Part shown: positions 1 to 49,177 of the stretch, piece by piece
How the letters are laid out: each line of letters begins with the position of its first letter
How positions within the stretch are numbered: the stretch's first letter is position 1
Assembly (NCBI GenBank): GCA_001563995.1
Contig: LKMV01000001.1
Coordinates: 1-49,177, forward strand
Length of the DNA stretch: 49,177 nucleotides
DNA from: Nanohaloarchaea archaeon PL-Br10_U2g16
Lineage (GTDB): Archaea > Nanohalarchaeota > Nanosalinia > Nanosalinales > Nanosalinaceae
Direction of reading: 5' to 3'
The notes under the pieces: generated by a model
Databases searched by the model: none
Told to the model about the DNA's origin: nothing
What the model saw: the letters and a program-made list of their open reading frames with translations, nothing else
Translations under genes and position numbers: made by a program

Positions 1-1
1 C

Positions 2-658
2 ATGAAAGTATTACTTCTTACTGATATCCATGGCGATACAGAAAAGCTGGAGAAAATCGTAGAAAAAGAGGATTTTGACGCGGTTCTATGTGCAGGAGAT
101 CTCTCCGACAACAACGATTTTGATGACTACAGCTCTCAGCTTGAGGAAGTCTTAGACGTATTCGAACAACAGAGAGTGATGACTAAGGCCGTTCCAGGAA
201 ACATGGATCCTGAAGAGGAGTGTGTGAGACAGCTGATCGACAGGAGGATGAACATTCACAAAAAAATCGCCAGTTTTGAAGATTTCGAAGTAGTGGGTTA
301 CGGCGGAGGTATCACACCTTTTGGGACGCCGTTTGAACCTTCCGGAGAAGAGATATCCGAAGCTGTCTCCGCCCTGTATGAAAGGATGAACTCTGACAGA
401 CGTGTCGCAGTAGTACACCAACCGCCTAAGGATACCGAACTAGATCTTGCCGATGGAGAACATGTAGGTAGTAAAGAAGTTAGAGATATGATCGAAAACA
501 AAGACTTCGAGCTATTCTTGACCGGACATATCCATGAGTCAAGAGGAAGGGACAATATCGGCGACACCGAGTTAATCAACCCCGGACCTGTTATGGAAGG
601 GTACTACGGTATTGCTAAGTTCGGCGATGAACTGAATATTGAGATGAAATCCCTCTGA
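2..658 (+). CDS. Calcineurin-like metallophosphoesterase (MJ0936/YfcE-like)
   Basis: N-terminus LLTDIHGD, then AGDLSD, GNMD and GHIHE: the four phosphoesterase metal-binding motifs in canonical order. The ATG at position 2 gives a typical N-terminus for this family, so the gene is probably complete. Confidence 0.8.
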   Translation: MKVLLLTDIHGDTEKLEKIVEKEDFDAVLCAGDLSDNNDFDDYSSQLEEVLDVFEQQRVMTKAVPGNMDPEEECVRQLIDRRMNIHKKIASFEDFEVVGYGGGITPFGTPFEPSGEEISEAVSALYERMNSDRRVAVVHQPPKDTELDLADGEHVGSKEVRDMIENKDFELFLTGHIHESRGRDNIGDTELINPGPVMEGYYGIAKFGDELNIEMKSL

Positions 659-898
659 TAAAAAAGACAGAACTTCAACCCCCTTGCTTTTTCCATTATT
701 TTTCTACGACAGATTGCCAACTTACATGCAGACATCTGTACCAAAGAGGTGTCCCTCGACCCACGATCACTGAAAAAATATTGCAGAACCGGATTCACCC
801 CCCCTAAAACCCCCTAAACCTACCTAATATTTATAAGTGTCCTGTACACAATTTACATATAGAACGAACTATTTTGCATGAACGGAGGTGAACATTCA

Positions 899-1096
899 AT
901 GGCAGAACTACCACTTGCACCAGTCAAGAGAATTATCAAGCAGGCAGGAGCTCACAGAGTTTCTGAAGACGCAGTAGAAGAACTAAGAGACGAAGTAGAG
1001 GACTTCGCAGAAGAAAGAGCAAGAGACGCAAACGACCTAGCAGGTCACGCAGGAAGAAAGACAGTGCAAGCTGACGACGTAAAGGCTTCAAGATAA
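899..1096 (+). CDS. Archaeal histone (HMf-like histone fold), paralog A
   Basis: The ORF track starts at 878. The ATG at 899 is preceded by GGAGGTGA and gives MAELPLAPVKRIIKQAGAHRVSEDA...AGHAGRKTVQADDV, a typical archaeal histone fold of about 66 aa with the RKT motif. A TATA-like TTTATAAG lies at about 826-833. Confidence 0.85.
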   Translation: MAELPLAPVKRIIKQAGAHRVSEDAVEELRDEVEDFAEERARDANDLAGHAGRKTVQADDVKASR

Positions 1097-1135
1097 GCCT
1101 TTAAAAATTTCTTCTTCTTAATTTTCTTTTATTTT

Positions 1136-1891
1136 ATGCGACTTGAAAACAGTTTTATTCTAGCACCCGGCGTAGGGGAAAAGACCGAAAAAAAGCTTTG
1201 GAAGAAAGGTATAACCCATTGGGATGATTTAGAGGACAAAAGACCTCTGTCGGACACTAAACAGGAAAAAATAGAAGTATTTCTGGAAAAAGCCAGAAAA
1301 AACCTGGAAGTAAATAACAGCTATTTCTTCTCAAACAAGTTACCTAACAAAGAAAGCTGGAGGATTTACAAAAACTTCAGTGAAGACGCATGTTTCTTGG
1401 ATATCGAAACTACCGGTCTTGACAAGAAAAAGAACAAAGTCACAACCGTTGGAATACATAGAGCAGGAGATTCCAAAGTCTTGGTAAGAGATCAAGACCT
1501 TACACGTGAAAGACTGAAAAAAGAGATAGAAAAATCATCGATGCTAGTCAGTTTCAACGGAAAACGTTTTGATCAGCCTTTCCTAGAACACAACTTCGAT
1601 CTAAATATTGAGAGACCACATATCGATCTAATGTACCCATGCAAAAGGCTAGGTTATTCAGGAGGTCTGAAAAAGATAGAGAAACAGCTGGGTATCGAAA
1701 GAGATCTGGAGGATGTCGATGGAAGAGAAGCGGTAAGGCTCTGGAAGAGGTATGAAAACAAAGGAGATGAAGACGCGCTTCAGAAGCTAGTAAAGTATAA
1801 CAGATTTGATACAGAGAACCTTCAGAACCTGATAGAGACCGTGCACCGTCAGCTCAGGGAAGAGGTCTATAGACCACATGTGGAAGAGTAA
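1136..1891 (+). CDS. RNase H-like fold exonuclease (YprB/PF13482-like) with N-terminal helix-hairpin-helix
   Basis: N-terminus ILAPGVGEKTEKKLWKKGITHWDDL resembles an HhH motif. FLDIETTGL is a DEDD-type first exonuclease motif, and a later SFNGKRFDQPFL block follows. Family assignment is from memory of the domain pattern. Confidence 0.6.
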   Translation: MRLENSFILAPGVGEKTEKKLWKKGITHWDDLEDKRPLSDTKQEKIEVFLEKARKNLEVNNSYFFSNKLPNKESWRIYKNFSEDACFLDIETTGLDKKKNKVTTVGIHRAGDSKVLVRDQDLTRERLKKEIEKSSMLVSFNGKRFDQPFLEHNFDLNIERPHIDLMYPCKRLGYSGGLKKIEKQLGIERDLEDVDGREAVRLWKRYENKGDEDALQKLVKYNRFDTENLQNLIETVHRQLREEVYRPHVEE

Positions 1892-2540
1892 AACTAGAGC
1901 ATTTAGATTCTAAGCAGTAAAAGTACCTTACAGTACTTCAGTTGCTAAAGAAGCCGAACATTTATAAAACTCGGTCAACAAAGTAAGGATGAAAGATAAT
2001 GAAGGCCCTACAAAACAATCTATGGTCTGGCATGCATTCCAGGCAGATGTACTGCTTTGATAGGGCCAAGGCTATTTTCTATACCCCAATTAAAGTGCTG
2101 GCAGAATAGAGCGGGATGACGCCTTGGCTCCGGATCGGAGCCACACGCGAGCCGACCGCGAAAACACAAAACTTCTTGAGAGGATTTTCAACCTGTCATT
2201 CCTACGCTGTAGATCCTCAAAAAGGCGGTCTCTGCTTTAAGTGGAGGCCGTCTTCGGAACATATACAACCTCCAACAACCAGCTAAACAACACAAAAGGT
2301 GTCAACAATTCAAAACGCAAACACACGAGACTTTGAAGCCGAGCTACAAGCACAAGAAGAGCAGAACATGCCACAGAAACATCAGCTTTCAGAGCAGGCT
2401 ACAGTCTTAAGCGCAACAGCACTATAAGAAAGGGATAGTCCCAACCGGAGCCTATTTTTCCCGTTTATCGGCTATTAGTCTTTTTGCTCTACCTCCGGTC
2501 TACAGGGAACATCCCTGTCACCCTTACGCCTTTTTTCTTT

Positions 2541-3026
2541 TTATTTCATAGCAGCCGACTCGTAGGCCGCCCAACCGTTCGCCATCGAATCTAGTATTGA
2601 CGTAAATGTTCTACACGGCTTGATAACTTTTCTACGGCCTTGATCACCTTCTTTTCTATCCCTGTACTCCAGATACTCGTACTTTATCACTCCAAGTCTT
2701 CTCAACTTCGGCAGTATATTATTTTTCAGGTTACTCTTTCCCTTTTCATGTCCCCATTCATCGAACGAGTTTAGCTTTTCCGAATCAATCTCCCCCTCCT
2801 CTTTTAGCTCCCTGAGGAAGATCTTCGCATACTTGTTTCTCCTAGGAGACTGTTCCTCCGGAAAGAAAAGATCCACTAACTTTTCCCAGTTCCAGGCCCG
2901 CTCACTTCTTTTGAACTTCTGCTGATCCTCCGGTATAGCCATAGAATGTTTGGTAACGATAGTAGAGGTTTTTCTAGCAGTTTCATCCACAAAAGGATGT
3001 TTCTTGTCTCCCTGATCTTCAGACAT
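2541..3026 (-). CDS. Hypothetical protein (basic, 161 aa)
   Basis: Long ORF between the exonuclease gene and grpE. No motif recognised. Confidence 0.5.
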   Translation of the reverse strand: MSEDQGDKKHPFVDETARKTSTIVTKHSMAIPEDQQKFKRSERAWNWEKLVDLFFPEEQSPRRNKYAKIFLRELKEEGEIDSEKLNSFDEWGHEKGKSNLKNNILPKLRRLGVIKYEYLEYRDRKEGDQGRRKVIKPCRTFTSILDSMANGWAAYESAAMK

Positions 3027-3094
3027 AACAACTTCTTAACAAAGAAAGTATATTAAAGCTCGGAGTTAAAAATCTCACACAGCTGAACTTCAGT

Positions 3095-3598
3095 ATGAAC
3101 TACGAAGAACTCTCCCAGGAAGAACTGATTGAAGCTCTGGAAACCCTGGAAAAAGAAGCTCTAGAGCTAGAGCAGGAAAGAGATGAATGGGAAGAGAAAG
3201 CAAAGAAAGCTAGAGCAGATTTTGAAAACTATAAGAAGGAGGAAGATGAGCGGAAGCAGAGATGGGAGAAAAATGCACAGGAAAAACTAGCCGAAGATAT
3301 GATAGAGATAATGGACAACCTTGAGAGAGCAATCGCCTCAGCCGATGAAAATTCTGGCGTGGTACAAGGAGTTAAAATGGTAGCCGACCAGCTGTTTGAA
3401 GAGCTGAGGAAGAGAGGTCTGGAAAAAATCGATGCAGAAGGAGAAGAGTTTGATCCGGAGTTACACAAAGCTGTGGATACAGAGGAACACGAGAAAGATA
3501 ATCACGTACTGGAACAGAAAAGAAAAGGTTATATGTTTGATGAAAAGGTTTTAAGGGAGGCAGAAGTAATCGTGGGAAAAAATTACACCAAGAACTAG
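3095..3598 (+). CDS. grpE: GrpE nucleotide exchange factor
   Basis: A coiled-coil N-terminus is followed by ADFENYKKE and FDPELHKAV, both hallmark GrpE motifs. Confidence 0.9.
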   Translation: MNYEELSQEELIEALETLEKEALELEQERDEWEEKAKKARADFENYKKEEDERKQRWEKNAQEKLAEDMIEIMDNLERAIASADENSGVVQGVKMVADQLFEELRKRGLEKIDAEGEEFDPELHKAVDTEEHEKDNHVLEQKRKGYMFDEKVLREAEVIVGKNYTKN

Positions 3599-4407
3599 TC
3601 CTGAATCTTCTCCATTTCACTGATAGCTACTTCTAGCAACCTTTCATCCATTTTTATCTCGTATGTCCCTTTACAGTACTTTTCCAGTAAGTTAAAATCT
3701 GTAAGAGACGACACCTGCCTGCTTCTTATAGATCGATCAAAACCAATATATGAATCTTTAAGAGGATCTTCTAAAATCTCTTTTGATCTCTCAAGAATAG
3801 AGAAAAACTTATCAAAACCGGTTGGGTCATCCGAAAGGCGTTCTATCATCTCAAATATTAAAATTTCATCCTCGGAGGCTTCATACAGTCTTTCACGCCC
3901 AGAAGGAATTTTTTTGAAAATATCCCCTCTACAGTCTAAACCGTCTTCAATTATTTCCTTAGTCATATAGAATGCCTGAAGGTAACTGTCTCTCGGTATT
4001 GATTTGTCCTCACCAAACCTATAATTTTCAGAGGCTGCAACTGTTTTGCCTGTTACTTCCGATAAATCCGAGTTGGAATATGGAAGAAGCAGGTATTTTC
4101 TGAAGTCGTCTTCTAAACTGACATAGTCCTCTCCCCTCCACTGTTTCTCTTCTCTCACATAAACTTCAGGATCTTTAAAACTGTAATCAGACTGAGACAA
4201 CTCCTTCAGCGTTGTCGCTAGACTAACACTCATTGAACCGGCTTCATGGTTCAAATGGCGGTTTATTGCTTTGCTTTCTACCACTGTTTCAGGCAAACAT
4301 TTTCCTAGCTGAGATTTACCGCAGCCGTGCTCAGCTCTCTCAATCAAATTACTAACTTCTCTATTGCTTATATCCCAGTAATATCTATTCATCAAGTTTT
4401 TTGTCAC
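3595..4407 (-). CDS. Hypothetical protein (270 aa) inserted antisense between grpE and dnaK
   Basis: Long ORF with acidic composition matching its neighbours. Contains EHGCGKSQLGKC but no recognised domain. Confidence 0.55.
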   Translation of the reverse strand: MTKNLMNRYYWDISNREVSNLIERAEHGCGKSQLGKCLPETVVESKAINRHLNHEAGSMSVSLATTLKELSQSDYSFKDPEVYVREEKQWRGEDYVSLEDDFRKYLLLPYSNSDLSEVTGKTVAASENYRFGEDKSIPRDSYLQAFYMTKEIIEDGLDCRGDIFKKIPSGRERLYEASEDEILIFEMIERLSDDPTGFDKFFSILERSKEILEDPLKDSYIGFDRSIRSRQVSSLTDFNLLEKYCKGTYEIKMDERLLEVAISEMEKIQD

Positions 4408-4509
4408 TCTTAAATTATAAAAACATATGAGGTTGAAAGTTCTGTTATACCAATCAGCCCCGTTTAAAATTTTTATTCACGTAAACAAAAAATAGGTGGC
4501 TTTTAACCC

Positions 4510-6429
4510 ATGTCAAAGATAATCGGTATCGACTTAGGTACAACAAGAAGCGCTATGGCTTCTATCAAAGATGGAGAACCAAAAATAATTGAAAATCAGG
4601 AAGGAGAAAGAATAACACCGTCAGTGGTGGCGTTTGATGACGGTGAAAGGCTGGTAGGAAAGCCGGCGAAGAATCAGATGTTGACAAACGAGGAAAACAC
4701 CGTAAAGTCTATCAAGAGACATATGGGAGACGACTATGAGGTAGAGCTTGACGGAGAAAGTTATAATCCGCAACAGATCTCCTCTATGATTCTACAGAAA
4801 CTTAAAAACGATGCGGAGGATAAGCTAGGAGATGATGTAGAGAAAGCTGTAATCACAGTACCGGCACATTTCAACGATGCCCAGAGACAGGCAACAAAGG
4901 ATGCAGGAGAGATTGCAGGACTGGAAGTAGAGAGAATTCTAAATGAGCCGACCGCAGCAGCTCTCGCATACGGACTGGACGATGACCAGGACAAGACTAT
5001 CCTTGTATACGACTTCGGAGGAGGAACCTTCGATGTTACAGTATTGGAGATCGGAGACGATATCTACGAAGTACAGAGTACTGAAGGAGACAACGGCTTG
5101 GGAGGAGACGACTTTGACCAGGAGATAATCGACTGGGTGCTTGAAAAGTTCGAAGACGAGAACGGAATCGATCTTTCGGAGAACGATGAAGCGCTTCAGA
5201 GAATCAGGGAAAACGCTGAAGAAGCAAAGAAAGAACTGTCCTCGAGAAAACAGACAAAGATCAACATACCTTTCATCCACCAGGAAGATGGAGAGACATA
5301 CAATATAGACTACGAGCTGACTCGTTCCAAGTTTGAAGATCTAGTAGAAGATCTTATCCAGAGGACAACGGACCCTACAGAGAAGGCTATAGACGACGCA
5401 GGTATCGACAAAAGCGATCTGGATGAAGTCATTCTTGTCGGAGGAACCACAAGGGTTCCAGCTGTAAGAGAACATGTACAGGCAATCACAGGAATGGAGC
5501 CAAACAAGGAAATCTCACCTGATGAAGCAGTAGCTATGGGAGCTTCTATTCAGGCAGGATCGATCAGTGGCGAGATGGACGACCTGCTTCTACTGGACGT
5601 AGCACCTCTTTCACTAGGTGTAGAGGTGAAAGGAGGGCTTACCGAGACCTTGATTGAGGAGAACACAACTATCCCTGCAGAAGAGTCAAAGACATTTACT
5701 ACAGCCCAGAACAACCAGACCATGGTAACCGTGCATGTAGTCCAAGGAGAGAGGGAGATGGCAAAGGACAACAAGTCCCTAGGGCAGTTCAACCTTCAGG
5801 GAATACCGCCGGCTGCCGCTGGACAGCCTCAGATCGAGGTAACATTTGAGATCGATGCCGATGGAATCCTGAACGTTTCCGCAGAAGAACAGCAGAGCGG
5901 TGAAGAAGCCTCTATCTCCATCGACGATGCCTCCAGGCTTGAAGACGAAGAGATCGAGGATATGAAAGAAGAAGCTGAGAAACATGAGGAAGAAGACAAA
6001 AAGAAGAGAGAGTTCATCGAGACCAAGAACAAGGCTGACACCATTATCTCACAGGCGGAATCTCAGATGGAGAACTTTGAAGATCAGATTGAGGACGAAT
6101 CAGTATTTGAATCAATCGAAGAAGCGATGGAAGATGTAGAAGAAGCAAAGGAAGAAGCCGAAGAGATAGATGATCTTGAGGAAGCAAAGGAAGTTCTTGA
6201 CGATGCGATCGAACAGCTTGAACAGGAGCTTCAGCAGATCGGCCAGGAGATGTACGGCGGAGAAGGACAAGGAGCCCCAGGAGGCTTTGATCCAAGTAAC
6301 ATGTCCGAGGAAGACTTGAAAGAAGCAGCCCAGAACATGGGAGGAGCAGCTCCGGGATCATCGGGAGAGGAGGAAGTAGTAGACGCAGATTACGAAGAAG
6401 TAGATACCGATGAGGATAAAGAGGAGTAA
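4510..6429 (+). CDS. dnaK: Hsp70 chaperone DnaK
   Basis: [20 protein letters not shown] and [11 protein letters not shown] are the Hsp70 signature motifs. A long acidic C-terminal tail ends EEVD-like ([15 protein letters not shown]). Confidence 0.97.
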
Positions 6430-6504
6430 TCTTCCTCACCTTTTTCCTTAATTTCTGTCCGGCAGGGTTTTTCTAATATAATATTTCAGAGATATTAGTT
6501 AGAT

Positions 6505-6759
6505 ATGAAAGAAACAGATACCGACCTAGATCTAGATGCTGACGATGTTTACACAGATCCGGACCAGGCTATCGGCTACATAGATTCAAATTACTCTCTA
6601 GAGGAAAAAGAAGAAAAAGACGTGCTAAAGATAACAAGAGGTCATCTAAACCAGAAAGGTGTTATAGAAAGAGATGAGCTGGACGAGCTAGTGGAACATG
6701 CCCAAAATCTTTCCGGAGAGTCGGAGATGATAGATTCCCTGGACTATTCCCAGCTCTGA
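6505..6759 (+). CDS. Small acidic hypothetical protein (84 aa)
   Basis: ORF between dnaK and dnaJ. It is highly acidic and no domain is recognised. Confidence 0.4.
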   Translation: MKETDTDLDLDADDVYTDPDQAIGYIDSNYSLEEKEEKDVLKITRGHLNQKGVIERDELDELVEHAQNLSGESEMIDSLDYSQL

Positions 6760-6829
6760 CCGACAAATTACCTAGACTCCGAGAAAGGTATCAAGATTTA
6801 AAGGTTTTAATGAAGTCAACAAAAATAAG

Positions 6830-7921
6830 ATGGGGAAAGAATACTACGACATTTTGGGAGTCTCAGAAGACGCTTCCCAAGATGAGATAAAGAAAGCGTA
6901 CAGAAAAAAAGCGAAGAAGTACCATCCTGACTCCAACTCGGATACTGCTGATGAGGATAAGTTTAAGAAGATCAATAAGGCGTATGATGTTCTTTCAGAT
7001 GAAGATAAACGTAAGAAATACGATCAGTTCGGTAAACAAGGCGTGGAAGGTCACGCCGATAGAGGTCAGAGAAGAGCCGCCTCCAACTTCCAGGATATAT
7101 TTGAACAGATCTTCGGCGGCGGAGGCTTTGGAGGCGGTAGACGGAGAAAGAAGCAGAAAGGAAAAGATCTAAAAATACATACCACTATCAGCTTGGAAGA
7201 AGCTTATACCGGTGTTGAAAAGACATTTGAAGTCAGCAGAAAAAAAGAATGTCAGGAATGTAACGGTTCAGGAGCGGAGAACGGTAATACATCACAGTGT
7301 TCAGAATGTAGAGGTAGAGGAAAAGTTAGAGAAGTTCAACGTACGCCTCTAGGCAGGGCAGAGACAGTTACCGAATGTTCTAGATGTGAAGGAACGGGAA
7401 AGATTCCTGACCAGAAATGCTCTGAATGCAACGGCAAAGGGGTTAAAGAACAGGAAGAGACCGTCACGGTAGAAGTGCCTGAAGGTGTTAAAGACGGTCA
7501 GAGGCTAAGGGTTCGTGACAAAGGAAACGCTGTCAGAAACGGAAGAAACGGAGATCTCTACGTCTATGTAAATATCGAGGAACATCCTGAGCTGGAGAGA
7601 AAAGACGAAGACCTGTTTACAACGGTAAAAGTCGGGGTAGGAGACCTGACATTGGGTAAGACCGTTGAGATCGACCATCCTGATTCAAAGATAGAGTTCG
7701 ACATACCTGAAGGAACCCAGCCAAACCAGGTTTTAAGGTTGAAAGGTAAAGGCATGCCGTCAAGATCTAGGAGAAAAAGCCACGGAGACCTTTATATTAA
7801 AATCGATCTTGAAATTCCTGAAGATATCTCTGACGAGGATGAAGAAGTATTTGAGAAGTTTAGGAAAGAACCTGGAAGCGAAAAAACGTTCTTTGAGTCC
7901 GTTAAGGACTTTATAAACTAA
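6830..7921 (+). CDS. dnaJ: Hsp40 co-chaperone DnaJ
   Basis: J-domain KEYYDILGV...[14 protein letters not shown], a G/F-rich linker, and four CxxCxGxG zinc-finger repeats ([32 protein letters not shown]). Confidence 0.95.
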
Positions 7922-8890
7922 TCAGTTTTCAAGCATCTGGTTTGCTTGTTTAAGTTCAGCACCTGTAACCGTTTCGCCCTTTTGATGGCCAGAATCAAGC
8001 GTACCGTACTCATCAGCTTCGTGTACGCCGTGACAGCCTTCACAGACATGGTAAGTTTGGTCTTCCTCTATTTCGTTGACATCTACAGAAGACATTATAT
8101 CCTGCTGAGTCTCATTGTACTCTCCAAGGTCAACCTGGTTGTCAAACATGCCGTTCTGGTCCTGAAAGCCGTTGTCGTCTTCGAAAGAGTTACCTAGATC
8201 TAACTCCTGTGATACAGGGTCTTGGTCATCTCCAGCCATCTCCTCATAACCGGCTTCCATACTTTCCTCATAACTCTGTTCGACAACAGTTTCAGCATCC
8301 GAGTAACTCTCCTCCATTATTACATCATCTTCAACACCCATCGGATCCATAGACTCCATTGAGCCTATTGCATCCTCATATCCGCCGATTTCGTCTACCA
8401 TATCCTCATATCCTTCAGATATTCCTTCTCCGTAACCTTCCTCAGTCATATAATCTCCTTCAAAAGCATCCAGACTATCTAAAGCCTGTCCTAGAGCCTT
8501 GGAAGCGTCTTCATAGTCTAAATCAAGGTCATCTCCGTATCCTTCCTCTCCACCGTAAGAAGCCACAGTCTCAATAAACTCTTCTATATCTTCAGACTCC
8601 TTGAAAAGGTCTTCAAGTTCTATACTTTCCTCTCCAGAACCTTCATTGGACCCTTCATCCGAGTCCTTTGACTCTTCTTTTGAGATTTCAGGGCTGAAAT
8701 CAATCTCCTCCGAATCATCTAGCTCAGCTGCCTTTTTAATTTCCTCTATATCTATATCCATACCTATATTATCTAGAAAATCTTCTAAGATCTCATTTAG
8801 ATCTTCTCCGTCTTTTTCGGCTAGTTTTAGGACCTCCTCAAGTTCGGAAGGCTGCCTCTCAGTACCTTCCATAGTTTTTAATTCTTCCAT
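7922..8890 (-). CDS. Extremely acidic hypothetical protein with C-terminal Cys/His cluster
   Basis: 322 aa dominated by D/E. The C-terminus carries HVCEGCHGVHEADEYG, a possible metal or zinc site. Confidence 0.55.
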   Translation of the reverse strand: MEELKTMEGTERQPSELEEVLKLAEKDGEDLNEILEDFLDNIGMDIDIEEIKKAAELDDSEEIDFSPEISKEESKDSDEGSNEGSGEESIELEDLFKESEDIEEFIETVASYGGEEGYGDDLDLDYEDASKALGQALDSLDAFEGDYMTEEGYGEGISEGYEDMVDEIGGYEDAIGSMESMDPMGVEDDVIMEESYSDAETVVEQSYEESMEAGYEEMAGDDQDPVSQELDLGNSFEDDNGFQDQNGMFDNQVDLGEYNETQQDIMSSVDVNEIEEDQTYHVCEGCHGVHEADEYGTLDSGHQKGETVTGAELKQANQMLEN

Positions 8891-8946
8891 GTTATTAACC
8901 TAGACATTATATTTTATTAAAGGCCTTACTGTCAGATACCTAAGAA

Positions 8947-10149
8947 CTAAGTACCACCATATAGAATCTTTATACCTTCTTCATCGGAATCCTCAGACTC
9001 AACCAGATTTTTGAACTCTTCATAGCTTTCCTCTATCTCTTCTTCAGGCTCATACTCATCTGTCTTCTTCTTAGCCGCCAGGCCTCCTGCAACTGCTCCT
9101 ATGGCTCCAGCAGCTAAACCTCCTGTCAAAGCTCCGGCAACCCCGCCTAAAAAGTATCCTGCAGCTGCTCCCGCAGCCGATCCAGCTGCCGCGCCACCTA
9201 AAGCATACTTGCCTAAATCTCCGGATAGGATATCCTCTACATCATCAAGCTCGATATCATCCGGGCCCAGCACCAGATCTCCATCTTCAAAGTAGTTAAG
9301 AAGGCTCTCATCCCCTAGCTCTGTGCAGAGGGCATCGTACTGCTTGATGGTTATATCGCTGGCATCCGCTATAGTATAGAACTCTTCCTCAGGCTCTTCT
9401 CCATGGTCGTGATCACAGTCACCATGATCGTGTTCGTCGTGTTCTTCACCGCTTTCTTCGTGATCCTCACCATGGCTTTCATCCTCATGGTCGTCACCGT
9501 GGTCGTGACCTTCTTCACCTTCGTCTCCATGTTCATGTTCCTCATCTTGTCCTTCGTCATGGCCGTGTTCCTCTTCCTCATGTCCGTCTTCACCGTCATC
9601 GTGATCCTCACCATGACTTTCATCCTCATGGTCGTCACCATGGTCTTCTCCGTTATCCGCTCCTCCGGAGTACTCAAACTCTATCTCAGGAGTATACCTT
9701 TCCATACCATCGTTCTCCATCCTGTAATGGAAGCTGTAACTGCCATCCTCCTCAGGCTTCAAAGTATGTTCGTACATACTGTCTCCTTCCAGAACTTCAA
9801 CGCCGTCATCCGTTATAAGCTCCAGATCATCAAGCTCTAGAATTTTCTGCTCTTTATCCAGATAACTTTCATCGTCAAATATCTTTGGATGGCCCGAAGG
9901 TTCAATCTCAAGATCTATCTCTCCTTCTGCTTCAGCCTCCGTATCATGCCAATGTTCCGTATCACCGTGTTCATCGCTGTTACAGAGATCTGTGCTTTCC
10001 CCGGAGCCGAAAAGTTCGTCAGAGAATAACCTAAGGTCCGCAAGCCCTAGAGTATCTCCTAGATCCAACTCTCCTTCTTCATCCTTATCAAGCTTCCTGT
10101 GGTAAAGGATTCTGTCCTCTTCCTTGAAGTCTATAGCTTCCGAGCTCAT
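8947..10149 (-). CDS. Acidic His-rich repeat protein with C-terminal Gly/Ala glycine-zipper membrane segment
   Basis: Central HGDDHEDESHGEDH-type His/Asp/Glu repeats are encoded by a near-perfect DNA direct repeat of about 40 bp (9467-9505 and 9609-9647). A GGAAAGSAAGAAAGYFLGGVAGALTGGLAAGAIGAVAGGLAAKKK glycine-zipper-like hydrophobic segment lies near the C-terminus. Confidence 0.6.
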   Translation of the reverse strand: MSSEAIDFKEEDRILYHRKLDKDEEGELDLGDTLGLADLRLFSDELFGSGESTDLCNSDEHGDTEHWHDTEAEAEGEIDLEIEPSGHPKIFDDESYLDKEQKILELDDLELITDDGVEVLEGDSMYEHTLKPEEDGSYSFHYRMENDGMERYTPEIEFEYSGGADNGEDHGDDHEDESHGEDHDDGEDGHEEEEHGHDEGQDEEHEHGDEGEEGHDHGDDHEDESHGEDHEESGEEHDEHDHGDCDHDHGEEPEEEFYTIADASDITIKQYDALCTELGDESLLNYFEDGDLVLGPDDIELDDVEDILSGDLGKYALGGAAAGSAAGAAAGYFLGGVAGALTGGLAAGAIGAVAGGLAAKKKTDEYEPEEEIEESYEEFKNLVESEDSDEEGIKILYGGT

Positions 10150-10180
10150 TTTTTAATTATCTTGATGTTTTTCCACGGTT

Positions 10181-10564
10181 TTAGTCAAAAGTTACCTCGA
10201 ATTTTGGCGATCTATAAGTACCGAGACATAAATGGTATTCTCCCTCATCCAGACTATCTATCTCTAGTCTTGCTGTAGAAGATCCCTGATTTGGCGTTAA
10301 TGAGGACGCTAATGGCTCATTGCCATTTGTGTCTTCCAGCCAAACCTCTATATCCTCATCGTTAGGATCAAGAATTCTTCCATCACCATAAAAACGTACA
10401 TCGGATTCATATAAATCCTCATCGGTAGTTATCTGTCCTTTATCTAAGCCATTACCTCCATGCATTCTCCTACAACCGTCCCCACAGGCATAAATCTCCT
10501 CATTATGATCTAATATTTCTACCTTTTGTACGTTGTCGCCTAGTTTATCATTTCTGTAGTTCAT
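10181..10564 (-). CDS. Hypothetical protein (127 aa)
   Basis: ORF with matching acidic composition; no motif recognised. Confidence 0.5.
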   Translation of the reverse strand: MNYRNDKLGDNVQKVEILDHNEEIYACGDGCRRMHGGNGLDKGQITTDEDLYESDVRFYGDGRILDPNDEDIEVWLEDTNGNEPLASSLTPNQGSSTARLEIDSLDEGEYHLCLGTYRSPKFEVTFD

Positions 10565-10681
10565 AAATTATTAATTTTAGACAAAGTTTTATTAATATTC
10601 TGTTTTTCGTTAAGTTGTGGTAATAAAAGTCCTCAAATTTTATAACGTAAATGACTAAAAACTTCAAAACAATCTTCAGGC

Positions 10682-11272
10682 ATGGAGATAGAAAATATAT
10701 CGGAGGACGCTGAGCAGTTTACATGCAACACATACCTTATAGATGGAGAGATAATGGTAGATCCCGGGACAGCAGACTCTGTGAAGCAGAAGATAAAACA
10801 GATAGAAGATTTAAAGACTGTTCTTATAACACATAGCCATTATGATCATGTGGACAACCTTGAAACCGTTCTGGAGAACCATAATCCTGATATATACTGT
10901 TTTGATAAAGAAGAGCTTCCTGTAGAATCTGAAAAAACTATAGAGCTACAGGATGGAGAACAGGTTGAGTTAGACAGCTACAAGATAAGGGCTTTCCACA
11001 CACCAGGACATAAGGATGACCATCTATGTCTTTACTTCCTTGATGAAAAAATTCTGTTTGCAGGAGATCTAATATTCTCAGAAGGCGGTTTCGGGAGAAC
11101 AGATTTAGATGAAGGCGATAGAGAACTTCTTATACAGTCTATAAAGAAAATAATAGAAAATACCGAGCCGGAAAAACTTTATTCAGGCCATGGCGAAACT
11201 ATAGAGCAGAATACCGTTGAATGGGTTGAGAGTTCTCTCAAGAACGCTGAAAAGAAGGAGCCAAAGTACTGA
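10682..11272 (+). CDS. Metallo-beta-lactamase fold hydrolase
   Basis: LITHSHYDHVDNL (the HxHxDH motif) and a downstream HTPGHKDDH. Confidence 0.8.
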   Translation: MEIENISEDAEQFTCNTYLIDGEIMVDPGTADSVKQKIKQIEDLKTVLITHSHYDHVDNLETVLENHNPDIYCFDKEELPVESEKTIELQDGEQVELDSYKIRAFHTPGHKDDHLCLYFLDEKILFAGDLIFSEGGFGRTDLDEGDRELLIQSIKKIIENTEPEKLYSGHGETIEQNTVEWVESSLKNAEKKEPKY

Positions 11273-11325
11273 TACTTTACAGAAAAAAGAAGAAAAAAGA
11301 GGGAAAACTGTTCTCTTCTTAATCA

Positions 11326-12018
11326 CTAAATATCGTCTGAGATTCTGTCCAGCAGGTAGATATCCAGGAATCCGAATCCTGCCTTACATAAGAACGGCAG
11401 AATTACATATCCTAGAGTTACCTGGTAGTCGGACAGTACTCCAAGCCCGTAGCCTCCTACATCACCTAGCGCCCAAATCGTTGGGTAGCTCAACCAGGTG
11501 AGGATTACGAAGAGGCCTAACTTGTGGTATTCTCTGTTGAGAGCGTCGTTTGACTCTGTAACTCTCATCAGAGGACCCCAGATCATATAGATCACTCCAA
11601 ACATGAACAGGCAGCTTATCCCGTAGAATGCCCATGTAGCTGCAGCGGTCTCGGCAACGTGTGCCAGAAGACCTGCTGCGATCAGCATGAACTGAAGACC
11701 CATCAACGAACCTACCATGCTCCAATCAGTTGAATCGCTCGCAATATAGGCGGAAAGCCCTAGAGCAAGAACGATCAACGGCGTGGAAACAAGCCAGTCC
11801 GCATAGAAAGCCAGTTCAGCTATAGAGGTGTCGTACAGGATGTTCATATACATCAGACCCGACCACGATACGATAAAGAAGTGGATCAGGTAGAACTTCT
11901 TCGGTACGTCACCCCAGTTCTTGGACATCCAGAGGAAAGCCACCGCTGACAGAGCCGTAGCAGCTATATAAGCTGCAATAGTCTGGCTCGTCAATGTCGC
12001 TAGCTCTGGAAGTACCAT
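11326..12018 (-). CDS. Microbial (type-1) rhodopsin, divergent
   Basis: Seven hydrophobic segments. Helix C reads AFYADWLVSTPLIVLALGL (compare BR ARYADWLFTTPLLLLDL and HR ARYLTWALSTPMILLALGL). Helix F reads WLSYPTIWAL (BR WSAYPVVWLIG). Helix G reads VILPFLCKAGFGFL with the Schiff-base Lys (BR VLDVSAKVGFGLILL). Confidence 0.85.
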   Translation of the reverse strand: MVLPELATLTSQTIAAYIAATALSAVAFLWMSKNWGDVPKKFYLIHFFIVSWSGLMYMNILYDTSIAELAFYADWLVSTPLIVLALGLSAYIASDSTDWSMVGSLMGLQFMLIAAGLLAHVAETAAATWAFYGISCLFMFGVIYMIWGPLMRVTESNDALNREYHKLGLFVILTWLSYPTIWALGDVGGYGLGVLSDYQVTLGYVILPFLCKAGFGFLDIYLLDRISDDI

Positions 12019-12048
12019 GTTATCATCTAAATAAGACTTATTCAGAGC

Positions 12049-12060
12049 TTTATATATAAT
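12049..12060 (-). promoter_or_regulatory. TATA box for the rhodopsin gene
   Basis: On the minus strand TTATATATAAAG lies about 35-40 nt upstream of the rhodopsin ATG (12016-12018). Spacing fits an archaeal TATA with a short leader. Confidence 0.55.
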
Positions 12061-12098
12061 TTAGGGGTATAATCCGATCCGGCAGGATTACCGCCCTT

Positions 12099-13613
12099 TT
12101 ACTCCTCAGATACCTCGATTTCAAACTCCGGATCAGTTACCGTGATCTCTCCAGCCACCTCTCCATCCTCTATTACAGAGATCTCTATTCCTTCTTCGGT
12201 CATCGGCTGTTCATCAGCTTCACCTATATCCTCGCCTTCTAAGAACTCATAAATCTCCTGGTCGGTCTCTGCAGTATACACATTGCTGCTCTCCGCACTT
12301 ACCATCGAGGTAAACGCAATTCCTGCACTGTCAATCGGCACAACCCTTACTTGCCAGTAAAGCTGATCGTCTACTATCACAGGTAGAGGTTCTATAGGCT
12401 CAAATCCTGTGTCAGAGTCTTCATCCGCCCAGTTGACCTTACTGTTTGCCTGTCTTACATAGTTAACCGCTCTCTCAGCCCCTATCAGACCTTGCTGTCG
12501 GTCCAGGGCGTATAATTCATAATCTCCGGTTGCTCCATCCACTGTCCATATCTCAAACAGTCCTGAGGCATCTCCATAAGGCTCAGTAGCTATAAACAGC
12601 TGAGGACCTTCATCCGTCATTATAGTAAACGGCTGATCGTTATCAAATCCTGGTAGCGGAGCCACCTCCAGCTGATCCTCATGGAAAAACCATTTGTTCA
12701 AAACCCCGTTCCTGTACTCCATAGCGGAAACGTATCTTCTTGCTAGATTGTATGGATATACCCTTTGATCCTGAAGTATTTCATTCTCGGAGACTTCTTC
12801 TGACTCTAAATACTCCATCTCTCCTTCTTCATCAGTCAGGACAGCACCTCCCCACTCAGGAACCATGAGAAGTAGAGGGAACCTAAACTCTAAGCTATAA
12901 TCCACATAAGGCGTTGCAATATAGTTTTCTCCATCATGCTCCATCATAAAGTGGTCCTCATAACTTTTCCAGTAGCTTTGCTTTCTCTGCTGCCAGTCTA
13001 TGTTATCTCTTACCCTCATACCTATACCCACATCCATATCTCCATCATTGTAGCTAATATCCGAGCTGCTCGACGTCATATCAATATAGGCCCCTCCTCT
13101 CTGGCTAATGGAAAGACTGTTGATAAAGCCATCAGGTCTAAGAGGATAAGACCACTGAGGCGTACCGTTTGAATCTATTGCAATATCGCTTTCCCCTAAC
13201 TTGTGACGTGGCTCCTGAAGGCTGTTTTGGGCGAACTCATCCGACACCGTTCTTGGAAGTATCCTAGGATTCTGGTTATCTGCATCCGGCAACGAAGAGA
13301 TCTCAGTCCTATCCTCAACCAGATCTTCTGCTATAGACATGTTTGTATATGCCGAGCTGAGAATAATTCCTACAAAGAAAAACCCAACGAACGACATCGT
13401 AAATGCCGAGCTACCTAGACCGTCCACATCAGTAAAACGGTAAGCCAAGAACGATAACACTGCACTAAGGATTAATGCCTGAATAATAAACGGATTAAGG
13501 TATATAAATAGAGCTAAAGGTTGAATAAAAGGTCTTATATAGTATAGGAACGCCACTGATAAAAATAAGAACAGAACCGAGCCGATCTTTAAATGTCTAG
13601 CTGAAAAATTCAT
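12099..13613 (-). CDS. Membrane protein with N-terminal TM bundle and large acidic extracytoplasmic domain
   Basis: The first 90 aa give 3-4 hydrophobic helices, followed by a soluble domain of about 400 aa with an acidic C-terminus. It lies immediately upstream of the rhodopsin on the same strand. Confidence 0.6.
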   Translation of the reverse strand: MNFSARHLKIGSVLFLFLSVAFLYYIRPFIQPLALFIYLNPFIIQALILSAVLSFLAYRFTDVDGLGSSAFTMSFVGFFFVGIILSSAYTNMSIAEDLVEDRTEISSLPDADNQNPRILPRTVSDEFAQNSLQEPRHKLGESDIAIDSNGTPQWSYPLRPDGFINSLSISQRGGAYIDMTSSSSDISYNDGDMDVGIGMRVRDNIDWQQRKQSYWKSYEDHFMMEHDGENYIATPYVDYSLEFRFPLLLMVPEWGGAVLTDEEGEMEYLESEEVSENEILQDQRVYPYNLARRYVSAMEYRNGVLNKWFFHEDQLEVAPLPGFDNDQPFTIMTDEGPQLFIATEPYGDASGLFEIWTVDGATGDYELYALDRQQGLIGAERAVNYVRQANSKVNWADEDSDTGFEPIEPLPVIVDDQLYWQVRVVPIDSAGIAFTSMVSAESSNVYTAETDQEIYEFLEGEDIGEADEQPMTEEGIEISVIEDGEVAGEITVTDPEFEIEVSEE

Positions 13614-13705
13614 TTTTACAGTAATTTTCTAGAAGATAACAGTTTTAAATATGGTTTAATCTCAAGAACCAAGACAACTTTTAGGATTAAGAACAAAATA
13701 CCGTT

Positions 13706-15073
13706 TCAGTACTCTCTACCGATCATTTTCTTGAATACCAGGTAACCAATCACAGCTCCTAAGATATTTGACACAGTGAAGGCCCACCAGATCCCTGTTT
13801 CCCCCATGAAATCAACTGAAAGATATGCAAACGGTATCCTGATAACCCATAAAGTTACAACTGCGACCATCGCCGAGGTAAACGTCCTCTCAATACCTCT
13901 TAGACCTCCGTTGTATATACTTTTTACCCCTACAAATCCAAAGCTTAAACCAAGTATTCTAAGGAACTCCGATCCTATAGCTATTACCTCAGGATCGGAG
14001 CTAAACAACGACAACACCGGAGAAGCAAAAATTATACAGAAAAGACCTAAAACTGAAAGTATACCTAGAATATATTTTGAAGCTACCGCGTTAGCTTTCT
14101 CAGCACGTCCGACCTTTCCGGCACCATGGTTCTGGGCAGTCATAGTTTCCACACTTCTTGATACAGCGATTGCAGGTAGGTAGACAGCTGAGTAGATCCT
14201 GATAACAATACCATAAGCAGCTACTACAGGAGTTGAAAACATTCCTACAATAATAAGTATTGCATTTACCGATAAAGATCTTGTCACGATCTCAAGGCTG
14301 GCGGGAGCCCCCAAAAACACTGTCCTTTTAAGATATCCAAGATCAGGCCACATCTGACTTAAAGAGACCTTTAATCCTTTAACACCGCTAAAAAGTATGT
14401 AAAGCCCTACAGCGAATCCTAGTCCTCTGCTTATTATAGTTGCAAGAGCTGCTCCCTCTACACCAAGTTCCGGGAAAAAAGACCATCCGAAGATCAATAA
14501 AGGATCAAGCACCATGTTCAACATAACAGAGCCTCCCATTATCAACATAGGAGTTACAGTGTCGCCATAACCTCTCATTAAAGAGTTAAATACCGAAAAA
14601 CCGAAGTATAATATCATGCCTAGAGACACTATCTGAAGATAGTCAGTAGCTAAAGGTATTACGTCCTCCTCCGCACCAAGCAGAGTGATAACCTGTTCTG
14701 ATAAGAAATAACCCGTTATGCCTATTAAGACCGAGAAAATAGAGATATACAGCAAAGTCTGGGATGCAGCTTTTTCTGTAGCCACTGAATCACTTTTGCC
14801 CTGGTTCTGGGCTACAAATATGCTTCCGGCGATAGATAGCCCTATGCCTAAAGATACCAGAAAGAATATTACAGGAAATACAAAACCTACAGCAGCTAGA
14901 GCCTCTGTACTTACCCTTCCTAGCCAGAAGACATCTACAATGTTGTATGCTACCTGTAGCAGGTTGCTTATTACTACAGGAAGTGATAGGTAAAGCAGAG
15001 GTTTTCCGATTCCTCCTTCCGTCAACTCTACCTTTGTGTCTCCGGAAAAGATCTGCCTCAGTTTGGATTTCAC
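13706..15073 (-). CDS. MATE family efflux transporter
   Basis: N-terminus GIGKPLLYLSLPVVISNLLQVAYNIVDVFWLGRV, 12 predicted TM segments and the duplicated-half architecture typical of NorM/DinF MATE proteins. Confidence 0.9.
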   Translation of the reverse strand: MKSKLRQIFSGDTKVELTEGGIGKPLLYLSLPVVISNLLQVAYNIVDVFWLGRVSTEALAAVGFVFPVIFFLVSLGIGLSIAGSIFVAQNQGKSDSVATEKAASQTLLYISIFSVLIGITGYFLSEQVITLLGAEEDVIPLATDYLQIVSLGMILYFGFSVFNSLMRGYGDTVTPMLIMGGSVMLNMVLDPLLIFGWSFFPELGVEGAALATIISRGLGFAVGLYILFSGVKGLKVSLSQMWPDLGYLKRTVFLGAPASLEIVTRSLSVNAILIIVGMFSTPVVAAYGIVIRIYSAVYLPAIAVSRSVETMTAQNHGAGKVGRAEKANAVASKYILGILSVLGLFCIIFASPVLSLFSSDPEVIAIGSEFLRILGLSFGFVGVKSIYNGGLRGIERTFTSAMVAVVTLWVIRIPFAYLSVDFMGETGIWWAFTVSNILGAVIGYLVFKKMIGREY

Positions 15074-15111
15074 ACCGAAGTTTTGAACGGTTAAACTGAT
15101 TAAACCCGGAG

Positions 15112-16122
15112 CTACTCCACCTCTTCAGAGGCCTTATCTATCTTCTTCCTAGCCTCCTCCATCTTATCGCTGATATCTACAGAGAGATCCTCTTCATCCG
15201 GCTCTTCGAAATCCTGGCCGTCGATCGGAGTGATACCTCCGACCTCGGACAGAACCGTGGTGATGTCCTGCTCCGCATCCACTATATACTTAGAGCCGTT
15301 TCTGAGAGACTCAACAACAGTCTCAAGCTTCTTGTACTCCTGAGCCTCTCCTTTGAAATGGTTTCTGAGAGCATTATTCACTACTTTTATCTCATTTGCT
15401 TCAGCCTCAGCCCTTAGCTCGATGGAACGGGCCTCTCCTTCTGCTTCAAGAACTGCAGCTTTTTTCTGTCCTTTTGCCTCTTCAACCGCTGCTTTCTTCT
15501 TACCTCTTGCTTCAATCTCTGTGGCCTTAGCGTCGTCCTGTGCTGCATCTTTCCTGTTCTCGGCCTTAAGTATCTCGTTCATCGACTCCTGAACATCGCT
15601 TGGAGGCGTGATCTCTTTCATCTCCACCCTTACAACATCAATACCCCAAGCATCAGTATCCTCTTCCAGCTCTTCATGGAGCTTTCTGTTGATCTTCTGT
15701 CTTTCAGAGTTTACCTCTTCAAACTCCTTTGTTCCAATCACGTTCCTTGCGGTAGTCTGTGCAAGACGTGTAATCTGTTTCTCATAGTCATCCACATTAT
15801 AGAAGGACTTCTTCACATCATCCTCGTTCTTCCTCACCTGATAGTATACATCCAGATCGACGTTTGCATTCAGGTTCTCCTTCGTAATCATATCACTTGG
15901 GCGGACGTTTTTCATCTGTTCTGTGATGTTTCTAATATAGATCTTATCAATACGTGGAACCAGAAAATGTATTCCTGGCTCACAGAACTGATGGTACTCT
16001 CCAAAACGTTCTATTACCGCTCTTTCATCAGGTCTCACGATTTTAAAGCTTGAAAGGAAAAATATCAGTCCCATCAAGGCTACAAACCCTACCAAGACGA
16101 TGTTTATTATCGCAGCTACCAT
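15112..16122 (-). CDS. SPFH/band-7 (stomatin/prohibitin-like) membrane protein
   Basis: N-terminal TM, then IVRPDERAVIERFGEY...GIHFLVP (the band-7 core), then a long Ala/Glu/Lys coiled-coil tail. Confidence 0.85.
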   Translation of the reverse strand: MVAAIINIVLVGFVALMGLIFFLSSFKIVRPDERAVIERFGEYHQFCEPGIHFLVPRIDKIYIRNITEQMKNVRPSDMITKENLNANVDLDVYYQVRKNEDDVKKSFYNVDDYEKQITRLAQTTARNVIGTKEFEEVNSERQKINRKLHEELEEDTDAWGIDVVRVEMKEITPPSDVQESMNEILKAENRKDAAQDDAKATEIEARGKKKAAVEEAKGQKKAAVLEAEGEARSIELRAEAEANEIKVVNNALRNHFKGEAQEYKKLETVVESLRNGSKYIVDAEQDITTVLSEVGGITPIDGQDFEEPDEEDLSVDISDKMEEARKKIDKASEEVE

Positions 16123-16260
16123 GTTGTTTTTAGGAACTCCAACAGTTTTATGGGTTTTGGAAAGGTTGTGACCGGCAAAGCTTTAGCCGGGTAGAACGAA
16201 GTTGAAGGATTCCATACCGTTTAAATTATCCCCTGTCGTATCCTAGTATGTGAGATAATC

Positions 16261-16458
16261 ATGGAACTATCAACAGCTAAGATGAAACAGATGATCAAAA
16301 GTCAGGGAGACAAAAGGGTCTCTGACGAGAGTGCGGAAAAACTTGGAGAAATCCTGGAAATGTTCGCCGGAGATATAGCTGAAGAAGCAAGAGCAATCGC
16401 AGAAGAAGACGGAAGAAAGACAGTAAGAAGAGAAGACATAAAAGCAGCACTTGAATAG
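16261..16458 (+). CDS. Archaeal histone-like protein, paralog B
   Basis: 65 aa with ...GDIAEEARAIAEEDGRKTVRREDIKAAL matching histone-fold helix 2/3 and the RKT motif. TTTAAATTAT lies about 30 nt upstream. Confidence 0.8.
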   Translation: MELSTAKMKQMIKSQGDKRVSDESAEKLGEILEMFAGDIAEEARAIAEEDGRKTVRREDIKAALE

Positions 16459-16500
16459 CTTTTTTCTATTTTTTACCCTGTTTTTACCTTTATTTTTCAG
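16459..16500 (+). terminator. Oligo-T archaeal terminator after histone B
   Basis: TTTTTTCTATTTTTTACCCTGTTTTTACCTTTATTTTTC lies directly after the stop codon. Confidence 0.5.
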
Positions 16501-16966
16501 AACAAGTTCAGACCAACTTTGAATTAACCATTCTAATGGATATCAAGTAAATCAGTAGAAGCTCAAAAGGTTATCTAACTTTTAGTTATAGTAGAAGGGT
16601 GGTGAGGAGGTGTCCCCAGATGGTGGTGGTCGATCTAGGGACACGTTATAAAGTGGGTGCGGTTCATTAACGATATTTCAGCGCCTGTTTAAAAACCTTA
16701 GGAAGATCAGTTAGTAGAGAAAACTTGCATCTATAACATAGAATCTTATAATTAAGATAAAGCCTGACGATTAAAGCAACATAAAACATCATAAGAGTAG
16801 CTTAAAACCCTTGCCTGAAGCTATAACGTCAGATAACTAGTTCCAAAATATAAATATTATGTCCAATTGGTTTTTAGGTGGATCAGTTTGGAAAACAACA
16901 GCTTCAAATTACCGTCATTTATTTCAAATCACCATGGATTTAAGCTTTCCATCCGGGTAGGTTATT

Positions 16967-17968
16967 ATGGATAATGAAGAAATAATTGAAAACATCGTAG
17001 AGGAGACCGAACTCACAGAAGAAGATGTGAAGGAAGAGGTAGAAGATAAGATGGAGGAGTTTGACGGACTTGTCTCCGAGGAAGGCGCAATACATCTAGT
17101 AGCAAAGGAGAACGGCGTAAGACTTGCAGGAGAGACTGACACCGATCTAAAGATTGAAAACGTCGTACCTGACATGAGAAAAGTTAATATCAAGGCCAGA
17201 ATTGTAAATATAACCGACATGAACACGTTTGAGAGGGACGATGATGAAGAGGACGGACGTGTCCAAAACATTGTACTGGGAGACGATACCGGTACGATCA
17301 GGGTAACTTTATGGGATGACCAAACCGAAATAGCTGATAAAGTAGATGAAGGCGACGCTATAGAGATAGAGAGTGCATATACCGTGGAAGACAACCAGGG
17401 TAACGCAGAGATCAGGCTAGGAGACTCCACACAGGTAAAGAAAGCTGAAGATGACGAAGTACCGGAAGTAGATGTCGACTCCGGCTCCAGTGTTACAGAG
17501 TCCGATGTGAGAGGTATTAACTCGGAAAACGCCGAATACGTGGTTGACGGCATGATAGTAGATGTATATACATCTAATCCTTTCTACAGGGTCGATCCGG
17601 AGACAGGAGAGACTGTGAGGGAGAACGACGACGGAGATCTGATGACAGATGAAGGAAAAGAGGTCGAAGACCCCGATCACAGGCTAGCTCTCTCATGTGT
17701 ACTGGATGACGGCACAGGAAACATCAGAGTTGTGCTGTTTAGAGATCAGGCCAGAAACCTTCTTGGACTCGACGAAGAAAAGGAGAAAGAAGGAGATCTA
17801 AAAGCTGTAGAGGATGCAGCTGAAGAAGCTGTTGGAAAAGAGGTTCGGGTCGAAGGCAGAACACGTTTCAACGATTACTTTGGAAGGATTGAACTAGTTG
17901 GAAACAGCTTTGAACATCTGGAGACAGAGAATAAAATCGACGAACTTGTCGAAAAAGTAGGTGCTTAA
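16967..17968 (+). CDS. Replication protein A-like ssDNA-binding protein (OB folds)
   Basis: Acidic N-terminus, then two OB-fold-like modules (KIENVVPDMRKVNIKARIVNI...GDDTGTIRVTLWDDQ and a second with GTGNIRVVLFRDQA), typical of archaeal RPA/SSB. Confidence 0.8.
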   Translation: MDNEEIIENIVEETELTEEDVKEEVEDKMEEFDGLVSEEGAIHLVAKENGVRLAGETDTDLKIENVVPDMRKVNIKARIVNITDMNTFERDDDEEDGRVQNIVLGDDTGTIRVTLWDDQTEIADKVDEGDAIEIESAYTVEDNQGNAEIRLGDSTQVKKAEDDEVPEVDVDSGSSVTESDVRGINSENAEYVVDGMIVDVYTSNPFYRVDPETGETVRENDDGDLMTDEGKEVEDPDHRLALSCVLDDGTGNIRVVLFRDQARNLLGLDEEKEKEGDLKAVEDAAEEAVGKEVRVEGRTRFNDYFGRIELVGNSFEHLETENKIDELVEKVGA

Positions 17969-17991
17969 TTATACTATGAAATCTTCTAAAA

Positions 17992-18963
17992 TTGAACACA
18001 AGGTGTCAAAAAGTGACAGATGAAAACGAAGTTGATCTCGAAGATCTGAAAGGCGTAGGAGCAAAAACAGCGGAAAAACTAACAGAAGCAGGATACGACG
18101 ACTTGATGTCGATAGCAACTATGTCTGCAGGAGATCTAGGAGAGGTAGCGGACCTCGGTGAGAAGAAATCCCAGAAGATAATTACTGCTGCAAGACAGGA
18201 ACTAGACCTAGGATTCGAGTCAGGAAAGGACAAGTACGATCAGAGAAAGCAGATGAAAAAGATTTCTACCGGTTCAGAGGATATGAATGACCTTCTGGGC
18301 GGAGGAGTTGAGACACAGTCCATCACAGAGTTCTACGGAGAGTATGGAAGCGGTAAGACCCAGTTAGCACACCAGCTTTCAGTAAACGTTCAGAAACCTG
18401 AGGAAGACGGAGGTATGGATAGAGGAGTTGTCTATATAGATACAGAAGATACCTTCACACCGGAAAGAATTGAACAGATCGCGGAAGGAGCAGATATGGA
18501 TGTAGAGGAAGTACTTGACAACATTCATGTGGCTAGAGCCTACAACTCAGACCATCAGATGCTTCTTGCTGATGAAGCTCAGGATATCTGCCAAAAGGAG
18601 AACATAGGCTTAATCATTGTAGACTCACTAACCGCCCAGTTCCGTGCAGATTATGTGGGGAGAGGAGAGCTAGCCCCAAGACAGCAGAAGCTAAACAGAC
18701 ATATGAACACTTTGCTAAGGCTTGCAAACTCACATAACGCTGCGGTAGTGGTTACAAACCAGGTAATGGCCAATCCAGACCAGATGTTCGGCGATCCGAC
18801 AAAGGCGATCGGAGGCCACATAGTAGCTCACAACTCCGCAGTAAGGCTTTATCTGAGAAAAGGTAAGAAGGACAAAAGGGTAGCGAAGCTAGTAGACAGC
18901 CCTTACATGCCTGAAGGCGAGTCGGTGTACAAGATTACCGACGACGGGATAATAGACGCATAA
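17992..18963 (+). CDS. radA: DNA repair and recombination protein RadA
   Basis: N-terminal HhH (LEDLKGVGAKTAEKL), Walker A GEYGSGKTQLAHQL and Walker B LIIVDSL. The true start may be the in-frame GTG at 18012 rather than the ATG at 17992. Confidence 0.95.
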   Translation: MNTRCQKVTDENEVDLEDLKGVGAKTAEKLTEAGYDDLMSIATMSAGDLGEVADLGEKKSQKIITAARQELDLGFESGKDKYDQRKQMKKISTGSEDMNDLLGGGVETQSITEFYGEYGSGKTQLAHQLSVNVQKPEEDGGMDRGVVYIDTEDTFTPERIEQIAEGADMDVEEVLDNIHVARAYNSDHQMLLADEAQDICQKENIGLIIVDSLTAQFRADYVGRGELAPRQQKLNRHMNTLLRLANSHNAAVVVTNQVMANPDQMFGDPTKAIGGHIVAHNSAVRLYLRKGKKDKRVAKLVDSPYMPEGESVYKITDDGIIDA

Positions 18964-19097
18964 ATCCCTTCATTCTTCTTATCTTTATTCTTTTTCTTGC
19001 TATTTATAGAAATTCTCAGTCACAACCTCTGAATCTACAGTTGAGACTGTTAATTAAATGAGAAAGAGAAGCTGTGGGAGCTGTTTAACGTTCCGAA

Positions 19098-19358
19098 TCA
19101 AATAATGTCGTCTTCGGAAACAATTACAAAGTCTCCAATGCTTCTGACTGCAGAGAAAGGCAGAATGTTCCTACCTTTTCTGTCTTCTTGAAGCTTTACA
19201 TCATCTATGTGATCCGTTGTATCTGTAATAAGCAGATTCATCAGTTCTCCTGTGTCTTCTACGAATGATATATCTTCTACTTCTCCGTATTTTTTACCGT
19301 GTTCTTCCGAAACAATTGTCTTTCCTACAAGTTGTGTGCCACGTGGCTTGTCAGTCAT
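19098..19358 (-). CDS. PRC-barrel domain protein
   Basis: 86 aa with LVGKTIVSEEHGKKYGEVEDISFVEDTGELMNLLI, the archaeal PRC-barrel pattern. Confidence 0.7.
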   Translation of the reverse strand: MTDKPRGTQLVGKTIVSEEHGKKYGEVEDISFVEDTGELMNLLITDTTDHIDDVKLQEDRKGRNILPFSAVRSIGDFVIVSEDDII

Positions 19359-19408
19359 TTTGATACCCTCTATAATACTTTATTAGTCCGGAGGCATTAA
19401 AAGTTTAC

Positions 19409-19945
19409 ATGGCCCGGGTGTTCTCAGCTGTAGAGGTTGAAAGTAATGAGCTGCAGCAGGAGCTTGTAGAAGTTAGGAACCGGTTCGATCTAGGTTTTAA
19501 CCCGGTTGAAAAAGATAAGTTTCATGTCACCCTACAGTTTTTCCAGGATATCGAACAGAGACAGATAGAAACCATCAAATCATCTATGGAAAAGGTTAAT
19601 ACCGATAGCTTTTCTTCTAAAGTAAGAGGAGTTGGATCATTTCCTTCAAACAGTTACATACGCGTGATTTGGGCCGGAGTAGAGTCTAAAAGCTTCCAGA
19701 AGCTTTATAGCCAAGTATCCGACCATGATGTAGAGGACGACCACGACCATGATTTTAAACCACATATTACGTTTCTGAGGGTCGAGGATATTTCATCTCA
19801 AAGAAAGAAAAAGATCCAAAAGATGTTAAAAGAGTTTGGAGACCATGACTTCGGTAATCTTAACGTAGAACGTGTTAAGCTGTTCGAATCAGAGTTAAAA
19901 CCTTCTGGTTCGGTTTACAGACAGCTGCACGTGAAAGAACTTTGA
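19409..19945 (+). CDS. RNA 2',3'-cyclic phosphodiesterase / 2'-5' RNA ligase (LigT/ThpR, 2H family)
   Basis: Two H-x-T/S-x motifs (FHVTLQF and KPHITFLR) at the spacing expected for the 2H phosphoesterase family. Confidence 0.8.
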   Translation: MARVFSAVEVESNELQQELVEVRNRFDLGFNPVEKDKFHVTLQFFQDIEQRQIETIKSSMEKVNTDSFSSKVRGVGSFPSNSYIRVIWAGVESKSFQKLYSQVSDHDVEDDHDHDFKPHITFLRVEDISSQRKKKIQKMLKEFGDHDFGNLNVERVKLFESELKPSGSVYRQLHVKEL

Positions 19946-20286
19946 AACAGAAATATATAGCAAAGGCGTCGATCTTTTTCAGCATACTGGGCCTTACATT
20001 GATGTATGTCTCATCGATATACATTCAGCCTGATACAGTCCAGGTAGGAGAGATACAGGAGAGTTGGTCGGGGAAGAATGTGCAGGTTTCCGGGACCCTC
20101 TCAGAGTACGGGGAAGGTGGCGGACATCTCTTCATGGAGCTTGAGAACGGAGGAGATAAGGTTGATCTTGTGATGTTTGATACGGATAAAAGTTTTTCAG
20201 AAGGCGATGAAGTTACGGCGCAAGGCCACATAGATATCTATGAGGGAGAACTGCAGATAGTGGCGGAGGAGATAGAGAAGAACTGA
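19942..20286 (+). CDS. Membrane-anchored OB-fold (BOF/YgiW-like) protein
   Basis: N-terminal TM helix followed by an OB-like beta-rich domain (GKNVQVSGTLSEY...VDLVMFD...VTAQGHIDIYEGELQIV). It overlaps the stop of the LigT gene by 4 nt. Confidence 0.5.
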   Translation: MKQKYIAKASIFFSILGLTLMYVSSIYIQPDTVQVGEIQESWSGKNVQVSGTLSEYGEGGGHLFMELENGGDKVDLVMFDTDKSFSEGDEVTAQGHIDIYEGELQIVAEEIEKN

Positions 20287-21786
20287 TTAGAGGCTGTAGA
20301 GATCTGAGTACTTTTCCTCTATATAGCTTATAAACGGTTCCGGAGTAGGTTTCCGGCCTGTAGCCTCTTTTATAAGATCTTCTGTCTTTAGGACTTTTCC
20401 TTTACTATGTATATTCTCTCTCAACCATTCAAGTAACGGATCAAACTCTCCTTCTTCTATCTTCTGATCCAAAGAGTCTATATCCTGGCTTGCGGCTTCA
20501 AAGATCTGTGCGGCCAGAACGCTTCCTACCGTATATGTTGGGAAGTATCCAAAGTTGCCCCAGCCCCAATGTATATCCTGAAGACATCCTTCAGCATCAT
20601 TCTCAGGTCTAAAGCCGAGATACTGTTCCATCTTATCATTCCATTTTTCAGGAAGCTCTTCAACAGCTATGTCGCCGTTTACCAGCTCTTTACCGAGCTC
20701 GAAACGGACAACTATATGAAGATGGTAGGTTAACTCGTCAGCCTCCACCCTAATCGGATTGTCTTCGTAGACCTGGTTAACAGATTCATAACATTCATCT
20801 GCCGTAACCTCTTCAAACTGTTCAGGGAATTTTTCCCTAAGCTTGGGCAGTAAAAACTTCATAAAAGGCTTGCTTCTTGCCACATGGTTCTCCCAGAGAC
20901 GTGACTGTGACTCATGAACGGATAAATCTCTTGAAGAGCCTGCAGGAACTCCAAAACTTTCCTCAGGAAGACCTTGGTTGTACAGACCATGGCCTGTTTC
21001 ATGGACAGTAGGTAAAATAGATTTTGAAAGATCCTGTTCGTTGTAACGTGTAGTAATCCTGGTATCGTACCGGTTGCCGGAGGTGAACGGGTGTGTGGAG
21101 ACATCTAAACGTCCACGGCTGAAATCAAAGTTAAGGGCTTCAACAAGTTCTCTGTTCAGTTTTTTCTGTTTCTCCTCGGAGAACTGTCCTTTGAAAGCTC
21201 CTTTTTCCAAGCTAGAATCAGACTCTTTTATCTTCTCAGTGATTTCAGTGAGCCGGTCCTTCAAAGTTTGGAGAATCTCCTCCATCGTTTCAAAACGGAT
21301 GAAAGGCTCGAAATCTTTGAAAAGAACCTTGTAAGGTTCTTCATCAGGATCGATATGTCCCGCATACTCCCGTTTTAGCTCTACCATCTTTTCAAGATGC
21401 GGCGCAAACTTCTGAAAATCATCCTGCTCCCTAGATTTCTTCCAAGCATCCACAGCTTCAGACTCTGTTTCCGATATCTTCTTTAGAAGATCTTCAGGAA
21501 CTTTCACAGCTTTTTTCTTCTCCCTCTTTACCTCTCTAATATTTGCTCTCTGTTCTTCGGATAAATCTTCATCTTCAAGCTGTTCAATTAGCTCTCCAAG
21601 CTTTTTATCAGTCATTAAGCCGTGTGTGACCGAGGTCAATGCGGATTTTTGTTGAGACCTTGGTTTAATACCCTCTTCAGGCATCATGACCTCTTGGTCC
21701 CATCCCAGCACAGCTGCAGCTTGCTGTATGTTAGAAATCTTCTTTACCTTCTCCTCGAAGTTTTCGTAACTTTCCATACTTACCAC
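20287..21786 (-). CDS. M32 carboxypeptidase (Taq-type)
   Basis: HExxH as VHETGHGLY, plus the conserved DIHWGWGNFGYFPTYTVGS block of family M32. Confidence 0.85.
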   Translation of the reverse strand: MVSMESYENFEEKVKKISNIQQAAAVLGWDQEVMMPEEGIKPRSQQKSALTSVTHGLMTDKKLGELIEQLEDEDLSEEQRANIREVKREKKKAVKVPEDLLKKISETESEAVDAWKKSREQDDFQKFAPHLEKMVELKREYAGHIDPDEEPYKVLFKDFEPFIRFETMEEILQTLKDRLTEITEKIKESDSSLEKGAFKGQFSEEKQKKLNRELVEALNFDFSRGRLDVSTHPFTSGNRYDTRITTRYNEQDLSKSILPTVHETGHGLYNQGLPEESFGVPAGSSRDLSVHESQSRLWENHVARSKPFMKFLLPKLREKFPEQFEEVTADECYESVNQVYEDNPIRVEADELTYHLHIVVRFELGKELVNGDIAVEELPEKWNDKMEQYLGFRPENDAEGCLQDIHWGWGNFGYFPTYTVGSVLAAQIFEAASQDIDSLDQKIEEGEFDPLLEWLRENIHSKGKVLKTEDLIKEATGRKPTPEPFISYIEEKYSDLYSL

Positions 21787-22820
21787 TAGAAGTACTCTTC
21801 CATCGTCTCGAAGGCATTTTCCAACAGTTCAACTGTTTCTTCTATATCCGACATCTTCGCAACTTCTACCGGAGAATGTATATGTCTTGTAGGCACACCT
21901 ATAGAACCTGTTGGAACTCCTTTGCGGGCCATCTGTATGCTTCTAGCATCATTACCGCCCCCTAACCGTTTTACATACTCTATATCACTCTCATCAGCTG
22001 TATCTACAAGCCAGTTCTTAATAGTTTCAGGAGCTATCATCCCTCTTCCAGAAGTTTGTATAAGTTCGATATTAGGCCCTTCCCCAAGCTCGCCAACATA
22101 TTTTTCTGTATCTAGTCCAGGGGCATCAGGAGTAGGAGTTACATCTATTGCTAGGCCTACGTCAGGATTTATACCGTATGCAGAAATTTTTGCACCTTTG
22201 GTTCCTACTTCTTCCTGCGTAGAAAATACTGCTGCCAATTCATAGTCTTCATCAAACCTTTTCAAAGCTTCTATCAAAACTAAACAACCTATCCTGTCAT
22301 CAAATGCTCTGCCCGTTACATAATCTCCTCTAAGTTCTTCAAAGCCTCTATCAATATAAATATAATCTCCAACATCTATACCTGCTTCCTTAACCTCTTC
22401 TTTGTCTTCTGCACCTATTTCAACAGCCAAATCCTTAATTTCAGGGATTTCATTCTCTTCTCCTTTTTCCACAGTATGTATAGGTTTTATACCTATTATA
22501 CCACTTACGTGTTCTCCTTCTGAGTTCTCTACCTTTACTTTTTGGTTTACTAGCTCTCTAGCAGATATACCCCACATCTTTTTGAAGTGTATAAAACCCT
22601 CATCATCTATCTTTTGTACATTCGCACATATCTGGTCCATATGTGCGGCAACCATCAAAGTTTTGTCCCCAGAACCTTTTCTCGCTATCAAATTACCTAG
22701 GTTATCTGTTTCTAGAGAATCAACCTCATCTTCAACCTTCTCTCTGATAAGCTCTCTGATTTTTTCCTCGTTGCCAGACCCACCTGTGGTCTCTACCAGT
22801 TCTTTTAGAAGCTGTTTCAT
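21786..22820 (-). CDS. M42 family aminopeptidase (TET/FrvX-like)
   Basis: N-terminus LLKELVETTGGSGNEEKIRELI...MVAAHMDQI and overall M42 architecture. Confidence 0.85.
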   Translation of the reverse strand: MKQLLKELVETTGGSGNEEKIRELIREKVEDEVDSLETDNLGNLIARKGSGDKTLMVAAHMDQICANVQKIDDEGFIHFKKMWGISARELVNQKVKVENSEGEHVSGIIGIKPIHTVEKGEENEIPEIKDLAVEIGAEDKEEVKEAGIDVGDYIYIDRGFEELRGDYVTGRAFDDRIGCLVLIEALKRFDEDYELAAVFSTQEEVGTKGAKISAYGINPDVGLAIDVTPTPDAPGLDTEKYVGELGEGPNIELIQTSGRGMIAPETIKNWLVDTADESDIEYVKRLGGGNDARSIQMARKGVPTGSIGVPTRHIHSPVEVAKMSDIEETVELLENAFETMEEYF

Positions 22821-22866
22821 ACAGTTTATTTATCTGGATAGATTTTAAACCCTAACCATACAGAGA

Positions 22867-23259
22867 ATGTTTATGCTAGCCTACCTTATTATCCTGTTAC
22901 TAGTCTTGCCTTTTGTAGACCTATTTATATTGGTGGAGCTAACAGGAATAATAGGTTTCTGGACCACTCTTGTGCTGATACTGCTTACAGGTATAATAGG
23001 AGCTGGAATAGTGAAAAAAGAAGGTATAAAAGTGCTTGGAAAGCTTCAGAGATCGGTAACAGCTGAAGAGGTTTCAAGAAATATTTTAGAAGGCGCTCTA
23101 GTGGTTTTTGGAGGGTTACTGCTTCTGAGCCCGGGCCTAATAACCGATTTTCTAGGGCTTTTGATGGTCTGGAGCCCTACAAGAGCCAGGATTGTTGTGA
23201 AGGTAGCCGAAAGATTCAAGGACAGATCAAACGTTCATTTTGAAGTCCAAAGATTCTAG
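22867..23259 (+). CDS. fxsA: FxsA family membrane protein
   Basis: Small two-TM protein with a ...LLSPGLITDFLGLLMVWSPTRARI... block matching the FxsA signature. Confidence 0.75.
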   Translation: MFMLAYLIILLLVLPFVDLFILVELTGIIGFWTTLVLILLTGIIGAGIVKKEGIKVLGKLQRSVTAEEVSRNILEGALVVFGGLLLLSPGLITDFLGLLMVWSPTRARIVVKVAERFKDRSNVHFEVQRF

Positions 23260-23964
23260 TTTTGGATGTGACGCTACAAGAGATACGGCAAACAACCCAA
23301 GTATAGCTTCAGTAGGTATCTCTAGACCTAAAAGCGATCCAGACATCAGGACTAATATCAAAGCTCCTCCTTTCCTTATATAATCCATCCTTATATTCTC
23401 GGGCTCGATGAGGGAAGCCAGGGTTAAGACAACTAAAGATACTGAGACTGTTAAAACCGCTGGAACTATATACTGGAGGCTTAATGAGACCGATTCCGGA
23501 TAACTCAGGGAGAGAAGTATCCCTGTAACCAGTACCGCTTCAGCAGATATATTTTTTAGAACATCCAACCTGGCTATATCTCTGGCTATTACGATTAACA
23601 CCATCGCTGCAACATACCTCATCCTCTCCACGTGAACCAGTTGTTCATAGACGGGAGCTATTAAAGATACAGCTAAGGCTCCGGCTAGAAGCACAGGAGC
23701 AGCTTTACCAACCATCGACAGCGCATGGCGTCTTGACTCGGAGTAAGAGTAAAGAACCGCAAGGCTCCCTGCTCCGGCAAAGACAGTTACGGCCACAGAT
23801 AGAATGCTGGAAAAAGTTTCCACAGCTCCCGTGACCAGAAGCGTGGCGAACACACCATCCACCAAAGGCAGTGATAGGATAAAGATTAGCTTTCTCGTTC
23901 CCTGATCAACGGACAGACGCCCTGAAGCACCGTCAGTTAACGTGTCCAGAACCAGTTTAATCAC
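23227..23964 (-). CDS. Polytopic membrane protein, unknown function
   Basis: 245 aa with about 6 predicted TM helices. Convergent with fxsA and overlaps its 3' end by 33 nt. Confidence 0.55.
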   Translation of the reverse strand: MIKLVLDTLTDGASGRLSVDQGTRKLIFILSLPLVDGVFATLLVTGAVETFSSILSVAVTVFAGAGSLAVLYSYSESRRHALSMVGKAAPVLLAGALAVSLIAPVYEQLVHVERMRYVAAMVLIVIARDIARLDVLKNISAEAVLVTGILLSLSYPESVSLSLQYIVPAVLTVSVSLVVLTLASLIEPENIRMDYIRKGGALILVLMSGSLLGLEIPTEAILGLFAVSLVASHPKLESLDFKMNV

Positions 23965-24176
23965 CTTAGAAATACGGTCCCGGAGCTCACGTTTACCTTA
24001 TTTCCAGGTAAACATAGCTCCGATATCAAAGAACTTCTGCTTGGAGATAGCTACAGCTGCCGGTAGATCAGAAACTTCAATACTTTGATCGACAGCCGAA
24101 TAACTCATACATAATCTTTATTACCGGCCGGTTTTAAAAAGGAAACGGTATTCTATGAAGAAAAAGAGAAGGGGAG

Positions 24177-24407
24177 TTACCCCTGTTTCTGAAGGTTCTC
24201 CACAAAGTCGTTGAACTCGTCCCTAACCGCTTTGAAACCGGACTCATTCACAAATACAGGCACGGAACCTAAACCCATAGGAAGGTTCAGACGGAGGAAC
24301 TCGTTCCCGTTTTTATCCTTCTCCGCCCAGAGAGTAATTCCTTCACTTCGGTTTTGAAACACAGGGGGCTTCGCATCAGCGTCCGAATTCTTAGCTTGAT
24401 CTGCCAT
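24177..24407 (-). CDS. Small hypothetical protein (76 aa)
   Basis: ORF with a plausible start. The GITLWAEKDKNGNEFLRLNLPMG segment is faintly PC4/YdbC-like, but this is unverified. Confidence 0.4.
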   Translation of the reverse strand: MADQAKNSDADAKPPVFQNRSEGITLWAEKDKNGNEFLRLNLPMGLGSVPVFVNESGFKAVRDEFNDFVENLQKQG

Positions 24408-24467
24408 GGTGAAAAAAGGCTAAAAAACTATTAAATAGCTTCTTAGGATAAAATATAACGTTATAGG

Positions 24468-25286
24468 TTAATCAACCTGGTTTTCAATCTCATCCTCAAT
24501 TTTATATACTTCTTTAGGCTCAGGACATCCATACTCTTCCTTATGAGAAATTTTACAGCTCCTATCATATCTAGATAGAGCTGATTCTAGGCTTATTCTC
24601 CCTCCTACCGCTCTTCCAAATATTTCAAGGCTTTCTCCATACTTTTCCTCCAGTCTATCCAGTCTCTCGGTTTCTATCACAAAGAACCGTGAGAGAGAAG
24701 TCTTATCGTTTAAGGCAATAATAGAGTAACCTTCTTTCTCCAAGAAGTTTCTGTTTATTGTATACATCAATGCTGTTATGTTTACAGCCGCTCCTCTTTC
24801 CTGTGGAGGATAACGGAAAAATATCTCTTCAGTCTCAGAGCTGTTGATATCCTGAAATAATATTTTTATCGCCGGCGGATGTTCCGTTCTCGGCAAAGTC
24901 GTATTGGTCTCCCATTCAGCACCGTCATACTGCTCCAAACCAAGTTTATAGCCTAGCGGCAACAGAATCGGGTTAAGACATACGCTGATTACATCTCCTT
25001 GACGGTAAGCTATATCCTTAGAAAACCCTCTTTCCGACCTGAATAAAAACTCTACCAGCTTCTGAGCCTCAGACCCCACAATATATCCAGGATACTCAGA
25101 CGGATCTTCATAGCCCTCAACAGAGTATACCGCATCCAGTACCGTTTCAACCATATCGTCGCCAGGATTATCGACATAATTGCCGGAACATCTTGATATA
25201 ATAGACTCTTCAGCAACTCCAAACTCTCGGAGAACTCTCAGAATCCTAATTGCCGAATCAGCCATTTCCTCTGTATACCAACCCAT
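24468..25286 (-). CDS. Hypothetical protein (272 aa)
   Basis: Long ORF in an operon-like arrangement with the downstream M29 peptidase gene. No motif recognised. Confidence 0.5.
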   Translation of the reverse strand: MGWYTEEMADSAIRILRVLREFGVAEESIISRCSGNYVDNPGDDMVETVLDAVYSVEGYEDPSEYPGYIVGSEAQKLVEFLFRSERGFSKDIAYRQGDVISVCLNPILLPLGYKLGLEQYDGAEWETNTTLPRTEHPPAIKILFQDINSSETEEIFFRYPPQERGAAVNITALMYTINRNFLEKEGYSIIALNDKTSLSRFFVIETERLDRLEEKYGESLEIFGRAVGGRISLESALSRYDRSCKISHKEEYGCPEPKEVYKIEDEIENQVD

Positions 25287-25344
25287 AAACAGCTTATTTT
25301 TACGTTAAATTAAAAATCTTAATACATTTTCCCGAGTAATCTAA

Positions 25345-26292
25345 CTATAGAAAGTTAGGCTCCCCCTCGTCTAGAACCTTTTCATCATCGAACCATACTG
25401 TAGGAGATTCACATACCGTGTCCCAGTGTATATCACATGGATTAACCCTATCATCGTCGACGTAAGAACTGTTGTCTCCAAATGCGATATGTACTGTACC
25501 GAGAACCTTCTCATCCTGAAGAACGTTGCCGATCAAGGTTGCTTCCGGGTTTGTTCCAAAACCGAACTCTGCTATGCTTCTAGAGCATGGGAACTCTTCG
25601 AAAGCTTCTTCAAGCTCTGAAGATTCAACCCCTTCCGGATGTCTGATCGCTACTACATCGTTCTCCTTTATTTCCACCTCGGTACCGGAAGGTGCGAACG
25701 GGAAATGATCAACTACCAACGTTCCACTCATATTAACAGGGTAACCGTTCGGTTCACCGGCAGGAAGGTTTCCAAATTCTCCTTTCTCAGTTATCACTCC
25801 GGTATCGGCATGATAAGTATCAAAATCTACCTTGAAACTGAGTTCTGTACCGGAAGGCGTTTCAATCCTTACCTCATTCGTATCCTCTAACATCTTGTAG
25901 ACTTTTTCAGTTATCCTCTTGACCTCGGAGTAATCGGCCTGGAGAGAAGTTTCCCATATCTGTTTGTTGACTCCGGGCAAAGTTGCTCCTCTCGCACCGG
26001 CTTCATTAGCTTCCTTTCTTGCATTTGTATGTGAGATAGATTTCTTGGTAGGTGCGATAAACACATCATACTCCTTCATTCTATCAGCTATTTCTTTTGG
26101 AGGCTCTTCACCATGGTTTTCCGGCTCTTCGTACTCCATGTAATCATACTCAATACCTCTGTCCTCCAGAACTTCGAATAGCGCTTCGAAAAGATCTTGA
26201 TCATTGCCGTCGTTCAAGACAAGAACTGTTTCATCATCGGATATTTTCAGACACTGATCTACGATAGTTTCAGCTCCGGATCTCAGGCTCAT
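25345..26292 (-). CDS. M29 family aminopeptidase (AmpS/PepS-like)
   Basis: GNLPAGE and HIAFGDN...DIHWD blocks resembling aminopeptidase T family metal ligands. Confidence 0.75.
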   Translation of the reverse strand: MSLRSGAETIVDQCLKISDDETVLVLNDGNDQDLFEALFEVLEDRGIEYDYMEYEEPENHGEEPPKEIADRMKEYDVFIAPTKKSISHTNARKEANEAGARGATLPGVNKQIWETSLQADYSEVKRITEKVYKMLEDTNEVRIETPSGTELSFKVDFDTYHADTGVITEKGEFGNLPAGEPNGYPVNMSGTLVVDHFPFAPSGTEVEIKENDVVAIRHPEGVESSELEEAFEEFPCSRSIAEFGFGTNPEATLIGNVLQDEKVLGTVHIAFGDNSSYVDDDRVNPCDIHWDTVCESPTVWFDDEKVLDEGEPNFL

Positions 26293-26379
26293 AACCGGAA
26301 TTGGAAAATGAAACTTTAAGCTTCTAACGAATCACATCACCAATAAGTCCCAATAAAATTATTAGAAATATAAAAATCC

Positions 26380-26961
26380 TTGAGACTATCTAAAAGTTAC
26401 AGGTTATCTATGGACTCTGTTAAACAACTTCTAGAATCAGAAGAACTTGATGAAGACAAAAAGATTGAAATTAGAAGATACTTAGAGCCTATAGCTGATA
26501 CTCTGTATGAAATAAAAGAAGAAAAAGAGCCAAATATTTATGGAAGCCTTAAGTTTGATTCAAAGACATTAAAATCAAGGAATGAATGTTTAACAGGTGC
26601 AGGCCCGGATTTGGCTTTGAGAGGCATAGAATCCCTCGAATACTTCAGAGAAAACAATAAAGGATACCGGATAGAGTTAGAATGTATTGAAAAGCTGAAA
26701 GAAGATGCAGAAGATATTGAAAAACACAGAACCAGGGAAGAAGAGAAACAACTAATAAGGAAGACTGTGGAACAGCTTTCAAACAATGGTGATTCTAACA
26801 GAAAGATAGATTACCCTACTTACAGAGAAGTCAAAGAAACATTTGACGAAGACATAGAACACAGCTTGACAGAGGATGCATTTAGAAAAAGGTTTCACGA
26901 ACAGGATAATATAGAGAAAATTGAAAGAGCAGGAAATCCAGCGTACAAAGTAGCAGAATAA
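26380..26961 (+). CDS. Hypothetical protein (193 aa)
   Basis: ORF ending 1 nt before the tRNA. An alternative start is at 26410 (MDSVKQLL). Confidence 0.5.
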   Translation: MRLSKSYRLSMDSVKQLLESEELDEDKKIEIRRYLEPIADTLYEIKEEKEPNIYGSLKFDSKTLKSRNECLTGAGPDLALRGIESLEYFRENNKGYRIELECIEKLKEDAEDIEKHRTREEEKQLIRKTVEQLSNNGDSNRKIDYPTYREVKETFDEDIEHSLTEDAFRKRFHEQDNIEKIERAGNPAYKVAE

Positions 26962-26962
26962 A

Positions 26963-27133
26963 GCCTCGGTGGCTCAGCCTGGCTAGAGCGGTCCCCTCGT
27001 AACCGATCAACTCGTGGAGTTGTGAGGCGAAGAAGATCTCTGATCTTCGAGTCCGACTTCTTGAGCGTAAGCGAAAGATGTCGGATGAAGGCGAGCAAGG
27101 GACAGATCCCGGGTTCAAATCCCGGCCGGGGCT
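26963..27133 (+). tRNA. tRNA-Thr(CGU) with long intron in the anticodon loop
   Basis: Hand-folded. Acceptor GCCTCGG pairs with CCGGGGC (one G-U). D-arm GCTC/AGCCTGGCTA/GAGC. Anticodon stem GTCCC with loop CTCGTAA (anticodon CGT), whose 3' partner GGGAC appears only after an insertion of about 96 nt. T-arm CCGGG/TTCAAAT/CCCGG, discriminator T, and no encoded CCA. Confidence 0.85.
27002..27097 (+). other. tRNA intron (about 96 nt) at canonical 37/38 position
   Basis: This sequence separates anticodon-loop nt 37 from the GGGAC 3' half of the anticodon stem. Exon CUCG can pair with intron CGAG to form the central helix of a relaxed bulge-helix-bulge. The boundary may shift by 1 nt because A is repeated. 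Confidence 0.7.
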
Positions 27134-27217
27134 TCTTGTATCTTTTTGACAGAGCCTAGATTCCTTGTTCGGAGAACTGTTCCGGTCCTTGTTCTTCAAG
27201 GCTTCAAGATTATAATA

Positions 27218-28183
27218 TCAGAAAGAAGTTAACAACAGCAAAGCCATTAAAACAGACATTAGGATCATAGAAACAGGATAAATTAGATGTAGGTTTTCTG
27301 CAGATTTCTTTTTGTAGTATGTAGAAGGTTTAAACCCAAGTAGCTTAAGCACGGTAGAACCTGAAACTATAACAGCTAGTAGATTTACAACGGCAATTGA
27401 AAAAGCTCTTGATGCGAAAAGCCACTCCGCCATTCTTAAACCGACACCTGCAGCTGCTAGAGGCGGAACCAGTGCTATTGCAACTGCAACTCCTGCTATC
27501 TGATCCCTTATCCCGGTTACAAATGCTAGAACCGCTGCTGAACCTACGAAAAGTGAGAGCAACATGTTGGGTATCTCTGACGATACTATCATTGACATCA
27601 GAGGGGTAATTTCAGAGGGAAACGGGATTACTGAAACTGTTGAAACCGTTAGAGCGATCAGTATACTGAGAAAAGAGGTTCCAGCTGCCTGCTTAAGTAA
27701 GGTCTTGTCTCCGATGGTGAGCGATACCGCGCTGGAAACAATCGGAGATAACATCGGCGCCAGCATCATAGCTCCGATAACTACGGTAACGTTATCAAGT
27801 ATTAATCCGTAAGAAGCTATGGCTGCGGAAAGGGCTATCAGCGCCCACTGCGGGTAGTTAAAGTTTGCTGACTCTTGCGCACTGCTGTAGATCTCTTCCT
27901 GTGAAAGCATCGCAGATCCTCCTCTAGTCTTCTGTCCTTTCTCTATAAGGGATTCTTCCTTCAGTACCCTAACTACCAGCTCTCCGGATTCAATCTGTTT
28001 TATTGATTTTAGCTCGGAGACAGCATCATCTATATCGCTTGAGACAACGGTAGCGGTAAACTCTATTATATCCGATCCGTTACGTTCTCCCTGGACAGAG
28101 TAAACATCAGAGCTGTAGCTGTCTAGAACCTCTCTGACCTCTTCGCCGTTTTCCTCAGGGGCGTAGACCTGTATCTCTTTCAC
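27218..28183 (-). CDS. DUF389/TIGR00341-like membrane protein with N-terminal soluble domain
   Basis: A soluble N-terminal domain of about 100 aa is followed by a hydrophobic core with GAMMLAPMLSPIVSSA. Family call is from memory and moderately confident. Confidence 0.6.
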   Translation of the reverse strand: MKEIQVYAPEENGEEVREVLDSYSSDVYSVQGERNGSDIIEFTATVVSSDIDDAVSELKSIKQIESGELVVRVLKEESLIEKGQKTRGGSAMLSQEEIYSSAQESANFNYPQWALIALSAAIASYGLILDNVTVVIGAMMLAPMLSPIVSSAVSLTIGDKTLLKQAAGTSFLSILIALTVSTVSVIPFPSEITPLMSMIVSSEIPNMLLSLFVGSAAVLAFVTGIRDQIAGVAVAIALVPPLAAAGVGLRMAEWLFASRAFSIAVVNLLAVIVSGSTVLKLLGFKPSTYYKKKSAENLHLIYPVSMILMSVLMALLLLTSF

Positions 28184-28251
28184 GTAAAAATATTTACCGC
28201 GGCGAGTTAAAAATCAAAAACAAAGTGCCGGCCAAATTCTAAAAGAAAAAA

Positions 28252-28578
28252 CTAGACAGAGTTCTGCTCCTCCCATCTCTTCATAGATAGGATAACCGGT
28301 CTTAGAGAGTCTCCTTTCTCTGTAAGTGAGTACTCAACCTTCTTAGGGCTTTCAGAAATTATCTCTTTGTGAACTATTCCCTTTTCCTGGAGATCTTTCA
28401 GACTTTCAGACAGCACAGTGTCCGATATCTCAGGGATAGACCGGCTCAGACGGTTAAAACTTTTACCTCCCTCCATGAGCCTGTAAACAATTACAAGATG
28501 CCATTTCCTGTTCAGTAGACTTGATGTCAGGGTTTTCGGGCTCCATAACTCTTTCTGTTCACAGACTGTCTCGTACAT
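28252..28578 (-). CDS. HxlR-type winged-helix transcriptional regulator
   Basis: LLNRKWHLVIVYRL..GGKSFNRL...IPEISDTVLSESLKDLQEKGIV...VEYSLTEKG matches the HxlR/MarR-like pattern. Confidence 0.8.
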   Translation of the reverse strand: MYETVCEQKELWSPKTLTSSLLNRKWHLVIVYRLMEGGKSFNRLSRSIPEISDTVLSESLKDLQEKGIVHKEIISESPKKVEYSLTEKGDSLRPVILSMKRWEEQNSV

Positions 28579-28695
28579 TTGAATCCTCTAAGGTATCCTT
28601 TGTGATACCGCCTTATAATATGCTCTGAGACAGTATTCTAAATTTTGACAGCCTCTAAAGCTAAATAAAAGGTTTCTGGTACAGTATTCTAAACC

Positions 28696-29148
28696 TTATT
28701 CCCACATCCGGATAAAGCCATCGACCCTGGAGTCCAGTATATCCGATGCATACCTCTTAACCGCCTTCGCTGCCGAACGGTTTAAGACATATGAATCCTT
28801 CTTCTCAACTAGCTCCGCGTCCTGAAGAACCTTCAGATGGTGTGATATAGTTGGTGCAGACCTATCGACCTTTCCGGATATCTGTTTTAGCGTATGTTCT
28901 CCTTCATCAATATAGTAGATTATCTCTCCTCTAGGAGAATGGTTTAATGCTGCAAGAGCATTTCTATCGCTTTTAGATACTTCAGAATTAAATATTCTCC
29001 TGTATCCTCTTATCTTCTGATCCTCTAGACTTTCTACCCGTCCAATATGGTAGTTTATAGTTGACTTAGAACATCCTACCTCTCTCTGGAGCTTCCTGAA
29101 ATGTATGCCCGGAGTGCTGTCTACCTGATCGATTATCTGAGCCTTCAT
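28696..29148 (-). CDS. Winged helix-turn-helix transcriptional regulator (ArsR-like, tandem wHTH)
   Basis: Two HTH-like segments: IHFRKLQREVGCSKSTINYHIGRVES and TLKQISGKVDRSAPTISHHLKVLQDAELVEKK. Confidence 0.7.
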   Translation of the reverse strand: MKAQIIDQVDSTPGIHFRKLQREVGCSKSTINYHIGRVESLEDQKIRGYRRIFNSEVSKSDRNALAALNHSPRGEIIYYIDEGEHTLKQISGKVDRSAPTISHHLKVLQDAELVEKKDSYVLNRSAAKAVKRYASDILDSRVDGFIRMWE

Positions 29149-29411
29149 TCCCTTATACCCCCATAGAACAGTAGCAGTACCGCAAGGTTTGTGACATCAC
29201 AGAAAGTTGATACAAATCCGGATCCGATCCAGACGTTTAGGAGCAGTAGAAACTCCTTAAAACCGTAGAGGCCGAACGCTGATACTATATAAAGAAACTT
29301 TCTATTCTTTTTCTTCTGGTAAGCTTTAACTGAAAGCAGGAAGAGCCCTAATGATACTATAAAGGTTATAAAATGAAGCAAAAATCTAAAAGAGAGCTCT
29401 TCAACCATCAT
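29145..29411 (-). CDS. Small two-TM membrane protein
   Basis: 88-aa ORF with two hydrophobic helices, translationally coupled (4-nt overlap) to the regulator gene upstream. Confidence 0.4.
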   Translation of the reverse strand: MMVEELSFRFLLHFITFIVSLGLFLLSVKAYQKKKNRKFLYIVSAFGLYGFKEFLLLLNVWIGSGFVSTFCDVTNLAVLLLFYGGIRE

Positions 29412-29415
29412 ACTA

Positions 29416-29850
29416 TCACCTATCCAGTTTCTGCCGTATCTCTTCCCAGTACTTCAGGCCTATTCCCGCCATTACAGGAGCCACCACAACCGCTACAAAT
29501 ACCTCTGTAGCTACATGTGGAAGGCTGTGGAAAAGCCGGCTGAAGGACAGTAGGAATACTACAAACGCCGAACCGATTAACGTATAGCCTATGTAATCCT
29601 CGGCATCCTTCAGAGACGTACCTGAGTACTTTCTCCTAAGGTAGAACTGCATTACCTCATTGAGGAAGAATACGGATGCCAGGAACGGTAGGAAAAGGTA
29701 CAAAGCTGTCTCCGGCAATGTTTCCTGTGTAGGAAGCGAAGGACCTGCACCTGCTGTTGTCTGCTGATGGCTTGCTAGTACTGTAGTAGATTTTAGAACA
29801 GCCAAAGCTGTCAAGACACCGATCTTATCCGTAATTCTATTTATTTTCAT
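29416..29850 (-). CDS. Membrane protein, unknown function
   Basis: 144 aa with an N-terminal signal/anchor and 2-3 TM helices. Confidence 0.5.
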   Translation of the reverse strand: MKINRITDKIGVLTALAVLKSTTVLASHQQTTAGAGPSLPTQETLPETALYLFLPFLASVFFLNEVMQFYLRRKYSGTSLKDAEDYIGYTLIGSAFVVFLLSFSRLFHSLPHVATEVFVAVVVAPVMAGIGLKYWEEIRQKLDR

Positions 29851-29861
29851 CTTTTCACCTT

Positions 29862-30563
29862 TTAAGCTGCGGAACTACCCGGTGCCGGATCTATGGTTAC
29901 CGGCGGAACGCTTTCCTGCATGTCCTCTATCTCTTCATCACTGTACTCTCCAAGCACCAGTAATATCTTATCCTGGTCTGTGAACTCCAACTCCCGTATA
30001 TCTATCTCCGCCCATCCTTCATGGCCATCAGCATCGCCATGGTTGTGAAAAAGCCTAACTTCGCCTTCATGTCGTTCATCAGGTGTCTCTATGTATTCTT
30101 CACCATAGTCAAGATCGATTGTATTAAGGAACTGCTGGAACGTCATCCCTCTTCTGTGTGAATGGATCTGGTTGTCTGCATCGTGCAGATGTATCTCTTG
30201 TACCCTTTCAAGATATCTAGGGTCGTCAAACTGGTATCTATCGCCGTCAATATATAAATCGAAGGTGGCATGGTAATGTCCTGTTGTTTCCTCAAAATCA
30301 GGTCCGTCTAACAGACCTGCAGAGACTGCACCGTAACCTATTCCGACTAAAAGTACTACTATGCCTGCTGTACCTGCAACAGCCATTATCTTGTTCTTTT
30401 GTTCTTCCTTAGCTCGTCTCTTTCTTTCATCCTTATCCCTTTTTGCTTTTTTGGCTTTATCTTTTTCGTGTGAGGTTATCTCATCTGCATGTTCCTCCAT
30501 CCAGTGAATATGGAGCTGCTCCTCGTCCTCAAACTCTTCCTCACAGTAGTCACAGTTCTTCAT
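29862..30563 (-). CDS. C2H2-like zinc-finger / single-TM / His-Asp-rich extracytoplasmic domain protein
   Basis: N-terminus CDYCEEEFEDEEQLHIHWMEEH (C-x2-C...H-x-H), a Lys/Arg-rich linker, one TM (IMAVAGTAGIVVLLVGIGYGAV), then a His/Asp-rich domain (HYHATFDLYIDGD...HLHDADNQIHSHRRG...FHNHGDADGHEGW). Confidence 0.55.
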   Translation of the reverse strand: MKNCDYCEEEFEDEEQLHIHWMEEHADEITSHEKDKAKKAKRDKDERKRRAKEEQKNKIMAVAGTAGIVVLLVGIGYGAVSAGLLDGPDFEETTGHYHATFDLYIDGDRYQFDDPRYLERVQEIHLHDADNQIHSHRRGMTFQQFLNTIDLDYGEEYIETPDERHEGEVRLFHNHGDADGHEGWAEIDIRELEFTDQDKILLVLGEYSDEEIEDMQESVPPVTIDPAPGSSAA

Positions 30564-30657
30564 ATCAGATGAATATACCTTGCAAAATATAAAGACAGGT
30601 ACTTAGCCAGGCCGGAGCAACAAAAAATGTACCACAACCATCAAAAGCCTTTTCAGA

Positions 30658-30900
30658 GTGGAGACCGTGAACTATACTGAGGTGAACAACTTGAACATAG
30701 CTAAGATCCTAGGGGATCTTGTAGAGAACGTGATCGCCGTAATAGTGATGCTTATCTTTGCAATTCTGTCCTTCTTTGTAGTAGTATTTGTAGTAAACAC
30801 AGGGGCAGGTCTTGCAGAAGTACAGGCAGATGGAGAGTTTGTGATACTGTCTGCATCGATCATTGTAGCAGCAACAATTCTAGCTGGATTGATGAAGTAA
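30658..30900 (+). CDS. Small membrane protein (80 aa)
   Basis: ORF with two hydrophobic helices. It is antisense to another ORF of equal length, so the strand call is uncertain. Confidence 0.4.
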   Translation: METVNYTEVNNLNIAKILGDLVENVIAVIVMLIFAILSFFVVVFVVNTGAGLAEVQADGEFVILSASIIVAATILAGLMK

Positions 30901-30994
30901 CCAGCAACCATTTCTTTCCTTTTTTTATACAGTTCTTTGCATCGGAAGAACCCCTAGAACAGTTAAATATGTCAAAAACAGAACCAAACATGTT

Positions 30995-31861
30995 ATGGTT
31001 ACAGGAACCGGAGAAAAGTTGATCGGAAAGATCGACCATAGACATATTCTCACCGCAGGACTCGGTGTCTTAATGGCATCCTACCTTGCGGTCTACCTGA
31101 TAGATATAAGAAACATATTCGGACTTAGATCCTTATTCTCAGAGTTTACTGTCCCCGTGGTCTGGGACTTCTTATTTAGAGAGAGCGGGCTAATCGAGGT
31201 TTTCCAGTGGACTTTCCTCGGTGTTTTTGGAATAACTTCCGCATATATAGCGGGCAATCTGAAGAACAAGGATGGAATGGTGCGTCAAAAGAAGTTTTGG
31301 TCGCTTTTCGCGGTTGCAGGAATGCTTATGCTGATAGAGGATGTTGGAAACGTCAGACATTTCCTTTTCAGGTGGCATATTGCCCTTGACTGGAACACAT
31401 TAAACACGTTAGAAACATTATACTTTGGTTTGATCGCAGCAGTACCAGGTTACGCTGTTCTACGTTACGGCAAAGATATTGCGATCGATAAAAGAATTGT
31501 ACTGATGATCGTAGCCGGATTTCTATTCTACGGGACCGCTGTTTTTATCTCAGGCCCTGCAGACATCACAGATGTGAACCAACGGATCGGCGGAACGCTA
31601 TACGATTTCAAGGTATCTCTAGGTGGCGATGAGCTAAGAGAGCTGTACGAAAAAGGAGATGAAAACATCAGAGCCCAAGAGGAAGCTGAAGGGGTAGAGA
31701 TGATGGACGTACGGTATAGAATAAAAGATTATCTAGTCGAGGAGAGTCTAGAGCTTCTAGGAGTTACATTCTTGCTAGCCTCATCCTTCTACTATAACAG
31801 AGCCATGAGAGAAGGAAGAGATATGGATAGAATCCGATCGGACCGGATCCCCTGGATTTAG
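30995..31861 (+). CDS. Polytopic membrane protein, unknown function
   Basis: 288 aa with about 6 TM helices and an acidic cytoplasmic C-terminus. Confidence 0.55.
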   Translation: MVTGTGEKLIGKIDHRHILTAGLGVLMASYLAVYLIDIRNIFGLRSLFSEFTVPVVWDFLFRESGLIEVFQWTFLGVFGITSAYIAGNLKNKDGMVRQKKFWSLFAVAGMLMLIEDVGNVRHFLFRWHIALDWNTLNTLETLYFGLIAAVPGYAVLRYGKDIAIDKRIVLMIVAGFLFYGTAVFISGPADITDVNQRIGGTLYDFKVSLGGDELRELYEKGDENIRAQEEAEGVEMMDVRYRIKDYLVEESLELLGVTFLLASSFYYNRAMREGRDMDRIRSDRIPWI

Positions 31862-31863
31862 GT

Positions 31864-32835
31864 TTAACTCTGATCGTCGAATCTTCCAAAGACATTGTAG
31901 ACCCACTGGAATACAAAGCTCTGTACAGGTATCTGTATCGTTATCCAGATTATGATAGCAAGTACTAAACCAACCACTCCGACTATAATGCCCAGCGGCA
32001 GGAAGATTATACCAAGTATTATCCCTACTATCAACAGAGGTATTCCTACTATTAAAAGTGCTATAAGATAAACAATACCGGCCGCTATCGATGCAGCGAT
32101 ACCAACAAATATCTTCAGCACAATAAATACTCCTGTCTGCTTCCATTCATTTCGTGCATACCCAATACCGTTCCTCACAGCCTGTAAAAAGGATGTATTA
32201 TTTGAAACAATATCCGGTAACGCAAAGTTTCTTACGACAAAGCTTAGAAGCCATAAACCGATCCAGAGAGGGATCATCGCGAGAATAACCAGTGCTCCCT
32301 GCCAGGAAAACCTGATTACAGATGCAACTATTACACCAAAGCTAGCAATCCAGGTAAGGAGAACCGCCACGTTAAACAAGAAGTATTTGAAGCCGTTTCC
32401 GTAATGTAGTGATAAACCTCTCCTTATCTCAGGCTTCCTGTCCTTAAAGGCTTGGAAAAATATGAACTCGAAAACCGCGCTTAGGTATGTAAACAGGAAG
32501 ATCACAGCTGCGATACCTGCCACAGCTACAAACATTAACCCGGATGCCGTTATTCCTAACTCAGACATATCCTGCCTTATCTCATCCAAAAGGCTGGAAT
32601 CAAACTCTTCATCGGCATCAATACCATCTCCAATAGAGCCGAAATCTGAAAATCCTGTAGATGTTCCTCCACCTACAAACAAAACTATTAGACCTACCCT
32701 CAACCAGGTACCTAGATCGAAAGGTAGAAGGAAATCTTTTGTATCTTCGAAAGAACTTTCCAGCTCATCTACAGAGTACCAGCTCATGCCATAATTATGA
32801 AAACCCATCTTTAAATAATAAGTTATATAGTTCAA
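31864..32835 (-). CDS. Polytopic membrane protein, unknown function (Gly/Ile-rich helices)
   Basis: 323 aa with several TM helices including GIVYLIALLIVGIPLLIVGIILGIIFLPLGIIVGVVGLVLAIIIW. Confidence 0.55.
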   Translation of the reverse strand: MNYITYYLKMGFHNYGMSWYSVDELESSFEDTKDFLLPFDLGTWLRVGLIVLFVGGGTSTGFSDFGSIGDGIDADEEFDSSLLDEIRQDMSELGITASGLMFVAVAGIAAVIFLFTYLSAVFEFIFFQAFKDRKPEIRRGLSLHYGNGFKYFLFNVAVLLTWIASFGVIVASVIRFSWQGALVILAMIPLWIGLWLLSFVVRNFALPDIVSNNTSFLQAVRNGIGYARNEWKQTGVFIVLKIFVGIAASIAAGIVYLIALLIVGIPLLIVGIILGIIFLPLGIIVGVVGLVLAIIIWITIQIPVQSFVFQWVYNVFGRFDDQS

Positions 32836-32903
32836 AACAGGACTACAAGAGTTGGTTAAAAATCTCTATGACCTCCAGAGCTTTATCTTAATCTTTCCAA
32901 GCT

Positions 32904-34622
32904 TTAAACCAGAAGACCGGCCGCCAGTACCAGTATACCTAACGTAAGGATTACTGCACCGGTTATTAATCCATGGATATGTACCCAGCTGTTAGTGGAA
33001 CTAGTTTCAGAACTTAGGCTTCTCAGCCCTATCCATGGCATGGTGCCTCTAAGGAACCATCCTTTCGCCTCCACCGCTTGGTCGATAAACTTCTCTGCAT
33101 GTCTCCAGCCGAACCAAAAGTTGCCAAGCACAGGTACTATCGACTGGTATCTGAGATGCATTATTCCTGTCTGATCCTTAAACATCAAGTCGGAGCCAAA
33201 CCTGTAACCGGCTCTTCCCCTTCCGATAATCTCTCCCGAAAGTTTTGCCTTGGAAGCCCTTACAGGCGAAGCATAGATATCAGCCAGCAGATCTATCACA
33301 TTTTTCTTTTCAGCACTGCCTTTAAGAGGATACTTGTAAACAGTCTTCATCATTTTTCCTCCTCCGAGTACGGATATCCACAGACCTGCAACCGCTATAT
33401 GTGCCGAGGGAGCTGTTCCTGTGTAAAGACCTGCCAGGTAAGCTAGCGGTATTGCCGTTAAAAGTAGCTTTGGCAAAGATACCACTGCTATATCCTGGAA
33501 GAAGTTTCTGTAAAGCCTTCCTGTATCAACATCGAACTTTCTCTTCAGCTGTTCAAAGTCGAACATCGGATCGGAGCTTCTGCTACATAGATGTTTCACC
33601 CTTTTACCTGTCAGAGGATGGGTCGACTTAAGCTCCAGCAGCTTTGCCCACGGATTCTTGATATCGAAAAGGAACGCTTTTGCCAGAGGATCCCAGTCCT
33701 GAAGGTTAGATGCATTGTAGTAAACCGCACCCGTTTCCTCGCCTTGCTCCATGTTCATCACGCCCATACTTTCCGTGGCCTTCATCAGATCATTGTTGTC
33801 AGGGCTGTCCATAATGCCGTAAGATATCTTGATCAACGCGGAGGAAAGATAGTTAGGCTCAGTATGTTCTCCGGCAAACTTATCGGCGTAGTACTCCCTT
33901 ACTCTGGAAAGGTAGTATACAAGGTACTTACCGGCGATATAAAAGACGTAAGATAGTACTGCAAAGCCGAATAAAGCTAGTTTCCTTCTTCCATCGCCTC
34001 CACCTCTGGCAGCTGTCCTGTAAAGCCTTACAGCTATCAGGTACAGCAACTGGACGATAGTATTTGCAATAGTCATTATGATGAAGTCTCTGTTTGTGAC
34101 ATGGCCGAGCTCATGTGCGTAGACGGACGCAGCTTCATTATCATCGAGATATTCGAAAAGACCTTCCGTCACAAGTATCCTTGCATTCCAGCGGTCAGAC
34201 CCGTATGTGAAGGCCTGGGGATTGGAGTCCTGTATAATTCCAAGCTTTGGAGTCTTGTAATCATACTTCTCCGTAACCTCTTCAATCACCTCAGCAGACT
34301 CCGGGCTGATCTGTTTCAGCTCTTCAAGGTCAATCCATTTCGTATCGTAAAACCAGCTATAAGTGATATCTGAAATCTTCGGGCTGACAAGCCACATTAT
34401 AATATTGAACAGAACCACCAGACCAACAATTAGATAAAAATCAAACGCCTGGAAGAAAACCGCTAAACCTGCCAGTATTGCAAACAGGAATGATCCAAGA
34501 AGTCCTAGGGTAAAAGTGGAAGCAATCGCCAGCCTCATAAATAATATTATGGCAGATGTTTTGAATTTATTAACCTTACTCTCACCAGGATGAAGATCAT
34601 TATTTTTCAGGGCCTTGACCAA
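32904..34622 (-). CDS. M48 family zinc metallopeptidase (HtpX/Ste24-like), extended membrane form
   Basis: HEXXH as VYAHELGHVTNRDF, N-terminal TM helices and additional C-terminal TM helices. At 572 aa it is longer than typical HtpX. Confidence 0.8.
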   Translation of the reverse strand: MVKALKNNDLHPGESKVNKFKTSAIILFMRLAIASTFTLGLLGSFLFAILAGLAVFFQAFDFYLIVGLVVLFNIIMWLVSPKISDITYSWFYDTKWIDLEELKQISPESAEVIEEVTEKYDYKTPKLGIIQDSNPQAFTYGSDRWNARILVTEGLFEYLDDNEAASVYAHELGHVTNRDFIIMTIANTIVQLLYLIAVRLYRTAARGGGDGRRKLALFGFAVLSYVFYIAGKYLVYYLSRVREYYADKFAGEHTEPNYLSSALIKISYGIMDSPDNNDLMKATESMGVMNMEQGEETGAVYYNASNLQDWDPLAKAFLFDIKNPWAKLLELKSTHPLTGKRVKHLCSRSSDPMFDFEQLKRKFDVDTGRLYRNFFQDIAVVSLPKLLLTAIPLAYLAGLYTGTAPSAHIAVAGLWISVLGGGKMMKTVYKYPLKGSAEKKNVIDLLADIYASPVRASKAKLSGEIIGRGRAGYRFGSDLMFKDQTGIMHLRYQSIVPVLGNFWFGWRHAEKFIDQAVEAKGWFLRGTMPWIGLRSLSSETSSTNSWVHIHGLITGAVILTLGILVLAAGLLV

Positions 34623-34852
34623 ATATGCATAATTTCATCGACCGAATAGTTACTACAAACTATAATAGTAGATATTCAGTTATTCCAACAGAATTAAGAA
34701 TGTTAATTCAACTTTAACAATGATAACTCTGATAGTTATCTGAGAAGGATAAAACGATGGATATGATATCGACATGATTCATGAGAATGTTTGACTATAG
34801 ATCAGCACGATGATTATCATCGACGATCATGGGATGTTAATTCGACTTTAAC

Positions 34853-34877
34853 AACCCCTTGGTTTCTTGTGGAAAAA
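34853..34877 (-). promoter_or_regulatory. ORB-like element C
   Basis: The reverse complement TTCCACAAGAAACCAAGGGGT fits the archaeal ORB pattern TTCCAnnnGAAAC plus G-string. Confidence 0.65.
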
Positions 34878-34916
34878 TCTTTACTGTTCGATTAAACAGG
34901 CTTAAAACGTCTCGGG

Positions 34917-34939
34917 ACACACCCTTGTTTCGTCTGGAA
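34917..34939 (-). promoter_or_regulatory. ORB-like element D
   Basis: The reverse complement TTCCAGACGAAACAAGGGTGTG fits the ORB pattern with G-string GGGTG. Confidence 0.6.
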
Positions 34940-35215
34940 CCGATTTTTGTATAACACGGTTATAATTATTCAAGTTTTTTCAACAATTATTCAAGTTTTT
35001 TCAACCGAGTTGAAAAGTTGAATTGAAAAACGGATATAAAAGGCTTATTAGGCTCTAACTAGCTTTTCAACATGTTGAATAATTTGTTGAATAGTTGAAA
35101 AAGTGTTGAAAAACCGTCTTAGGGCATCATTTCTAGGATATAGAGCCTCTAAGTCGATTCAACACCTGTCAACAATGTTGAATAAACGGTTGAAAAGTTG
35201 AAAACATGTTGAAAA

Positions 35216-36202
35216 ATGGGGAAAAACGGGAGTAGAGGATTTTTATATTCAGAGGGACAATATCTGTCTGTAGGCATGGGATTTTTCAGCCGGATGGCAT
35301 TCTGGAAGAATAATGGAAACGATCAGGATAGAGATATGAACAATGGTAGGAATGTGAGTAATCCTGAGTTTGTGAATAGAGACTCTGATCAGGATCATTC
35401 AGTCCAGAAAAATAACCAGCCGCACAGAGAGACGGTTTCCCATAGATCCACCACCGATAACCCTCCCTCTGAGAAAGAGATTGGCCAGACAAAACAGGAG
35501 CTAAAGGAATTAAGAAACTTCACAATGGATAAGATGGATTCAGTGGCGGATGAGTTCGAGCAGATAAGGATGGAGGTCCAGGGCGTGAGGGATCAGAACA
35601 CCAAAGTCCAGGGAAAAATGTTCAATACTGTAGAAAAAGCGGTTAACAGGATTGACAAGCTAGAGAACAAGATAGATTCTCTCGAAAACAAAATAAATAA
35701 AACTAAAAATAGGGAAGAAGAAACCAAAAAGCTTGAAGGGCTAGAAGGAAAGATAGAATCTGTGGAAAAAACTCTTAAGTCCGAGATCAAACGTCTAGAT
35801 AAACAGAAGGTCGACGGACAGGACATAGTTAACATAAACATGTCTCAGGACGGCGGAAACAGCCAAAAACAGAGTAAAGATGCTAAAGTAGAATCAAAAA
35901 CTCAGAAAGAAGAGTTAAGAAGTAAGAGAAATAGTTCCAATAGTGATATAAGAAGTACACAGGATTTGAACCTGAAAAACTTAACCAAAAAGGAACAAGC
36001 AAAGATTAGAATCTTGGAAATGTTGAGAGAAGGGAAAGGAAAGACAGAGATAAGAGACAGTGTCGAGGGAGATATCTGTTCCAGAGAGTGGTTCTACAAG
36101 GCATGGGACGAGCTGGAGAGGCAAGAAGCCTACATAACCGGAAAGGGAGAAGCTTTAATACACCCTGAAGATTACAAGGAAGAAATAGTATCAAGAAATT
36201 AA
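35216..36202 (+). CDS. Coiled-coil protein with low-complexity N-terminus and C-terminal winged-helix-like domain
   Basis: Central heptad-rich region (ELKELRNF...NRIDKLENKIDSLENKINKTKNREEETKKLEGLEGKIESVEKTLKSEIKRLDKQ). C-terminus KEQAKIRILEMLREGKGKTEIRDSVEGDICSREWFYKAWDELERQEAYITGKGEALIHPED shows a helix-turn-helix-wing pattern. The start codon is uncertain, with alternative ATGs at 35276, 35296 and 35336. Confidence 0.55.
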   Translation: MGKNGSRGFLYSEGQYLSVGMGFFSRMAFWKNNGNDQDRDMNNGRNVSNPEFVNRDSDQDHSVQKNNQPHRETVSHRSTTDNPPSEKEIGQTKQELKELRNFTMDKMDSVADEFEQIRMEVQGVRDQNTKVQGKMFNTVEKAVNRIDKLENKIDSLENKINKTKNREEETKKLEGLEGKIESVEKTLKSEIKRLDKQKVDGQDIVNINMSQDGGNSQKQSKDAKVESKTQKEELRSKRNSSNSDIRSTQDLNLKNLTKKEQAKIRILEMLREGKGKTEIRDSVEGDICSREWFYKAWDELERQEAYITGKGEALIHPEDYKEEIVSRN

Positions 36203-37350
36203 CTTATTATCTTAGTTTTTTCTTCTAAATCATCTTTAGTCATCAACCAAATGCTTGAGGAATTAGCATTACCTTTTCTATCCATACCTACCAATATATC
36301 ACATCCTATATCTTCTGCTTTGCTTATCTTCTTATTGTCCAATTCTCCATCCATTAAAACAGCATAACCTTCTTCTACCTGCTCTATCTCATAGTCAAAG
36401 CTTTCAACAGGGAAACGTCTTTCAACATCCATCTCTGAGTTCATCACATAGACCGCTCTAGTTCCTATAAGATCCTCCATCTCTCCCTGAAACTTCTGTA
36501 TCTCTTCAGGAGTCAGCTCCTTGCTCTTTACCTCAGCAGTCTCTGTGTACTTCACAGGTTCCTTGTCTCTTAAAGCCTCATAAATTGTCTCTTTTCCTAG
36601 CTCCTCTACTTCCTTTTTATTAGGAGCTCTAGCCACATATTCAAGATCAATCTTACTTTTCATCTCTTTCAGTATCAGATCTCCTCCTCTGTCACCATCA
36701 AGAAATGCTGTCAGTTTCTTTTCCTCCGCAAGATCTACTAAATTATCCGGGACCGATGTCCCTCCTATACATACAGTATTCTTTACTCCTTTCTCCATCA
36801 AGTTCAGTATATCGGCTTTGCCTTCAACTATTACCACCTCTTCAGAGTTTTCTGCTTCAGGACCGGCTTTAAAGCCTATATAATCGGTTATCTCGGTAGT
36901 TCTTACCTCTTGCTTCACCTCATCAGTTATCTTAGCTGTCTCGGGTTTATCGTCCTGCATATCCTCTAGAAGCTGTTTTGCCCTCTTAACAATATAATCT
37001 CTCTTGGTTGTTCTCTGATCCTCTATCTCCCTGACTTTTATCTCTGCATTTGTAGGTCCTACCCTCTCAATAGTCTCAAGGGAAGCGCCTAAAAGTGCTG
37101 TTTCGGTTGAATCAAGCGAAGAAGGTATTTTGATAAATGCTTCAGAACATCCGTTACGGTCTTTAACCTTTACATCAATCCTGCCGACCTTGCCTCTTTC
37201 CTGAAGCTCTCTTAGATCTAGATCCTCTCCAAGAAGTCCTTCTGTCTGGCCGAAGATTGCTCCGACTACATCAGGCTTTTCTACCATGCCGTTAGACTCT
37301 AGCTTTGCTTTAACTACGTATTTTACCGAGTTCTGTGCTACTTTACCCAT
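36199..37350 (-). CDS. dnaG: Archaeal DnaG-type primase (Toprim domain)
   Basis: Toprim motifs VVIVEGKADILNL and FLDGDRGGDLI, with the overall architecture of archaeal DnaG. Confidence 0.85.
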   Translation of the reverse strand: MGKVAQNSVKYVVKAKLESNGMVEKPDVVGAIFGQTEGLLGEDLDLRELQERGKVGRIDVKVKDRNGCSEAFIKIPSSLDSTETALLGASLETIERVGPTNAEIKVREIEDQRTTKRDYIVKRAKQLLEDMQDDKPETAKITDEVKQEVRTTEITDYIGFKAGPEAENSEEVVIVEGKADILNLMEKGVKNTVCIGGTSVPDNLVDLAEEKKLTAFLDGDRGGDLILKEMKSKIDLEYVARAPNKKEVEELGKETIYEALRDKEPVKYTETAEVKSKELTPEEIQKFQGEMEDLIGTRAVYVMNSEMDVERRFPVESFDYEIEQVEEGYAVLMDGELDNKKISKAEDIGCDILVGMDRKGNANSSSIWLMTKDDLEEKTKIIS

Positions 37351-37594
37351 TGTAATCCTCTAATTTTTGTTTGAACTCTTGTTCAGTCATAGACAGCTTT
37401 AGTTTTTTCCTTCTTGATCTGTGGCCTGAAACTATAGCCGGCTTCTCATCCATTATTTGTTCTACCTTGTTTATTAGCTCTTTGTTTGCTCTGCCTTTTT
37501 CTGCCTCTGCTTCGAGGTAAAACTTAGGCATATACCCGTTTTCAACTTTGAAACGGTCTGAATCAGGTCTCACCTTTACGTTTATCCTCGACAT
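37343..37594 (-). CDS. DUF167 (YggU/UPF0235) family protein
   Basis: INVKVRPDSDRFKV...YLEAEAEKGRANKELINKVEQIM...AIVSGHRSRRKKLKL matches the DUF167 pattern. Confidence 0.7.
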   Translation of the reverse strand: MSRINVKVRPDSDRFKVENGYMPKFYLEAEAEKGRANKELINKVEQIMDEKPAIVSGHRSRRKKLKLSMTEQEFKQKLEDYNG

Positions 37595-37746
37595 TGTATC
37601 AAAAATAGGTAATTTGGCTGCCCTGTAACACAGGCGGTCATATCCCGTCCCTTAAGGTCGCGCCTGCTGACTGATGGGCAGCCTACTAAACGATTATTGA
37701 GGTGGTACAGATAAAAAGGTATTGAAGCTTCAGAAGTTAAACCGAA

Positions 37747-38451
37747 TTACTGGAAGAAAACACCTTCCTCCGGCACAGGTTTGAAGGTTGCCTGACGGGT
37801 CTTTGTCTGTGTAGGCTCCTCTCCATGGTACTTTCTAAGGTAATGGAAGTATTCGTTAGTCTTCTCCCTTGCAAACTCTCCGTCGTACTCTATCATCTCC
37901 TCGCCGATATAATGTAGGAAAGCCCATCTGAAGAACCTGTTAAGAGGTCTTGCAAGTATCCTTGGAAGAAAACTGATACCTTTAGGCATGTCATAACTGA
38001 TAAATGTCTTTACAAAGTACTCTACGTGTGCAAAGTTGTTTTCTCCTTCCGGGGGCGACTTAGTCTTGATATTAGTCTCTATCTTGTACTTTCCGCTGCC
38101 GCTAGGCAGATCTTGGTCGACCTCTATAGTTGCCTCAAAAGCTCCACTGGTAATCTTCTCATAATAGAAGGTTTCAGTAGGCCTAGCTATCTCCATAGCC
38201 TTTTTGAAGATATAGACATGGTCTTTATAGATCTTAGGCACGTGCGGGCTCTCATACCACTCTACCCTGTTCTGTATCTCTATTTCATGGCCGTCAAAGA
38301 TATGGAAGTCGTGCCAGATGTTATCGTCATCATCTTTATCAGGATCCGGAAACCTGAACCAGTAAAGCACAGGATCTAAAAACTCCTTAACGTATTCATT
38401 GCTTGGCACGTAGCCCTTTATCTTTTCCATATCCATAACTATCACTCCCAA
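37747..38451 (-). CDS. Hypothetical protein (234 aa)
   Basis: ORF overlapping the next gene by 10 nt. No motif recognised. Confidence 0.5.
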   Translation of the reverse strand: MGVIVMDMEKIKGYVPSNEYVKEFLDPVLYWFRFPDPDKDDDDNIWHDFHIFDGHEIEIQNRVEWYESPHVPKIYKDHVYIFKKAMEIARPTETFYYEKITSGAFEATIEVDQDLPSGSGKYKIETNIKTKSPPEGENNFAHVEYFVKTFISYDMPKGISFLPRILARPLNRFFRWAFLHYIGEEMIEYDGEFAREKTNEYFHYLRKYHGEEPTQTKTRQATFKPVPEEGVFFQ

Positions 38452-39062
38452 GGAGGCTTGTACGCCCCGCCTCCTGATCTGTGAATGGATTTTGAAACCC
38501 CGAACTTCTGCCTCATAATATTGTCTATATGTACTACCATCTCTTCTGCCTCTTCCTCATACTTCTCAATCTCTTTAGAGTAAATTTTATTGTACCAAAT
38601 ACCTACAAGTATCTCGTAGATCTTAGATTTATGGAAAGAAGACTTCTCATCAGAAAGACCGGCTTTACCCCAGTTTCTATGTGTCCTCTCTCTGAAACCT
38701 TCCGGCTCCCAAGGTATCTCATTCCTTCCCGGATAGACGGATATTACATTTCCTGTAATCTTTATCTTAGCCTTTAACACATCTTCAGGCCTCTCCAAAC
38801 GCTCCAATTTTCCAGGCGGCTTTGCATCAAGAGAAAGTTTTAACCGGATAACTGTGTTAGGGCTTTTCTCTTTAAATGCATAAAGTCTTATCCTGTCCTT
38901 AGGCTTTGAGACGTTAAACTCCTGTCTTTCGACATGTTCTACCCTATCCATATCGAACTCTTCAACCAGCAAATCCTTAAGCTCTCTGTAGATCCTTGCA
39001 GGATCTTCGTCCACGAAAAGGTTAGTAATTTTCTGGCCGCCAGACTCTTTAAACTTTACCAT
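38442..39062 (-). CDS. Hypothetical protein (206 aa), paralogous to the upstream 148-aa ORF
   Basis: The N-terminus FVDEDPARIYRELKDLLVEEFDMDRVEHVERQEF aligns with LLLEDPESTYPEIKDLLERRIGFDHVSEERYYHDI of the neighbouring ORF. KIKITGNVISVY also aligns with QIKGKLITHY. Confidence 0.5.
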   Translation of the reverse strand: MVKFKESGGQKITNLFVDEDPARIYRELKDLLVEEFDMDRVEHVERQEFNVSKPKDRIRLYAFKEKSPNTVIRLKLSLDAKPPGKLERLERPEDVLKAKIKITGNVISVYPGRNEIPWEPEGFRERTHRNWGKAGLSDEKSSFHKSKIYEILVGIWYNKIYSKEIEKYEEEAEEMVVHIDNIMRQKFGVSKSIHRSGGGAYKPPWE

Positions 39063-39064
39063 TT

Positions 39065-39511
39065 TTACCTCCCCTCCACGTTCTGCCTTACTCTAGTTAA
39101 TAGCTCCTCTACTTTTTCCTCTATAGGCTCCTCCCAGTGTTCCCTTACCGTTCCGTAAAGAAACTTATCGTAAAGGGCTCTGTAACCGTAGTACCATAAG
39201 GAATTTTTCCAGCCTTCTGTATCGTAATGAGTGATAAGTTTTCCTTTTATCTGCAAATCCAGCTCTCTGGAATCCTTCCTTATAACCAAATAAATATCTA
39301 GCTCCATCTTGGAGTTCTCATCAAAATGTTCTACTGCTTTTATCCTTGATCTTATCGTTCCTTTGTCAATATCATGGTAGTAACGTTCTTCAGATACATG
39401 ATCAAATCCTATACGTCTCTCAAGTAAGTCCTTGATCTCAGGATACGTTGATTCAGGATCTTCAAGCAGTAAGGTCTGTCTTCTTCTGACAGCCTCTTCA
39501 GTTATATCCAT
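39065..39511 (-). CDS. Hypothetical protein (148 aa), paralog of the 206-aa ORF
   Basis: See the alignment above. It sits 2 nt upstream of its paralog. Confidence 0.5.
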   Translation of the reverse strand: MDITEEAVRRRQTLLLEDPESTYPEIKDLLERRIGFDHVSEERYYHDIDKGTIRSRIKAVEHFDENSKMELDIYLVIRKDSRELDLQIKGKLITHYDTEGWKNSLWYYGYRALYDKFLYGTVREHWEEPIEEKVEELLTRVRQNVEGR

Positions 39512-39568
39512 AAGCTGTACTTATCTATCCGGGGATAAAAACGTACCGAAAATGAAAAAGGAAATGAA

Positions 39569-40102
39569 TCAGCTTCTGCACTCCGGGCACAGAAGTATTC
39601 CTCCCTGGTCTCTGAGCTCTTCAGAGTAGTTCTCACAGCTCTCACAGTTGCCGGACCTGTCCTCTGGGATCGGGGTTGCGTTCGCATCCATCTCCTGTCT
39701 CTCCTCTAGGACCTCTGCAAATCCTGGCCATGCACGGATGATATCCGATTGGGTAAGGATTCCGACCAACATGTCTTCACGAACAACAGGGACCCGTGAG
39801 ATATCGTTCCGGAGCAGTGCCATAGCAACATCATCCAGCACTTCTCCCTCCTCAGCGACAATCAGATCCGTGCTCATCACTTCCTCAACCGAGGTATCCG
39901 CAGGGTCTTCACCTTCGGCCACAACCTGGTATGCGATATCCCTACATACAATTACGCCAACCGCCTCACCGTTATCCACAACCACTAGACCTCTGATATC
40001 TTCTTCCTTGAGAAGTTTGGCAGCATCTACTACGGTTTTATCCTGTTCTATAGCTATGACGCCATCCGTCATAACCTCTTTTATCGGAACATCACGAGTC
40101 AT
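39569..40102 (-). CDS. CBS-domain pair protein with C-terminal zinc ribbon
   Basis: Two CBS-like modules (VMTDGVIAIEQDKTVVDAAKLL...GLVVVD and VMSTDLIVAEEGEVLDDVAMAL...RVPVV), then CESCENYS...LLCPECRS (CxxC...CxxC). Confidence 0.8.
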   Translation of the reverse strand: MTRDVPIKEVMTDGVIAIEQDKTVVDAAKLLKEEDIRGLVVVDNGEAVGVIVCRDIAYQVVAEGEDPADTSVEEVMSTDLIVAEEGEVLDDVAMALLRNDISRVPVVREDMLVGILTQSDIIRAWPGFAEVLEERQEMDANATPIPEDRSGNCESCENYSEELRDQGGILLCPECRS

Positions 40103-40207
40103 TTTAATTCACCTACAAAGATATTGGAACGCCAGAGGTATAAACGTAGTACATTGCCGCCTTAGAAAATAGATATAAAAAATTTAGATTCTAAAACTCT
40201 CAAAACT

Positions 40208-43200
40208 TCAGACCGTAAACTGTTCAAGCCCGCTCTGACGGTTATCTTTACCGAATAAGCTTTGAATCGTCTTTTTCAGCACCAGAATCTCCTGTCTGGT
40301 GTAAGGTGAGATCTCATACTCATCTATCAGATCTTTCGATGGGTTCAAGTACTTCTTGATAGTCCCCTCAGAGATCGTAAGCAGTACCTTCCCGTCACAT
40401 TCAGGACACTGAGCCGTAGTCTTTCCTGTAGGAGCTATCGTCTGGTTGGTCATAGGCACACGTCTAAACTTGGTGTTACAGTCTACACAACGCATCTCCT
40501 GGGAAGAGAAAGATCTCAGATTTCCTTTAATATCCGGTATGAAATGTTTGTTCAGCAGAAGCTCCGCGACAGAGTCCTCATCCACACATTTCAGCTTTTC
40601 ACAGAGACCTAGCTGGGAAGACGTCTTATCACTCATCTCATCCAACGTTACGTACTCGCTCTGGTTTGGACCGTTCTCTACATTATCCGTGTCATGTGTA
40701 TAGCCATGTCTAAACGGCTCATCCGAATGGACGATATCCTCGCCTATCTGAATTTCTGTTTCAAGTTCCCATGGCTTTTTGTAATCCAAAGTTTCCTCGT
40801 AAAAGCTGAGAGGATATTCATCAACAGTCTCTATCGCCCATGCCTCATCGTCCACCTCATCAGCGTTCAAAACTGTTGAAAGGATTAATGGTGCGTCCAT
40901 GGTTCTTGCACCTGTCATGTCAGGCAGGAACTCTCTTGAAAAGTTTAAAAGTCCATCCATAAGCAGTAGAATAGCGTCCTCATCACCATCACAGTTGTTT
41001 GTGATTAAATTTTCAGATGTGAGGAAGTTATGTGTTTCTTCAACCTCTATATCGTACATAAACCTTTCCTCAGCTTTCTCTATTTCTTTCTCAGTTATTT
41101 CATCCAGCACCAAATCATTTTTAATTTCTATTCTTGGTTTTCTAGCCTTCTCATAATCTTTTTCTAACGTTTGTTGCTTTCTTTCCAGCTCAAATCCTAT
41201 TTCCTTACCAAACTTTACCGCAAAGGAAGATCTTATGTGTAGCTTGTGGGATGTAAATGTCTCCCCCTCATAATGTTCCTCTCCGTACTTGTCAATTAAT
41301 ATACCTCCGGCTTCTCTTTCAGAAGTTGAGAAACGGGCAAATATTCCAAATCTCTTCAAGAGAAAGTCCATATCATCCAAAAGCTCTCTTGAAACAGATG
41401 TAGCGTTTATATGTAGTCTACCGTCTTCAACAGCTCCATCTCCAGCGAAGTATGCTGAAAGCATATGTCTTACCTTCTCTTTAGGCAGAGATTTGACTAA
41501 CTGCGGTACCTTTTTAGTATGAGCTCCTTTTCCGGCTTCAAGGTTTTCAAACACCTCATAGATGATCCTAGAACTTATGGTTAGTATATGGTCTCCTTCA
41601 GATGGTTCAACACCGAATACTTCTACAATACTTTGTTCTATATCTTTTTTCAGTTTTTCTTCTCCAAAAGCGAAACATACCTGGTAAAACTCTTCTCCTT
41701 TTTGCTCTGATTTCCTAATATACCCTTCAGCGAGATAGTATCCTATCAACTTCATGAAATGCTTATCTATCTTTACTGTATTTTCTATCTCGATATTATC
41801 TCTTTTAGCTGCTAAAACTGCGTCATCCGAGATGCTATAATCTTTATCTGCGGCCTCCGACAAATTATTAAGAACTTCTATCGGCGTACTTTCTCTATAT
41901 CTGTAGTTGCTTAGAGTTTTTTTATTTGTGCCTATCTCATCCGAAGCTGATTTCAAGCCTCCTAAACTATCAATTAGCCTATTCAGCTCCTCGTTAGAAC
42001 CTCTTATACTTATATCCTCTGGCTCTATAAAATCAGTTATTCTTATTTTGAGTATATCATCTTCTTCTACAGGTATGGTTAATGGATTAATGACCTTATC
42101 TCCTTCATCTACCGCTCTAGCTTTTTTTATACCCTCTTCGGTCTTCACCTTGTGATCCGGGAACACTGATATCTTTCTGCCCGATCCTGTCTCGAAATGG
42201 ATTTTAAACTCTTGGGCAGGGGCTCTATACACCTTAGAAGCTTTAGAAGAGTTTAAAGAACCGTTCTGCTCCGAAACAACATCCAGATCAATACTTTTCT
42301 CTACAGTGCCTGTGCTGTCAGCCTCTTCAGCACCATCAGCCCTTTCAAATAACTCCTTTAACTTGATACTGTCCCCATTAGCAAGCTTAATTTTCTCATC
42401 TCCTGGTAAACAGTTCCTTCTTTTCGCTGCATGCCAGTAAGGGTGTGCATAAATCCCTTTAGCGTCTGTAAACCCTATAATCCTTCCTACTGTTCCTCCC
42501 GAGGTGTGGGGAGCCAGCCCGATTACGAGAGACCCTACAAGATCTTCTTTATCCTCTACATTATAGTAAGGCTCTAGACCGTAAAACTTCTCCAAAAGTT
42601 CATCCACAAAATCTGCTACACGCATAAAGTAGTCTCCTGCAGCTAAAGTATTGTCTGAGTCAGGTATGACTATGTCCTGAGGCTTCATGGCTAACACTTG
42701 GTCCTCTGATTCAAGAGGCTCTCCATCAACATCCTCAGTGTATCCAAGCTCTCTAAGCCTTTCTACTGATACAGATATTTCCTTAGGCTTGAAATGTGTC
42801 ATCGGTAGATCGGATGCATCGTATCTGACCGTTCCGTCCTTGTTTACGTATAAATCATACTTTTCTCTCAGAAATCCTTTTTCTATAGGCTCTACATGTT
42901 TATGTTTCCCGCTCATACCTCTAACGGATTTAAGCAGCTCAGGCATCTTTCTTATTCCAAGATTGTCCATAGCTCTATTGACAAGATCCTCTACCTCGAT
43001 ATCAGTATATTTGTATCTTGACAGTCTATCGTTTCCACAGCTATCACAAACCTCTTTTTCTTCTTTATGCTCTTTCTTACAGTCTGTACAGAACCATATC
43101 GGCTCAGTGGAAACGTTACAGTCCAGACAGTATGAGAAGTAGCTGTAATCTCCGCATTCTGGACATTTATTATGTATTATACCCTCTCCGTTAATTTTTC

Positions 43201-45130
43201 CATGTTCGTATGCAGCTGCCAGGTTTCTCATCCTACCACCTTCTTCTTTACCGCAAGGGAACAGAAGCTGTGGCTTTCCTTTAATTGTTCTTCTTTCAGC
43301 CTTCTCAGGACGGCCCATCCTTCCTCCAAGGTAATGTGGTGCTTGTTCTCTAAGCTCTACACCTGATACCTCCTCAATAAACTCGGGTATATCTTCAGCA
43401 GATTCAATATCATTCAAAGCATCTTCATTGTCCTGCTCCGGTCTCAAGAGAGCTTTTAACACCTTGTGATCATTTTTAGTAAGCTTTATCTCTCCATCCT
43501 CCATCTTATGTTGGAGAAGTATATCTTCAAGACATTCTTTAGTTTTTTTACCGGAAAGATCCTCGTTTTCCAGAGAGCTGTACAGTGCTTTAAACCTTTC
43601 AACAGTGGTCTCAGTCCAGTGGTAGGTCCATTTTGGATGGAGCGGTATACCGAGTTTTTCAGATATTTTAAACGCCTCCTCCGGGGTCGGATCCCTATCT
43701 GTAAAGTCCCTACCCAGCTTTACGTCTTTTTGTTCCACAGCTCTCCCCAGCTCTTTCTCCCACCACTCTTCAACATAAGGAGATGGTAAAAGTTTTTTAC
43801 CGTTCTCTACAAACTCTCCAAACGGCGTTAACATGTCTCCTAGGAACAGTATCTCCTCTATATCATCTTCATATTTGGTAACCATCTCCCTTGACTCCAT
43901 CCTCATCACATCACCGTTTTCCAGTTTTACAACAGGCGGATGTATAGATTCACAAGGCGTTCCAACCGTAGCTTTCATAGGATACTCTGTCTTCATCTGT
44001 GTTCCTATAGAAAGAAACCTTTCCGTTACCTCCATGGTAGCAGGATGGAAAGATGTAGCTGCAAGCCCGTTAGTCCTAGAGTGGCCGTATCTAAGTCTAA
44101 AGCCTCCTTTTCTTCCAGGATGGCCAAATACAGGTCTTCCAGCGGTAAGAGAGCCAAGGTATTTGTCCGATGGAGTGTATCCTTTTTCTTCCTCTTTACC
44201 ATCTTCCTCCTCTTCTTCGTCAGAATCTCCTGATGAGTGAATCTCTTTCTGAAGATCAAGATAACCTCCGACCCATTCCCAGTGCTCCAGTCCAAACTCT
44301 TCTCCCCATTTCTCTATACGTTTTTTTATCTTAGGGGCTTTAAGAGGTAGTCCATCTAGATATACCAGACACATACCTCCTCTTATTCTATTGCTTTGTA
44401 CCCTATCTAAGTCTTTGTAATTTGAAACATCCAGCTGCTCAGTAGGCGATCCTGTGACCTCTACAGGCACGTTTTCAGCGATGAACTCTGTCTCTTCTCT
44501 GGTCGGGTTGTACTGTTTGGCTGTAATTCTGTTATAGTAGTCTTCAACCTCTGCAGCATACCTTTTAACCACTGTATCGGAAGGTTTGAACTTATCAAGT
44601 CCGACACCTATCCTCACGTAATCAGATAGAAGCACGCTCATAGCTGATGCCGTTCCACCGGCAGATCTGATAGGTCCTGAGTAGTAAACCGCCAGATATT
44701 CTGTTCCATCGTTGTTTTCACGTATCTTTATTTCTCCAATTCCTTCTAAAGGCGCTGTGGTGATTCCTCCTGTCATGTAGGACACACCTACACGAATACC
44801 TGCGTTACAAGCCTTTTCTTTATCATCAAACTCGTAAAAATCCCCTTGTGCTATCTCTCTGGCGATCGAGAAAGCTACACGTTCATCATTTTTACCATAC
44901 TCATCCTCTAGCTCTCTTATCCTTTCAGGCACCCCTTGGTCTTCAAGCTCCGGAAACTTGGCGGCCATAACAAGCGAAGAAGCCTTTTCCGGAAGATCTG
45001 TTGCTACAGGGATATCTGCCTTTTTCTCCGGATCTTTAGACTGTGATCTTGCTTCGTTAGCAACCTCAAATGCTTTATCCGTCTGTTCAGATATTTTTTC
45101 AAAGTATTTTTCTGTTTCCATTACTTTCAC
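40208..45130 (-). CDS. DNA polymerase II (PolD) large subunit DP2, intein-containing
   Basis: The conserved DP2 catalytic block YAHPYWHAAKRRN|...|CDGDEDAILLLMDGLLNF is split by an insertion. The C-terminal zinc-finger clusters of DP2 are also present. Confidence 0.97.
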   Translation of the reverse strand: MKVMETEKYFEKISEQTDKAFEVANEARSQSKDPEKKADIPVATDLPEKASSLVMAAKFPELEDQGVPERIRELEDEYGKNDERVAFSIAREIAQGDFYEFDDKEKACNAGIRVGVSYMTGGITTAPLEGIGEIKIRENNDGTEYLAVYYSGPIRSAGGTASAMSVLLSDYVRIGVGLDKFKPSDTVVKRYAAEVEDYYNRITAKQYNPTREETEFIAENVPVEVTGSPTEQLDVSNYKDLDRVQSNRIRGGMCLVYLDGLPLKAPKIKKRIEKWGEEFGLEHWEWVGGYLDLQKEIHSSGDSDEEEEEDGKEEEKGYTPSDKYLGSLTAGRPVFGHPGRKGGFRLRYGHSRTNGLAATSFHPATMEVTERFLSIGTQMKTEYPMKATVGTPCESIHPPVVKLENGDVMRMESREMVTKYEDDIEEILFLGDMLTPFGEFVENGKKLLPSPYVEEWWEKELGRAVEQKDVKLGRDFTDRDPTPEEAFKISEKLGIPLHPKWTYHWTETTVERFKALYSSLENEDLSGKKTKECLEDILLQHKMEDGEIKLTKNDHKVLKALLRPEQDNEDALNDIESAEDIPEFIEEVSGVELREQAPHYLGGRMGRPEKAERRTIKGKPQLLFPCGKEEGGRMRNLAAAYEHGKINGEGIIHNKCPECGDYSYFSYCLDCNVSTEPIWFCTDCKKEHKEEKEVCDSCGNDRLSRYKYTDIEVEDLVNRAMDNLGIRKMPELLKSVRGMSGKHKHVEPIEKGFLREKYDLYVNKDGTVRYDASDLPMTHFKPKEISVSVERLRELGYTEDVDGEPLESEDQVLAMKPQDIVIPDSDNTLAAGDYFMRVADFVDELLEKFYGLEPYYNVEDKEDLVGSLVIGLAPHTSGGTVGRIIGFTDAKGIYAHPYWHAAKRRNCLPGDEKIKLANGDSIKLKELFERADGAEEADSTGTVEKSIDLDVVSEQNGSLNSSKASKVYRAPAQEFKIHFETGSGRKISVFPDHKVKTEEGIKKARAVDEGDKVINPLTIPVEEDDILKIRITDFIEPEDISIRGSNEELNRLIDSLGGLKSASDEIGTNKKTLSNYRYRESTPIEVLNNLSEAADKDYSISDDAVLAAKRDNIEIENTVKIDKHFMKLIGYYLAEGYIRKSEQKGEEFYQVCFAFGEEKLKKDIEQSIVEVFGVEPSEGDHILTISSRIIYEVFENLEAGKGAHTKKVPQLVKSLPKEKVRHMLSAYFAGDGAVEDGRLHINATSVSRELLDDMDFLLKRFGIFARFSTSEREAGGILIDKYGEEHYEGETFTSHKLHIRSSFAVKFGKEIGFELERKQQTLEKDYEKARKPRIEIKNDLVLDEITEKEIEKAEERFMYDIEVEETHNFLTSENLITNNCDGDEDAILLLMDGLLNFSREFLPDMTGARTMDAPLILSTVLNADEVDDEAWAIETVDEYPLSFYEETLDYKKPWELETEIQIGEDIVHSDEPFRHGYTHDTDNVENGPNQSEYVTLDEMSDKTSSQLGLCEKLKCVDEDSVAELLLNKHFIPDIKGNLRSFSSQEMRCVDCNTKFRRVPMTNQTIAPTGKTTAQCPECDGKVLLTISEGTIKKYLNPSKDLIDEYEISPYTRQEILVLKKTIQSLFGKDNRQSGLEQFTV
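40994..42412 (-). other. Intein in PolD DP2 (473 aa) with LAGLIDADG homing endonuclease domain
   Basis: The intein starts CLPGDEKIKLANGD directly after KRRN and ends ...HNFLTSENLITNN, followed by extein CDGDEDA. Internal LAGLIDADG motifs are LIGYYLAEGY and LSAYFAGDGA. The penultimate residue is Asn, not His. Coordinates come from locating TGT at 42410-42412 and the C-terminal AAC at 40994-40996. Confidence 0.85.
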
Positions 45131-46710
45131 ATAAAGTTCTTTACTCTGGTATTTCGGTTTTTGTAGTTAACTATAGTTACCTTTCCAGGATCAGGTTCGT
45201 GCCCTACACGTTTCTGGAAATCCGTCTGGGCCTGGAAGCTCGATGAATTTATTACATTAACACCTTTATAACTTTGATTGCAGTGGGAGTGGAAATGGCC
45301 GGCTACAAAGATATCCGGTTTTTCATAGATTACAAGCTGGTCTTCACCTTCAGGAGAGATAGGTGTATCTCCATACGTAGGAGCCAGGTGTCTCCTCTTT
45401 AGAAGATCTATCATCACATGTTGTGGCTCCTCGTAGGCTTTTTCCCTTAGATCCTGTATCTTATCGACATGATCATCAAATGAACTTCCGTGGTACATCA
45501 GATTTTTGATCCCTTTAGTCTCAAAGCCGTGTAGCCTTACCATCTGAGGGTTTTGAACTAGATGAACGTTGTTGTAGTCTCTTATATTTGGTAGGGCTTT
45601 TTCAGGAAGGATAGGCTGTGGTTCAGACAACCTGACAATATCGTGGTTTCCTGGAGAGGCTATAACCTGTATCCTTTCCGGCAGCTTATCCACCCATTCC
45701 TCAAAAAGCCTGTACTGTTCGTAGACATCGTTGACCCTGAGTTCTTCCTCCTGACCAGGGTATACACCTACACCTTCCACCAGATCACCGGTTATAACCA
45801 GATAACCGACATTCTTTGCATCTTCAGACTTTAACCACTCAGCAAACCTCTGAAGTTTGTTATACATTGTGTCCTTCGATCCGATATGTAAATCTGAAAT
45901 ATACGCTGCCTCTACATTGTCCTCAGTTGTCTTAACCCCGTCAGGAATAGGAAGATCAGGCCTCACAACTTTGTTAGCGTACAGAATATCTCCTCCCATG
46001 CTGCCTATAAATCCTAATGCCTCGTCTGGAACTATCATATCGCCTTCTCTCTCATCTACTAACACCTTAAACGTATCAGTCTTGTCCTCTATCTCGACAA
46101 TGTACTTTCCGGAGTTTGTGCTGTACTTATCTTTTACAAGACCTATAGCGGTAGCATCTTCTCCCTCATTTCTTCTTGACAGCCTGTTTAATGTAGTAGC
46201 CGCCTGTAACTCTTTCCTTCTCATCAAAAGCTTCTTCATCTTGTCGTAACGGCTGTTGTAGTACTCTAAAAACTCAGGAACATCTTTCTCTTCCTTTGTT
46301 ATTTCTTTCTCATCCATCACTTCTACCTTGGTTCTCATCCGTTTATTCCTATCTCCTTCATCCAGTATTTTAACCCCTTTAGTTCCTGACTCTTCCTTAT
46401 TCTTAGTATTTTTATCCTTATTAGAGTGTTCTTGTGGATCATCAACAGATTCTTCAGGATCTTCTGTTTCCATCTCTTCTTTCAGATCCTCTTTTAGATT
46501 TTCATTACTTTCAGACTCCTGTTTCTGCATCTCCTCAAGCTTCTGATCAATTTTTTCCCTTAAAGAATCCAACATGTCCTCAGTGATATACATAGGAGGT
46601 GAGTTCAGCTCTTTAATCGCTTCTATATCTTCCTCCGTCAGCGATTCAGCTGCTTCTTTCTCTACTATACATCCTTCTTTAGTCAACTGTTTAACTGCTG
46701 CCTTGTTCAT
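45127..46710 (-). CDS. DNA polymerase II (PolD) small subunit DP1 (calcineurin-like phosphoesterase)
   Basis: YISDLHIGSKD, ITGDLVEGVG, ASPGNHDIVR and FVAGHFHSHC motifs; a Lys/Glu-rich linker; a 4-nt overlap with the DP2 gene. Confidence 0.92.
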   Translation of the reverse strand: MNKAAVKQLTKEGCIVEKEAAESLTEEDIEAIKELNSPPMYITEDMLDSLREKIDQKLEEMQKQESESNENLKEDLKEEMETEDPEESVDDPQEHSNKDKNTKNKEESGTKGVKILDEGDRNKRMRTKVEVMDEKEITKEEKDVPEFLEYYNSRYDKMKKLLMRRKELQAATTLNRLSRRNEGEDATAIGLVKDKYSTNSGKYIVEIEDKTDTFKVLVDEREGDMIVPDEALGFIGSMGGDILYANKVVRPDLPIPDGVKTTEDNVEAAYISDLHIGSKDTMYNKLQRFAEWLKSEDAKNVGYLVITGDLVEGVGVYPGQEEELRVNDVYEQYRLFEEWVDKLPERIQVIASPGNHDIVRLSEPQPILPEKALPNIRDYNNVHLVQNPQMVRLHGFETKGIKNLMYHGSSFDDHVDKIQDLREKAYEEPQHVMIDLLKRRHLAPTYGDTPISPEGEDQLVIYEKPDIFVAGHFHSHCNQSYKGVNVINSSSFQAQTDFQKRVGHEPDPGKVTIVNYKNRNTRVKNFM

Positions 46711-46732
46711 TTATTCCCCCCTAACACACGTC

Positions 46733-47938
46733 TTAAATGTAAAACTTTTCTTCTACTAGTTCATTGACCTGTCTCCTTATATCTTCGGAAAGGTCAACGC
46801 TTATCTGTCTTGTTCTACCGTATCTCCCCTTTGAAATAACCTTTGCGTTTATCACGCCAAGCATATCCAGCTCAGATATAAGTCCTGATACTCTTCTCTG
46901 CGTTAACTCGGATACCTCAACCTTCTCACAGATCTGTTTGTACTCAGAGTACACATCCCCTGTGGCAATCTCTTCCTCATCCTCTACCATCTCAAGGATT
47001 GTATAGAGTACAAGCTTCGAATGTTTAGGCTGAGAACGTACAGTCTCTACTATTCTATCCCTTTCAATCTTTTCCTGAGCTTTATCTACATGTTCTACAG
47101 TGATGATATTTTTGCTGGATCTCTCAGCTAGCTCCCCGGCTACCCTTATAAGATCCAAAGCTCTTCTAGCATCACCGTGTTCCTGTGCCGCAAGAGCAGC
47201 ACATTTGGAAATTACACCATCCTCCATACAGTTCTCTACAAAAGCTCTATCAGTTCTGTCCTTAAGTATCTCCCTAAGCTCTATAGCATTATAAGGCGGA
47301 AATATAATCTCTTCTTCCGATAGAGATGATTTAACCCTTGAATCCATATACTCAGTGAAGTTAAGATCGTTTGAGATACCAAGAATAGATACTTTAGTTT
47401 CTTTCAAATCATCGTTAATCCTTGTAAGGTTGTATAGAAACTCATCTCCTACCTTCTTTACAAGAGCATCTATCTCGTCCAATGCTATAATTACTACTCC
47501 TTTCTGTCCTTTTAAGGCTTCAAAGAATCTGTTATAGACTTCATCAGTTGGTAGACCTGTACTCGGTACTTCTGCTCCTAACTGTTCTGCTAACCTTGCT
47601 AAAAGTCTGTACTCGGTGTCAGCTACTTTTTTCATCTTACAGTTAATGTATAATATGTTAAGATCTACCTGTTCGTCATCAGCAACCTCTCCTAGCTGAT
47701 CTGTAACGTGTTTTGTAATAAGCGTCTTTCCTGTTCCTACTGATCCATATACAAATACGTTACTTGGATCATCTCCTCTCAGGCTTGGAGCAAGTATTGA
47801 TGCTAGATTATCTATCTGTTGATCTCTGTGTAATATATTTTCAGGCTTCCAGTTGGTGGTTAAAGCATCCTTGTTATCGAAAAATGATTCTTTTTCAATA
47901 TAACTTGAAAACTTTGATTTCAGGTTAGTTTCTGACAT
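46733..47938 (-). CDS. orc1: Orc1/Cdc6 replication initiator
   Basis: Walker A VYGSVGTGKTLITKHV, Walker B IALDEIDAL and a C-terminal winged-helix region. Confidence 0.95.
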   Translation of the reverse strand: MSETNLKSKFSSYIEKESFFDNKDALTTNWKPENILHRDQQIDNLASILAPSLRGDDPSNVFVYGSVGTGKTLITKHVTDQLGEVADDEQVDLNILYINCKMKKVADTEYRLLARLAEQLGAEVPSTGLPTDEVYNRFFEALKGQKGVVIIALDEIDALVKKVGDEFLYNLTRINDDLKETKVSILGISNDLNFTEYMDSRVKSSLSEEEIIFPPYNAIELREILKDRTDRAFVENCMEDGVISKCAALAAQEHGDARRALDLIRVAGELAERSSKNIITVEHVDKAQEKIERDRIVETVRSQPKHSKLVLYTILEMVEDEEEIATGDVYSEYKQICEKVEVSELTQRRVSGLISELDMLGVINAKVISKGRYGRTRQISVDLSEDIRRQVNELVEEKFYI

Positions 47939-48283
47939 TTTTTCCCACCGGTAAAACTTTCTTGTTCAGATTTATCGCCCCGTGTATTGCATTTGAAATG
48001 TAGGTTATAAATACCTTTCCAATCGAACCCGGGGTTAGTCGAATACACACCCCTTGATTTCATATGGAGTATAGAAAACATCTCCATCTACCGATATAAC
48101 AGTGTTATATAATATATCATTGTTATTAGAAGAAGAAATAGAATGGAAATATAGTTCCATAGGAAACCGAGGGGAGGAAGAACTTACAGTTTTTTACGTT
48201 AAGACAGCCGGGATGAAAATAACCCCTTGGTTTCACTTGGAGAATGAAGTTTGAAAAAGAAAAAAATTGTTGTAAGGTTGAAA
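47939..48283. other. Replication origin (oriC): three ORB elements flanking an AT-rich DUE, upstream of orc1
   Basis: ORB-A 48046-48069 is CACACCCCTTGATTTCATATGGAG and ORB-B 48221-48242 is AACCCCTTGGTTTCACTTGGAG; both read as TTCCA...GAAAC...GGGG on the minus strand. ORB-E 48155-48177 (TTCCATAGGAAACCGAGGGGAGG) has the opposite orientation. The AT-rich stretch 48070-48154 between A and E is a candidate duplex unwinding element. Confidence 0.8.
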
Positions 48284-49177
48284 CTATTCATAGATTAATT
48301 CGAACTTTTCTATTTCCCTATCTAATATTTCTTTGTAGTTACTGAACTTTTCTTTAGTCATATCACCTTCTTCCATCTCGACTCCGTTTTTATTATGTAC
48401 CATGAGATAAGAGTCTCCGTCTTCGGCATACTGTTCTGAGTGCTCAGGGGTACTGTTTTTAATTATTACAAAGTCTTCCGTCTCTAGTTCTCTATAAGAG
48501 TTATTAAATTGATTAATAATTTTTAAAGAACCCTTTTCAGTTTTAAGATTAAGTTTTTCCCTAGATTCTTTCACAGAGTAATCAAAGTATCTATTTCTAC
48601 TGTTGAAAACAGTTTGGAATGTATTTAATGATAAAATTCTTTGATTAGCCAAACGTTTCTCGATATTAACGGTTTTTGTTTCATTATTTACTTTAATCTC
48701 TGTTTTTCCTACCGAACTTCCTACGATATCAAAACTGACTGATTTTGTGGAGTTAGCTGGGACTGTTATTTTTCTATATGGTTTTTCAAGAAGATCAAGT
48801 CTGGAGTTTCTATCGGTTTCCAGATATATCTTCTCTTCAAGCTTGAACCGGTTGGGATTACTAACTTTGGCTGTGACCGTTGCTTGAGTTTCCTTTTCAA
48901 TAGTTTCCGGTGCTTGAAGTTCTAAAGCGTATTCTTCTCTGTTTACAAACCTTTCTGAGTCCTTTGAGATAACTTTACTGTCTGTAATATATACCTCTAC
49001 CTCAGATCTTCCTTTTGGTAGTTCTCCAACTCTAAACCTGTTGTTTCCTTGTTCAAGGTTGATATCTCTAGAGCTCCTGATACCGTTGAAGCTGTAGATT
49101 AGCTTGATATCCATCTCCCGGTCTGAAAATATTTCCGCGTAGACCGTATTTTGTTCTTTCTCCAGATTTACGGAGGC
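48284..49177 (-). CDS. Hypothetical protein, N-terminally truncated by the window edge
   Basis: The reading frame stays open upstream of the ATG at 49114 to the window end (...ASVNLEKEQNTVYAEIFSDRE-MDIKL...). Ser/Asn/Lys-rich beta-like segments repeat, so it may be a surface or Ig-like repeat protein. Confidence 0.5.
   Translation of the reverse strand, partial: ASVNLEKEQNTVYAEIFSDREMDIKLIYSFNGIRSSRDINLEQGNNRFRVGELPKGRSEVEVYITDSKVISKDSERFVNREEYALELQAPETIEKETQATVTAKVSNPNRFKLEEKIYLETDRNSRLDLLEKPYRKITVPANSTKSVSFDIVGSSVGKTEIKVNNETKTVNIEKRLANQRILSLNTFQTVFNSRNRYFDYSVKESREKLNLKTEKGSLKIINQFNNSYRELETEDFVIIKNSTPEHSEQYAEDGDSYLMVHNKNGVEMEEGDMTKEKFSNYKEILDREIEKFELIYE

What the first reader, a model, noticed from the sequence alone, without database searches (positions are those of the whole stretch)
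11326..12018. Rhodopsin lacking the conserved Arg82 and Asp212 of the Schiff-base counterion complex
Aligning helix C (AFYADWLVSTPLIVLALGL) to bacteriorhodopsin (ARYADWLFTTPLLLLDL) places Phe where the near-universal Arg82 sits. It places Asp at 85, Ser at 89 and Ala at 96. Helix G (ILPFLCKAGFGF versus BR VLDVSAKVGFGL) retains the retinal Lys but has Pro at the Asp212 position. The stretch after the Asp85 equivalent resembles halorhodopsin (WALSTPMILLALGL). An Asp85-only counterion with no proton donor fits neither classic proton pumps (DTD/DTE), chloride pumps (TSA/NTQ) nor known sensory rhodopsins, and no transducer gene is adjacent. This could be a new functional variant or a sensory or regulatory photoreceptor. 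Note that my from-memory alignment of helix C and helix G could be off by a turn or so.
Basis: partly seen in the sequence, partly recalled or inferred. Interest (0 to 1): 0.75.

Follow-up and report, generated by a model that had tools for sequence, protein, structure and literature searches.

The report
Nanohaloarchaeal xenorhodopsin, Phe-for-Trp variant

Summary
The 230-aa ORF at 11326-12018 (-) is an intact microbial rhodopsin. Against bacteriorhodopsin it has Phe71 at Arg82, Asp74 at Asp85, Ser78 at Thr89, Ala85 at Asp96, Pro208 at Asp212 and Lys212 at Lys216.

The interpretation as a new functional type is not supported. These substitutions define the xenorhodopsins of Nanohaloarchaea. 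NsXeR (PDB 6EYU) has the motif WDSAPK and was shown in 2017 to be a light-driven inward H+ pump. It is the best solved-structure match (E 8e-47), followed by Anabaena sensory rhodopsin and BcXeR.

The query also keeps the NsXeR-specific His-Asp proton-acceptor pair (His46/Asp219), Ser53, Tyr57 and Cys211. It groups with NsXeR in 200/200 NJ bootstraps.

The exact protein lies in GenBank WGS LKMJ01, a Siberian soda-lake brine metagenome. The source paper lists a xenorhodopsin on contig PL-BRINE-C117, which is probably this gene.

The only departure is Phe instead of Trp at the Arg82 position. A small clade of nine sequences shares it and is under strong purifying selection (dN/dS 0.05-0.10). Across the family this position also holds Tyr, Leu, Ile or Arg.

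Most likely function: inward proton pump. This is an ordinary, low-novelty finding.

The parts
11326..12018 (-). Xenorhodopsin gene (230 aa), motif F71-D74-S78-A85-P208-K212, with H46, S53, Y57, C211 and D219
   Evidence: AlphaFold2 model with seven helices, mean pLDDT 92.4. Its top 15 Foldseek PDB matches are all BcXeR, NsXeR or ASR chains, TM 0.87-0.90.
11806..11808 (-). Codon TTC = Phe71. This is the position of BR Arg82 and NsXeR Trp73, and the only departure from the NsXeR motif.
   Evidence: All nine members of the subclade have Phe.
11797..11799 (-). Codon GAC = Asp74 (BR Asp85, NsXeR Asp76, the putative proton donor to the Schiff base in NsXeR)
   Evidence: invariant in alignment A1; role taken from PMC5609834.
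11395..11397 (-). Codon CCG = Pro208 (BR Asp212, NsXeR Pro209), the xenorhodopsin hallmark
   Evidence: invariant in A1; PMC5609834.
11383..11385 (-). Codon AAG = Lys212, the retinal Schiff-base lysine (BR Lys216, NsXeR Lys213)
   Evidence: invariant.
11881..11883 (-). Codon CAC = His46 (NsXeR His48). With Asp219 it forms the cytoplasmic-side Schiff-base proton acceptor pair.
   Evidence: role taken from PMC5609834.
11362..11364 (-). Codon GAT = Asp219 (NsXeR Asp220), partner of His46
   Evidence: invariant in A1.
12050..12059 (-). TTATATATAA, an archaeal TATA-box-like element about 36 nt upstream of the ATG, in the 80-nt gap after the upstream gene. It suggests the gene has its own promoter. 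Inferred, not tested.
   Evidence: Read directly from the sequence.
11281..11307 (-). T-rich tract (TTTTCCCTCTTTTTTCTTCTTTTTTCT) directly after the stop codon, in the gap to the convergent metallo-beta-lactamase-fold gene. Putative archaeal oligo-T terminator. Inferred.
   Evidence: Read directly from the sequence.

Best explanation
The ORF encodes a xenorhodopsin of a nanohaloarchaeon from a soda-lake brine. It belongs to the NsXeR-type subgroup of the ASR/xenorhodopsin family.

Most likely mechanism, by homology with NsXeR:
1. All-trans retinal is bound to Lys212 as a protonated Schiff base.
2. After photoisomerisation the Schiff-base proton goes to the cytoplasmic-side His46-Asp219 pair and is released to the cytoplasm.
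3. The Schiff base is reprotonated from the extracellular side via Asp74, Ser53, Tyr57 and water.

The net effect is light-driven inward H+ transport. Pro208 (at the Asp212 position) and the uncharged aromatic Phe71 (at the Arg82 position) remove the outward-pump counterion and release machinery. Phe71 would act, as Trp73 does in NsXeR, as the hydrophobic plug between the active centre and the extracellular uptake cavity.

What is shown here: fold, family membership, conservation of every named residue except Trp73, and purifying selection. What is inferred by homology: retinal binding, transport direction and the role of Phe71.
For: - **Sequence match to solved structures.** The best match is NsXeR 6EYU (E 8e-47, 163 bits), then ASR (6e-30) and BcXeR (7e-24). 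The best non-xenorhodopsin scores 1e-15.
- **Structure.** The AlphaFold2 model has mean pLDDT 92.4 and seven helices. Its first 15 Foldseek PDB matches are all BcXeR, NsXeR or ASR (TM 0.87-0.90, rmsd 1.4-2.6 A).
- **Alignment.** It gives F71/D74/S78/A85/P208/K212 plus H46, S53, Y57, C211 and D219, against NsXeR W73/D76/S80/A87/P209/K213, H48, S55, Y59, C212 and D220.
- **Published function.** PMC5609834 reports inward H+ pumping for NsXeR, HrvXeR and AlkXeR. It states that Pro209, His48, Asp220, Asp76, Ser55 and Trp73 are each functionally or structurally essential.
- **Phylogeny.** In an NJ tree of 156 sequences the query groups with NsXeR, excluding ASR, BcXeR and all 82 Asp212-bearing rhodopsins, in 200/200 bootstraps. 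The nine-member Phe subclade is monophyletic in 200/200.
- **Selection.** dN/dS is 0.045-0.10 among the Phe-clade genes wherever dS could be estimated.
- **Retinal pocket.** Residues W75, T79, W175, Y178, P179 and W182 are conserved.
- **Provenance.** The exact protein is in WGS LKMJ01, the PL-Br10 soda-brine metagenome. Supplementary Table 9 of that paper lists PL-BRINE-C117-cds14 as a xenorhodopsin in Nanohaloarchaea PL-Br10_U2g16.
Against: - Phe71 replaces Trp73. In NsXeR, W73A abolishes pumping and W73R prevents folding.
- The indole NH of Trp73 ends an H-bond chain (Ile6-Thr199-w5-Ser13-Ser202-w3-Trp73) that Phe cannot make.
- The Phe clade also differs at other pocket and pathway positions: H120 for Q122 at the mouth of the uptake cavity, S135 for G133, W175 for F174 and Y204 for L205.
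- Identity to NsXeR is only about 40%, so function is extrapolated.
- No experiment exists for this protein that I could find. I could not establish whether AlkXeR is this sequence.
- No Na+/H+ antiporter is adjacent here, unlike in a relative's locus.
- No retinal-synthesis gene was found in the window.
Confidence: 0.8

Rival explanations
1. It is a xenorhodopsin-family photosensor that works like Anabaena sensory rhodopsin. It would signal through a soluble partner or photochromic switching rather than transport protons.
For: ASR is the second-best solved relative (E 6e-30). The query scores higher against ASR than NsXeR does (108 vs 72 bits). Its helix G (CKAGFGFLD) is closer to ASR (SKVGFSFLD) than to NsXeR (CKQVYGFLD). 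Xenorhodopsins were first predicted to be sensory (PMC3198991).
Against: ASR keeps Arg at the R82 position and has Ala where the query has His46. In 200/200 bootstraps the query groups with NsXeR to the exclusion of ASR. No transducer-like gene is in the window. All three nanohaloarchaeal XeRs tested were pumps.
Confidence: 0.06
2. The Phe71 subclade is a functionally diverged xenorhodopsin. The loss of the Trp73 indole, together with His120 at the cavity mouth, would change or abolish inward pumping. Examples: a passive light-gated H+ leak, a different pH dependence suited to pH ~10 brine, or a non-transporting pigment.
For: W73A in NsXeR binds retinal but does not pump. Four coordinated substitutions distinguish the Phe clade from all Trp-type sequences examined: F71, H120, S135 and Y204. 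The clade is only ~40% identical to NsXeR.
Against: Phe, unlike Ala, keeps a bulky hydrophobic aromatic side chain. Across the His48-bearing xenorhodopsins this position holds W, F, Y, L or I, which argues for a steric or hydrophobic role rather than a Trp-specific one. The acceptor pair, the donor Asp, Ser53, Tyr57 and Pro208 are all conserved, and the clade is under strong purifying selection. Trp-type XeRs occur in the same soda lakes, so Phe is not simply an alkaline adaptation.
Confidence: 0.1
3. It is an outward proton pump or an anion pump whose motif is merely unusual.
For: Asp at the D85 position is shared with outward pumps.
Against: There is no carboxylate at D96, no Arg82 and no Asp212. 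Bacteriorhodopsin and halorhodopsin structures score E 1e-8 to 1e-15 against 8e-47 for NsXeR. None of the 82 Asp212-type sequences groups with the query in any bootstrap replicate.
Confidence: 0.02

Closest known systems
NsXeR, xenorhodopsin of Nanosalina sp. J07AB43 (PDB 6EYU; Shevchenko et al. 2017, PMC5609834)
   Same: Seven-helix fold (TM 0.90, rmsd 1.6 A to the model). It shares Asp/Ser/Ala at the BR 85/89/96 positions, Pro at the 212 position and Cys-Lys on helix G. It also shares the His48-Asp220 acceptor pair, Ser55 and Tyr59. The host is a nanohaloarchaeon, and the gene stands alone with no transducer.
   Different: About 40% identity only. Differences are Phe71 for Trp73, His120 for Gln122, Ser135 for Gly133, Trp175 for Phe174, Met139 for Leu137 and Tyr204 for Leu205. 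No Na+/H+ antiporter gene is adjacent here.
AlkXeR, xenorhodopsin from Siberian alkaline brines (Shevchenko et al. 2017)
   Same: Its cited source is the study that produced this contig (Vavourakis et al. 2016 soda-lake metagenomes). It is a nanohaloarchaeal XeR and was shown to pump H+ inward.
   Different: At least four other soda-lake MAG XeRs are Trp-type. AlkXeR absorbs at 577 nm, red-shifted from NsXeR (565 nm). Ser135 at the BR Ser141 position in the query would be expected, from general colour-tuning knowledge, to shift absorption the same way. That is a lead, not a test.
Anabaena sensory rhodopsin (PDB 1XIO) and bacterial xenorhodopsins such as BcXeR (PDB 7ZMY)
   Same: Same family clade. 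They share Pro at the Asp212 position, a non-carboxylic residue at the Asp96 position, Asp at the D85 position and an Asp equivalent to Asp219 on helix G.
   Different: They keep Arg at the R82 position, have Ala instead of His46 and Ser instead of Cys211. Identity is 31-34%.
Bacteriorhodopsin (RDTDDK)
   Same: Fold, Schiff-base Lys, Asp85 equivalent and the Trp/Tyr/Pro retinal pocket.
   Different: The query lacks Arg82, Asp96 and Asp212. Identity is 24.5%, and the predicted transport direction is opposite.

Membership tests
Microbial (type 1) rhodopsin | Seven-TM Bac_rhodopsin fold with a Schiff-base lysine in helix G and a conserved aromatic retinal pocket | tested here: met
   Pfam PF01036 at E 8e-41. 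AF2 model with seven helices, pLDDT 92.4. K212 aligns with BR K216, and W75, W175, Y178, P179 and W182 are conserved.
Xenorhodopsin / ASR family | Proline at the BR Asp212 position | tested here: met
   P208. It is invariant in the 26-sequence alignment A1.
Xenorhodopsin / ASR family | No carboxylate at the BR Asp96 donor position, with Asp kept at the BR Asp85 position | tested here: met
   A85 and D74.
Xenorhodopsin / ASR family | Phylogenetic placement inside the clade that holds ASR, BcXeR and NsXeR | tested here: met
   The three best distinct PDB sequence matches and the top 15 structural matches are all XeR or ASR. The query groups with NsXeR, excluding all Asp212-type sequences, in 200/200 NJ bootstraps. 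The whole XeR clade excludes Asp212 types in 125/200. These are NJ trees only; no ML tree was run.
NsXeR-type (nanohaloarchaeal) xenorhodopsins, motif WDSAPK | His48-Asp220 proton-acceptor pair on the cytoplasmic side | tested here: met
   H46 and D219. Their role is taken from PMC5609834.
NsXeR-type (nanohaloarchaeal) xenorhodopsins, motif WDSAPK | Trp at the BR Arg82 position | tested here: not met
   F71, as in all nine members of its subclade. The 2017 paper says 'almost all' nanohaloarchaeal XeRs have Trp, so Trp is typical rather than strictly defining.
NsXeR-type (nanohaloarchaeal) xenorhodopsins, motif WDSAPK | Ser55 and Tyr59 next to the donor Asp, and Cys preceding the Schiff-base Lys | tested here: met
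   S53, Y57 and C211.
NsXeR-type (nanohaloarchaeal) xenorhodopsins, motif WDSAPK | Light-driven inward H+ transport (CCCP-sensitive alkalinisation of the medium) | not testable with these tools
   Needs expression and a pH-electrode or electrophysiology assay.
Bacteriorhodopsin-type outward H+ pumps (DTD/DTE) | Arg82, Asp85, Asp/Glu96 and Asp212 all present | tested here: not met
   F71, A85 and P208.
Halorhodopsin / Cl- pumps (TSA, NTQ) | Thr or Asn at the D85 position, with Arg82 and Asp212 retained | tested here: not met
   D74, F71 and P208. Halorhodopsin structures score E ~1e-8.
Haloarchaeal sensory rhodopsins I/II | Adjacent Htr (MCP-type) transducer gene, with Arg82 and Asp212 equivalents conserved | tested here: not met
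   No transducer domain in any of the 44 main window ORFs scanned with Pfam. SRII structures score E ~1e-11.
ASR-type sensor | Co-transcribed soluble transducer (ASRT), with Arg at the R82 position | tested here: not met
   The neighbours are a 504-aa protein with no Pfam hit (upstream, same strand) and a convergent metallo-beta-lactamase-fold gene. The R82 position holds Phe. The 504-aa protein was not compared directly with ASRT.

The most novel reading that the evidence does not exclude
The nine-member Phe71 subclade is about 40% identical to NsXeR and carries the coordinated changes F71, H120, S135, W175 and Y204. It could be a functionally distinct xenorhodopsin type. Its extracellular proton-uptake path might be rebuilt around His120 instead of the Trp73 H-bond chain. 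That could give a different pH optimum suited to pH ~10 soda brines, a red-shifted spectrum, or altered or absent vectorial transport. It has not been characterised unless AlkXeR is a member.
Probability: 0.12. Interest if true: 0.4.

Novelty: new member of a known kind. Interest (0 to 1): 0.18.

Why it matters
It matters little for discovery.

There is modest value in two respects. First, natural variation at the Trp73 position (Phe here; Tyr, Leu or Ile in relatives), always alongside the His-Asp acceptor pair, helps to separate steric from H-bonding roles of that residue. Second, a probably red-shifted natural inward pump could interest optogenetics.

The physiological role of an inward H+ pump in a nanohaloarchaeon living at pH ~10 remains open. 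Cytoplasmic acidification or pH homeostasis is a plausible speculation.

Tried and rejected
- **AlkXeR sequence.** I looked for it to see whether this ORF is AlkXeR. Supplementary files of PMC5609834 are not held, and only that paper mentions AlkXeR. Unresolved.
- **BcXeR paper.** Kovalev et al. 2023 (NSMB) is not held.
- **Literature search.** A search for 'FDSAPK' or 'FDSAP' in a rhodopsin context found nothing relevant. Two 2026 XeR papers do not discuss the Arg82 position.
- **NCBIfam.** No model matched.
- **Conserved neighbours.** Neighbours of the Phe-type genes differ between loci. They include Na+/H+ exchangers, an ABC transporter, a DNA glycosylase and ribosomal genes. The 504-aa upstream protein here is unrelated to the 542-aa neighbour in L001. 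So there is no operon partner.
- **Exact-bipartition bootstraps.** Values for the larger clades were low (55/200 and 14/200) because a few divergent sequences move about. I replaced them with inclusion/exclusion tests.
- **First bootstrap script.** It failed on a saturated distance formula and was fixed.
- **Horizontal transfer.** Gene GC is 49.4% against an ORF mean of 43.0% (z = 1.9, second highest of 44 ORFs). This is suggestive at most and I did not pursue it.
- **Pseudogene or chance ORF.** Rejected because the ORF is intact, the model is confident and dN/dS is about 0.05-0.1.

Full report
**1. What is there**

The window holds a complete 230-aa ORF at 11326-12018 on the minus strand. It matches Pfam Bac_rhodopsin (PF01036) at E 8e-41 over positions 4-221 of the 224-position model. 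No NCBIfam model matched.

An 80-nt gap separates it from the upstream co-directional gene. The gap contains a TTATATATAA element about 36 nt before the ATG. A T-rich tract follows the stop codon. These look like an archaeal promoter and terminator, but that is inference only.

**2. Checking the residue assignments**

I aligned the protein with four references:
- NsXeR, verified identical to 6eyu_A residues 1-228;
- ASR and BcXeR fragments recovered from the HMMER alignments.

Close and distant homologues were added. The result:

| BR position | Query residue |
|---|---|
| R82 | F71 |
| D85 | D74 |
| T89 | S78 |
| D96 | A85 |
| D212 | P208 |
| K216 | K212 |

A second alignment of 157 sequences gives the same columns. 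The codons are visible in the DNA.

**3. What it is**

- **Sequence.** Against all PDB sequences the best match is 6EYU, the inward H+ pump xenorhodopsin of Nanosalina (NsXeR), at E 8e-47. Next come Anabaena sensory rhodopsin (6e-30) and the xenorhodopsin BcXeR (7e-24). The best non-xenorhodopsin scores 1e-15, and halorhodopsins and bacteriorhodopsins score about 1e-8.
- **Structure.** An AlphaFold2 model built on 26 homologues has mean pLDDT 92.4 and seven helices. Its 15 best Foldseek matches in the PDB are all BcXeR, NsXeR or ASR chains (TM 0.87-0.90).
- **Known family signature.** Shevchenko et al. 2017 (PMC5609834) state that in xenorhodopsins Asp212 is replaced by Pro. [quoted passage not shown] NsXeR, HrvXeR and AlkXeR all pump protons inward.

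**4. NsXeR-specific functional residues**

Against NsXeR, the query compares as follows:

| NsXeR residue | Query | Role or mutant result in NsXeR |
|---|---|---|
| His48 | H46 | Schiff-base proton acceptor pair with Asp220; any substitution prevents retinal binding |
| Asp220 | D219 | D220N abolishes pumping |
| Asp76 | D74 | putative proton donor |
| Ser55 | S53 | essential for folding |
| Tyr59 | Y57 | links Asp76 to the uptake cavity |
| Pro209 | P208 | P209D makes the protein unstable; P209G markedly reduces pumping |
| Cys212 | C211 | precedes the Schiff-base Lys |

The retinal-pocket residues W75, T79, W175, Y178, P179 and W182 are also conserved.

The one motif difference is Phe71 for Trp73. 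In NsXeR, W73A binds retinal but does not pump, W73R does not fold, and the indole ends an H-bond chain to the extracellular surface. Phe keeps the bulk and hydrophobicity but not the H-bond.

The Phe clade also has His120 for Gln122 (the mouth of the uptake cavity), Ser135 for Gly133, Trp175 for Phe174, Met139 for Leu137 and Tyr204 for Leu205.

**5. How unusual is Phe at this position?**

- **Close relatives.** A search of 5.8 billion proteins found three cluster representatives at 73-77% identity, all with Phe. It also found many Trp-type sequences at 39-47%.
- **Wider survey.** A full HMMER scan of 1.84 billion 50%-identity representatives gave 319 hits at E <= 0.001. Among the best 150, sequences with Pro at the Asp212 position carry W, F, Y, L, I or R at the Arg82 position.
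- **Correlation with His48.** The non-Arg types almost always have His at the NsXeR His48 position. The Arg types (ASR, BcXeR and relatives) mostly have Ala there. Two further Phe-type representatives (P0046, P0062) lie outside the query's subclade.
- **Phylogeny.** In NJ trees of 156 sequences the nine-member Phe subclade is monophyletic in 200/200 bootstraps. The query groups with NsXeR, to the exclusion of ASR, BcXeR and all 82 Asp212-bearing rhodopsins, in 200/200.
- **Selection.** Nei-Gojobori dN/dS among the Phe-clade genes is 0.045-0.10 where dS could be estimated. dS is near saturation for most pairs and was not calculable for the pairs involving L005. The genes are under strong purifying selection, so this is not a decaying gene.

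**6. Provenance**

The identical protein is recorded on one contig of 49,177 bp from GenBank WGS LKMJ01. LKMJ is the PL-Br10 metagenome of a hypersaline soda lake brine (pH 9.5) in the Kulunda Steppe, Siberia (Vavourakis et al. 2016, PMC4766312).

That paper's Supplementary Table 9 lists 'PL-BRINE-C117-cds14, xenorhodopsin' in the MAG Nanohaloarchaea archaeon PL-Br10_U2g16, which has 42% GC. Three things fit:
- the window has 42.3% GC;
- the rhodopsin is about the 14th gene from the left end if two small ORFs are counted;
- the other MAG contigs carry names of the same form.

I therefore think this very gene was already labelled a xenorhodopsin in 2016. This is an inference, not a direct match.

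Four other soda-lake nanohaloarchaeal MAGs carry Trp-type XeRs. Phe is therefore not simply an adaptation to alkalinity. AlkXeR, shown to pump inward and to absorb at 577 nm, comes from Siberian alkaline brines, and the paper cites this same study for it. I could not obtain its sequence.

**7. Genomic context**

The window is ordinary archaeal chromosome. It carries:
- GrpE-DnaK-DnaJ, RadA and RPA;
- M32, M42 and M48 peptidases;
- a MATE transporter and a Band 7 protein;
- primase-like Toprim;
- PolD small and large subunits, the latter with an intein;
- Orc1/Cdc6.

There is no Htr/MCP, no ASRT-like gene, no retinal-synthesis gene and no Na+/H+ antiporter. In the locus of a 76%-identical relative, two Na+/H+ exchanger genes lie next to the rhodopsin. 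This matches the remark in the 2017 paper. Neighbours differ in the other loci.

**8. Conclusion**

The interpretation as a novel functional class is not supported.

The gene is a member of the xenorhodopsin family, in the NsXeR-type subgroup. It most probably acts as a light-driven inward proton pump using the His46-Asp219 acceptor pair. The Phe-for-Trp replacement defines a small, conserved and apparently uncharacterised subclade. This is a minor variant of a known kind.

In a nanohaloarchaeon living at pH ~10, light-driven proton import could help to keep the cytoplasm less alkaline than the brine. That is speculation.

Noticed in passing
window 40208-45130 (-): The 1640-aa archaeal DNA polymerase D large subunit (DP2) is interrupted by an intein with a LAGLIDADG homing-endonuclease domain, at about aa 916-1378. 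The PolD small subunit lies directly upstream at 45127-46710.
   Followed up: no
window 46733-47938 (-) and the gap 47939-48283: An Orc1/Cdc6 gene lies next to the PolD operon. The 345-bp gap upstream of it is a candidate replication origin. It was not examined for origin recognition box repeats.
   Followed up: no
window 8947-10149 (-): A 400-aa extremely acidic protein with long His/Asp/Glu-rich repeats (HGEDHDDGEDGHEEEEHGHDEG...) and a Gly/Ala-rich hydrophobic segment near the C-terminus. It has no Pfam hit. It might be a surface-anchored metal-binding protein.
   Followed up: no
window 12099-13613 (-): A 504-aa protein with N-terminal transmembrane segments and an acidic C-terminal part lies directly upstream of the rhodopsin on the same strand, separated by an 80-nt gap. 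It has no Pfam hit. It is unrelated to the 542-aa neighbour of the rhodopsin in locus L001.
   Followed up: partly
window 11326-12018 compared with the whole window: The rhodopsin gene has 49.4% GC against a mean of 43.0% (sd 3.4) for 44 ORFs. That is the second highest, z = 1.9. Ugalde et al. 2011 noted atypical codon usage for the Nanosalina xenorhodopsin and suggested recent exchange among Nanohaloarchaea.
   Followed up: partly
proteins P0024-P0062 and relatives; L008-L011: Across the xenorhodopsin family, a non-Arg residue (W/F/Y/L/I) at the BR Arg82 position goes together with His at the NsXeR His48 position. Arg types such as ASR and BcXeR mostly have Ala there; P0042 and P0051 (Arg plus His) are exceptions. 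A Leu-type member (P0194) comes from another Kulunda soda-lake metagenome, LFFM01.
   Followed up: partly
P0005: A Trp-type, NsXeR-like xenorhodopsin (WDSAPK with H, C and D; 44-47% identical to the query depending on the alignment) is annotated as a hypothetical protein of 'Candidatus Dependentiae bacterium Noda2021' on a 1.2-Mb contig. This is an unexpected bacterial host for the nanohaloarchaeal type.
   Followed up: no
window 1-49177: ARAGORN finds no tRNA gene in the whole 49-kb window.
   Followed up: no

Follow-up and report, generated by a model that had tools for sequence, protein, structure and literature searches.

[quoted passage not shown] Haloferax volcanii has BHB introns of 103 nt (tRNA-Trp), 75 nt (tRNA-Met) and 31 nt, and the two long ones have been verified experimentally and recovered as circular RNAs (PMC7714728). 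Among DPANN archaea, lineages that have an L3-loop EndA show more tRNA disruption (PMC5829648). Here we analyse a 49,177-nt stretch of DNA (the window) in which a tRNA-Thr(CGU) gene is interrupted by an intron of 96 nt, and we place this intron in the context of those found at the same site in related archaea (loci are given by L numbers). The intron is real, but it is fairly ordinary for its lineage.

An intact tRNA-Thr(CGU) gene with a 96-nt intron

Across the window, the sole Rfam match is to the tRNA family RF00005. The model aligns end to end (positions 1–71) to the plus strand, with a score of 42.8 bits (gathering score of 29, E = 7.5 × 10−6) and an insertion of ~98 nt within the anticodon loop (Table 1). 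ARAGORN reports nothing for the window by default; with intron detection, it calls tRNA-Thr(cgt) with a 96-nt intron, given as ‘tcgta-Intron-aggga’. The original prediction had named a tRNA-Thr(CGU) at this span with some 96 nt inserted at 37/38; the isotype, the insertion site and the coordinates are correct, and ARAGORN returns the length exactly. Because the nucleotides at 27002 and 27098 are both A, the intron boundaries can be moved 1 nt rightward without changing the product.

Table 1. Positions of the tRNA-Thr(CGU) gene, its intron and splice-site elements in the window, and of representative core copies in related loci
Feature	Position	Strand	Basis or remark
tRNA-Thr(CGU) gene, 171-nt precursor	26963–27133	+	RF00005, 42.8 bits; ARAGORN with intron option
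5′ exon, tRNA positions 1–37	26963–27001	+	RF00005 and ARAGORN; same as 5′ part of intron-less L014
Anticodon stem, 5′ strand (outer BHB helix h)	26991–26995	+	Pairs with 27099–27103, probability 0.98
C32–G35, 5′ strand of central 4-bp BHB helix H	26996–26999	+	Pairs with 27092–27095, probability 0.98
Anticodon CGT	26998–27000	+	ARAGORN; direct reading of the sequence
5′ splice-site region, U36 A37 / A (intron 1)	27000–27002	+	MFE: U36 paired with G27091; A37 and A1 in multiloop
Intron, 96 nt, canonical position 37/38	27002–27097	+	ARAGORN; exon junction matches intron-less orthologs
Intron arm 1, CC:GG (27003–27004 with 27026–27027) closing CAACUC-GUG-GAGUUG	27003–27027	+	MFE and centroid; pair probability 0.95
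Intron hairpin 2, GAAGAUC-UCU-GAUCUUC, perfect 7-bp stem	27032–27048	+	MFE and centroid folds
Intron hairpin 3: 7 bp, U·U mismatch, 4 bp, tandem GA/GA internal loop, 2 bp, GUAA tetraloop	27051–27086	+	
Intron CGAG, 3′ strand of helix H	27092–27095	+	Pair probabilities; ortholog conservation
3′ splice site, 3-nt bulge C A / A38	27096–27098	+	Fold
3′ exon, tRNA positions 38–73	27098–27133	+	RF00005, ARAGORN and ortholog comparison
Anticodon stem, 3′ strand	27099–27103	+	Pairs with 26991–26995
Oligo-T run, 10 nt past the tRNA	27143–27147	+	Sequence; T-rich tails also follow many orthologs
Core copy in L013	6631–6678	−	Intron core
Core copy in L025	627–675	−	Intron core
Core copy in L018	1615–1662	−	Intron core
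Core copy in L008	2887–2933	+	Intron core
Core copy in L052	162–210	−	Intron core

The joined exons (39 + 36 = 75 nt) have 100% the same sequence as the intron-less ortholog L014, and they are also identical to the exons of Nanosalina J07AB43 L009 (14-nt intron), L035 and L037. CCA is not encoded, and U73 is the discriminator (27133). The whole precursor folds as a cloverleaf with a structured intron (−77.2 kcal/mol, z = −3.7), and none of 200 shuffled sequences was equally stable. The oligo-T run that follows the gene is probably an archaeal terminator.

We consider it very unlikely that the gene is a disrupted pseudogene, that the insertion is a self-splicing (group I/II) intron or that it is an assembly artefact. 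Although default tRNA finders miss the gene, its exons are intact and identical to those of functional-looking orthologs, and an intron interrupts this site in dozens of independent assemblies. [quoted passage not shown] Archaeal group I introns, nanohaloarchaeal ones included, have been reported only in rRNA genes (PMC6125680).

Genomic context

The window encodes DnaK, DnaJ, GrpE, RadA, RPA, an archaeal histone, both PolD subunits, Cdc6/Orc1 and a rhodopsin. Several DUFs are of haloarchaeal type, the encoded proteins are very acidic and GC content is ~42%. We scanned one genome per species with an exact pattern taken from the stretch of the 5′ exon that covers the D arm, anticodon stem and anticodon. 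This returned 26 loci. Nanohaloarchaea and uncultured archaeal MAGs account for 25 of these, among them Nanosalina J07AB43, Nanosalina VS9-1, SG9, M3_22 and Nanohalobium MAGs. Many relatives share with the window a gene order of M42 peptidase, DUF5794, M29 peptidase and tRNA-Thr. The shared synteny and the pattern loci therefore identify the window as nanohaloarchaeal (DPANN) and the tRNA-Thr genes as orthologs. The spacer between the M29 gene and the tRNA varies among relatives.

In the window, this spacer region includes a 193-aa open reading frame (26380–26961, plus strand) that ends 1 nt before the first base of the tRNA, so that the tRNA promoter would fall inside it; a TATA-like ATAATATA ~50 nt upstream of the tRNA could be read as a putative promoter element. 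The reading frame has only a self match in a collection of 5.8 billion protein clusters, no Pfam domain and no tblastn match in the relatives, and as an orphan it was set aside as a synteny anchor.

A LigT/ThpR-type 2′,3′-cyclic phosphodiesterase (‘2′-5′ RNA ligase’ family; 19409–19945, plus strand), which is an RNA-end-healing enzyme, is encoded ~7 kb from the tRNA, and neither an EndA nor an RtcB gene was found within the 49-kb window. The PolD large subunit DP2 (40208–45130, minus strand; 1640 aa) has an intein inside its catalytic domain, with a LAGLIDADG homing-endonuclease domain at roughly residues 916–1378. A bacteriorhodopsin-family gene is located at 11326–12018 (minus strand; Pfam E = 8 × 10−41).

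A relaxed BHB motif at the splice sites

The 3′ splice site is a textbook BHB half, in which a 3-nt bulge separates the anticodon stem (helix h) from the 4-bp central helix H. The latter is extended by a pair between U36 and G27091, and h, H and the extension all have pair probabilities of ~0.98; for this architecture the MFE and centroid folds are the same. The 5′ cut site (A37/A27002) is located in a four-way junction, with the following C27003–C27004 paired to G27026–G27027. A textbook hBHBh′ arrangement (bulge U36-A37-A1; h′ formed by 27003–27004 with 27090–27091) lies 4.9 kcal/mol above the MFE, and the canonical h′, when forced, is a CC:GG helix of 2 bp only (pair probability 0.001). The expectation that the flanks would allow no more than a relaxed BHB is thus borne out: only the 3′ half has the canonical form, the 5′ site being in a junction loop. 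A relaxed hBH, or bulge-helix-loop, would be a fair description of the motif as modelled.

The only intron segment shared between the window and 32 distinct introns is the 3′ end, YGAG plus 2 nt, so that conservation is confined to the BHB end. Of these 32 introns, 19 form a central helix H of 4 bp and a further 10 form one of 3 bp; the contiguous h′ helix across orthologous introns is usually 1–3 bp. In the mini-introns of 12–15 nt, the anticodon stem is followed by a 3-nt bulge, a 4–5-bp helix and a terminal loop that holds the 5′ site, which makes the motif a bulge-helix-loop. Given these looped 5′ sites, the endonuclease of the lineage evidently accepts a 5′ site that is not bulged, and a bulge there would evidently not be a requirement. 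Such tolerance agrees with the link between L3-loop EndA and tRNA disruption (PMC5829648).

Length variation and turnover among orthologs

We assembled 41 nanohaloarchaeal tRNA-Thr(CGU) genes from three sources: the genome scan, the same pattern run against metagenomes, and look-ups around the closest homologs of the M29 peptidase. An intron is present at exactly the site of the window in 36 of them, with lengths of 12, 14, 15, 21, 29, 49, 64–83, 96 (the window), 108–135, 173 and 186 nt. The median across genes with an intron is 79 nt, and introns are at least 96 nt in 12 of the 41 genes. The original prediction had called the intron unusually long, which is accurate in comparison with archaea generally but does not apply within this lineage.

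The intron is dispensable among relatives. In a collection of ~15 billion proteins, the closest match to the M29 peptidase of the window has 74% identity, and the nearest relatives by this measure (71–74%) have introns of 12, 173, 0, 29 and 0 nt. Seven look-ups around M29 homologs yielded three further tRNA-Thr loci, none of which has an intron like that of the window. Differences persist at much shorter distances: among genes with 400-nt upstream flanks that are 86–88% identical, L015 has no intron whereas L022 has one of 12 nt, and L014, L035 and L037 have none whereas L009 and L028 have 14 nt. Where flanks are ~80% identical, the introns differ by hairpin-sized blocks (77 nt in L013 versus 112 nt in L010; 79 nt in L025 versus 135 nt in L021). 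Changes in presence or in whole blocks at 80–88% flank identity therefore establish that turnover of the intron is very fast.

A covarying core in the introns of relatives

Most of the relatives’ introns of at least 49 nt contain a conserved two-hairpin element of ~47 nt (Table 1). It consists of a hairpin P1, the linker AAR, a hairpin P2 (CCAUKC-loop-GMAUGG, extended by AAG/CUU) and CUUUCARG; for matching, the core was defined as CGCAAYAAG-hairpin-CUUUCARG preceded by a P1 hairpin. P1 occurs as GAUGCG/CGCAUC, GACGCG/CGCGUC, GACGCC/GGCGUG and GUUACG/CGCAAU. About 15 loci beyond those in the table bear the core. Counts of pairs support both helices: 87% of cells are paired, compared with 25–44% when the partners are slid; changes on both sides occur in 7 of the 15 core pairs (21 cells), and the covariation score was reached by none of 500 shuffles. 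The core matches no Rfam family, and a box C/D motif was found in none of 27 relatives’ introns.

We built two covariance models, R1 (P2 with its flanks) and R2 (P1 and P2), which score 23–58 bits on the relatives. The window intron does not match either: R1 gave no match on the plus strand of 26990–27105 (116 nt) at E values up to 10, and with filters off neither R1 nor R2 found anything inside the intron in a search of the whole window. An idea raised by eye, that hairpin 2 with its flanks (GCGAAGAAG-AUC..GAU-CUUCGAG) is a shortened version of the core (CGCAAUAAG-CCAUGC..GCAUGG-CUUUCAG), was ruled out by the two models; MAFFT, blastn-short and nhmmer found no similarity between the hairpin 2 region and the core.

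One copy of the core is free-standing. It lies at 2210–2259 (plus strand) of L038, directly after the stop of an open reading frame in a 218-nt intergenic gap, and is matched by R2 with 45.1 bits (E = 4 × 10−9). No tRNA was detected around it. The contig also has its own tRNA-Thr ~2.8 kb away, with a separate core in the intron, and the free copy is most like the intron of L017. The arrangement suggests that the module can be an independent gene or that it was copied out of an intron. In the window, a GTTCA..TGAAT hairpin followed by AACCATTCTAATGGATATCAAG at 16506–16547 (plus strand) resembles the L018 core; the AT-rich intergenic gap around it, 845 nt long, is downstream of a histone gene. 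As a candidate free-standing core it was rejected as a chance match (R2, 11.8 bits, E ~ 0.24), with no support from blastn or nhmmer.

Other intron-like pieces occur outside the gene. About 67 nt upstream of the tRNA-Thr of L003 (tRNA at 7735), 17 nt of the tRNA 5′ end recur (GCCTCGGTGGCTCAGCC), fused to an intron-like GACTGGTTACGCTCAGTCGACACGCAATACAAG, and similar intron-like fragments are present upstream of the tRNAs of L042 and L047. From their sequences, these fragments look like footprints of duplication or rearrangement.

Together with the extreme turnover of length and content at one orthologous site, the pieces in L038, L003, L042 and L047 could be taken to mean that the intron is kept through an evolutionary role, either as a selfish element, spreading or expanding through transposition or reverse splicing, or as a gene disruption that shields an integration target. 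We regard this as improbable. No second copy of the window intron was found in the window or in any locus searched, and no duplicated tRNA halves, att-like repeats or integrase are present near the gene; in the window as a whole, no 14-mer of either tRNA half is duplicated, as would be the signature of an att site. Moreover, such a role concerns origin and not mechanism, and is compatible with ordinary splicing. A viral or mobile origin of the interior was likewise discarded: exact patterns from the window interior had no hits in two scans of viral contigs, and the core and exon patterns, when run against such contigs, returned nothing beyond chance matches or bacterial phages.

The interior of the window intron

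Between the conserved ends, the window intron folds into an arm and two hairpins (Table 1). The original prediction had pointed to an internal GATCTTC hairpin, which is present as hairpin 2 and is supported by thermodynamics. The GUAA tetraloop of hairpin 3 is of the GNRA type, a motif taken from the sequence. Folding is more stable than expected for the intron with the anticodon arm (z = −4.3) and for the intron alone (z = −2.5). A K-turn between CCGAU at the 5′ end and GGAUGAAGG at the 3′ end was considered by hand and rejected, because the required GA/AG tandem beside a 3-nt bulge is absent.

The same prediction had also raised the possibility of an embedded small RNA, and this fared less well: the intron has no box C/D motif, no Rfam family and no conservation. 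We scanned it, in linear and circular form, for a C box (RUGAUGA) and a D box (CUGA), plus C′/D′, with guide spacers of ~12 nt, and found no C box with at most one mismatch followed by a D box at 9–14 nt. A box C/D guide for 2′-O-methylation of the tRNA itself, of the kind carried by tRNA-Trp introns in Haloferax and other Euryarchaeota, is hardly credible, and at the level of sequence it is effectively refuted. The length is near that of the 103-nt H. volcanii tRNA-Trp intron, and there is a weak half-motif (GUGAGGC-11 nt-CUGA) and a GAUGA near the 3′ end. However, matches of this quality are at chance level (a half-motif with two mismatches occurs in ~5% of shuffles, and the circular version with 2/1 mismatches in ~50%), the CUGA sits within hairpin 2, there is no second C′/D half and no Rfam C/D match, and the relatives’ introns also lack the motif.

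The main alternative is that the intron is spliced, but that its interior is a functional, stable and probably circular small RNA, specific to this lineage, that replaced the P1–P2 module. Its stability is significant, and the perfect stems, together with the GNRA tetraloop and tandem G·A pairs of hairpin 3, are features that could reflect selection beyond splicing and so speak against a neutral filler. The topology, a closing helix plus hairpins, is the same as that of the core-bearing family. The covarying core of the relatives, which also stands free in L038, shows that the site can host an RNA module, and because most relatives carry it, the sequence inserted here is not neutral filler in every case. 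Archaeal introns are known to persist as circles after excision (PMC7714728). Against this, blastn-short and nhmmer found no homolog of the interior in the 47 related loci or in the window itself, nor did the scans of viral contigs; an Rfam search at a relaxed threshold returned no family, and the core models do not match. Among the nearest relatives the intron is missing or very short, and an insert that merely clamped the splice sites would be equally stable. We therefore judge a functional interior to be unlikely. The more specific proposal, that tRNA-Thr(CGU) introns are a hosting site for small structured RNAs and that the window swapped in a 96-nt RNA that is released as a stable circle with a function of its own, is a shade less likely still.

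A proposed splicing pathway

The reading that we favour, and consider likely, is that of an ordinary endonuclease-spliced intron whose interior evolves fast, is dispensable and has no other role, in a functional tRNA-Thr(CGU) gene of single-copy type. After transcription, the anticodon stem would stack on the 4-bp helix formed by C32–G35 and the intron CGAG. The stacked helices would present the 3′ cut site in the 3-nt bulge and, across the helix, the 5′ cut site in a junction or loop. EndA, the tRNA splicing endonuclease, is predicted to cut both sites, and an RtcB-type ligase to join the exons into the 75-nt tRNA; the excised intron would probably be circularized by the same type of ligase and then degraded. 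We infer that the 96-nt interior corresponds to the insertion-tolerant apical loop of a bulge-helix-loop, filled with stable hairpins, and that the three hairpins would serve only to hold the two splice sites near one another. One observation that counts against an ordinary intron is that the 5′ site lies outside a canonical 3-nt bulge in the MFE.

Annotation and wider relevance

Genes of this kind are readily misannotated. With intron detection, ARAGORN misplaces the intron in L005, L009, L012, L019, L025, L027, L028, L032, L034, L040 and L046, calling these orthologs Ser, Ala or Thr(agt) although their exons have the same Thr(CGU) sequence. The tRNA of L001 (1100–1450), which has a 186-nt intron, is not recovered by Rfam as one match covering the whole gene. 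Because default finders miss the gene, a nanohaloarchaeal genome can seem to lack tRNA-Thr(CGU) when it is present.

The window intron alone is one further, sequence-unique example, from a halophilic DPANN archaeon, of a long tRNA intron of the BHB type. The by-products of its analysis, namely a covarying intron-hosted module with a free copy and fast gain, loss and expansion, may deserve more attention. A single orthologous site that ranges from 0 to 186 nt, with genomes that differ in state although their flanks are ~87% identical, is a compact natural series. It is useful for the study of archaeal tRNA intron gain, expansion and loss, and of how much of a BHB the DPANN endonuclease needs.

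Comparison with known introns

The window intron shares with canonical archaeal 37/38 BHB introns, cut by EndA and joined by RtcB, its insertion site and the anatomy of its 3′ splice site, and its central helix is likewise formed by anticodon-loop nucleotides 32–35 and the intron 3′ end. It differs in length, being several times longer than the usual 15–40 nt, in the location of its 5′ site in a multiloop and in its 2-bp h′. The tRNA-Trp intron of H. volcanii is similar in that it is a BHB intron of ~100 nt in a halophile and that its 3′ end pairs with the anticodon loop (PMC7714728). That intron hosts a box C/D guide RNA, whereas the window intron, in a tRNA-Thr of a DPANN host (Nanohaloarchaeota), has no C/D boxes.

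With the nanohaloarchaeal introns that bear the P1–P2 core, the window intron has in common the gene, site, synteny, YGAG-NN 3′ end and closing-helix-plus-hairpins topology; it differs from them in having no match to the core models and no sequence similarity to any member. Compared with the disrupted tRNAs of DPANN archaea and Thermoproteales, which have multiple or transposed introns, it is a single intron at the canonical position and is not non-canonical, split or permuted. The resemblance to these systems lies in its setting, a lineage in which tRNA introns are frequent and variable and a relaxed splicing motif is tolerated.

What the first reader, a model, noticed from the sequence alone, without database searches (positions are those of the whole stretch)
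34623..35215. Second ORB-bearing, repeat-saturated locus 13 kb from oriC and not adjacent to any orc1 gene
Two boxes (34853-34877, 34917-34939) share ACCCCTTGGTTTCnnnTGGAA with the three ORBs upstream of orc1. Their reverse complements read TTCCAnnnGAAAC plus a G-string, the archaeal origin recognition box pattern. Directly downstream is an AT-rich array: a perfect 21-bp tandem duplication, at least 10 GTTGAA[AT]A units in dyad-symmetric arrangement, and a 14-bp perfect palindrome. Upstream is a 21/22-bp direct repeat. Archaeal origins are normally each paired with an orc1/cdc6 gene. Here the neighbour is a coiled-coil/winged-helix-like ORF of unknown function, with dnaG beyond it. Possibilities: a second origin using a non-Orc initiator or Orc1 in trans; an iteron-like control region of an integrated replicon; or an Orc1-bound regulatory site.
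Basis: partly seen in the sequence, partly recalled or inferred. Interest (0 to 1): 0.8.

Follow-up and report, generated by a model that had tools for sequence, protein, structure and literature searches.

The report
Orc1 boxes beside a protein-binding repeat array
In this tiny salt-lake archaeon, a 740-base gap between genes holds two genuine binding boxes for the replication initiator Orc1 next to 17 short repeats that travel with the neighbouring gene for a new DNA-binding protein, so it looks like a protein-docking or control site near the replication origin rather than a proven second origin.

Summary
The window comes from a Candidatus Nanohaloarchaea (DPANN) genome. A scoring matrix built only from the origin ORBs of relatives finds five sites in 49 kb: the three oriC boxes and the two boxes of this locus (28.0 and 24.2 bits). 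Seventeen TTGAA(A/T) units sit in three clusters at 34964-35216, mostly 8-12 bp apart.

New here: the array belongs to the adjacent gene, whose true start is 35276. The gene encodes an orphan protein with a long coiled coil and a C-terminal winged helix. Only four full-length homologues exist among about 15 billion proteins. All four have TTGAAA clusters at matching distances from their start codon, and three lie tail-to-tail with dnaG. Short relatives of the winged-helix domain sit on 4-7 kb plasmid- or virus-like elements, each behind its own palindrome.

About 15 related genomes keep the orc1-polD-dnaG island but lack both the array and the extra ORBs. The two ORBs are head-to-tail, with no inverted partner, unlike every oriC examined.

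Best reading (about 0.5): a cognate binding array for the new protein plus an auxiliary, non-origin Orc1 site. A second origin remains possible (about 0.2).

The parts
34853..34874 (-). ORB-a. A full origin recognition box, TTCCACAAGAAACCAAGGGGTT on the minus strand.
   Evidence: Scores 28.0 bits with a PWM trained on relatives' oriC ORBs. Exact TTCCANNNGAAAC core.
34918..34939 (-). ORB-b. A full ORB, TTCCAGACGAAACAAGGGTGTG, in the same orientation as ORB-a and 65 bp from it.
   Evidence: Scores 24.2 bits. Exact core.
34700..34720 (+). First copy of the 21-bp direct repeat ATGTTAATTC(A/G)ACTTTAACAA.
   Evidence: family D5 (20/21 identity). Function unknown.
34834..34854 (+). Second copy of the 21-bp direct repeat. 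It directly abuts ORB-a.
   Evidence: family D5.
34964..35030 (.). TTGAA cluster 1. Four minus-strand units are followed by three plus-strand units around a dyad near 35007. It contains the perfect 21-bp tandem duplication at 34964-35005.
   Evidence: (D4). Unit spacings are 10, 11, 10, 10, 8 and 5 bp.
35031..35063 (+). Spacer 1, carrying GGATATAAAAGG and CTCTAACT motifs.
   Evidence: Read directly from the sequence. A similar motif pair occurs in spacer 2 and in L001.
35064..35113 (.). TTGAA cluster 2. One minus-strand unit and four plus-strand units. It contains the 14-bp palindrome TTCAACATGTTGAA at 35066-35079.
   Evidence: The same palindrome, extended to 18 bp, is present upstream of the homologue in L001.
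35114..35156 (+). Spacer 2, carrying GGATATAGAG and CTCTAAGT motifs.
35157..35216 (.). TTGAA cluster 3, proximal to the promoter. One minus-strand unit and four plus-strand units, at -119 to -67 from the start codon. It is an 86% copy of cluster 2, 103 bp away.
   Evidence: (D1). Clusters sit at equivalent positions in L001, L002 and L060.
35240..35249 (+). TATA-box-like TTTTTATATT, about 27 bp upstream of the start codon.
   Evidence: Conserved T-A-T columns in the alignment of the four upstream regions. That it acts as a promoter is my inference.
35276..36202 (+). Gene for the orphan 308-aa protein. It has a disordered N-terminus with a conserved MGxxxRxxFWK motif, a helix of about 120 residues (coiled coil), a disordered linker and a C-terminal winged helix.
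   Evidence: No Pfam, PHROG, NCBIfam or PADLOC family.
36199..37350 (-). dnaG (archaeal DnaG primase). It is convergent with the orphan gene and overlaps it by 4 bp. This is context that marks the conserved position of the module.
   Evidence: The same tail-to-tail arrangement occurs in L002 and L060.
46733..47938 (-). orc1/cdc6, the only initiator gene in the window. It is the presumed trans-acting binder of ORB-a and ORB-b.
   Evidence: Cdc6_C, Cdc6_lid, AAA.
48048..48242 (.). oriC ORBs at 48048-48069(-), 48155-48176(+) and 48221-48242(-). The unwinding region at 48094-48154 lies between the inverted pair. Included for comparison.

Best explanation
The locus is a composite protein-docking region at the dnaG end of the orc1-polD-dnaG replication gene island. 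It is not a classical origin.

(1) The roughly 250-bp array of 17 TTGAA(A/T) units is the cognate binding array of the adjacent gene's product, a new coiled-coil plus winged-helix protein. The units form three clusters, mostly 8-12 bp apart, about one helical turn. I infer that coiled-coil dimers or oligomers occupy the palindromic and tandem half-sites and build a large nucleoprotein complex. Because the proximal cluster ends about 25 bp upstream of the TATA box, this complex would also autoregulate the gene.

(2) The two head-to-tail ORBs are genuine binding sites for the single Orc1, which is encoded 13 kb away and acts in trans. I infer that they serve as an auxiliary Orc1 sink or regulatory site, like haloarchaeal oriC2D or E. 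coli datA, rather than as a site of bidirectional MCM loading.

Shown: the sequence elements, their statistics, their conservation with the gene family, the predicted fold, and the absence of the locus in relatives. Inferred: who binds what, and the function.
For: Array and gene go together:
- All four full-length homologues (36-45% identity) have [G/C/A]TTGAAA units upstream. The proximal clusters sit at -57 to -98 and the distal clusters at -144 to -211 from the ATG, and a TATA-like box is conserved.
- The palindrome TTTTCAAC-AT-GTTGAAAA is shared by the window and L001.
- Non-coding DNA would not stay alike at this protein divergence without selection.

The protein looks like a DNA binder:
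- A helix of about 120 residues precedes the winged helix.
- The predicted recognition helix, CSR(Q/E)WFYKAWDELE, is conserved in all four TTGAAA-associated proteins.

The short relatives behave the same way:
- The short forms (P0005, P0011-P0013) have a different recognition helix. Each has its own TTCCC-N4-GGGAA palindrome about 97-166 bp upstream of its gene, with almost no other copy on those contigs.
- Self-adjacent binding sites are therefore a trait of the whole family.

The ORBs are real but not origin-like:
- They score 28.0 and 24.2 bits, higher than two of the three oriC ORBs, and nothing else in 49 kb scores above 8 bits.
- Both are in the same orientation. All 15 relatives' oriCs and the window's oriC contain an inverted pair.
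- The two other extra-origin ORB clusters I found, in L017 and L038, are also head-to-tail.

The locus is accessory:
- About 15 Nanohaloarchaea share the orc1-DP1-DP2-CBS-...-dnaG order but have no TTGAA array (at most 2 units per 300 bp) and no ORB of at least 15 bits beyond dnaG.

Precedent: a separate ORB-rich region without origin activity that negatively controls an origin (PMC3936714).
Against: - There are no binding or replication data of any kind.
- Only four loci support the array-gene link, and one of them (L002) is cut off at -170.
- Two ORBs are few for a titration site. oriC2D has 11.
- The ORBs lie 300-420 bp from either promoter, so simple promoter control by Orc1 is unlikely.
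- ORB-b has the same polarity towards the AT-rich array as the oriC ORB at 48048-48069 has towards the oriC unwinding region. That fits an origin half.
- L060 also has a 17.7-bit ORB at the distal edge of its array, with about 0.003 expected by chance. An ORB-array link may therefore be functional and not merely incidental. L001 has no ORB.
- The window is a 49-kb contig, so I could not count ORBs genome-wide.
Confidence: 0.5

Rival explanations
1. An active or dormant second replication origin. Orc1 acts in trans at the two ORBs, the AT-rich TTGAA array melts, and the winged-helix protein serves as an origin accessory factor.
For: - The ORBs are genuine.
- The TGGAA end of ORB-b faces a 73% AT stretch (34940-35113), the same polarity as at oriC.
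- An ORB-like box also flanks the array in L060.
- Accessory non-Orc origin factors exist in archaea, for example ucm/UBP (PMC12141716).
- Short relatives of the protein sit on small replicons.
Against: - There is no inverted ORB partner. In S. islandicus oriC1 both inverted ORBs are required (PMC12141716).
- The array is not among the least stable DNA in the window, whereas the oriC unwinding region ranks first.
- The locus is missing in about 15 relatives with the same gene island.
- L001 has the array and the gene but no ORB.
- An origin 13 kb from oriC in a genome of about 1 Mb has no obvious benefit.
Confidence: 0.2
2. A module captured from a mobile element. It would be the maintenance cassette (partition, copy control or replicator) of a nanohaloarchaeal plasmid or virus that settled next to dnaG and now works as a centromere-like or anchoring site near the origin. 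The ORBs would be a later addition.
For: - The winged-helix domain family otherwise occurs only on 4-7 kb contigs that carry an MCM or a D5_N/DUF5906 primase-helicase. One such contig is binned with Candidatus Nanohalobium.
- There the gene always follows the longest non-coding region and its own palindromes.
- The distribution of the long form among Nanohaloarchaea is patchy.
- Phased short repeats in two or three clusters upstream of the binder's gene resemble ParR/parC and TubR/tubC. This comparison rests on my own knowledge.
Against: - No partner NTPase (ParA, ParM or TubZ type), integrase or replicase lies next to the gene.
- The tail-to-tail position with dnaG is the same in three genomes whose DnaG proteins are only 41-66% identical. 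That points to old chromosomal residence rather than recent insertion.
- The mobile elements have no TTGAA arrays or ORBs.
- No relative was found in IMG/VR.
Confidence: 0.2
3. An ordinary long promoter region whose ORB-like and TTGAA motifs are chance or compositional features.
For: The region is AT-rich, and short A/T-rich words recur in such DNA. Isolated ORB-like hits of about 20 bits do occur inside coding regions of relatives.
Against: - Two ORBs of at least 24 bits lie 65 bp apart, against 0.045 sites of at least 15 bits expected per 49 kb.
- There are 17 units against a null maximum of 7.
- The arrays are conserved in four divergent loci.
Confidence: 0.03

Closest known systems
Haloarcula hispanica oriC2D, an ORB-rich non-origin control region, and its E. 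coli analogue datA
   Same: It is a cluster of initiator boxes in a long intergenic region, separate from the origin but nearby, and without the inverted-ORB/unwinding-region architecture. The proposed mechanism is initiator titration or negative control (PMC3936714; review PMC4010727).
   Different: oriC2D has 11 ORBs and lies directly downstream of its cdc6 gene. This locus has 2 ORBs, lies 13 kb away at the far end of the replication gene island, and is fused to a binding array for a second protein. The effect on replication is untested.
Sulfolobus oriC3 with WhiP, a replicator next to a winged-helix initiator gene
   Same: A non-AAA+ winged-helix protein gene sits next to a repeat-bearing region that also carries Orc1-type sites. 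oriC3-WhiP was proposed to originate by capture of an extrachromosomal element (PMC4010727; PMC12141716).
   Different: No sequence or fold link to WhiP or Cdt1 was detected. This protein has one winged helix plus a long coiled coil. No origin activity is known.
Plasmid centromere arrays with autoregulating binders (ParR/parC of R1, TubR/tubC of pBtoxis). Comparison from my own knowledge.
   Same: Many short repeats spaced about one helical turn apart, grouped in two or three clusters just upstream of the gene for the small DNA-binding protein that coats them. TubR is also a winged-helix protein.
   Different: No motor NTPase gene is adjacent. The protein carries a coiled coil of about 120 residues. 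The location is chromosomal, next to dnaG. Units are about 8 bp rather than 11-12 bp.
Sulfolobus ucm motif and UBP
   Same: A non-ORB sequence element bound by a non-initiator protein that works alongside ORBs at an origin region (PMC12141716).
   Different: The ucm is a single motif inside the unwinding region of all origins, and UBP is an abundant genome-wide nucleoid protein. Here there is a private array of 17 units beside a rare, lineage-restricted gene.

Membership tests
Orc1-dependent archaeal replication origin (oriC type) | ORB elements that match the lineage's ORB consensus | tested here: met
   28.0 and 24.2 bits with a PWM from relatives' oriC ORBs. These are the only non-oriC sites above 8 bits in the window.
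Orc1-dependent archaeal replication origin (oriC type) | At least one inverted ORB pair flanking an AT-rich unwinding element | tested here: not met
   Both ORBs are on the minus strand, and no plus-strand ORB of at least 8 bits lies in 34539-35275. All oriCs examined have an inverted pair. The array is only moderately unstable.
Orc1-dependent archaeal replication origin (oriC type) | Adjacent initiator (orc1/cdc6) gene | tested here: not met
   The flanking genes are an HtpX-like M48 peptidase and the coiled-coil/winged-helix ORF. orc1 is 13 kb away.
Orc1-dependent archaeal replication origin (oriC type) | Replication initiates there (marker frequency, 2D gels, ARS assay, initiation-point mapping) | not testable with these tools
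   The sequence is a 49-kb contig of an uncultured organism. GC skew within the window follows gene orientation only.
ORB-rich non-origin control region (oriC2D/datA type) | Cluster of initiator boxes outside the minimal origin, in its neighbourhood, lacking origin architecture | tested here: met
   Two head-to-tail ORBs lie 13 kb from oriC at the end of the orc1-to-dnaG island.
ORB-rich non-origin control region (oriC2D/datA type) | High density of boxes, giving titration capacity | tested here: inconclusive
   There are only 2 ORBs, against 11 in H. hispanica oriC2D and 3 in H. lacusprofundi (PMC3936714).
ORB-rich non-origin control region (oriC2D/datA type) | Negative effect on origin firing; no autonomous replication | not testable with these tools
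   Requires genetics or in vitro assays.
Centromere/iteron array with autoregulated cognate binder (ParR-parC, TubR-tubC type) | Multiple short, helically phased repeats clustered upstream of the binder's own gene | tested here: met
   There are 17 units, mostly 8-12 bp apart, in three clusters. The layout is conserved in four loci.
Centromere/iteron array with autoregulated cognate binder (ParR-parC, TubR-tubC type) | Binder has a DNA-binding fold (ribbon-helix-helix or winged helix) | tested here: met
Centromere/iteron array with autoregulated cognate binder (ParR-parC, TubR-tubC type) | Partner motor NTPase (ParA, ParM or TubZ) in the same operon | tested here: not met
   The gene is monocistronic and convergent with dnaG. 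No NTPase is adjacent.
WhiP/Cdt1-type winged-helix initiator with adjacent replicator | Homology of the protein to WhiP/Cdt1 | tested here: not met

The most novel reading that the evidence does not exclude
The coiled-coil/winged-helix protein and its TTGAA array form an independent replicator-specifier pair, or an origin-proximal centromere. The protein would coat the array and, together with Orc1 recruited to the flanking ORBs, license initiation or anchor and segregate the origin region. That would make it a new, lineage-specific chromosome-maintenance system in DPANN archaea, derived from their small plasmids.
Probability: 0.12. Interest if true: 0.85.

Novelty: new variant of a known kind. 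Interest (0 to 1): 0.55.

Why it matters
Almost nothing is known about how DPANN archaea, with genomes of about 1 Mb, control or segregate their chromosomes. This locus offers a compact, testable system:
- a new DNA-binding protein family with a clearly predicted site, TTGAA(A/T);
- placement next to genuine Orc1 boxes at a conserved position at the edge of the replication gene island;
- relatives on nanohaloarchaeal mini-replicons.

If the ORBs act as an Orc1 sink, datA/oriC2D-type initiator control would extend beyond haloarchaea. If the array is a centromere-like or accessory origin element, it would be a new archaeal chromosome-maintenance component. Two further head-to-tail extra-origin ORB clusters, in another nanohaloarchaeon-like MAG and in a Woesearchaeon, suggest that auxiliary Orc1 sites may be a recurring and overlooked feature of DPANN genomes.

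Tried and rejected
- Non-coding RNA: Rfam at permissive threshold gave only a sub-threshold snoRNA hit (18.7 bits against a cutoff of 60). There are no tRNAs in the window.
- Small ORFs in the gap: none is plausible.
- Known protein family for the ORF: Pfam, PHROGs, NCBIfam, PADLOC and a PDB profile search gave only coiled-coil noise. Foldseek against PDB and BFVD gave nothing significant.
- Descent of the winged helix from the Orc1 winged helix: hhalign probability was 0.2%.
- N-terminal membrane-targeting amphipathic helix: hydrophobic moments were low (0.10-0.42), so this is not supported.
- Array as a general origin component: no relative's oriC has TTGAA clusters.
None carried a homologue of the protein. 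This was a poor use of those scans.
- A protein-based scan of IMG/VR found no relative.
- GC skew within the window tracks gene orientation and shows no informative switch at either locus.
- The AFDB fold library was unavailable.

Full report
**Source and layout.** The window is a 49,177-bp contig from an NCBI WGS project with prefix LKMJ01. The N-terminal 900 residues of its PolD large subunit match Candidatus Nanohaloarchaea genomes at 69-79% identity, so the organism is a DPANN nanohaloarchaeon.

On the minus strand the window carries this gene order:
- orc1 (46733-47938)
- PolD small subunit (45127-46710)
- PolD large subunit with an intein (40208-45130)
- a CBS protein and three small proteins without family matches
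- DUF167 (37343-37594)
- dnaG (36199-37350)

oriC lies at 47939-48283. The finding sits in the gap between an HtpX-like M48 peptidase (32904-34622, minus strand) and a plus-strand ORF annotated from 35216.

**Checking the ORBs.**
- The ORB core TTCCANNNGAAAC occurs three times in the window, twice in the locus, against 0.19 expected.
- To avoid circularity I built a 22-nt PWM from 39 oriC ORBs of 15 related genomes.
- In the window only five sites exceed 8 bits: the three oriC ORBs (34.2, 21.5, 22.0) and the two locus boxes (28.0 at 34853-34874 and 24.2 at 34918-34939, both minus strand).
- A Markov null gives 0.045 sites of at least 15 bits per 49 kb.

**Checking the repeats.**
- GTTGAAWA: 12 of 19 window copies lie in 34977-35215.
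- TTGAAW: 17 copies lie in 34960-35215, against at most 4 in any other 256-bp stretch and a null maximum of 7.
- Spacings between units are mostly 8-12 bp.
- The units form three clusters: 34964-35030, 35064-35113 and 35157-35216. Each begins with minus-strand unit(s) followed by plus-strand units.
- The 21-bp tandem duplication, the 14-bp palindrome and the upstream 20/21 direct repeat are all confirmed.

The observation therefore stands, with minor corrections to the quoted consensus and to the ORF start.

**The array belongs to the neighbouring gene.**
- The ORF has only three homologues in a word-indexed search of 5.8 billion protein clusters.
- An exhaustive HMMER profile search of 1.84 billion representatives found four full-length members in total (P0001-P0004).
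- Their alignment starts at residue 21 of the annotated ORF, so the true start is ATG 35276.
- All four genes have [G/C/A]TTGAAA units upstream.
- The units sit at matching positions. Proximal clusters are at -57 to -98 and distal clusters at -144 to -211 from the ATG. The clusters are about 70 bp apart, and a TATA-like box lies about 27-36 bp upstream of the ATG.
- The window and L001 share the palindrome TTTTCAAC-AT-GTTGAAAA.
- At 36-45% protein identity, such non-coding conservation implies selection on the units.

**Position of the module.** The gene is convergent with dnaG, with ends touching, in the window, L002 and L060. The DnaG proteins in those loci are 66% and 41% identical to the window's. 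In L001 the gene lies in the same variable region, next to tRNA-Thr and NicX.

**The protein.**
- AlphaFold models give a disordered N-terminus, one helix of about 120 residues, a disordered linker and a compact C-terminal domain.
- The C-terminal domain has pLDDT 85.8 and pTM 0.75, with helix-helix-helix-wing topology plus a terminal helix.
- No family library recognises the protein.
- It is not detectably related to the winged helix of Orc1.

**Relatives on small mobile elements.**
- A short form of 123-124 residues (P0005, P0012, P0013) and a 187-residue ORF that contains it (P0011) have a short coiled coil plus the same winged-helix domain.
- These genes lie on 2-7 kb contigs. On the longer contigs (4-7 kb) they accompany either an MCM or a D5_N/DUF5906 primase-helicase. 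One contig is binned with Candidatus Nanohalobium.
- The identical P0005 protein occurs with either type of replicase.
- The short-form gene follows the longest non-coding region of its element.
- That region carries TTCCC-N4-GGGAA palindromes 97-166 bp upstream of the gene, and these are almost the only copies on the contigs.
- These elements have no ORBs and no TTGAA arrays.

Binding sites placed next to the gene itself therefore appear to be a trait of the whole family. The chromosomal long form has an expanded coiled coil and an expanded site array.

**Is it an origin?**

Evidence for:
- The ORBs are genuine.
- The TGGAA end of ORB-b faces a 73% AT stretch, as the oriC ORB at 48048-48069 faces the oriC unwinding region.
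- L060 also has a 17.7-bit ORB at the distal edge of its array, with about 0.003 expected by chance.

Evidence against:
- Both ORBs are head-to-tail, and no inverted partner exists.
- Every oriC examined has an inverted pair. In S. islandicus both inverted ORBs are required for origin function (PMC12141716).
- The oriC unwinding region is the least stable 60-mer of the window, while the array ranks only tenth at a 200-bp scale.
- About 15 relatives with the same orc1-to-dnaG order have no array and no ORB of at least 15 bits beyond dnaG.
- L001 has the array and the gene but no ORB.

A separate ORB-rich region that has no origin activity and negatively controls an origin, probably by titrating the initiator, is documented in H. 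hispanica as oriC2D and compared there with datA (PMC3936714; PMC4010727).

I also found two further extra-origin ORB clusters, both head-to-tail. L017 has three ORBs plus GTTCAY repeats between PolD and the CBS gene. The Woesearchaeon L038 has two ORBs upstream of a TBP gene.

**Verdict.**
- Most likely, at about 0.5, the locus is a composite docking region. It combines a cognate, probably autoregulatory and architecture-building array for the new winged-helix/coiled-coil protein with two auxiliary Orc1 sites that do not form a bidirectional origin.
- A second, possibly dormant, origin keeps about 0.2.
- A captured mobile-element maintenance module acting as a centromere-like site keeps about 0.2. 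This overlaps with the best reading.
- Chance keeps about 0.03.

Who binds what, and the function, are inferred rather than shown.

**Limits.** The source genome is incomplete, so a genome-wide ORB count and skew analysis were not possible. Only four loci support the array-gene link, and one of them is truncated.

Noticed in passing
L017:13470-13830: A more distant nanohaloarchaeon-like MAG has a second ORB cluster in the 420-bp gap between PolD large subunit and the CBS gene. It holds three head-to-tail ORBs (30.7, 22.1 and 30.6 bits) plus eight GTTCAY/RTGAAC hexamers. These ORBs are stronger than the two ORBs of its own oriC (24.1 and 28.6 bits).
   Followed up: partly
L038:16596-16703: A Woesearchaeota genome has two head-to-tail ORBs (TTCCATGAGAAACGAAGGGGTG and TTCCATAGGAAATTAAGGAGGT) just upstream of a TATA-binding-protein gene, about 10 kb from its orc1-side ORBs.
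   Followed up: partly
L061-L066, L307-L309: These are small (2-7 kb) plasmid- or virus-like contigs with a conserved backbone: replicase, 67-69 aa, 186-187 aa, a long non-coding region, the short winged-helix gene, and an 84-aa gene. The replicase is either an MCM or a D5_N/DUF5906 primase-helicase, while P0005 stays 100% identical. One contig is binned with Candidatus Nanohalobium.
   Followed up: partly
window 34700-34854: The left half of the gap has other symmetric elements of unknown role. These are the 21-bp direct repeat (34700-34720 and 34834-34854, the second copy abutting ORB-a), an inverted repeat GATAACT...AGTTATC (34722-34740) and the palindrome GATGATTATCATC (34809-34821). An AT-rich stretch at 34646-34746 is the fourth least stable 100-mer in the window.
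   Followed up: no
window 35031-35063 and 35114-35156; L001:9866-9928: The spacers between TTGAA clusters share a TATA-like GGATATA(A/G)A and a CTCTAA(C/G)T motif. L001 has the related tctctaagctg. This may be a site for a second factor or an internal promoter.
   Followed up: no
window 35157-35182; L001:9912-9934; L002:74-98: The first unit of the proximal cluster is preceded by a C-rich string at ORB-like spacing (AC[A/C]CC-N11-TTGAA). L001 reads ACCCCTAGTTTCTTGTTGAA, against ACCCCTTGGTTTCTTGTGGAA for ORB-a. It looks like an ORB/unit hybrid, but the ORB PWM scores it at only 1.1 bits.
   Followed up: partly
window 40208-45130: The PolD large subunit carries a LAGLIDADG intein. Relatives split into intein-containing (e.g. 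L013, L019, L026) and intein-free (e.g. L005, L006, L012) versions.
   Followed up: no
window 35216-35275: The mechanical ORF start at 35216 overlaps the last TTGAA unit. Homologues and the conserved TATA box indicate that the real start is ATG 35276. Likewise the HtpX-like gene probably starts at ATG 34538 rather than TTG 34622.
   Followed up: yes
window 48284-49114: A 276-aa ORF without any family match flanks oriC on the side away from orc1. Weak homologues (24-29% identity) occupy the same position in L014, L021 and L026.
   Followed up: no

Follow-up and report, generated by a model that had tools for sequence, protein, structure and literature searches.

A probable oriC1-type replication origin at the orc1 promoter of a nanohaloarchaeon, with a palindromic array in its AT-rich element

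Introduction

The 345-bp intergenic gap at positions 47939-48283, between the minus-strand gene orc1 and a convergent open reading frame, reads as an oriC1-type chromosomal origin combined with the promoter of the gene for its initiator, an interpretation to which we assign a probability of roughly 0.8. It lies in a 49,177-nucleotide stretch of a nanohaloarchaeal genome, the whole of which was analysed and is referred to below as the window. The reading is based on the adjacent gene for an Orc1-1 class initiator, on ORB boxes made up of a dyad and a G-string, on the placement of two of these as an inverted pair around an AT-rich element, and on the conservation of the arrangement. Comparison with related loci supports an origin of this type being conserved across the Nanohaloarchaeota and recognisable in other DPANN lineages.

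As this architecture is textbook, and is the pattern called by predictors such as Ori-Finder-Arch, the main finding is confirmatory. Two aspects appear more worthy of follow-up, namely a palindrome array in the putative unwinding element and a lineage-specific second ORB module 13 kb away. The DPANN archaea, nanohaloarchaea among them, are obligate symbionts with tiny genomes and are genetically hard to study, and our literature searches found no characterised or described replication origin for nanohaloarchaea or for any DPANN. Together with 35 or so homologues, the locus offers a testable origin map consisting of three ORBs, a two-unit palindrome array and a putative autoregulated promoter. 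Such a map may serve to anchor genome coordinates, to estimate growth rates from read coverage in metagenomes and to guide the design of assays for Orc1/MCM loading, while the palindrome array provides a handle on an accessory origin protein outside the Sulfolobales.

Results

The putative origin locus and its initiator

The gene orc1/cdc6 (46733-47938, minus strand) encodes a 401-aa protein of the Orc1-1 class with Pfam matches to Cdc6_C, Cdc6_lid and AAA. A preliminary description of the locus had placed orc1, both PolD subunits and dnaG on the minus strand, and the Pfam and NCBIfam assignments agree: DP1 occupies 45127-46710 and DP2, which contains a LAGLIDADG intein, 40208-45130 (both minus strand, Pfam), followed by archaeal dnaG at 36199-37350 (minus strand; NCBIfam score 399.9 bits, cutoff 300). 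Throughout the Nanohaloarchaeota the genes keep the order orc1-DP1-DP2-CBS-three unknowns-DUF167-dnaG. Most intergenic gaps in the window are shorter than 120 bp, and only four, that at 47939-48283 included, exceed 300 bp.

Among solved structures, the encoded Orc1 is closest to S. solfataricus Orc1-1 (2QBY_A, E 1.7e-104), followed by A. pernix ORC1 (2V1U_A, E 2.6e-100), and its winged-helix DNA-binding segment is well conserved. It is 82-86% identical to the Orc1 of many Nanohaloarchaea genomes. The initiator is thus assigned, by sequence, to the Orc1-1 class, i.e. to the ORB-recognising type. Both 2QBY_A and 2V1U_A are crystal structures with origin DNA.

On the other side of the gap, the open reading frame at 48284-49177 runs past the end of the window. 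An oligo-T tract read from the sequence, TTTTTTTCTTTTTC (48245-48283, minus strand), follows the stop codon of this convergent right-hand frame; it is probably the transcription terminator of that frame and would then lie outside the origin core. A scan of 47800-48400 for bacterial-type promoters and terminators was set aside, the host being archaeal.

ORB boxes in the gap

Three ORBs had been proposed at 48046-48069, 48155-48177 (inverted) and 48221-48242. All three were found there with zero-mismatch cores, and they score 34.6, 24.2 and 22.8, respectively, on a weight matrix derived from 72 boxes in related genomes, to which the window itself did not contribute. ORB1 (TACTCCATATGAAATCAAGGGGTGTG, 48046-48071, minus strand, 0 mismatches) turns its dyad end toward the AT-rich element and its G-string away from it. 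ORB2 (AGTTCCATAGGAAACCGAGGGGAGGA, 48153-48178, plus strand) is inverted with respect to ORB1, and the outlying ORB3 (TTCTCCAAGTGAAACCAAGGGGTTAT, 48219-48244, minus strand) is oriented like ORB1. Each box consists of a TCCA-N3-GAAA dyad and then, 2-3 nt away, a G-string, and all three fit TCCA-N3-GAAAYC-N-AGGGG. Their core 19-mers, at 48050-48068 (minus), 48156-48174 (plus) and 48223-48241 (minus), match TCCANNNGAAAYCNAGGGG with no mismatches. Together, ORB1 and ORB2 make up an inverted repeat with 19-nt arms that are 84% complementary and 87 nt apart; its G-strings point outward and its dyad ends inward.

Such boxes are rare in the window. Allowing up to two mismatches, TCCANNNGAAAYCNAGGGG has four matches against 0.27 expected, a count reached in 0 of 100 shuffles, while a 20-mer in the style of the preliminary description has four against 0.04 expected. 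The relatives-only matrix yields exactly five sites in the 49-kb window, three of them in 47939-48283, and its best non-ORB match in the window scores 6.2; applied to 30 random sequences it gave a mean top score of 6.1 and a maximum of 19.1. Since there are only these five sites, none of them at any other promoter, the boxes are not a common promoter motif, the circumstance which had been named in advance as refuting an origin and which was checked and found not to hold.

ORB2 and ORB3 score below most boxes of the relatives and are without the second G-run, GGGGGTGGGGGT, that characterises ORB1 in the family, which counts against the origin reading; the window's own boxes have the first G-run only. 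We considered the extended halophile G-string as a marker of halophiles and rejected it, because the ORBs followed by a second G-run make up 41% in core Nanohaloarchaeota and 29% in distant DPANN, too weak a difference.

The AT-rich spacer and its palindrome array

The three boxes had been described as bracketing an AT-rich stretch of about 85 bp. ORB1 and ORB2 do bracket it, and its length, flanks and composition stand as described (48070-48154; 85 bp, 24.7% GC against 42.3% for the window). ORB3 does not take part, sitting 40-48 nt outside ORB2, and the palindrome array within the stretch had gone without mention. The least stable 60-mer of the window is 48094-48153 (rank 1 of 49118, z = 3.6). 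AT-richness alone is nevertheless undistinctive, because other short intergenic stretches are nearly as AT-rich; what distinguishes the site is the combination of the AT-rich stretch with flanking boxes, rather than composition.

The spacer between the two boxes (48072-48152, GC 0.25), a putative duplex unwinding element (DUE), is a phased array of the 15-bp palindrome TATAAC-N3-GTTATA with a period of 18-19 nt. One of the window's two units is a perfect palindrome, TATAACAGTGTTATA (48095-48109), whose columns are nearly invariant in a 25-locus alignment; the other, TATATCATTGTTATT (48113-48127), is degenerate, with two mismatches, and lies 18 nt from the first. At up to one mismatch the palindrome has two copies in the window against 0.16 expected. 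The perfect unit is 41 nt from the ORB1 core, a distance of 40-43 nt in 22/25 loci. The phase of the array is fixed among the relatives, with 27-31 nt from ORB2 to the start of the first unit and 40-43 nt from the start of the last unit to ORB1, and spacers of 87-91 nt (the window's included) hold two units while those of 105-111 nt hold three.

Across 45 loci, 74 palindrome copies (up to one mismatch) fall in 8.9 kb of origin spacer, against 53 in 706 kb elsewhere, and 28 of 31 Aenigmatarchaeota-like loci have a palindrome within 650 nt upstream of orc1. Judged from these loci, the array is conserved across DPANN. Some of the copies outside the spacers are intragenic: in relatives, the large gene on the upstream side of the putative origin contains palindromes roughly 1.8 and 3.2 kb away from orc1. 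These encode YNGVI and PITPLY, and the palindrome-linked synonymous positions are fixed across diverged loci, which points to selection at the level of the DNA and therefore to a protein-binding site over mere easy-melting sequence.

The orc1 promoter

A conserved TATA box for orc1, TTTATAA (48005-48011, minus strand), lies about 70 nt from the ATG and has a degenerate ORB-like element on either side. Just downstream of it, in the direction of orc1, is a degenerate ORB dyad, TTGCATTTGAAATG (47987-48000), within a plus-strand box at 47985-48010 (dyad-core score 9.8). Directly upstream, at the BRE position, is a second degenerate box, CTTTCCAATCGAACCCGGGGTTAGTC (48015-48040, plus strand; dyad score 9.0). 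Both have counterparts among the relatives: a block homologous to the 47985-48010 dyad, ATTATAAACCTTGGTTTCAAGTAGAA, is nearly invariant in 25 loci and appears in relatives as a 3-mismatch box at about -70, and the 48015-48040 box corresponds to a conserved minus-strand box, TTCCATCCGAAGCCAAGGTG, at about -100. The dyad at 47985-48010 is a candidate, and in our judgement a probable, Orc1 autoregulatory site.

Conservation among relatives

We compared two sets of loci, 80 around orc1 in species-representative genomes and 23 from metagenomes with DP2 at their centre. All 26 close loci with enough upstream sequence have an ORB on the orc1 strand at -114 to -151, and 25 of them an inverted ORB 70-200 nt further upstream (-232 to -280); most also have a third at -342 to -593. 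The complete ORB(-)/palindrome/ORB(+) arrangement upstream of orc1 is present in 24/26 core Nanohaloarchaeota loci, in 9/10 loci at 63-69% Orc1 identity (Nanoanaerosalina, Asbonarchaeum) and in 13/31 Aenigmatarchaeota-like loci, although the matrix was trained on Nanohaloarchaeota. [quoted passage not shown]

The family consensus of the box is yTCCAcnyGAAAyCArGGGGT, with ORB1 usually extended to GGGGGTGGGGGT. Outside the boxes, the palindromes and the TATA block, the 25-locus alignment shows no conservation. The spacer between ORB2 and ORB1 measures 87-111 nt and has a mean GC of 0.32 against a locus mean of 0.47 (26 loci). That between ORB3 and ORB2 ranges from 48 to 312 nt among loci and is shortest in the window.

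Neither GC skew nor gene orientation switches consistently at the site in the 15-21 relatives compared, for which each flank extended up to 10 kb. In these relatives 47% of the coding bases on its far side point away from it; on the side of orc1 the share is 90%, a figure dominated by one conserved operon. In the window itself a skew switch would be invisible, since the window ends 0.9 kb beyond the site.

A second ORB site 13 kb away

The remaining two matrix sites form a tandem pair of ORBs on the same strand as orc1, spaced 65 nt apart, at 34851-34876 and 34916-34941 (minus strand; matrix 31.3 and 21.9). Eight nucleotides beyond them is the window's only other perfect copy of the palindrome, TATAACACGGTTATA (34950-34964), and then an AT-rich, iteron-like array of about 240 bp (34977-35215) in which GTTGAAWA occurs 12 times, counting both strands. 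The window has 19 copies of this motif in all, against 4.9 expected, so that 12/19 lie within the array. The site occupies a 593-bp divergent gap (34623-35215) between a gene for an M48 peptidase and a coiled-coil open reading frame. The dyad ends of both tandem ORBs face the array, as ORB1 faces its AT-rich element; a matrix and dyad scan of the window found no opposing ORB on the array's far side.

Synteny with relatives stops at dnaG, one gene before this site. No ORBs were found at a counterpart position in the 23 DP2-centred metagenome loci, nor in five loci around M48 homologues, and none of the 80 orc1 loci was found to contain a GTTGAAWA cluster. A single palindrome does precede M48 in one relative, by 73 nt. 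The idea of a conserved second origin is thus unsupported, the relatives' loci being without ORBs both at the syntenic position and at M48 homologues. Among the loci compared, the second ORB site is found in this genome only, and by that comparison it is lineage-specific. In distant DPANN loci, tandem ORB pairs do occur beyond polD, at 5-7 kb downstream of orc1, and one such locus, L055, has a palindrome between the two ORBs.

Derivation from a mobile element was considered for the second site and found no support, as some 45 genes of the window run through Pfam and NCBIfam proved to be housekeeping genes only, with no integrase, second orc1 or MCM among them. A structured RNA was likewise dropped: Rfam, run on the whole window, and ARAGORN gave no RNA gene in either of the two ORB-bearing intergenic regions. 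An accessory Orc1-binding or regulatory role appears more likely for the second site than a second origin, by analogy with known clusters described below.

Discussion

Proposed mechanism

Since Orc1-1/ORB complexes have been solved and the winged helix is conserved here, we propose that one Orc1 monomer would bind each ORB, its winged helix on the dyad and its AAA+ initiator-specific motif on the G-string. By analogy with Sulfolobus oriC1 and Haloarcula oriC1, two opposed ATP-Orc1 molecules on ORB1 and ORB2 would recruit MCM to the AT-rich element, which would then melt, with replication proceeding bidirectionally. The palindrome units may be sites for a further, dimeric origin factor, much as the Sulfolobus ucm is bound by UBP; less likely, they may act as intrinsic unwinding repeats. 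ORB3 would be an accessory site comparable to ORB1 of Sulfolobus oriC1. Finally, Orc1 may repress its own transcription through the degenerate dyads that flank the orc1 TATA box.

A broader proposal can be made tentatively, with the odds somewhat against all of its parts holding together. The DPANN unwinding element, from Nanohaloarchaeota to Aenigmatarchaeota, would be a phased palindromic array (TATAAC-N3-GTTATA, 18-19 nt) serving a dimeric origin factor, and the extra intragenic copies, under DNA-level selection, would act in the manner of ucm/UBP sites or of a centromere. In the present genome the module of ORB and palindrome would have been duplicated into a one-sided second site by the GTTGAAWA iteron array, and this site would be either an Orc1 titration or regulatory locus or a non-canonical second origin.

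Alternative explanations

The boxes might instead be Orc1 operators that regulate only orc1, with the polD operon perhaps included, at an origin that is dormant or vestigial, initiation taking place elsewhere or by recombination. The degenerate dyads around the TATA box and the lack of a skew or orientation signal are both in keeping with this, and archaea that replicate without an origin, or whose ORB-bearing origins are dispensable or dormant, are known, as is reported for Thermococcus kodakarensis (PMC5663688) and Haloferax mediterranei (PMC4595724). A pure operator, however, has no need of two full ORBs in inverted orientation 110-240 nt ahead of the start codon, with an AT-rich array of constrained length between them, a geometry that is kept in 24/26 close loci and across phyla, and that is the minimal functional origin pattern. 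We therefore consider regulation alone unlikely. Far less probable again is that the boxes repeat by chance, or that they represent some general motif of promoters or transcription factors with no link to replication: only their place in a promoter-containing intergenic region speaks for it, while the excess of matches (four against 0.04-0.27 expected), their absence from other promoters, the cross-phylum conservation of position and orientation and the agreement of the dyad with published ORBs leave this explanation effectively refuted.

A further alternative is that the main or an additional point of initiation is the site at 34851-35215, which would give two origins 13 kb apart or make the orc1-proximal site the secondary one. 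The strength of its ORBs, its perfect palindrome and AT-rich repeats, and the unusual length of its gap for a compact genome lend this some appeal, as do the downstream tandem ORB pairs in other DPANN loci. The site nevertheless has no opposed ORB on its far side, and in Sulfolobus and Haloarcula both inverted ORBs are required; it is also absent from relatives, syntenically as well as beside M48 homologues. Better precedents for it are non-initiating clusters, those in Pyrococcus dp1 (PMC1904270) and Haloarcula oriC2D (PMC3936714). We thus hold initiation at 34851-35215 to be somewhat more doubtful than regulation of orc1 alone, and retain an oriC1-type origin at 47939-48283 as the preferred reading.

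Comparison with known origins

An ORB combines a dyad, recognised by the winged helix, with a G-rich element recognised by the AAA+ initiator-specific motif (Ori-Finder-Arch preprint), and ORB(-)/DUE/ORB(+) is the smallest arrangement that makes a functional origin (Ori-Finder-Arch preprint; PMC12141716). The preliminary description had likened the locus to the ORB-DUE-ORB layout of characterised archaeal origins, a likeness upheld by the inverted pair, the AT-rich element and the adjacent orc1, all conserved in relatives. The euryarchaeal ORB consensus, GTTCCAGTGGAAAC-AAA----GGGGG (PMC1868953), has the TCCA-N3-GAAA dyad in common with the window's boxes, and the dyad of the S. solfataricus mini-ORB, GATTTTCAGATGAAACG (PMC3089459), is the same as theirs.

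The oriC1 of Sulfolobus/Saccharolobus resembles the present locus in its three ORBs, an inverted pair of which flanks an AT-rich DUE with a conserved motif inside, and in its adjacent initiator gene, whose product is the closest solved homologue (2QBY_A) of the Orc1 studied here. The dyad, TCA/TCCA-N3-GAAA, is likewise shared. In Sulfolobus, the inverted ORB2 and ORB3 are each required, and origin firing depends on the ucm inside the DUE, to which the abundant protein UBP binds (PMC12141716). The palindrome shares a trait with ucm, being a short conserved motif in the DUE between inverted ORBs that also occurs at other genomic sites. We draw this parallel as a functional analogy and claim neither homology nor membership. 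Sulfolobus oriC1 has a single 11-bp ucm, whereas a 15-bp palindrome in two or three phased copies is found here; in the boxes of the present candidate origin the G-string follows 2-3 nt after the dyad.

Haloarchaeal oriC1 (Haloferax volcanii, Haloarcula hispanica, Halobacterium NRC-1) shares inverted ORBs, whose G-strings appear to point outward as well, an AT-rich core, and orc1 and DP1 nearby. In H. hispanica both inverted ORBs and their terminal G-strings are essential (PMC3936714), and the G-strings can be taken to point outward because the text describes a C-run on the left ORB and a G-run on the right (PMC3936714). The sequence of the validated Haloferax ori-pHV3 has outward G-runs, as in the window. 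This comparison of polarity rests on that text and on the ori-pHV3 sequence, not on figures or structures, and we found no explicit statement of ORB polarity relative to the DUE in the literature. The GGGGGTGGGGGT extension of most Nanohaloarchaeota ORB1 boxes resembles the halophile-specific double G-string. Unlike the haloarchaeal origins, with about 1.4 kb of intergenic sequence and an extended G-string, the present gap measures 345 bp and its boxes have the first G-run only, and AT-rich palindromes take the place of the haloarchaeal G-rich inner inverted repeat (enhancer).

For the second site, the functional precedent is H. hispanica oriC2D, an ORB cluster likewise set apart from the origin and downstream of the initiator gene. 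It is ORB-rich, lies downstream of oriC2-cdc6E and represses oriC2, probably by initiator titration (PMC3936714). In contrast to its many ORBs directly downstream, the two at 34851-34941 are 13 kb away, and their palindrome and GTTGAAWA array are without a described counterpart. Pyrococcus provides a second precedent of non-initiating Orc1 binding, its orc1 lying between two ORB-bearing sites with the second cluster in dp1 (PMC1904270), whereas the second cluster here is intergenic, 13 kb off and lineage-specific. The Pyrococcus ORB has a longer spacer between dyad and G-string than the window's boxes. Thermococcales origins (Pyrococcus abyssi and P. furiosus) share with the present locus the order oriC-orc1-DP1-DP2, which in the Nanohaloarchaeota extends to dnaG.

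A second ORB site and its surroundings

Origin recognition boxes (ORBs) are also found in the window 13 kb from orc1, in a long divergent intergenic region (34623-35215); the gene order shared with relatives stops at dnaG, one gene short of this region. Two tandem, high-scoring ORBs (34851-34876 and 34916-34941) are followed there by a perfect copy of the origin palindrome, TATAAC-N3-GTTATA (34950-34964), and by twelve GTTGAAWA repeats (34977-35215). None of the relatives examined yielded a counterpart of this site. The region also carries a 21-nt direct repeat, ATGTTAATTCRACTTTAACAA, whose copies (34700-34720 and 34834-34854) are 95% identical and 134 nt apart, the second directly adjoining the first tandem ORB.

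Within the minus-strand orc1-polD-dnaG cluster, the large subunit of PolD (DP2, 40208-45130) is interrupted by an intein of approximately 460 aa (40997-42385), in which the Pfam domains Intein_splicing (residues 916-1378) and LAGLIDADG_3, of the LAGLIDADG homing-endonuclease type (residues 1219-1312), were detected. Three further minus-strand ORFs, 39065-39511, 38442-39062 and 37747-38451, have no match in Pfam or NCBIfam. In every Nanohaloarchaeota locus examined they follow one another in the same order, with the CBS-domain gene on one side and DUF167-dnaG on the other, and together (37747-39511) they are uncharacterised members of the cluster.

Elsewhere in the window, an Rfam tRNA match on the plus strand (26963-27133; 171 nt, 42.8 bits) is absent from the ARAGORN output and presumably represents an archaeal tRNA gene that contains an intron. 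The window's largest gap holds a plus-strand ORF of 65 aa (16261-16458), which by eye looks like an archaeal histone; it lies upstream of the genes for RPA (16967-17968) and RadA (17992-18963), an unassigned stretch of about 500 nt (16459-16966) separating it from the former.

Origin elements in relatives

Tandem ORB pairs recur in Aenigmatarchaeota and Nanoanaerosalina loci. There the two boxes share the strand of orc1, are spaced by 27-61 nt and occupy the intergenic region that follows polD, downstream of orc1 at a distance of 5-7 kb (L055, at 15170-15260; L046, L049, L050, L054, L056, L060, L028, L036 and L039). In several of these loci, such as L054 and L060, no inverted pair of ORBs was recovered upstream of orc1 by the weight matrix trained on Nanohaloarchaeota boxes, so the origin may there lie at the opposite end of the operon. 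Among the deposited loci, L010 and L048 encode an Orc1 of nanohaloarchaeal or DPANN type; their bins bear bacterial names (Colwellia polaris and Saccharibacteria), and both are probably mis-binned contigs.

Two loci, L038 and L039 (Orc1 identity 63-67%), contain 7 to 9 copies of the palindrome within approximately 660 nt upstream of orc1 (100-660 nt), far above the 2-3 of Nanohaloarchaeota; with three lying further upstream, the total in L039 reaches 12.

Palindromes outside the origin spacer

Palindromes also occur away from origins, as illustrated by a lone perfect copy, TATAACACTGTTATA, in L106 (5928-5942), 73 nt upstream of a relative's M48 peptidase gene and with no ORB nearby; such copies are perhaps operators. 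Closer to the origin, the large gene upstream of oriC contains copies at distances of approximately 1.8 kb and 3.2 kb from orc1 in L001 (at ~6744 and ~8132) and likewise in L005, L009, L013, L016 and L021. These copies encode YNGVI and PITPLY, and their synonymous positions are fixed across diverged genomes, a pattern of conservation which suggests DNA-level selection on these intragenic, origin-proximal sites, in the manner of parS or ucm sites.
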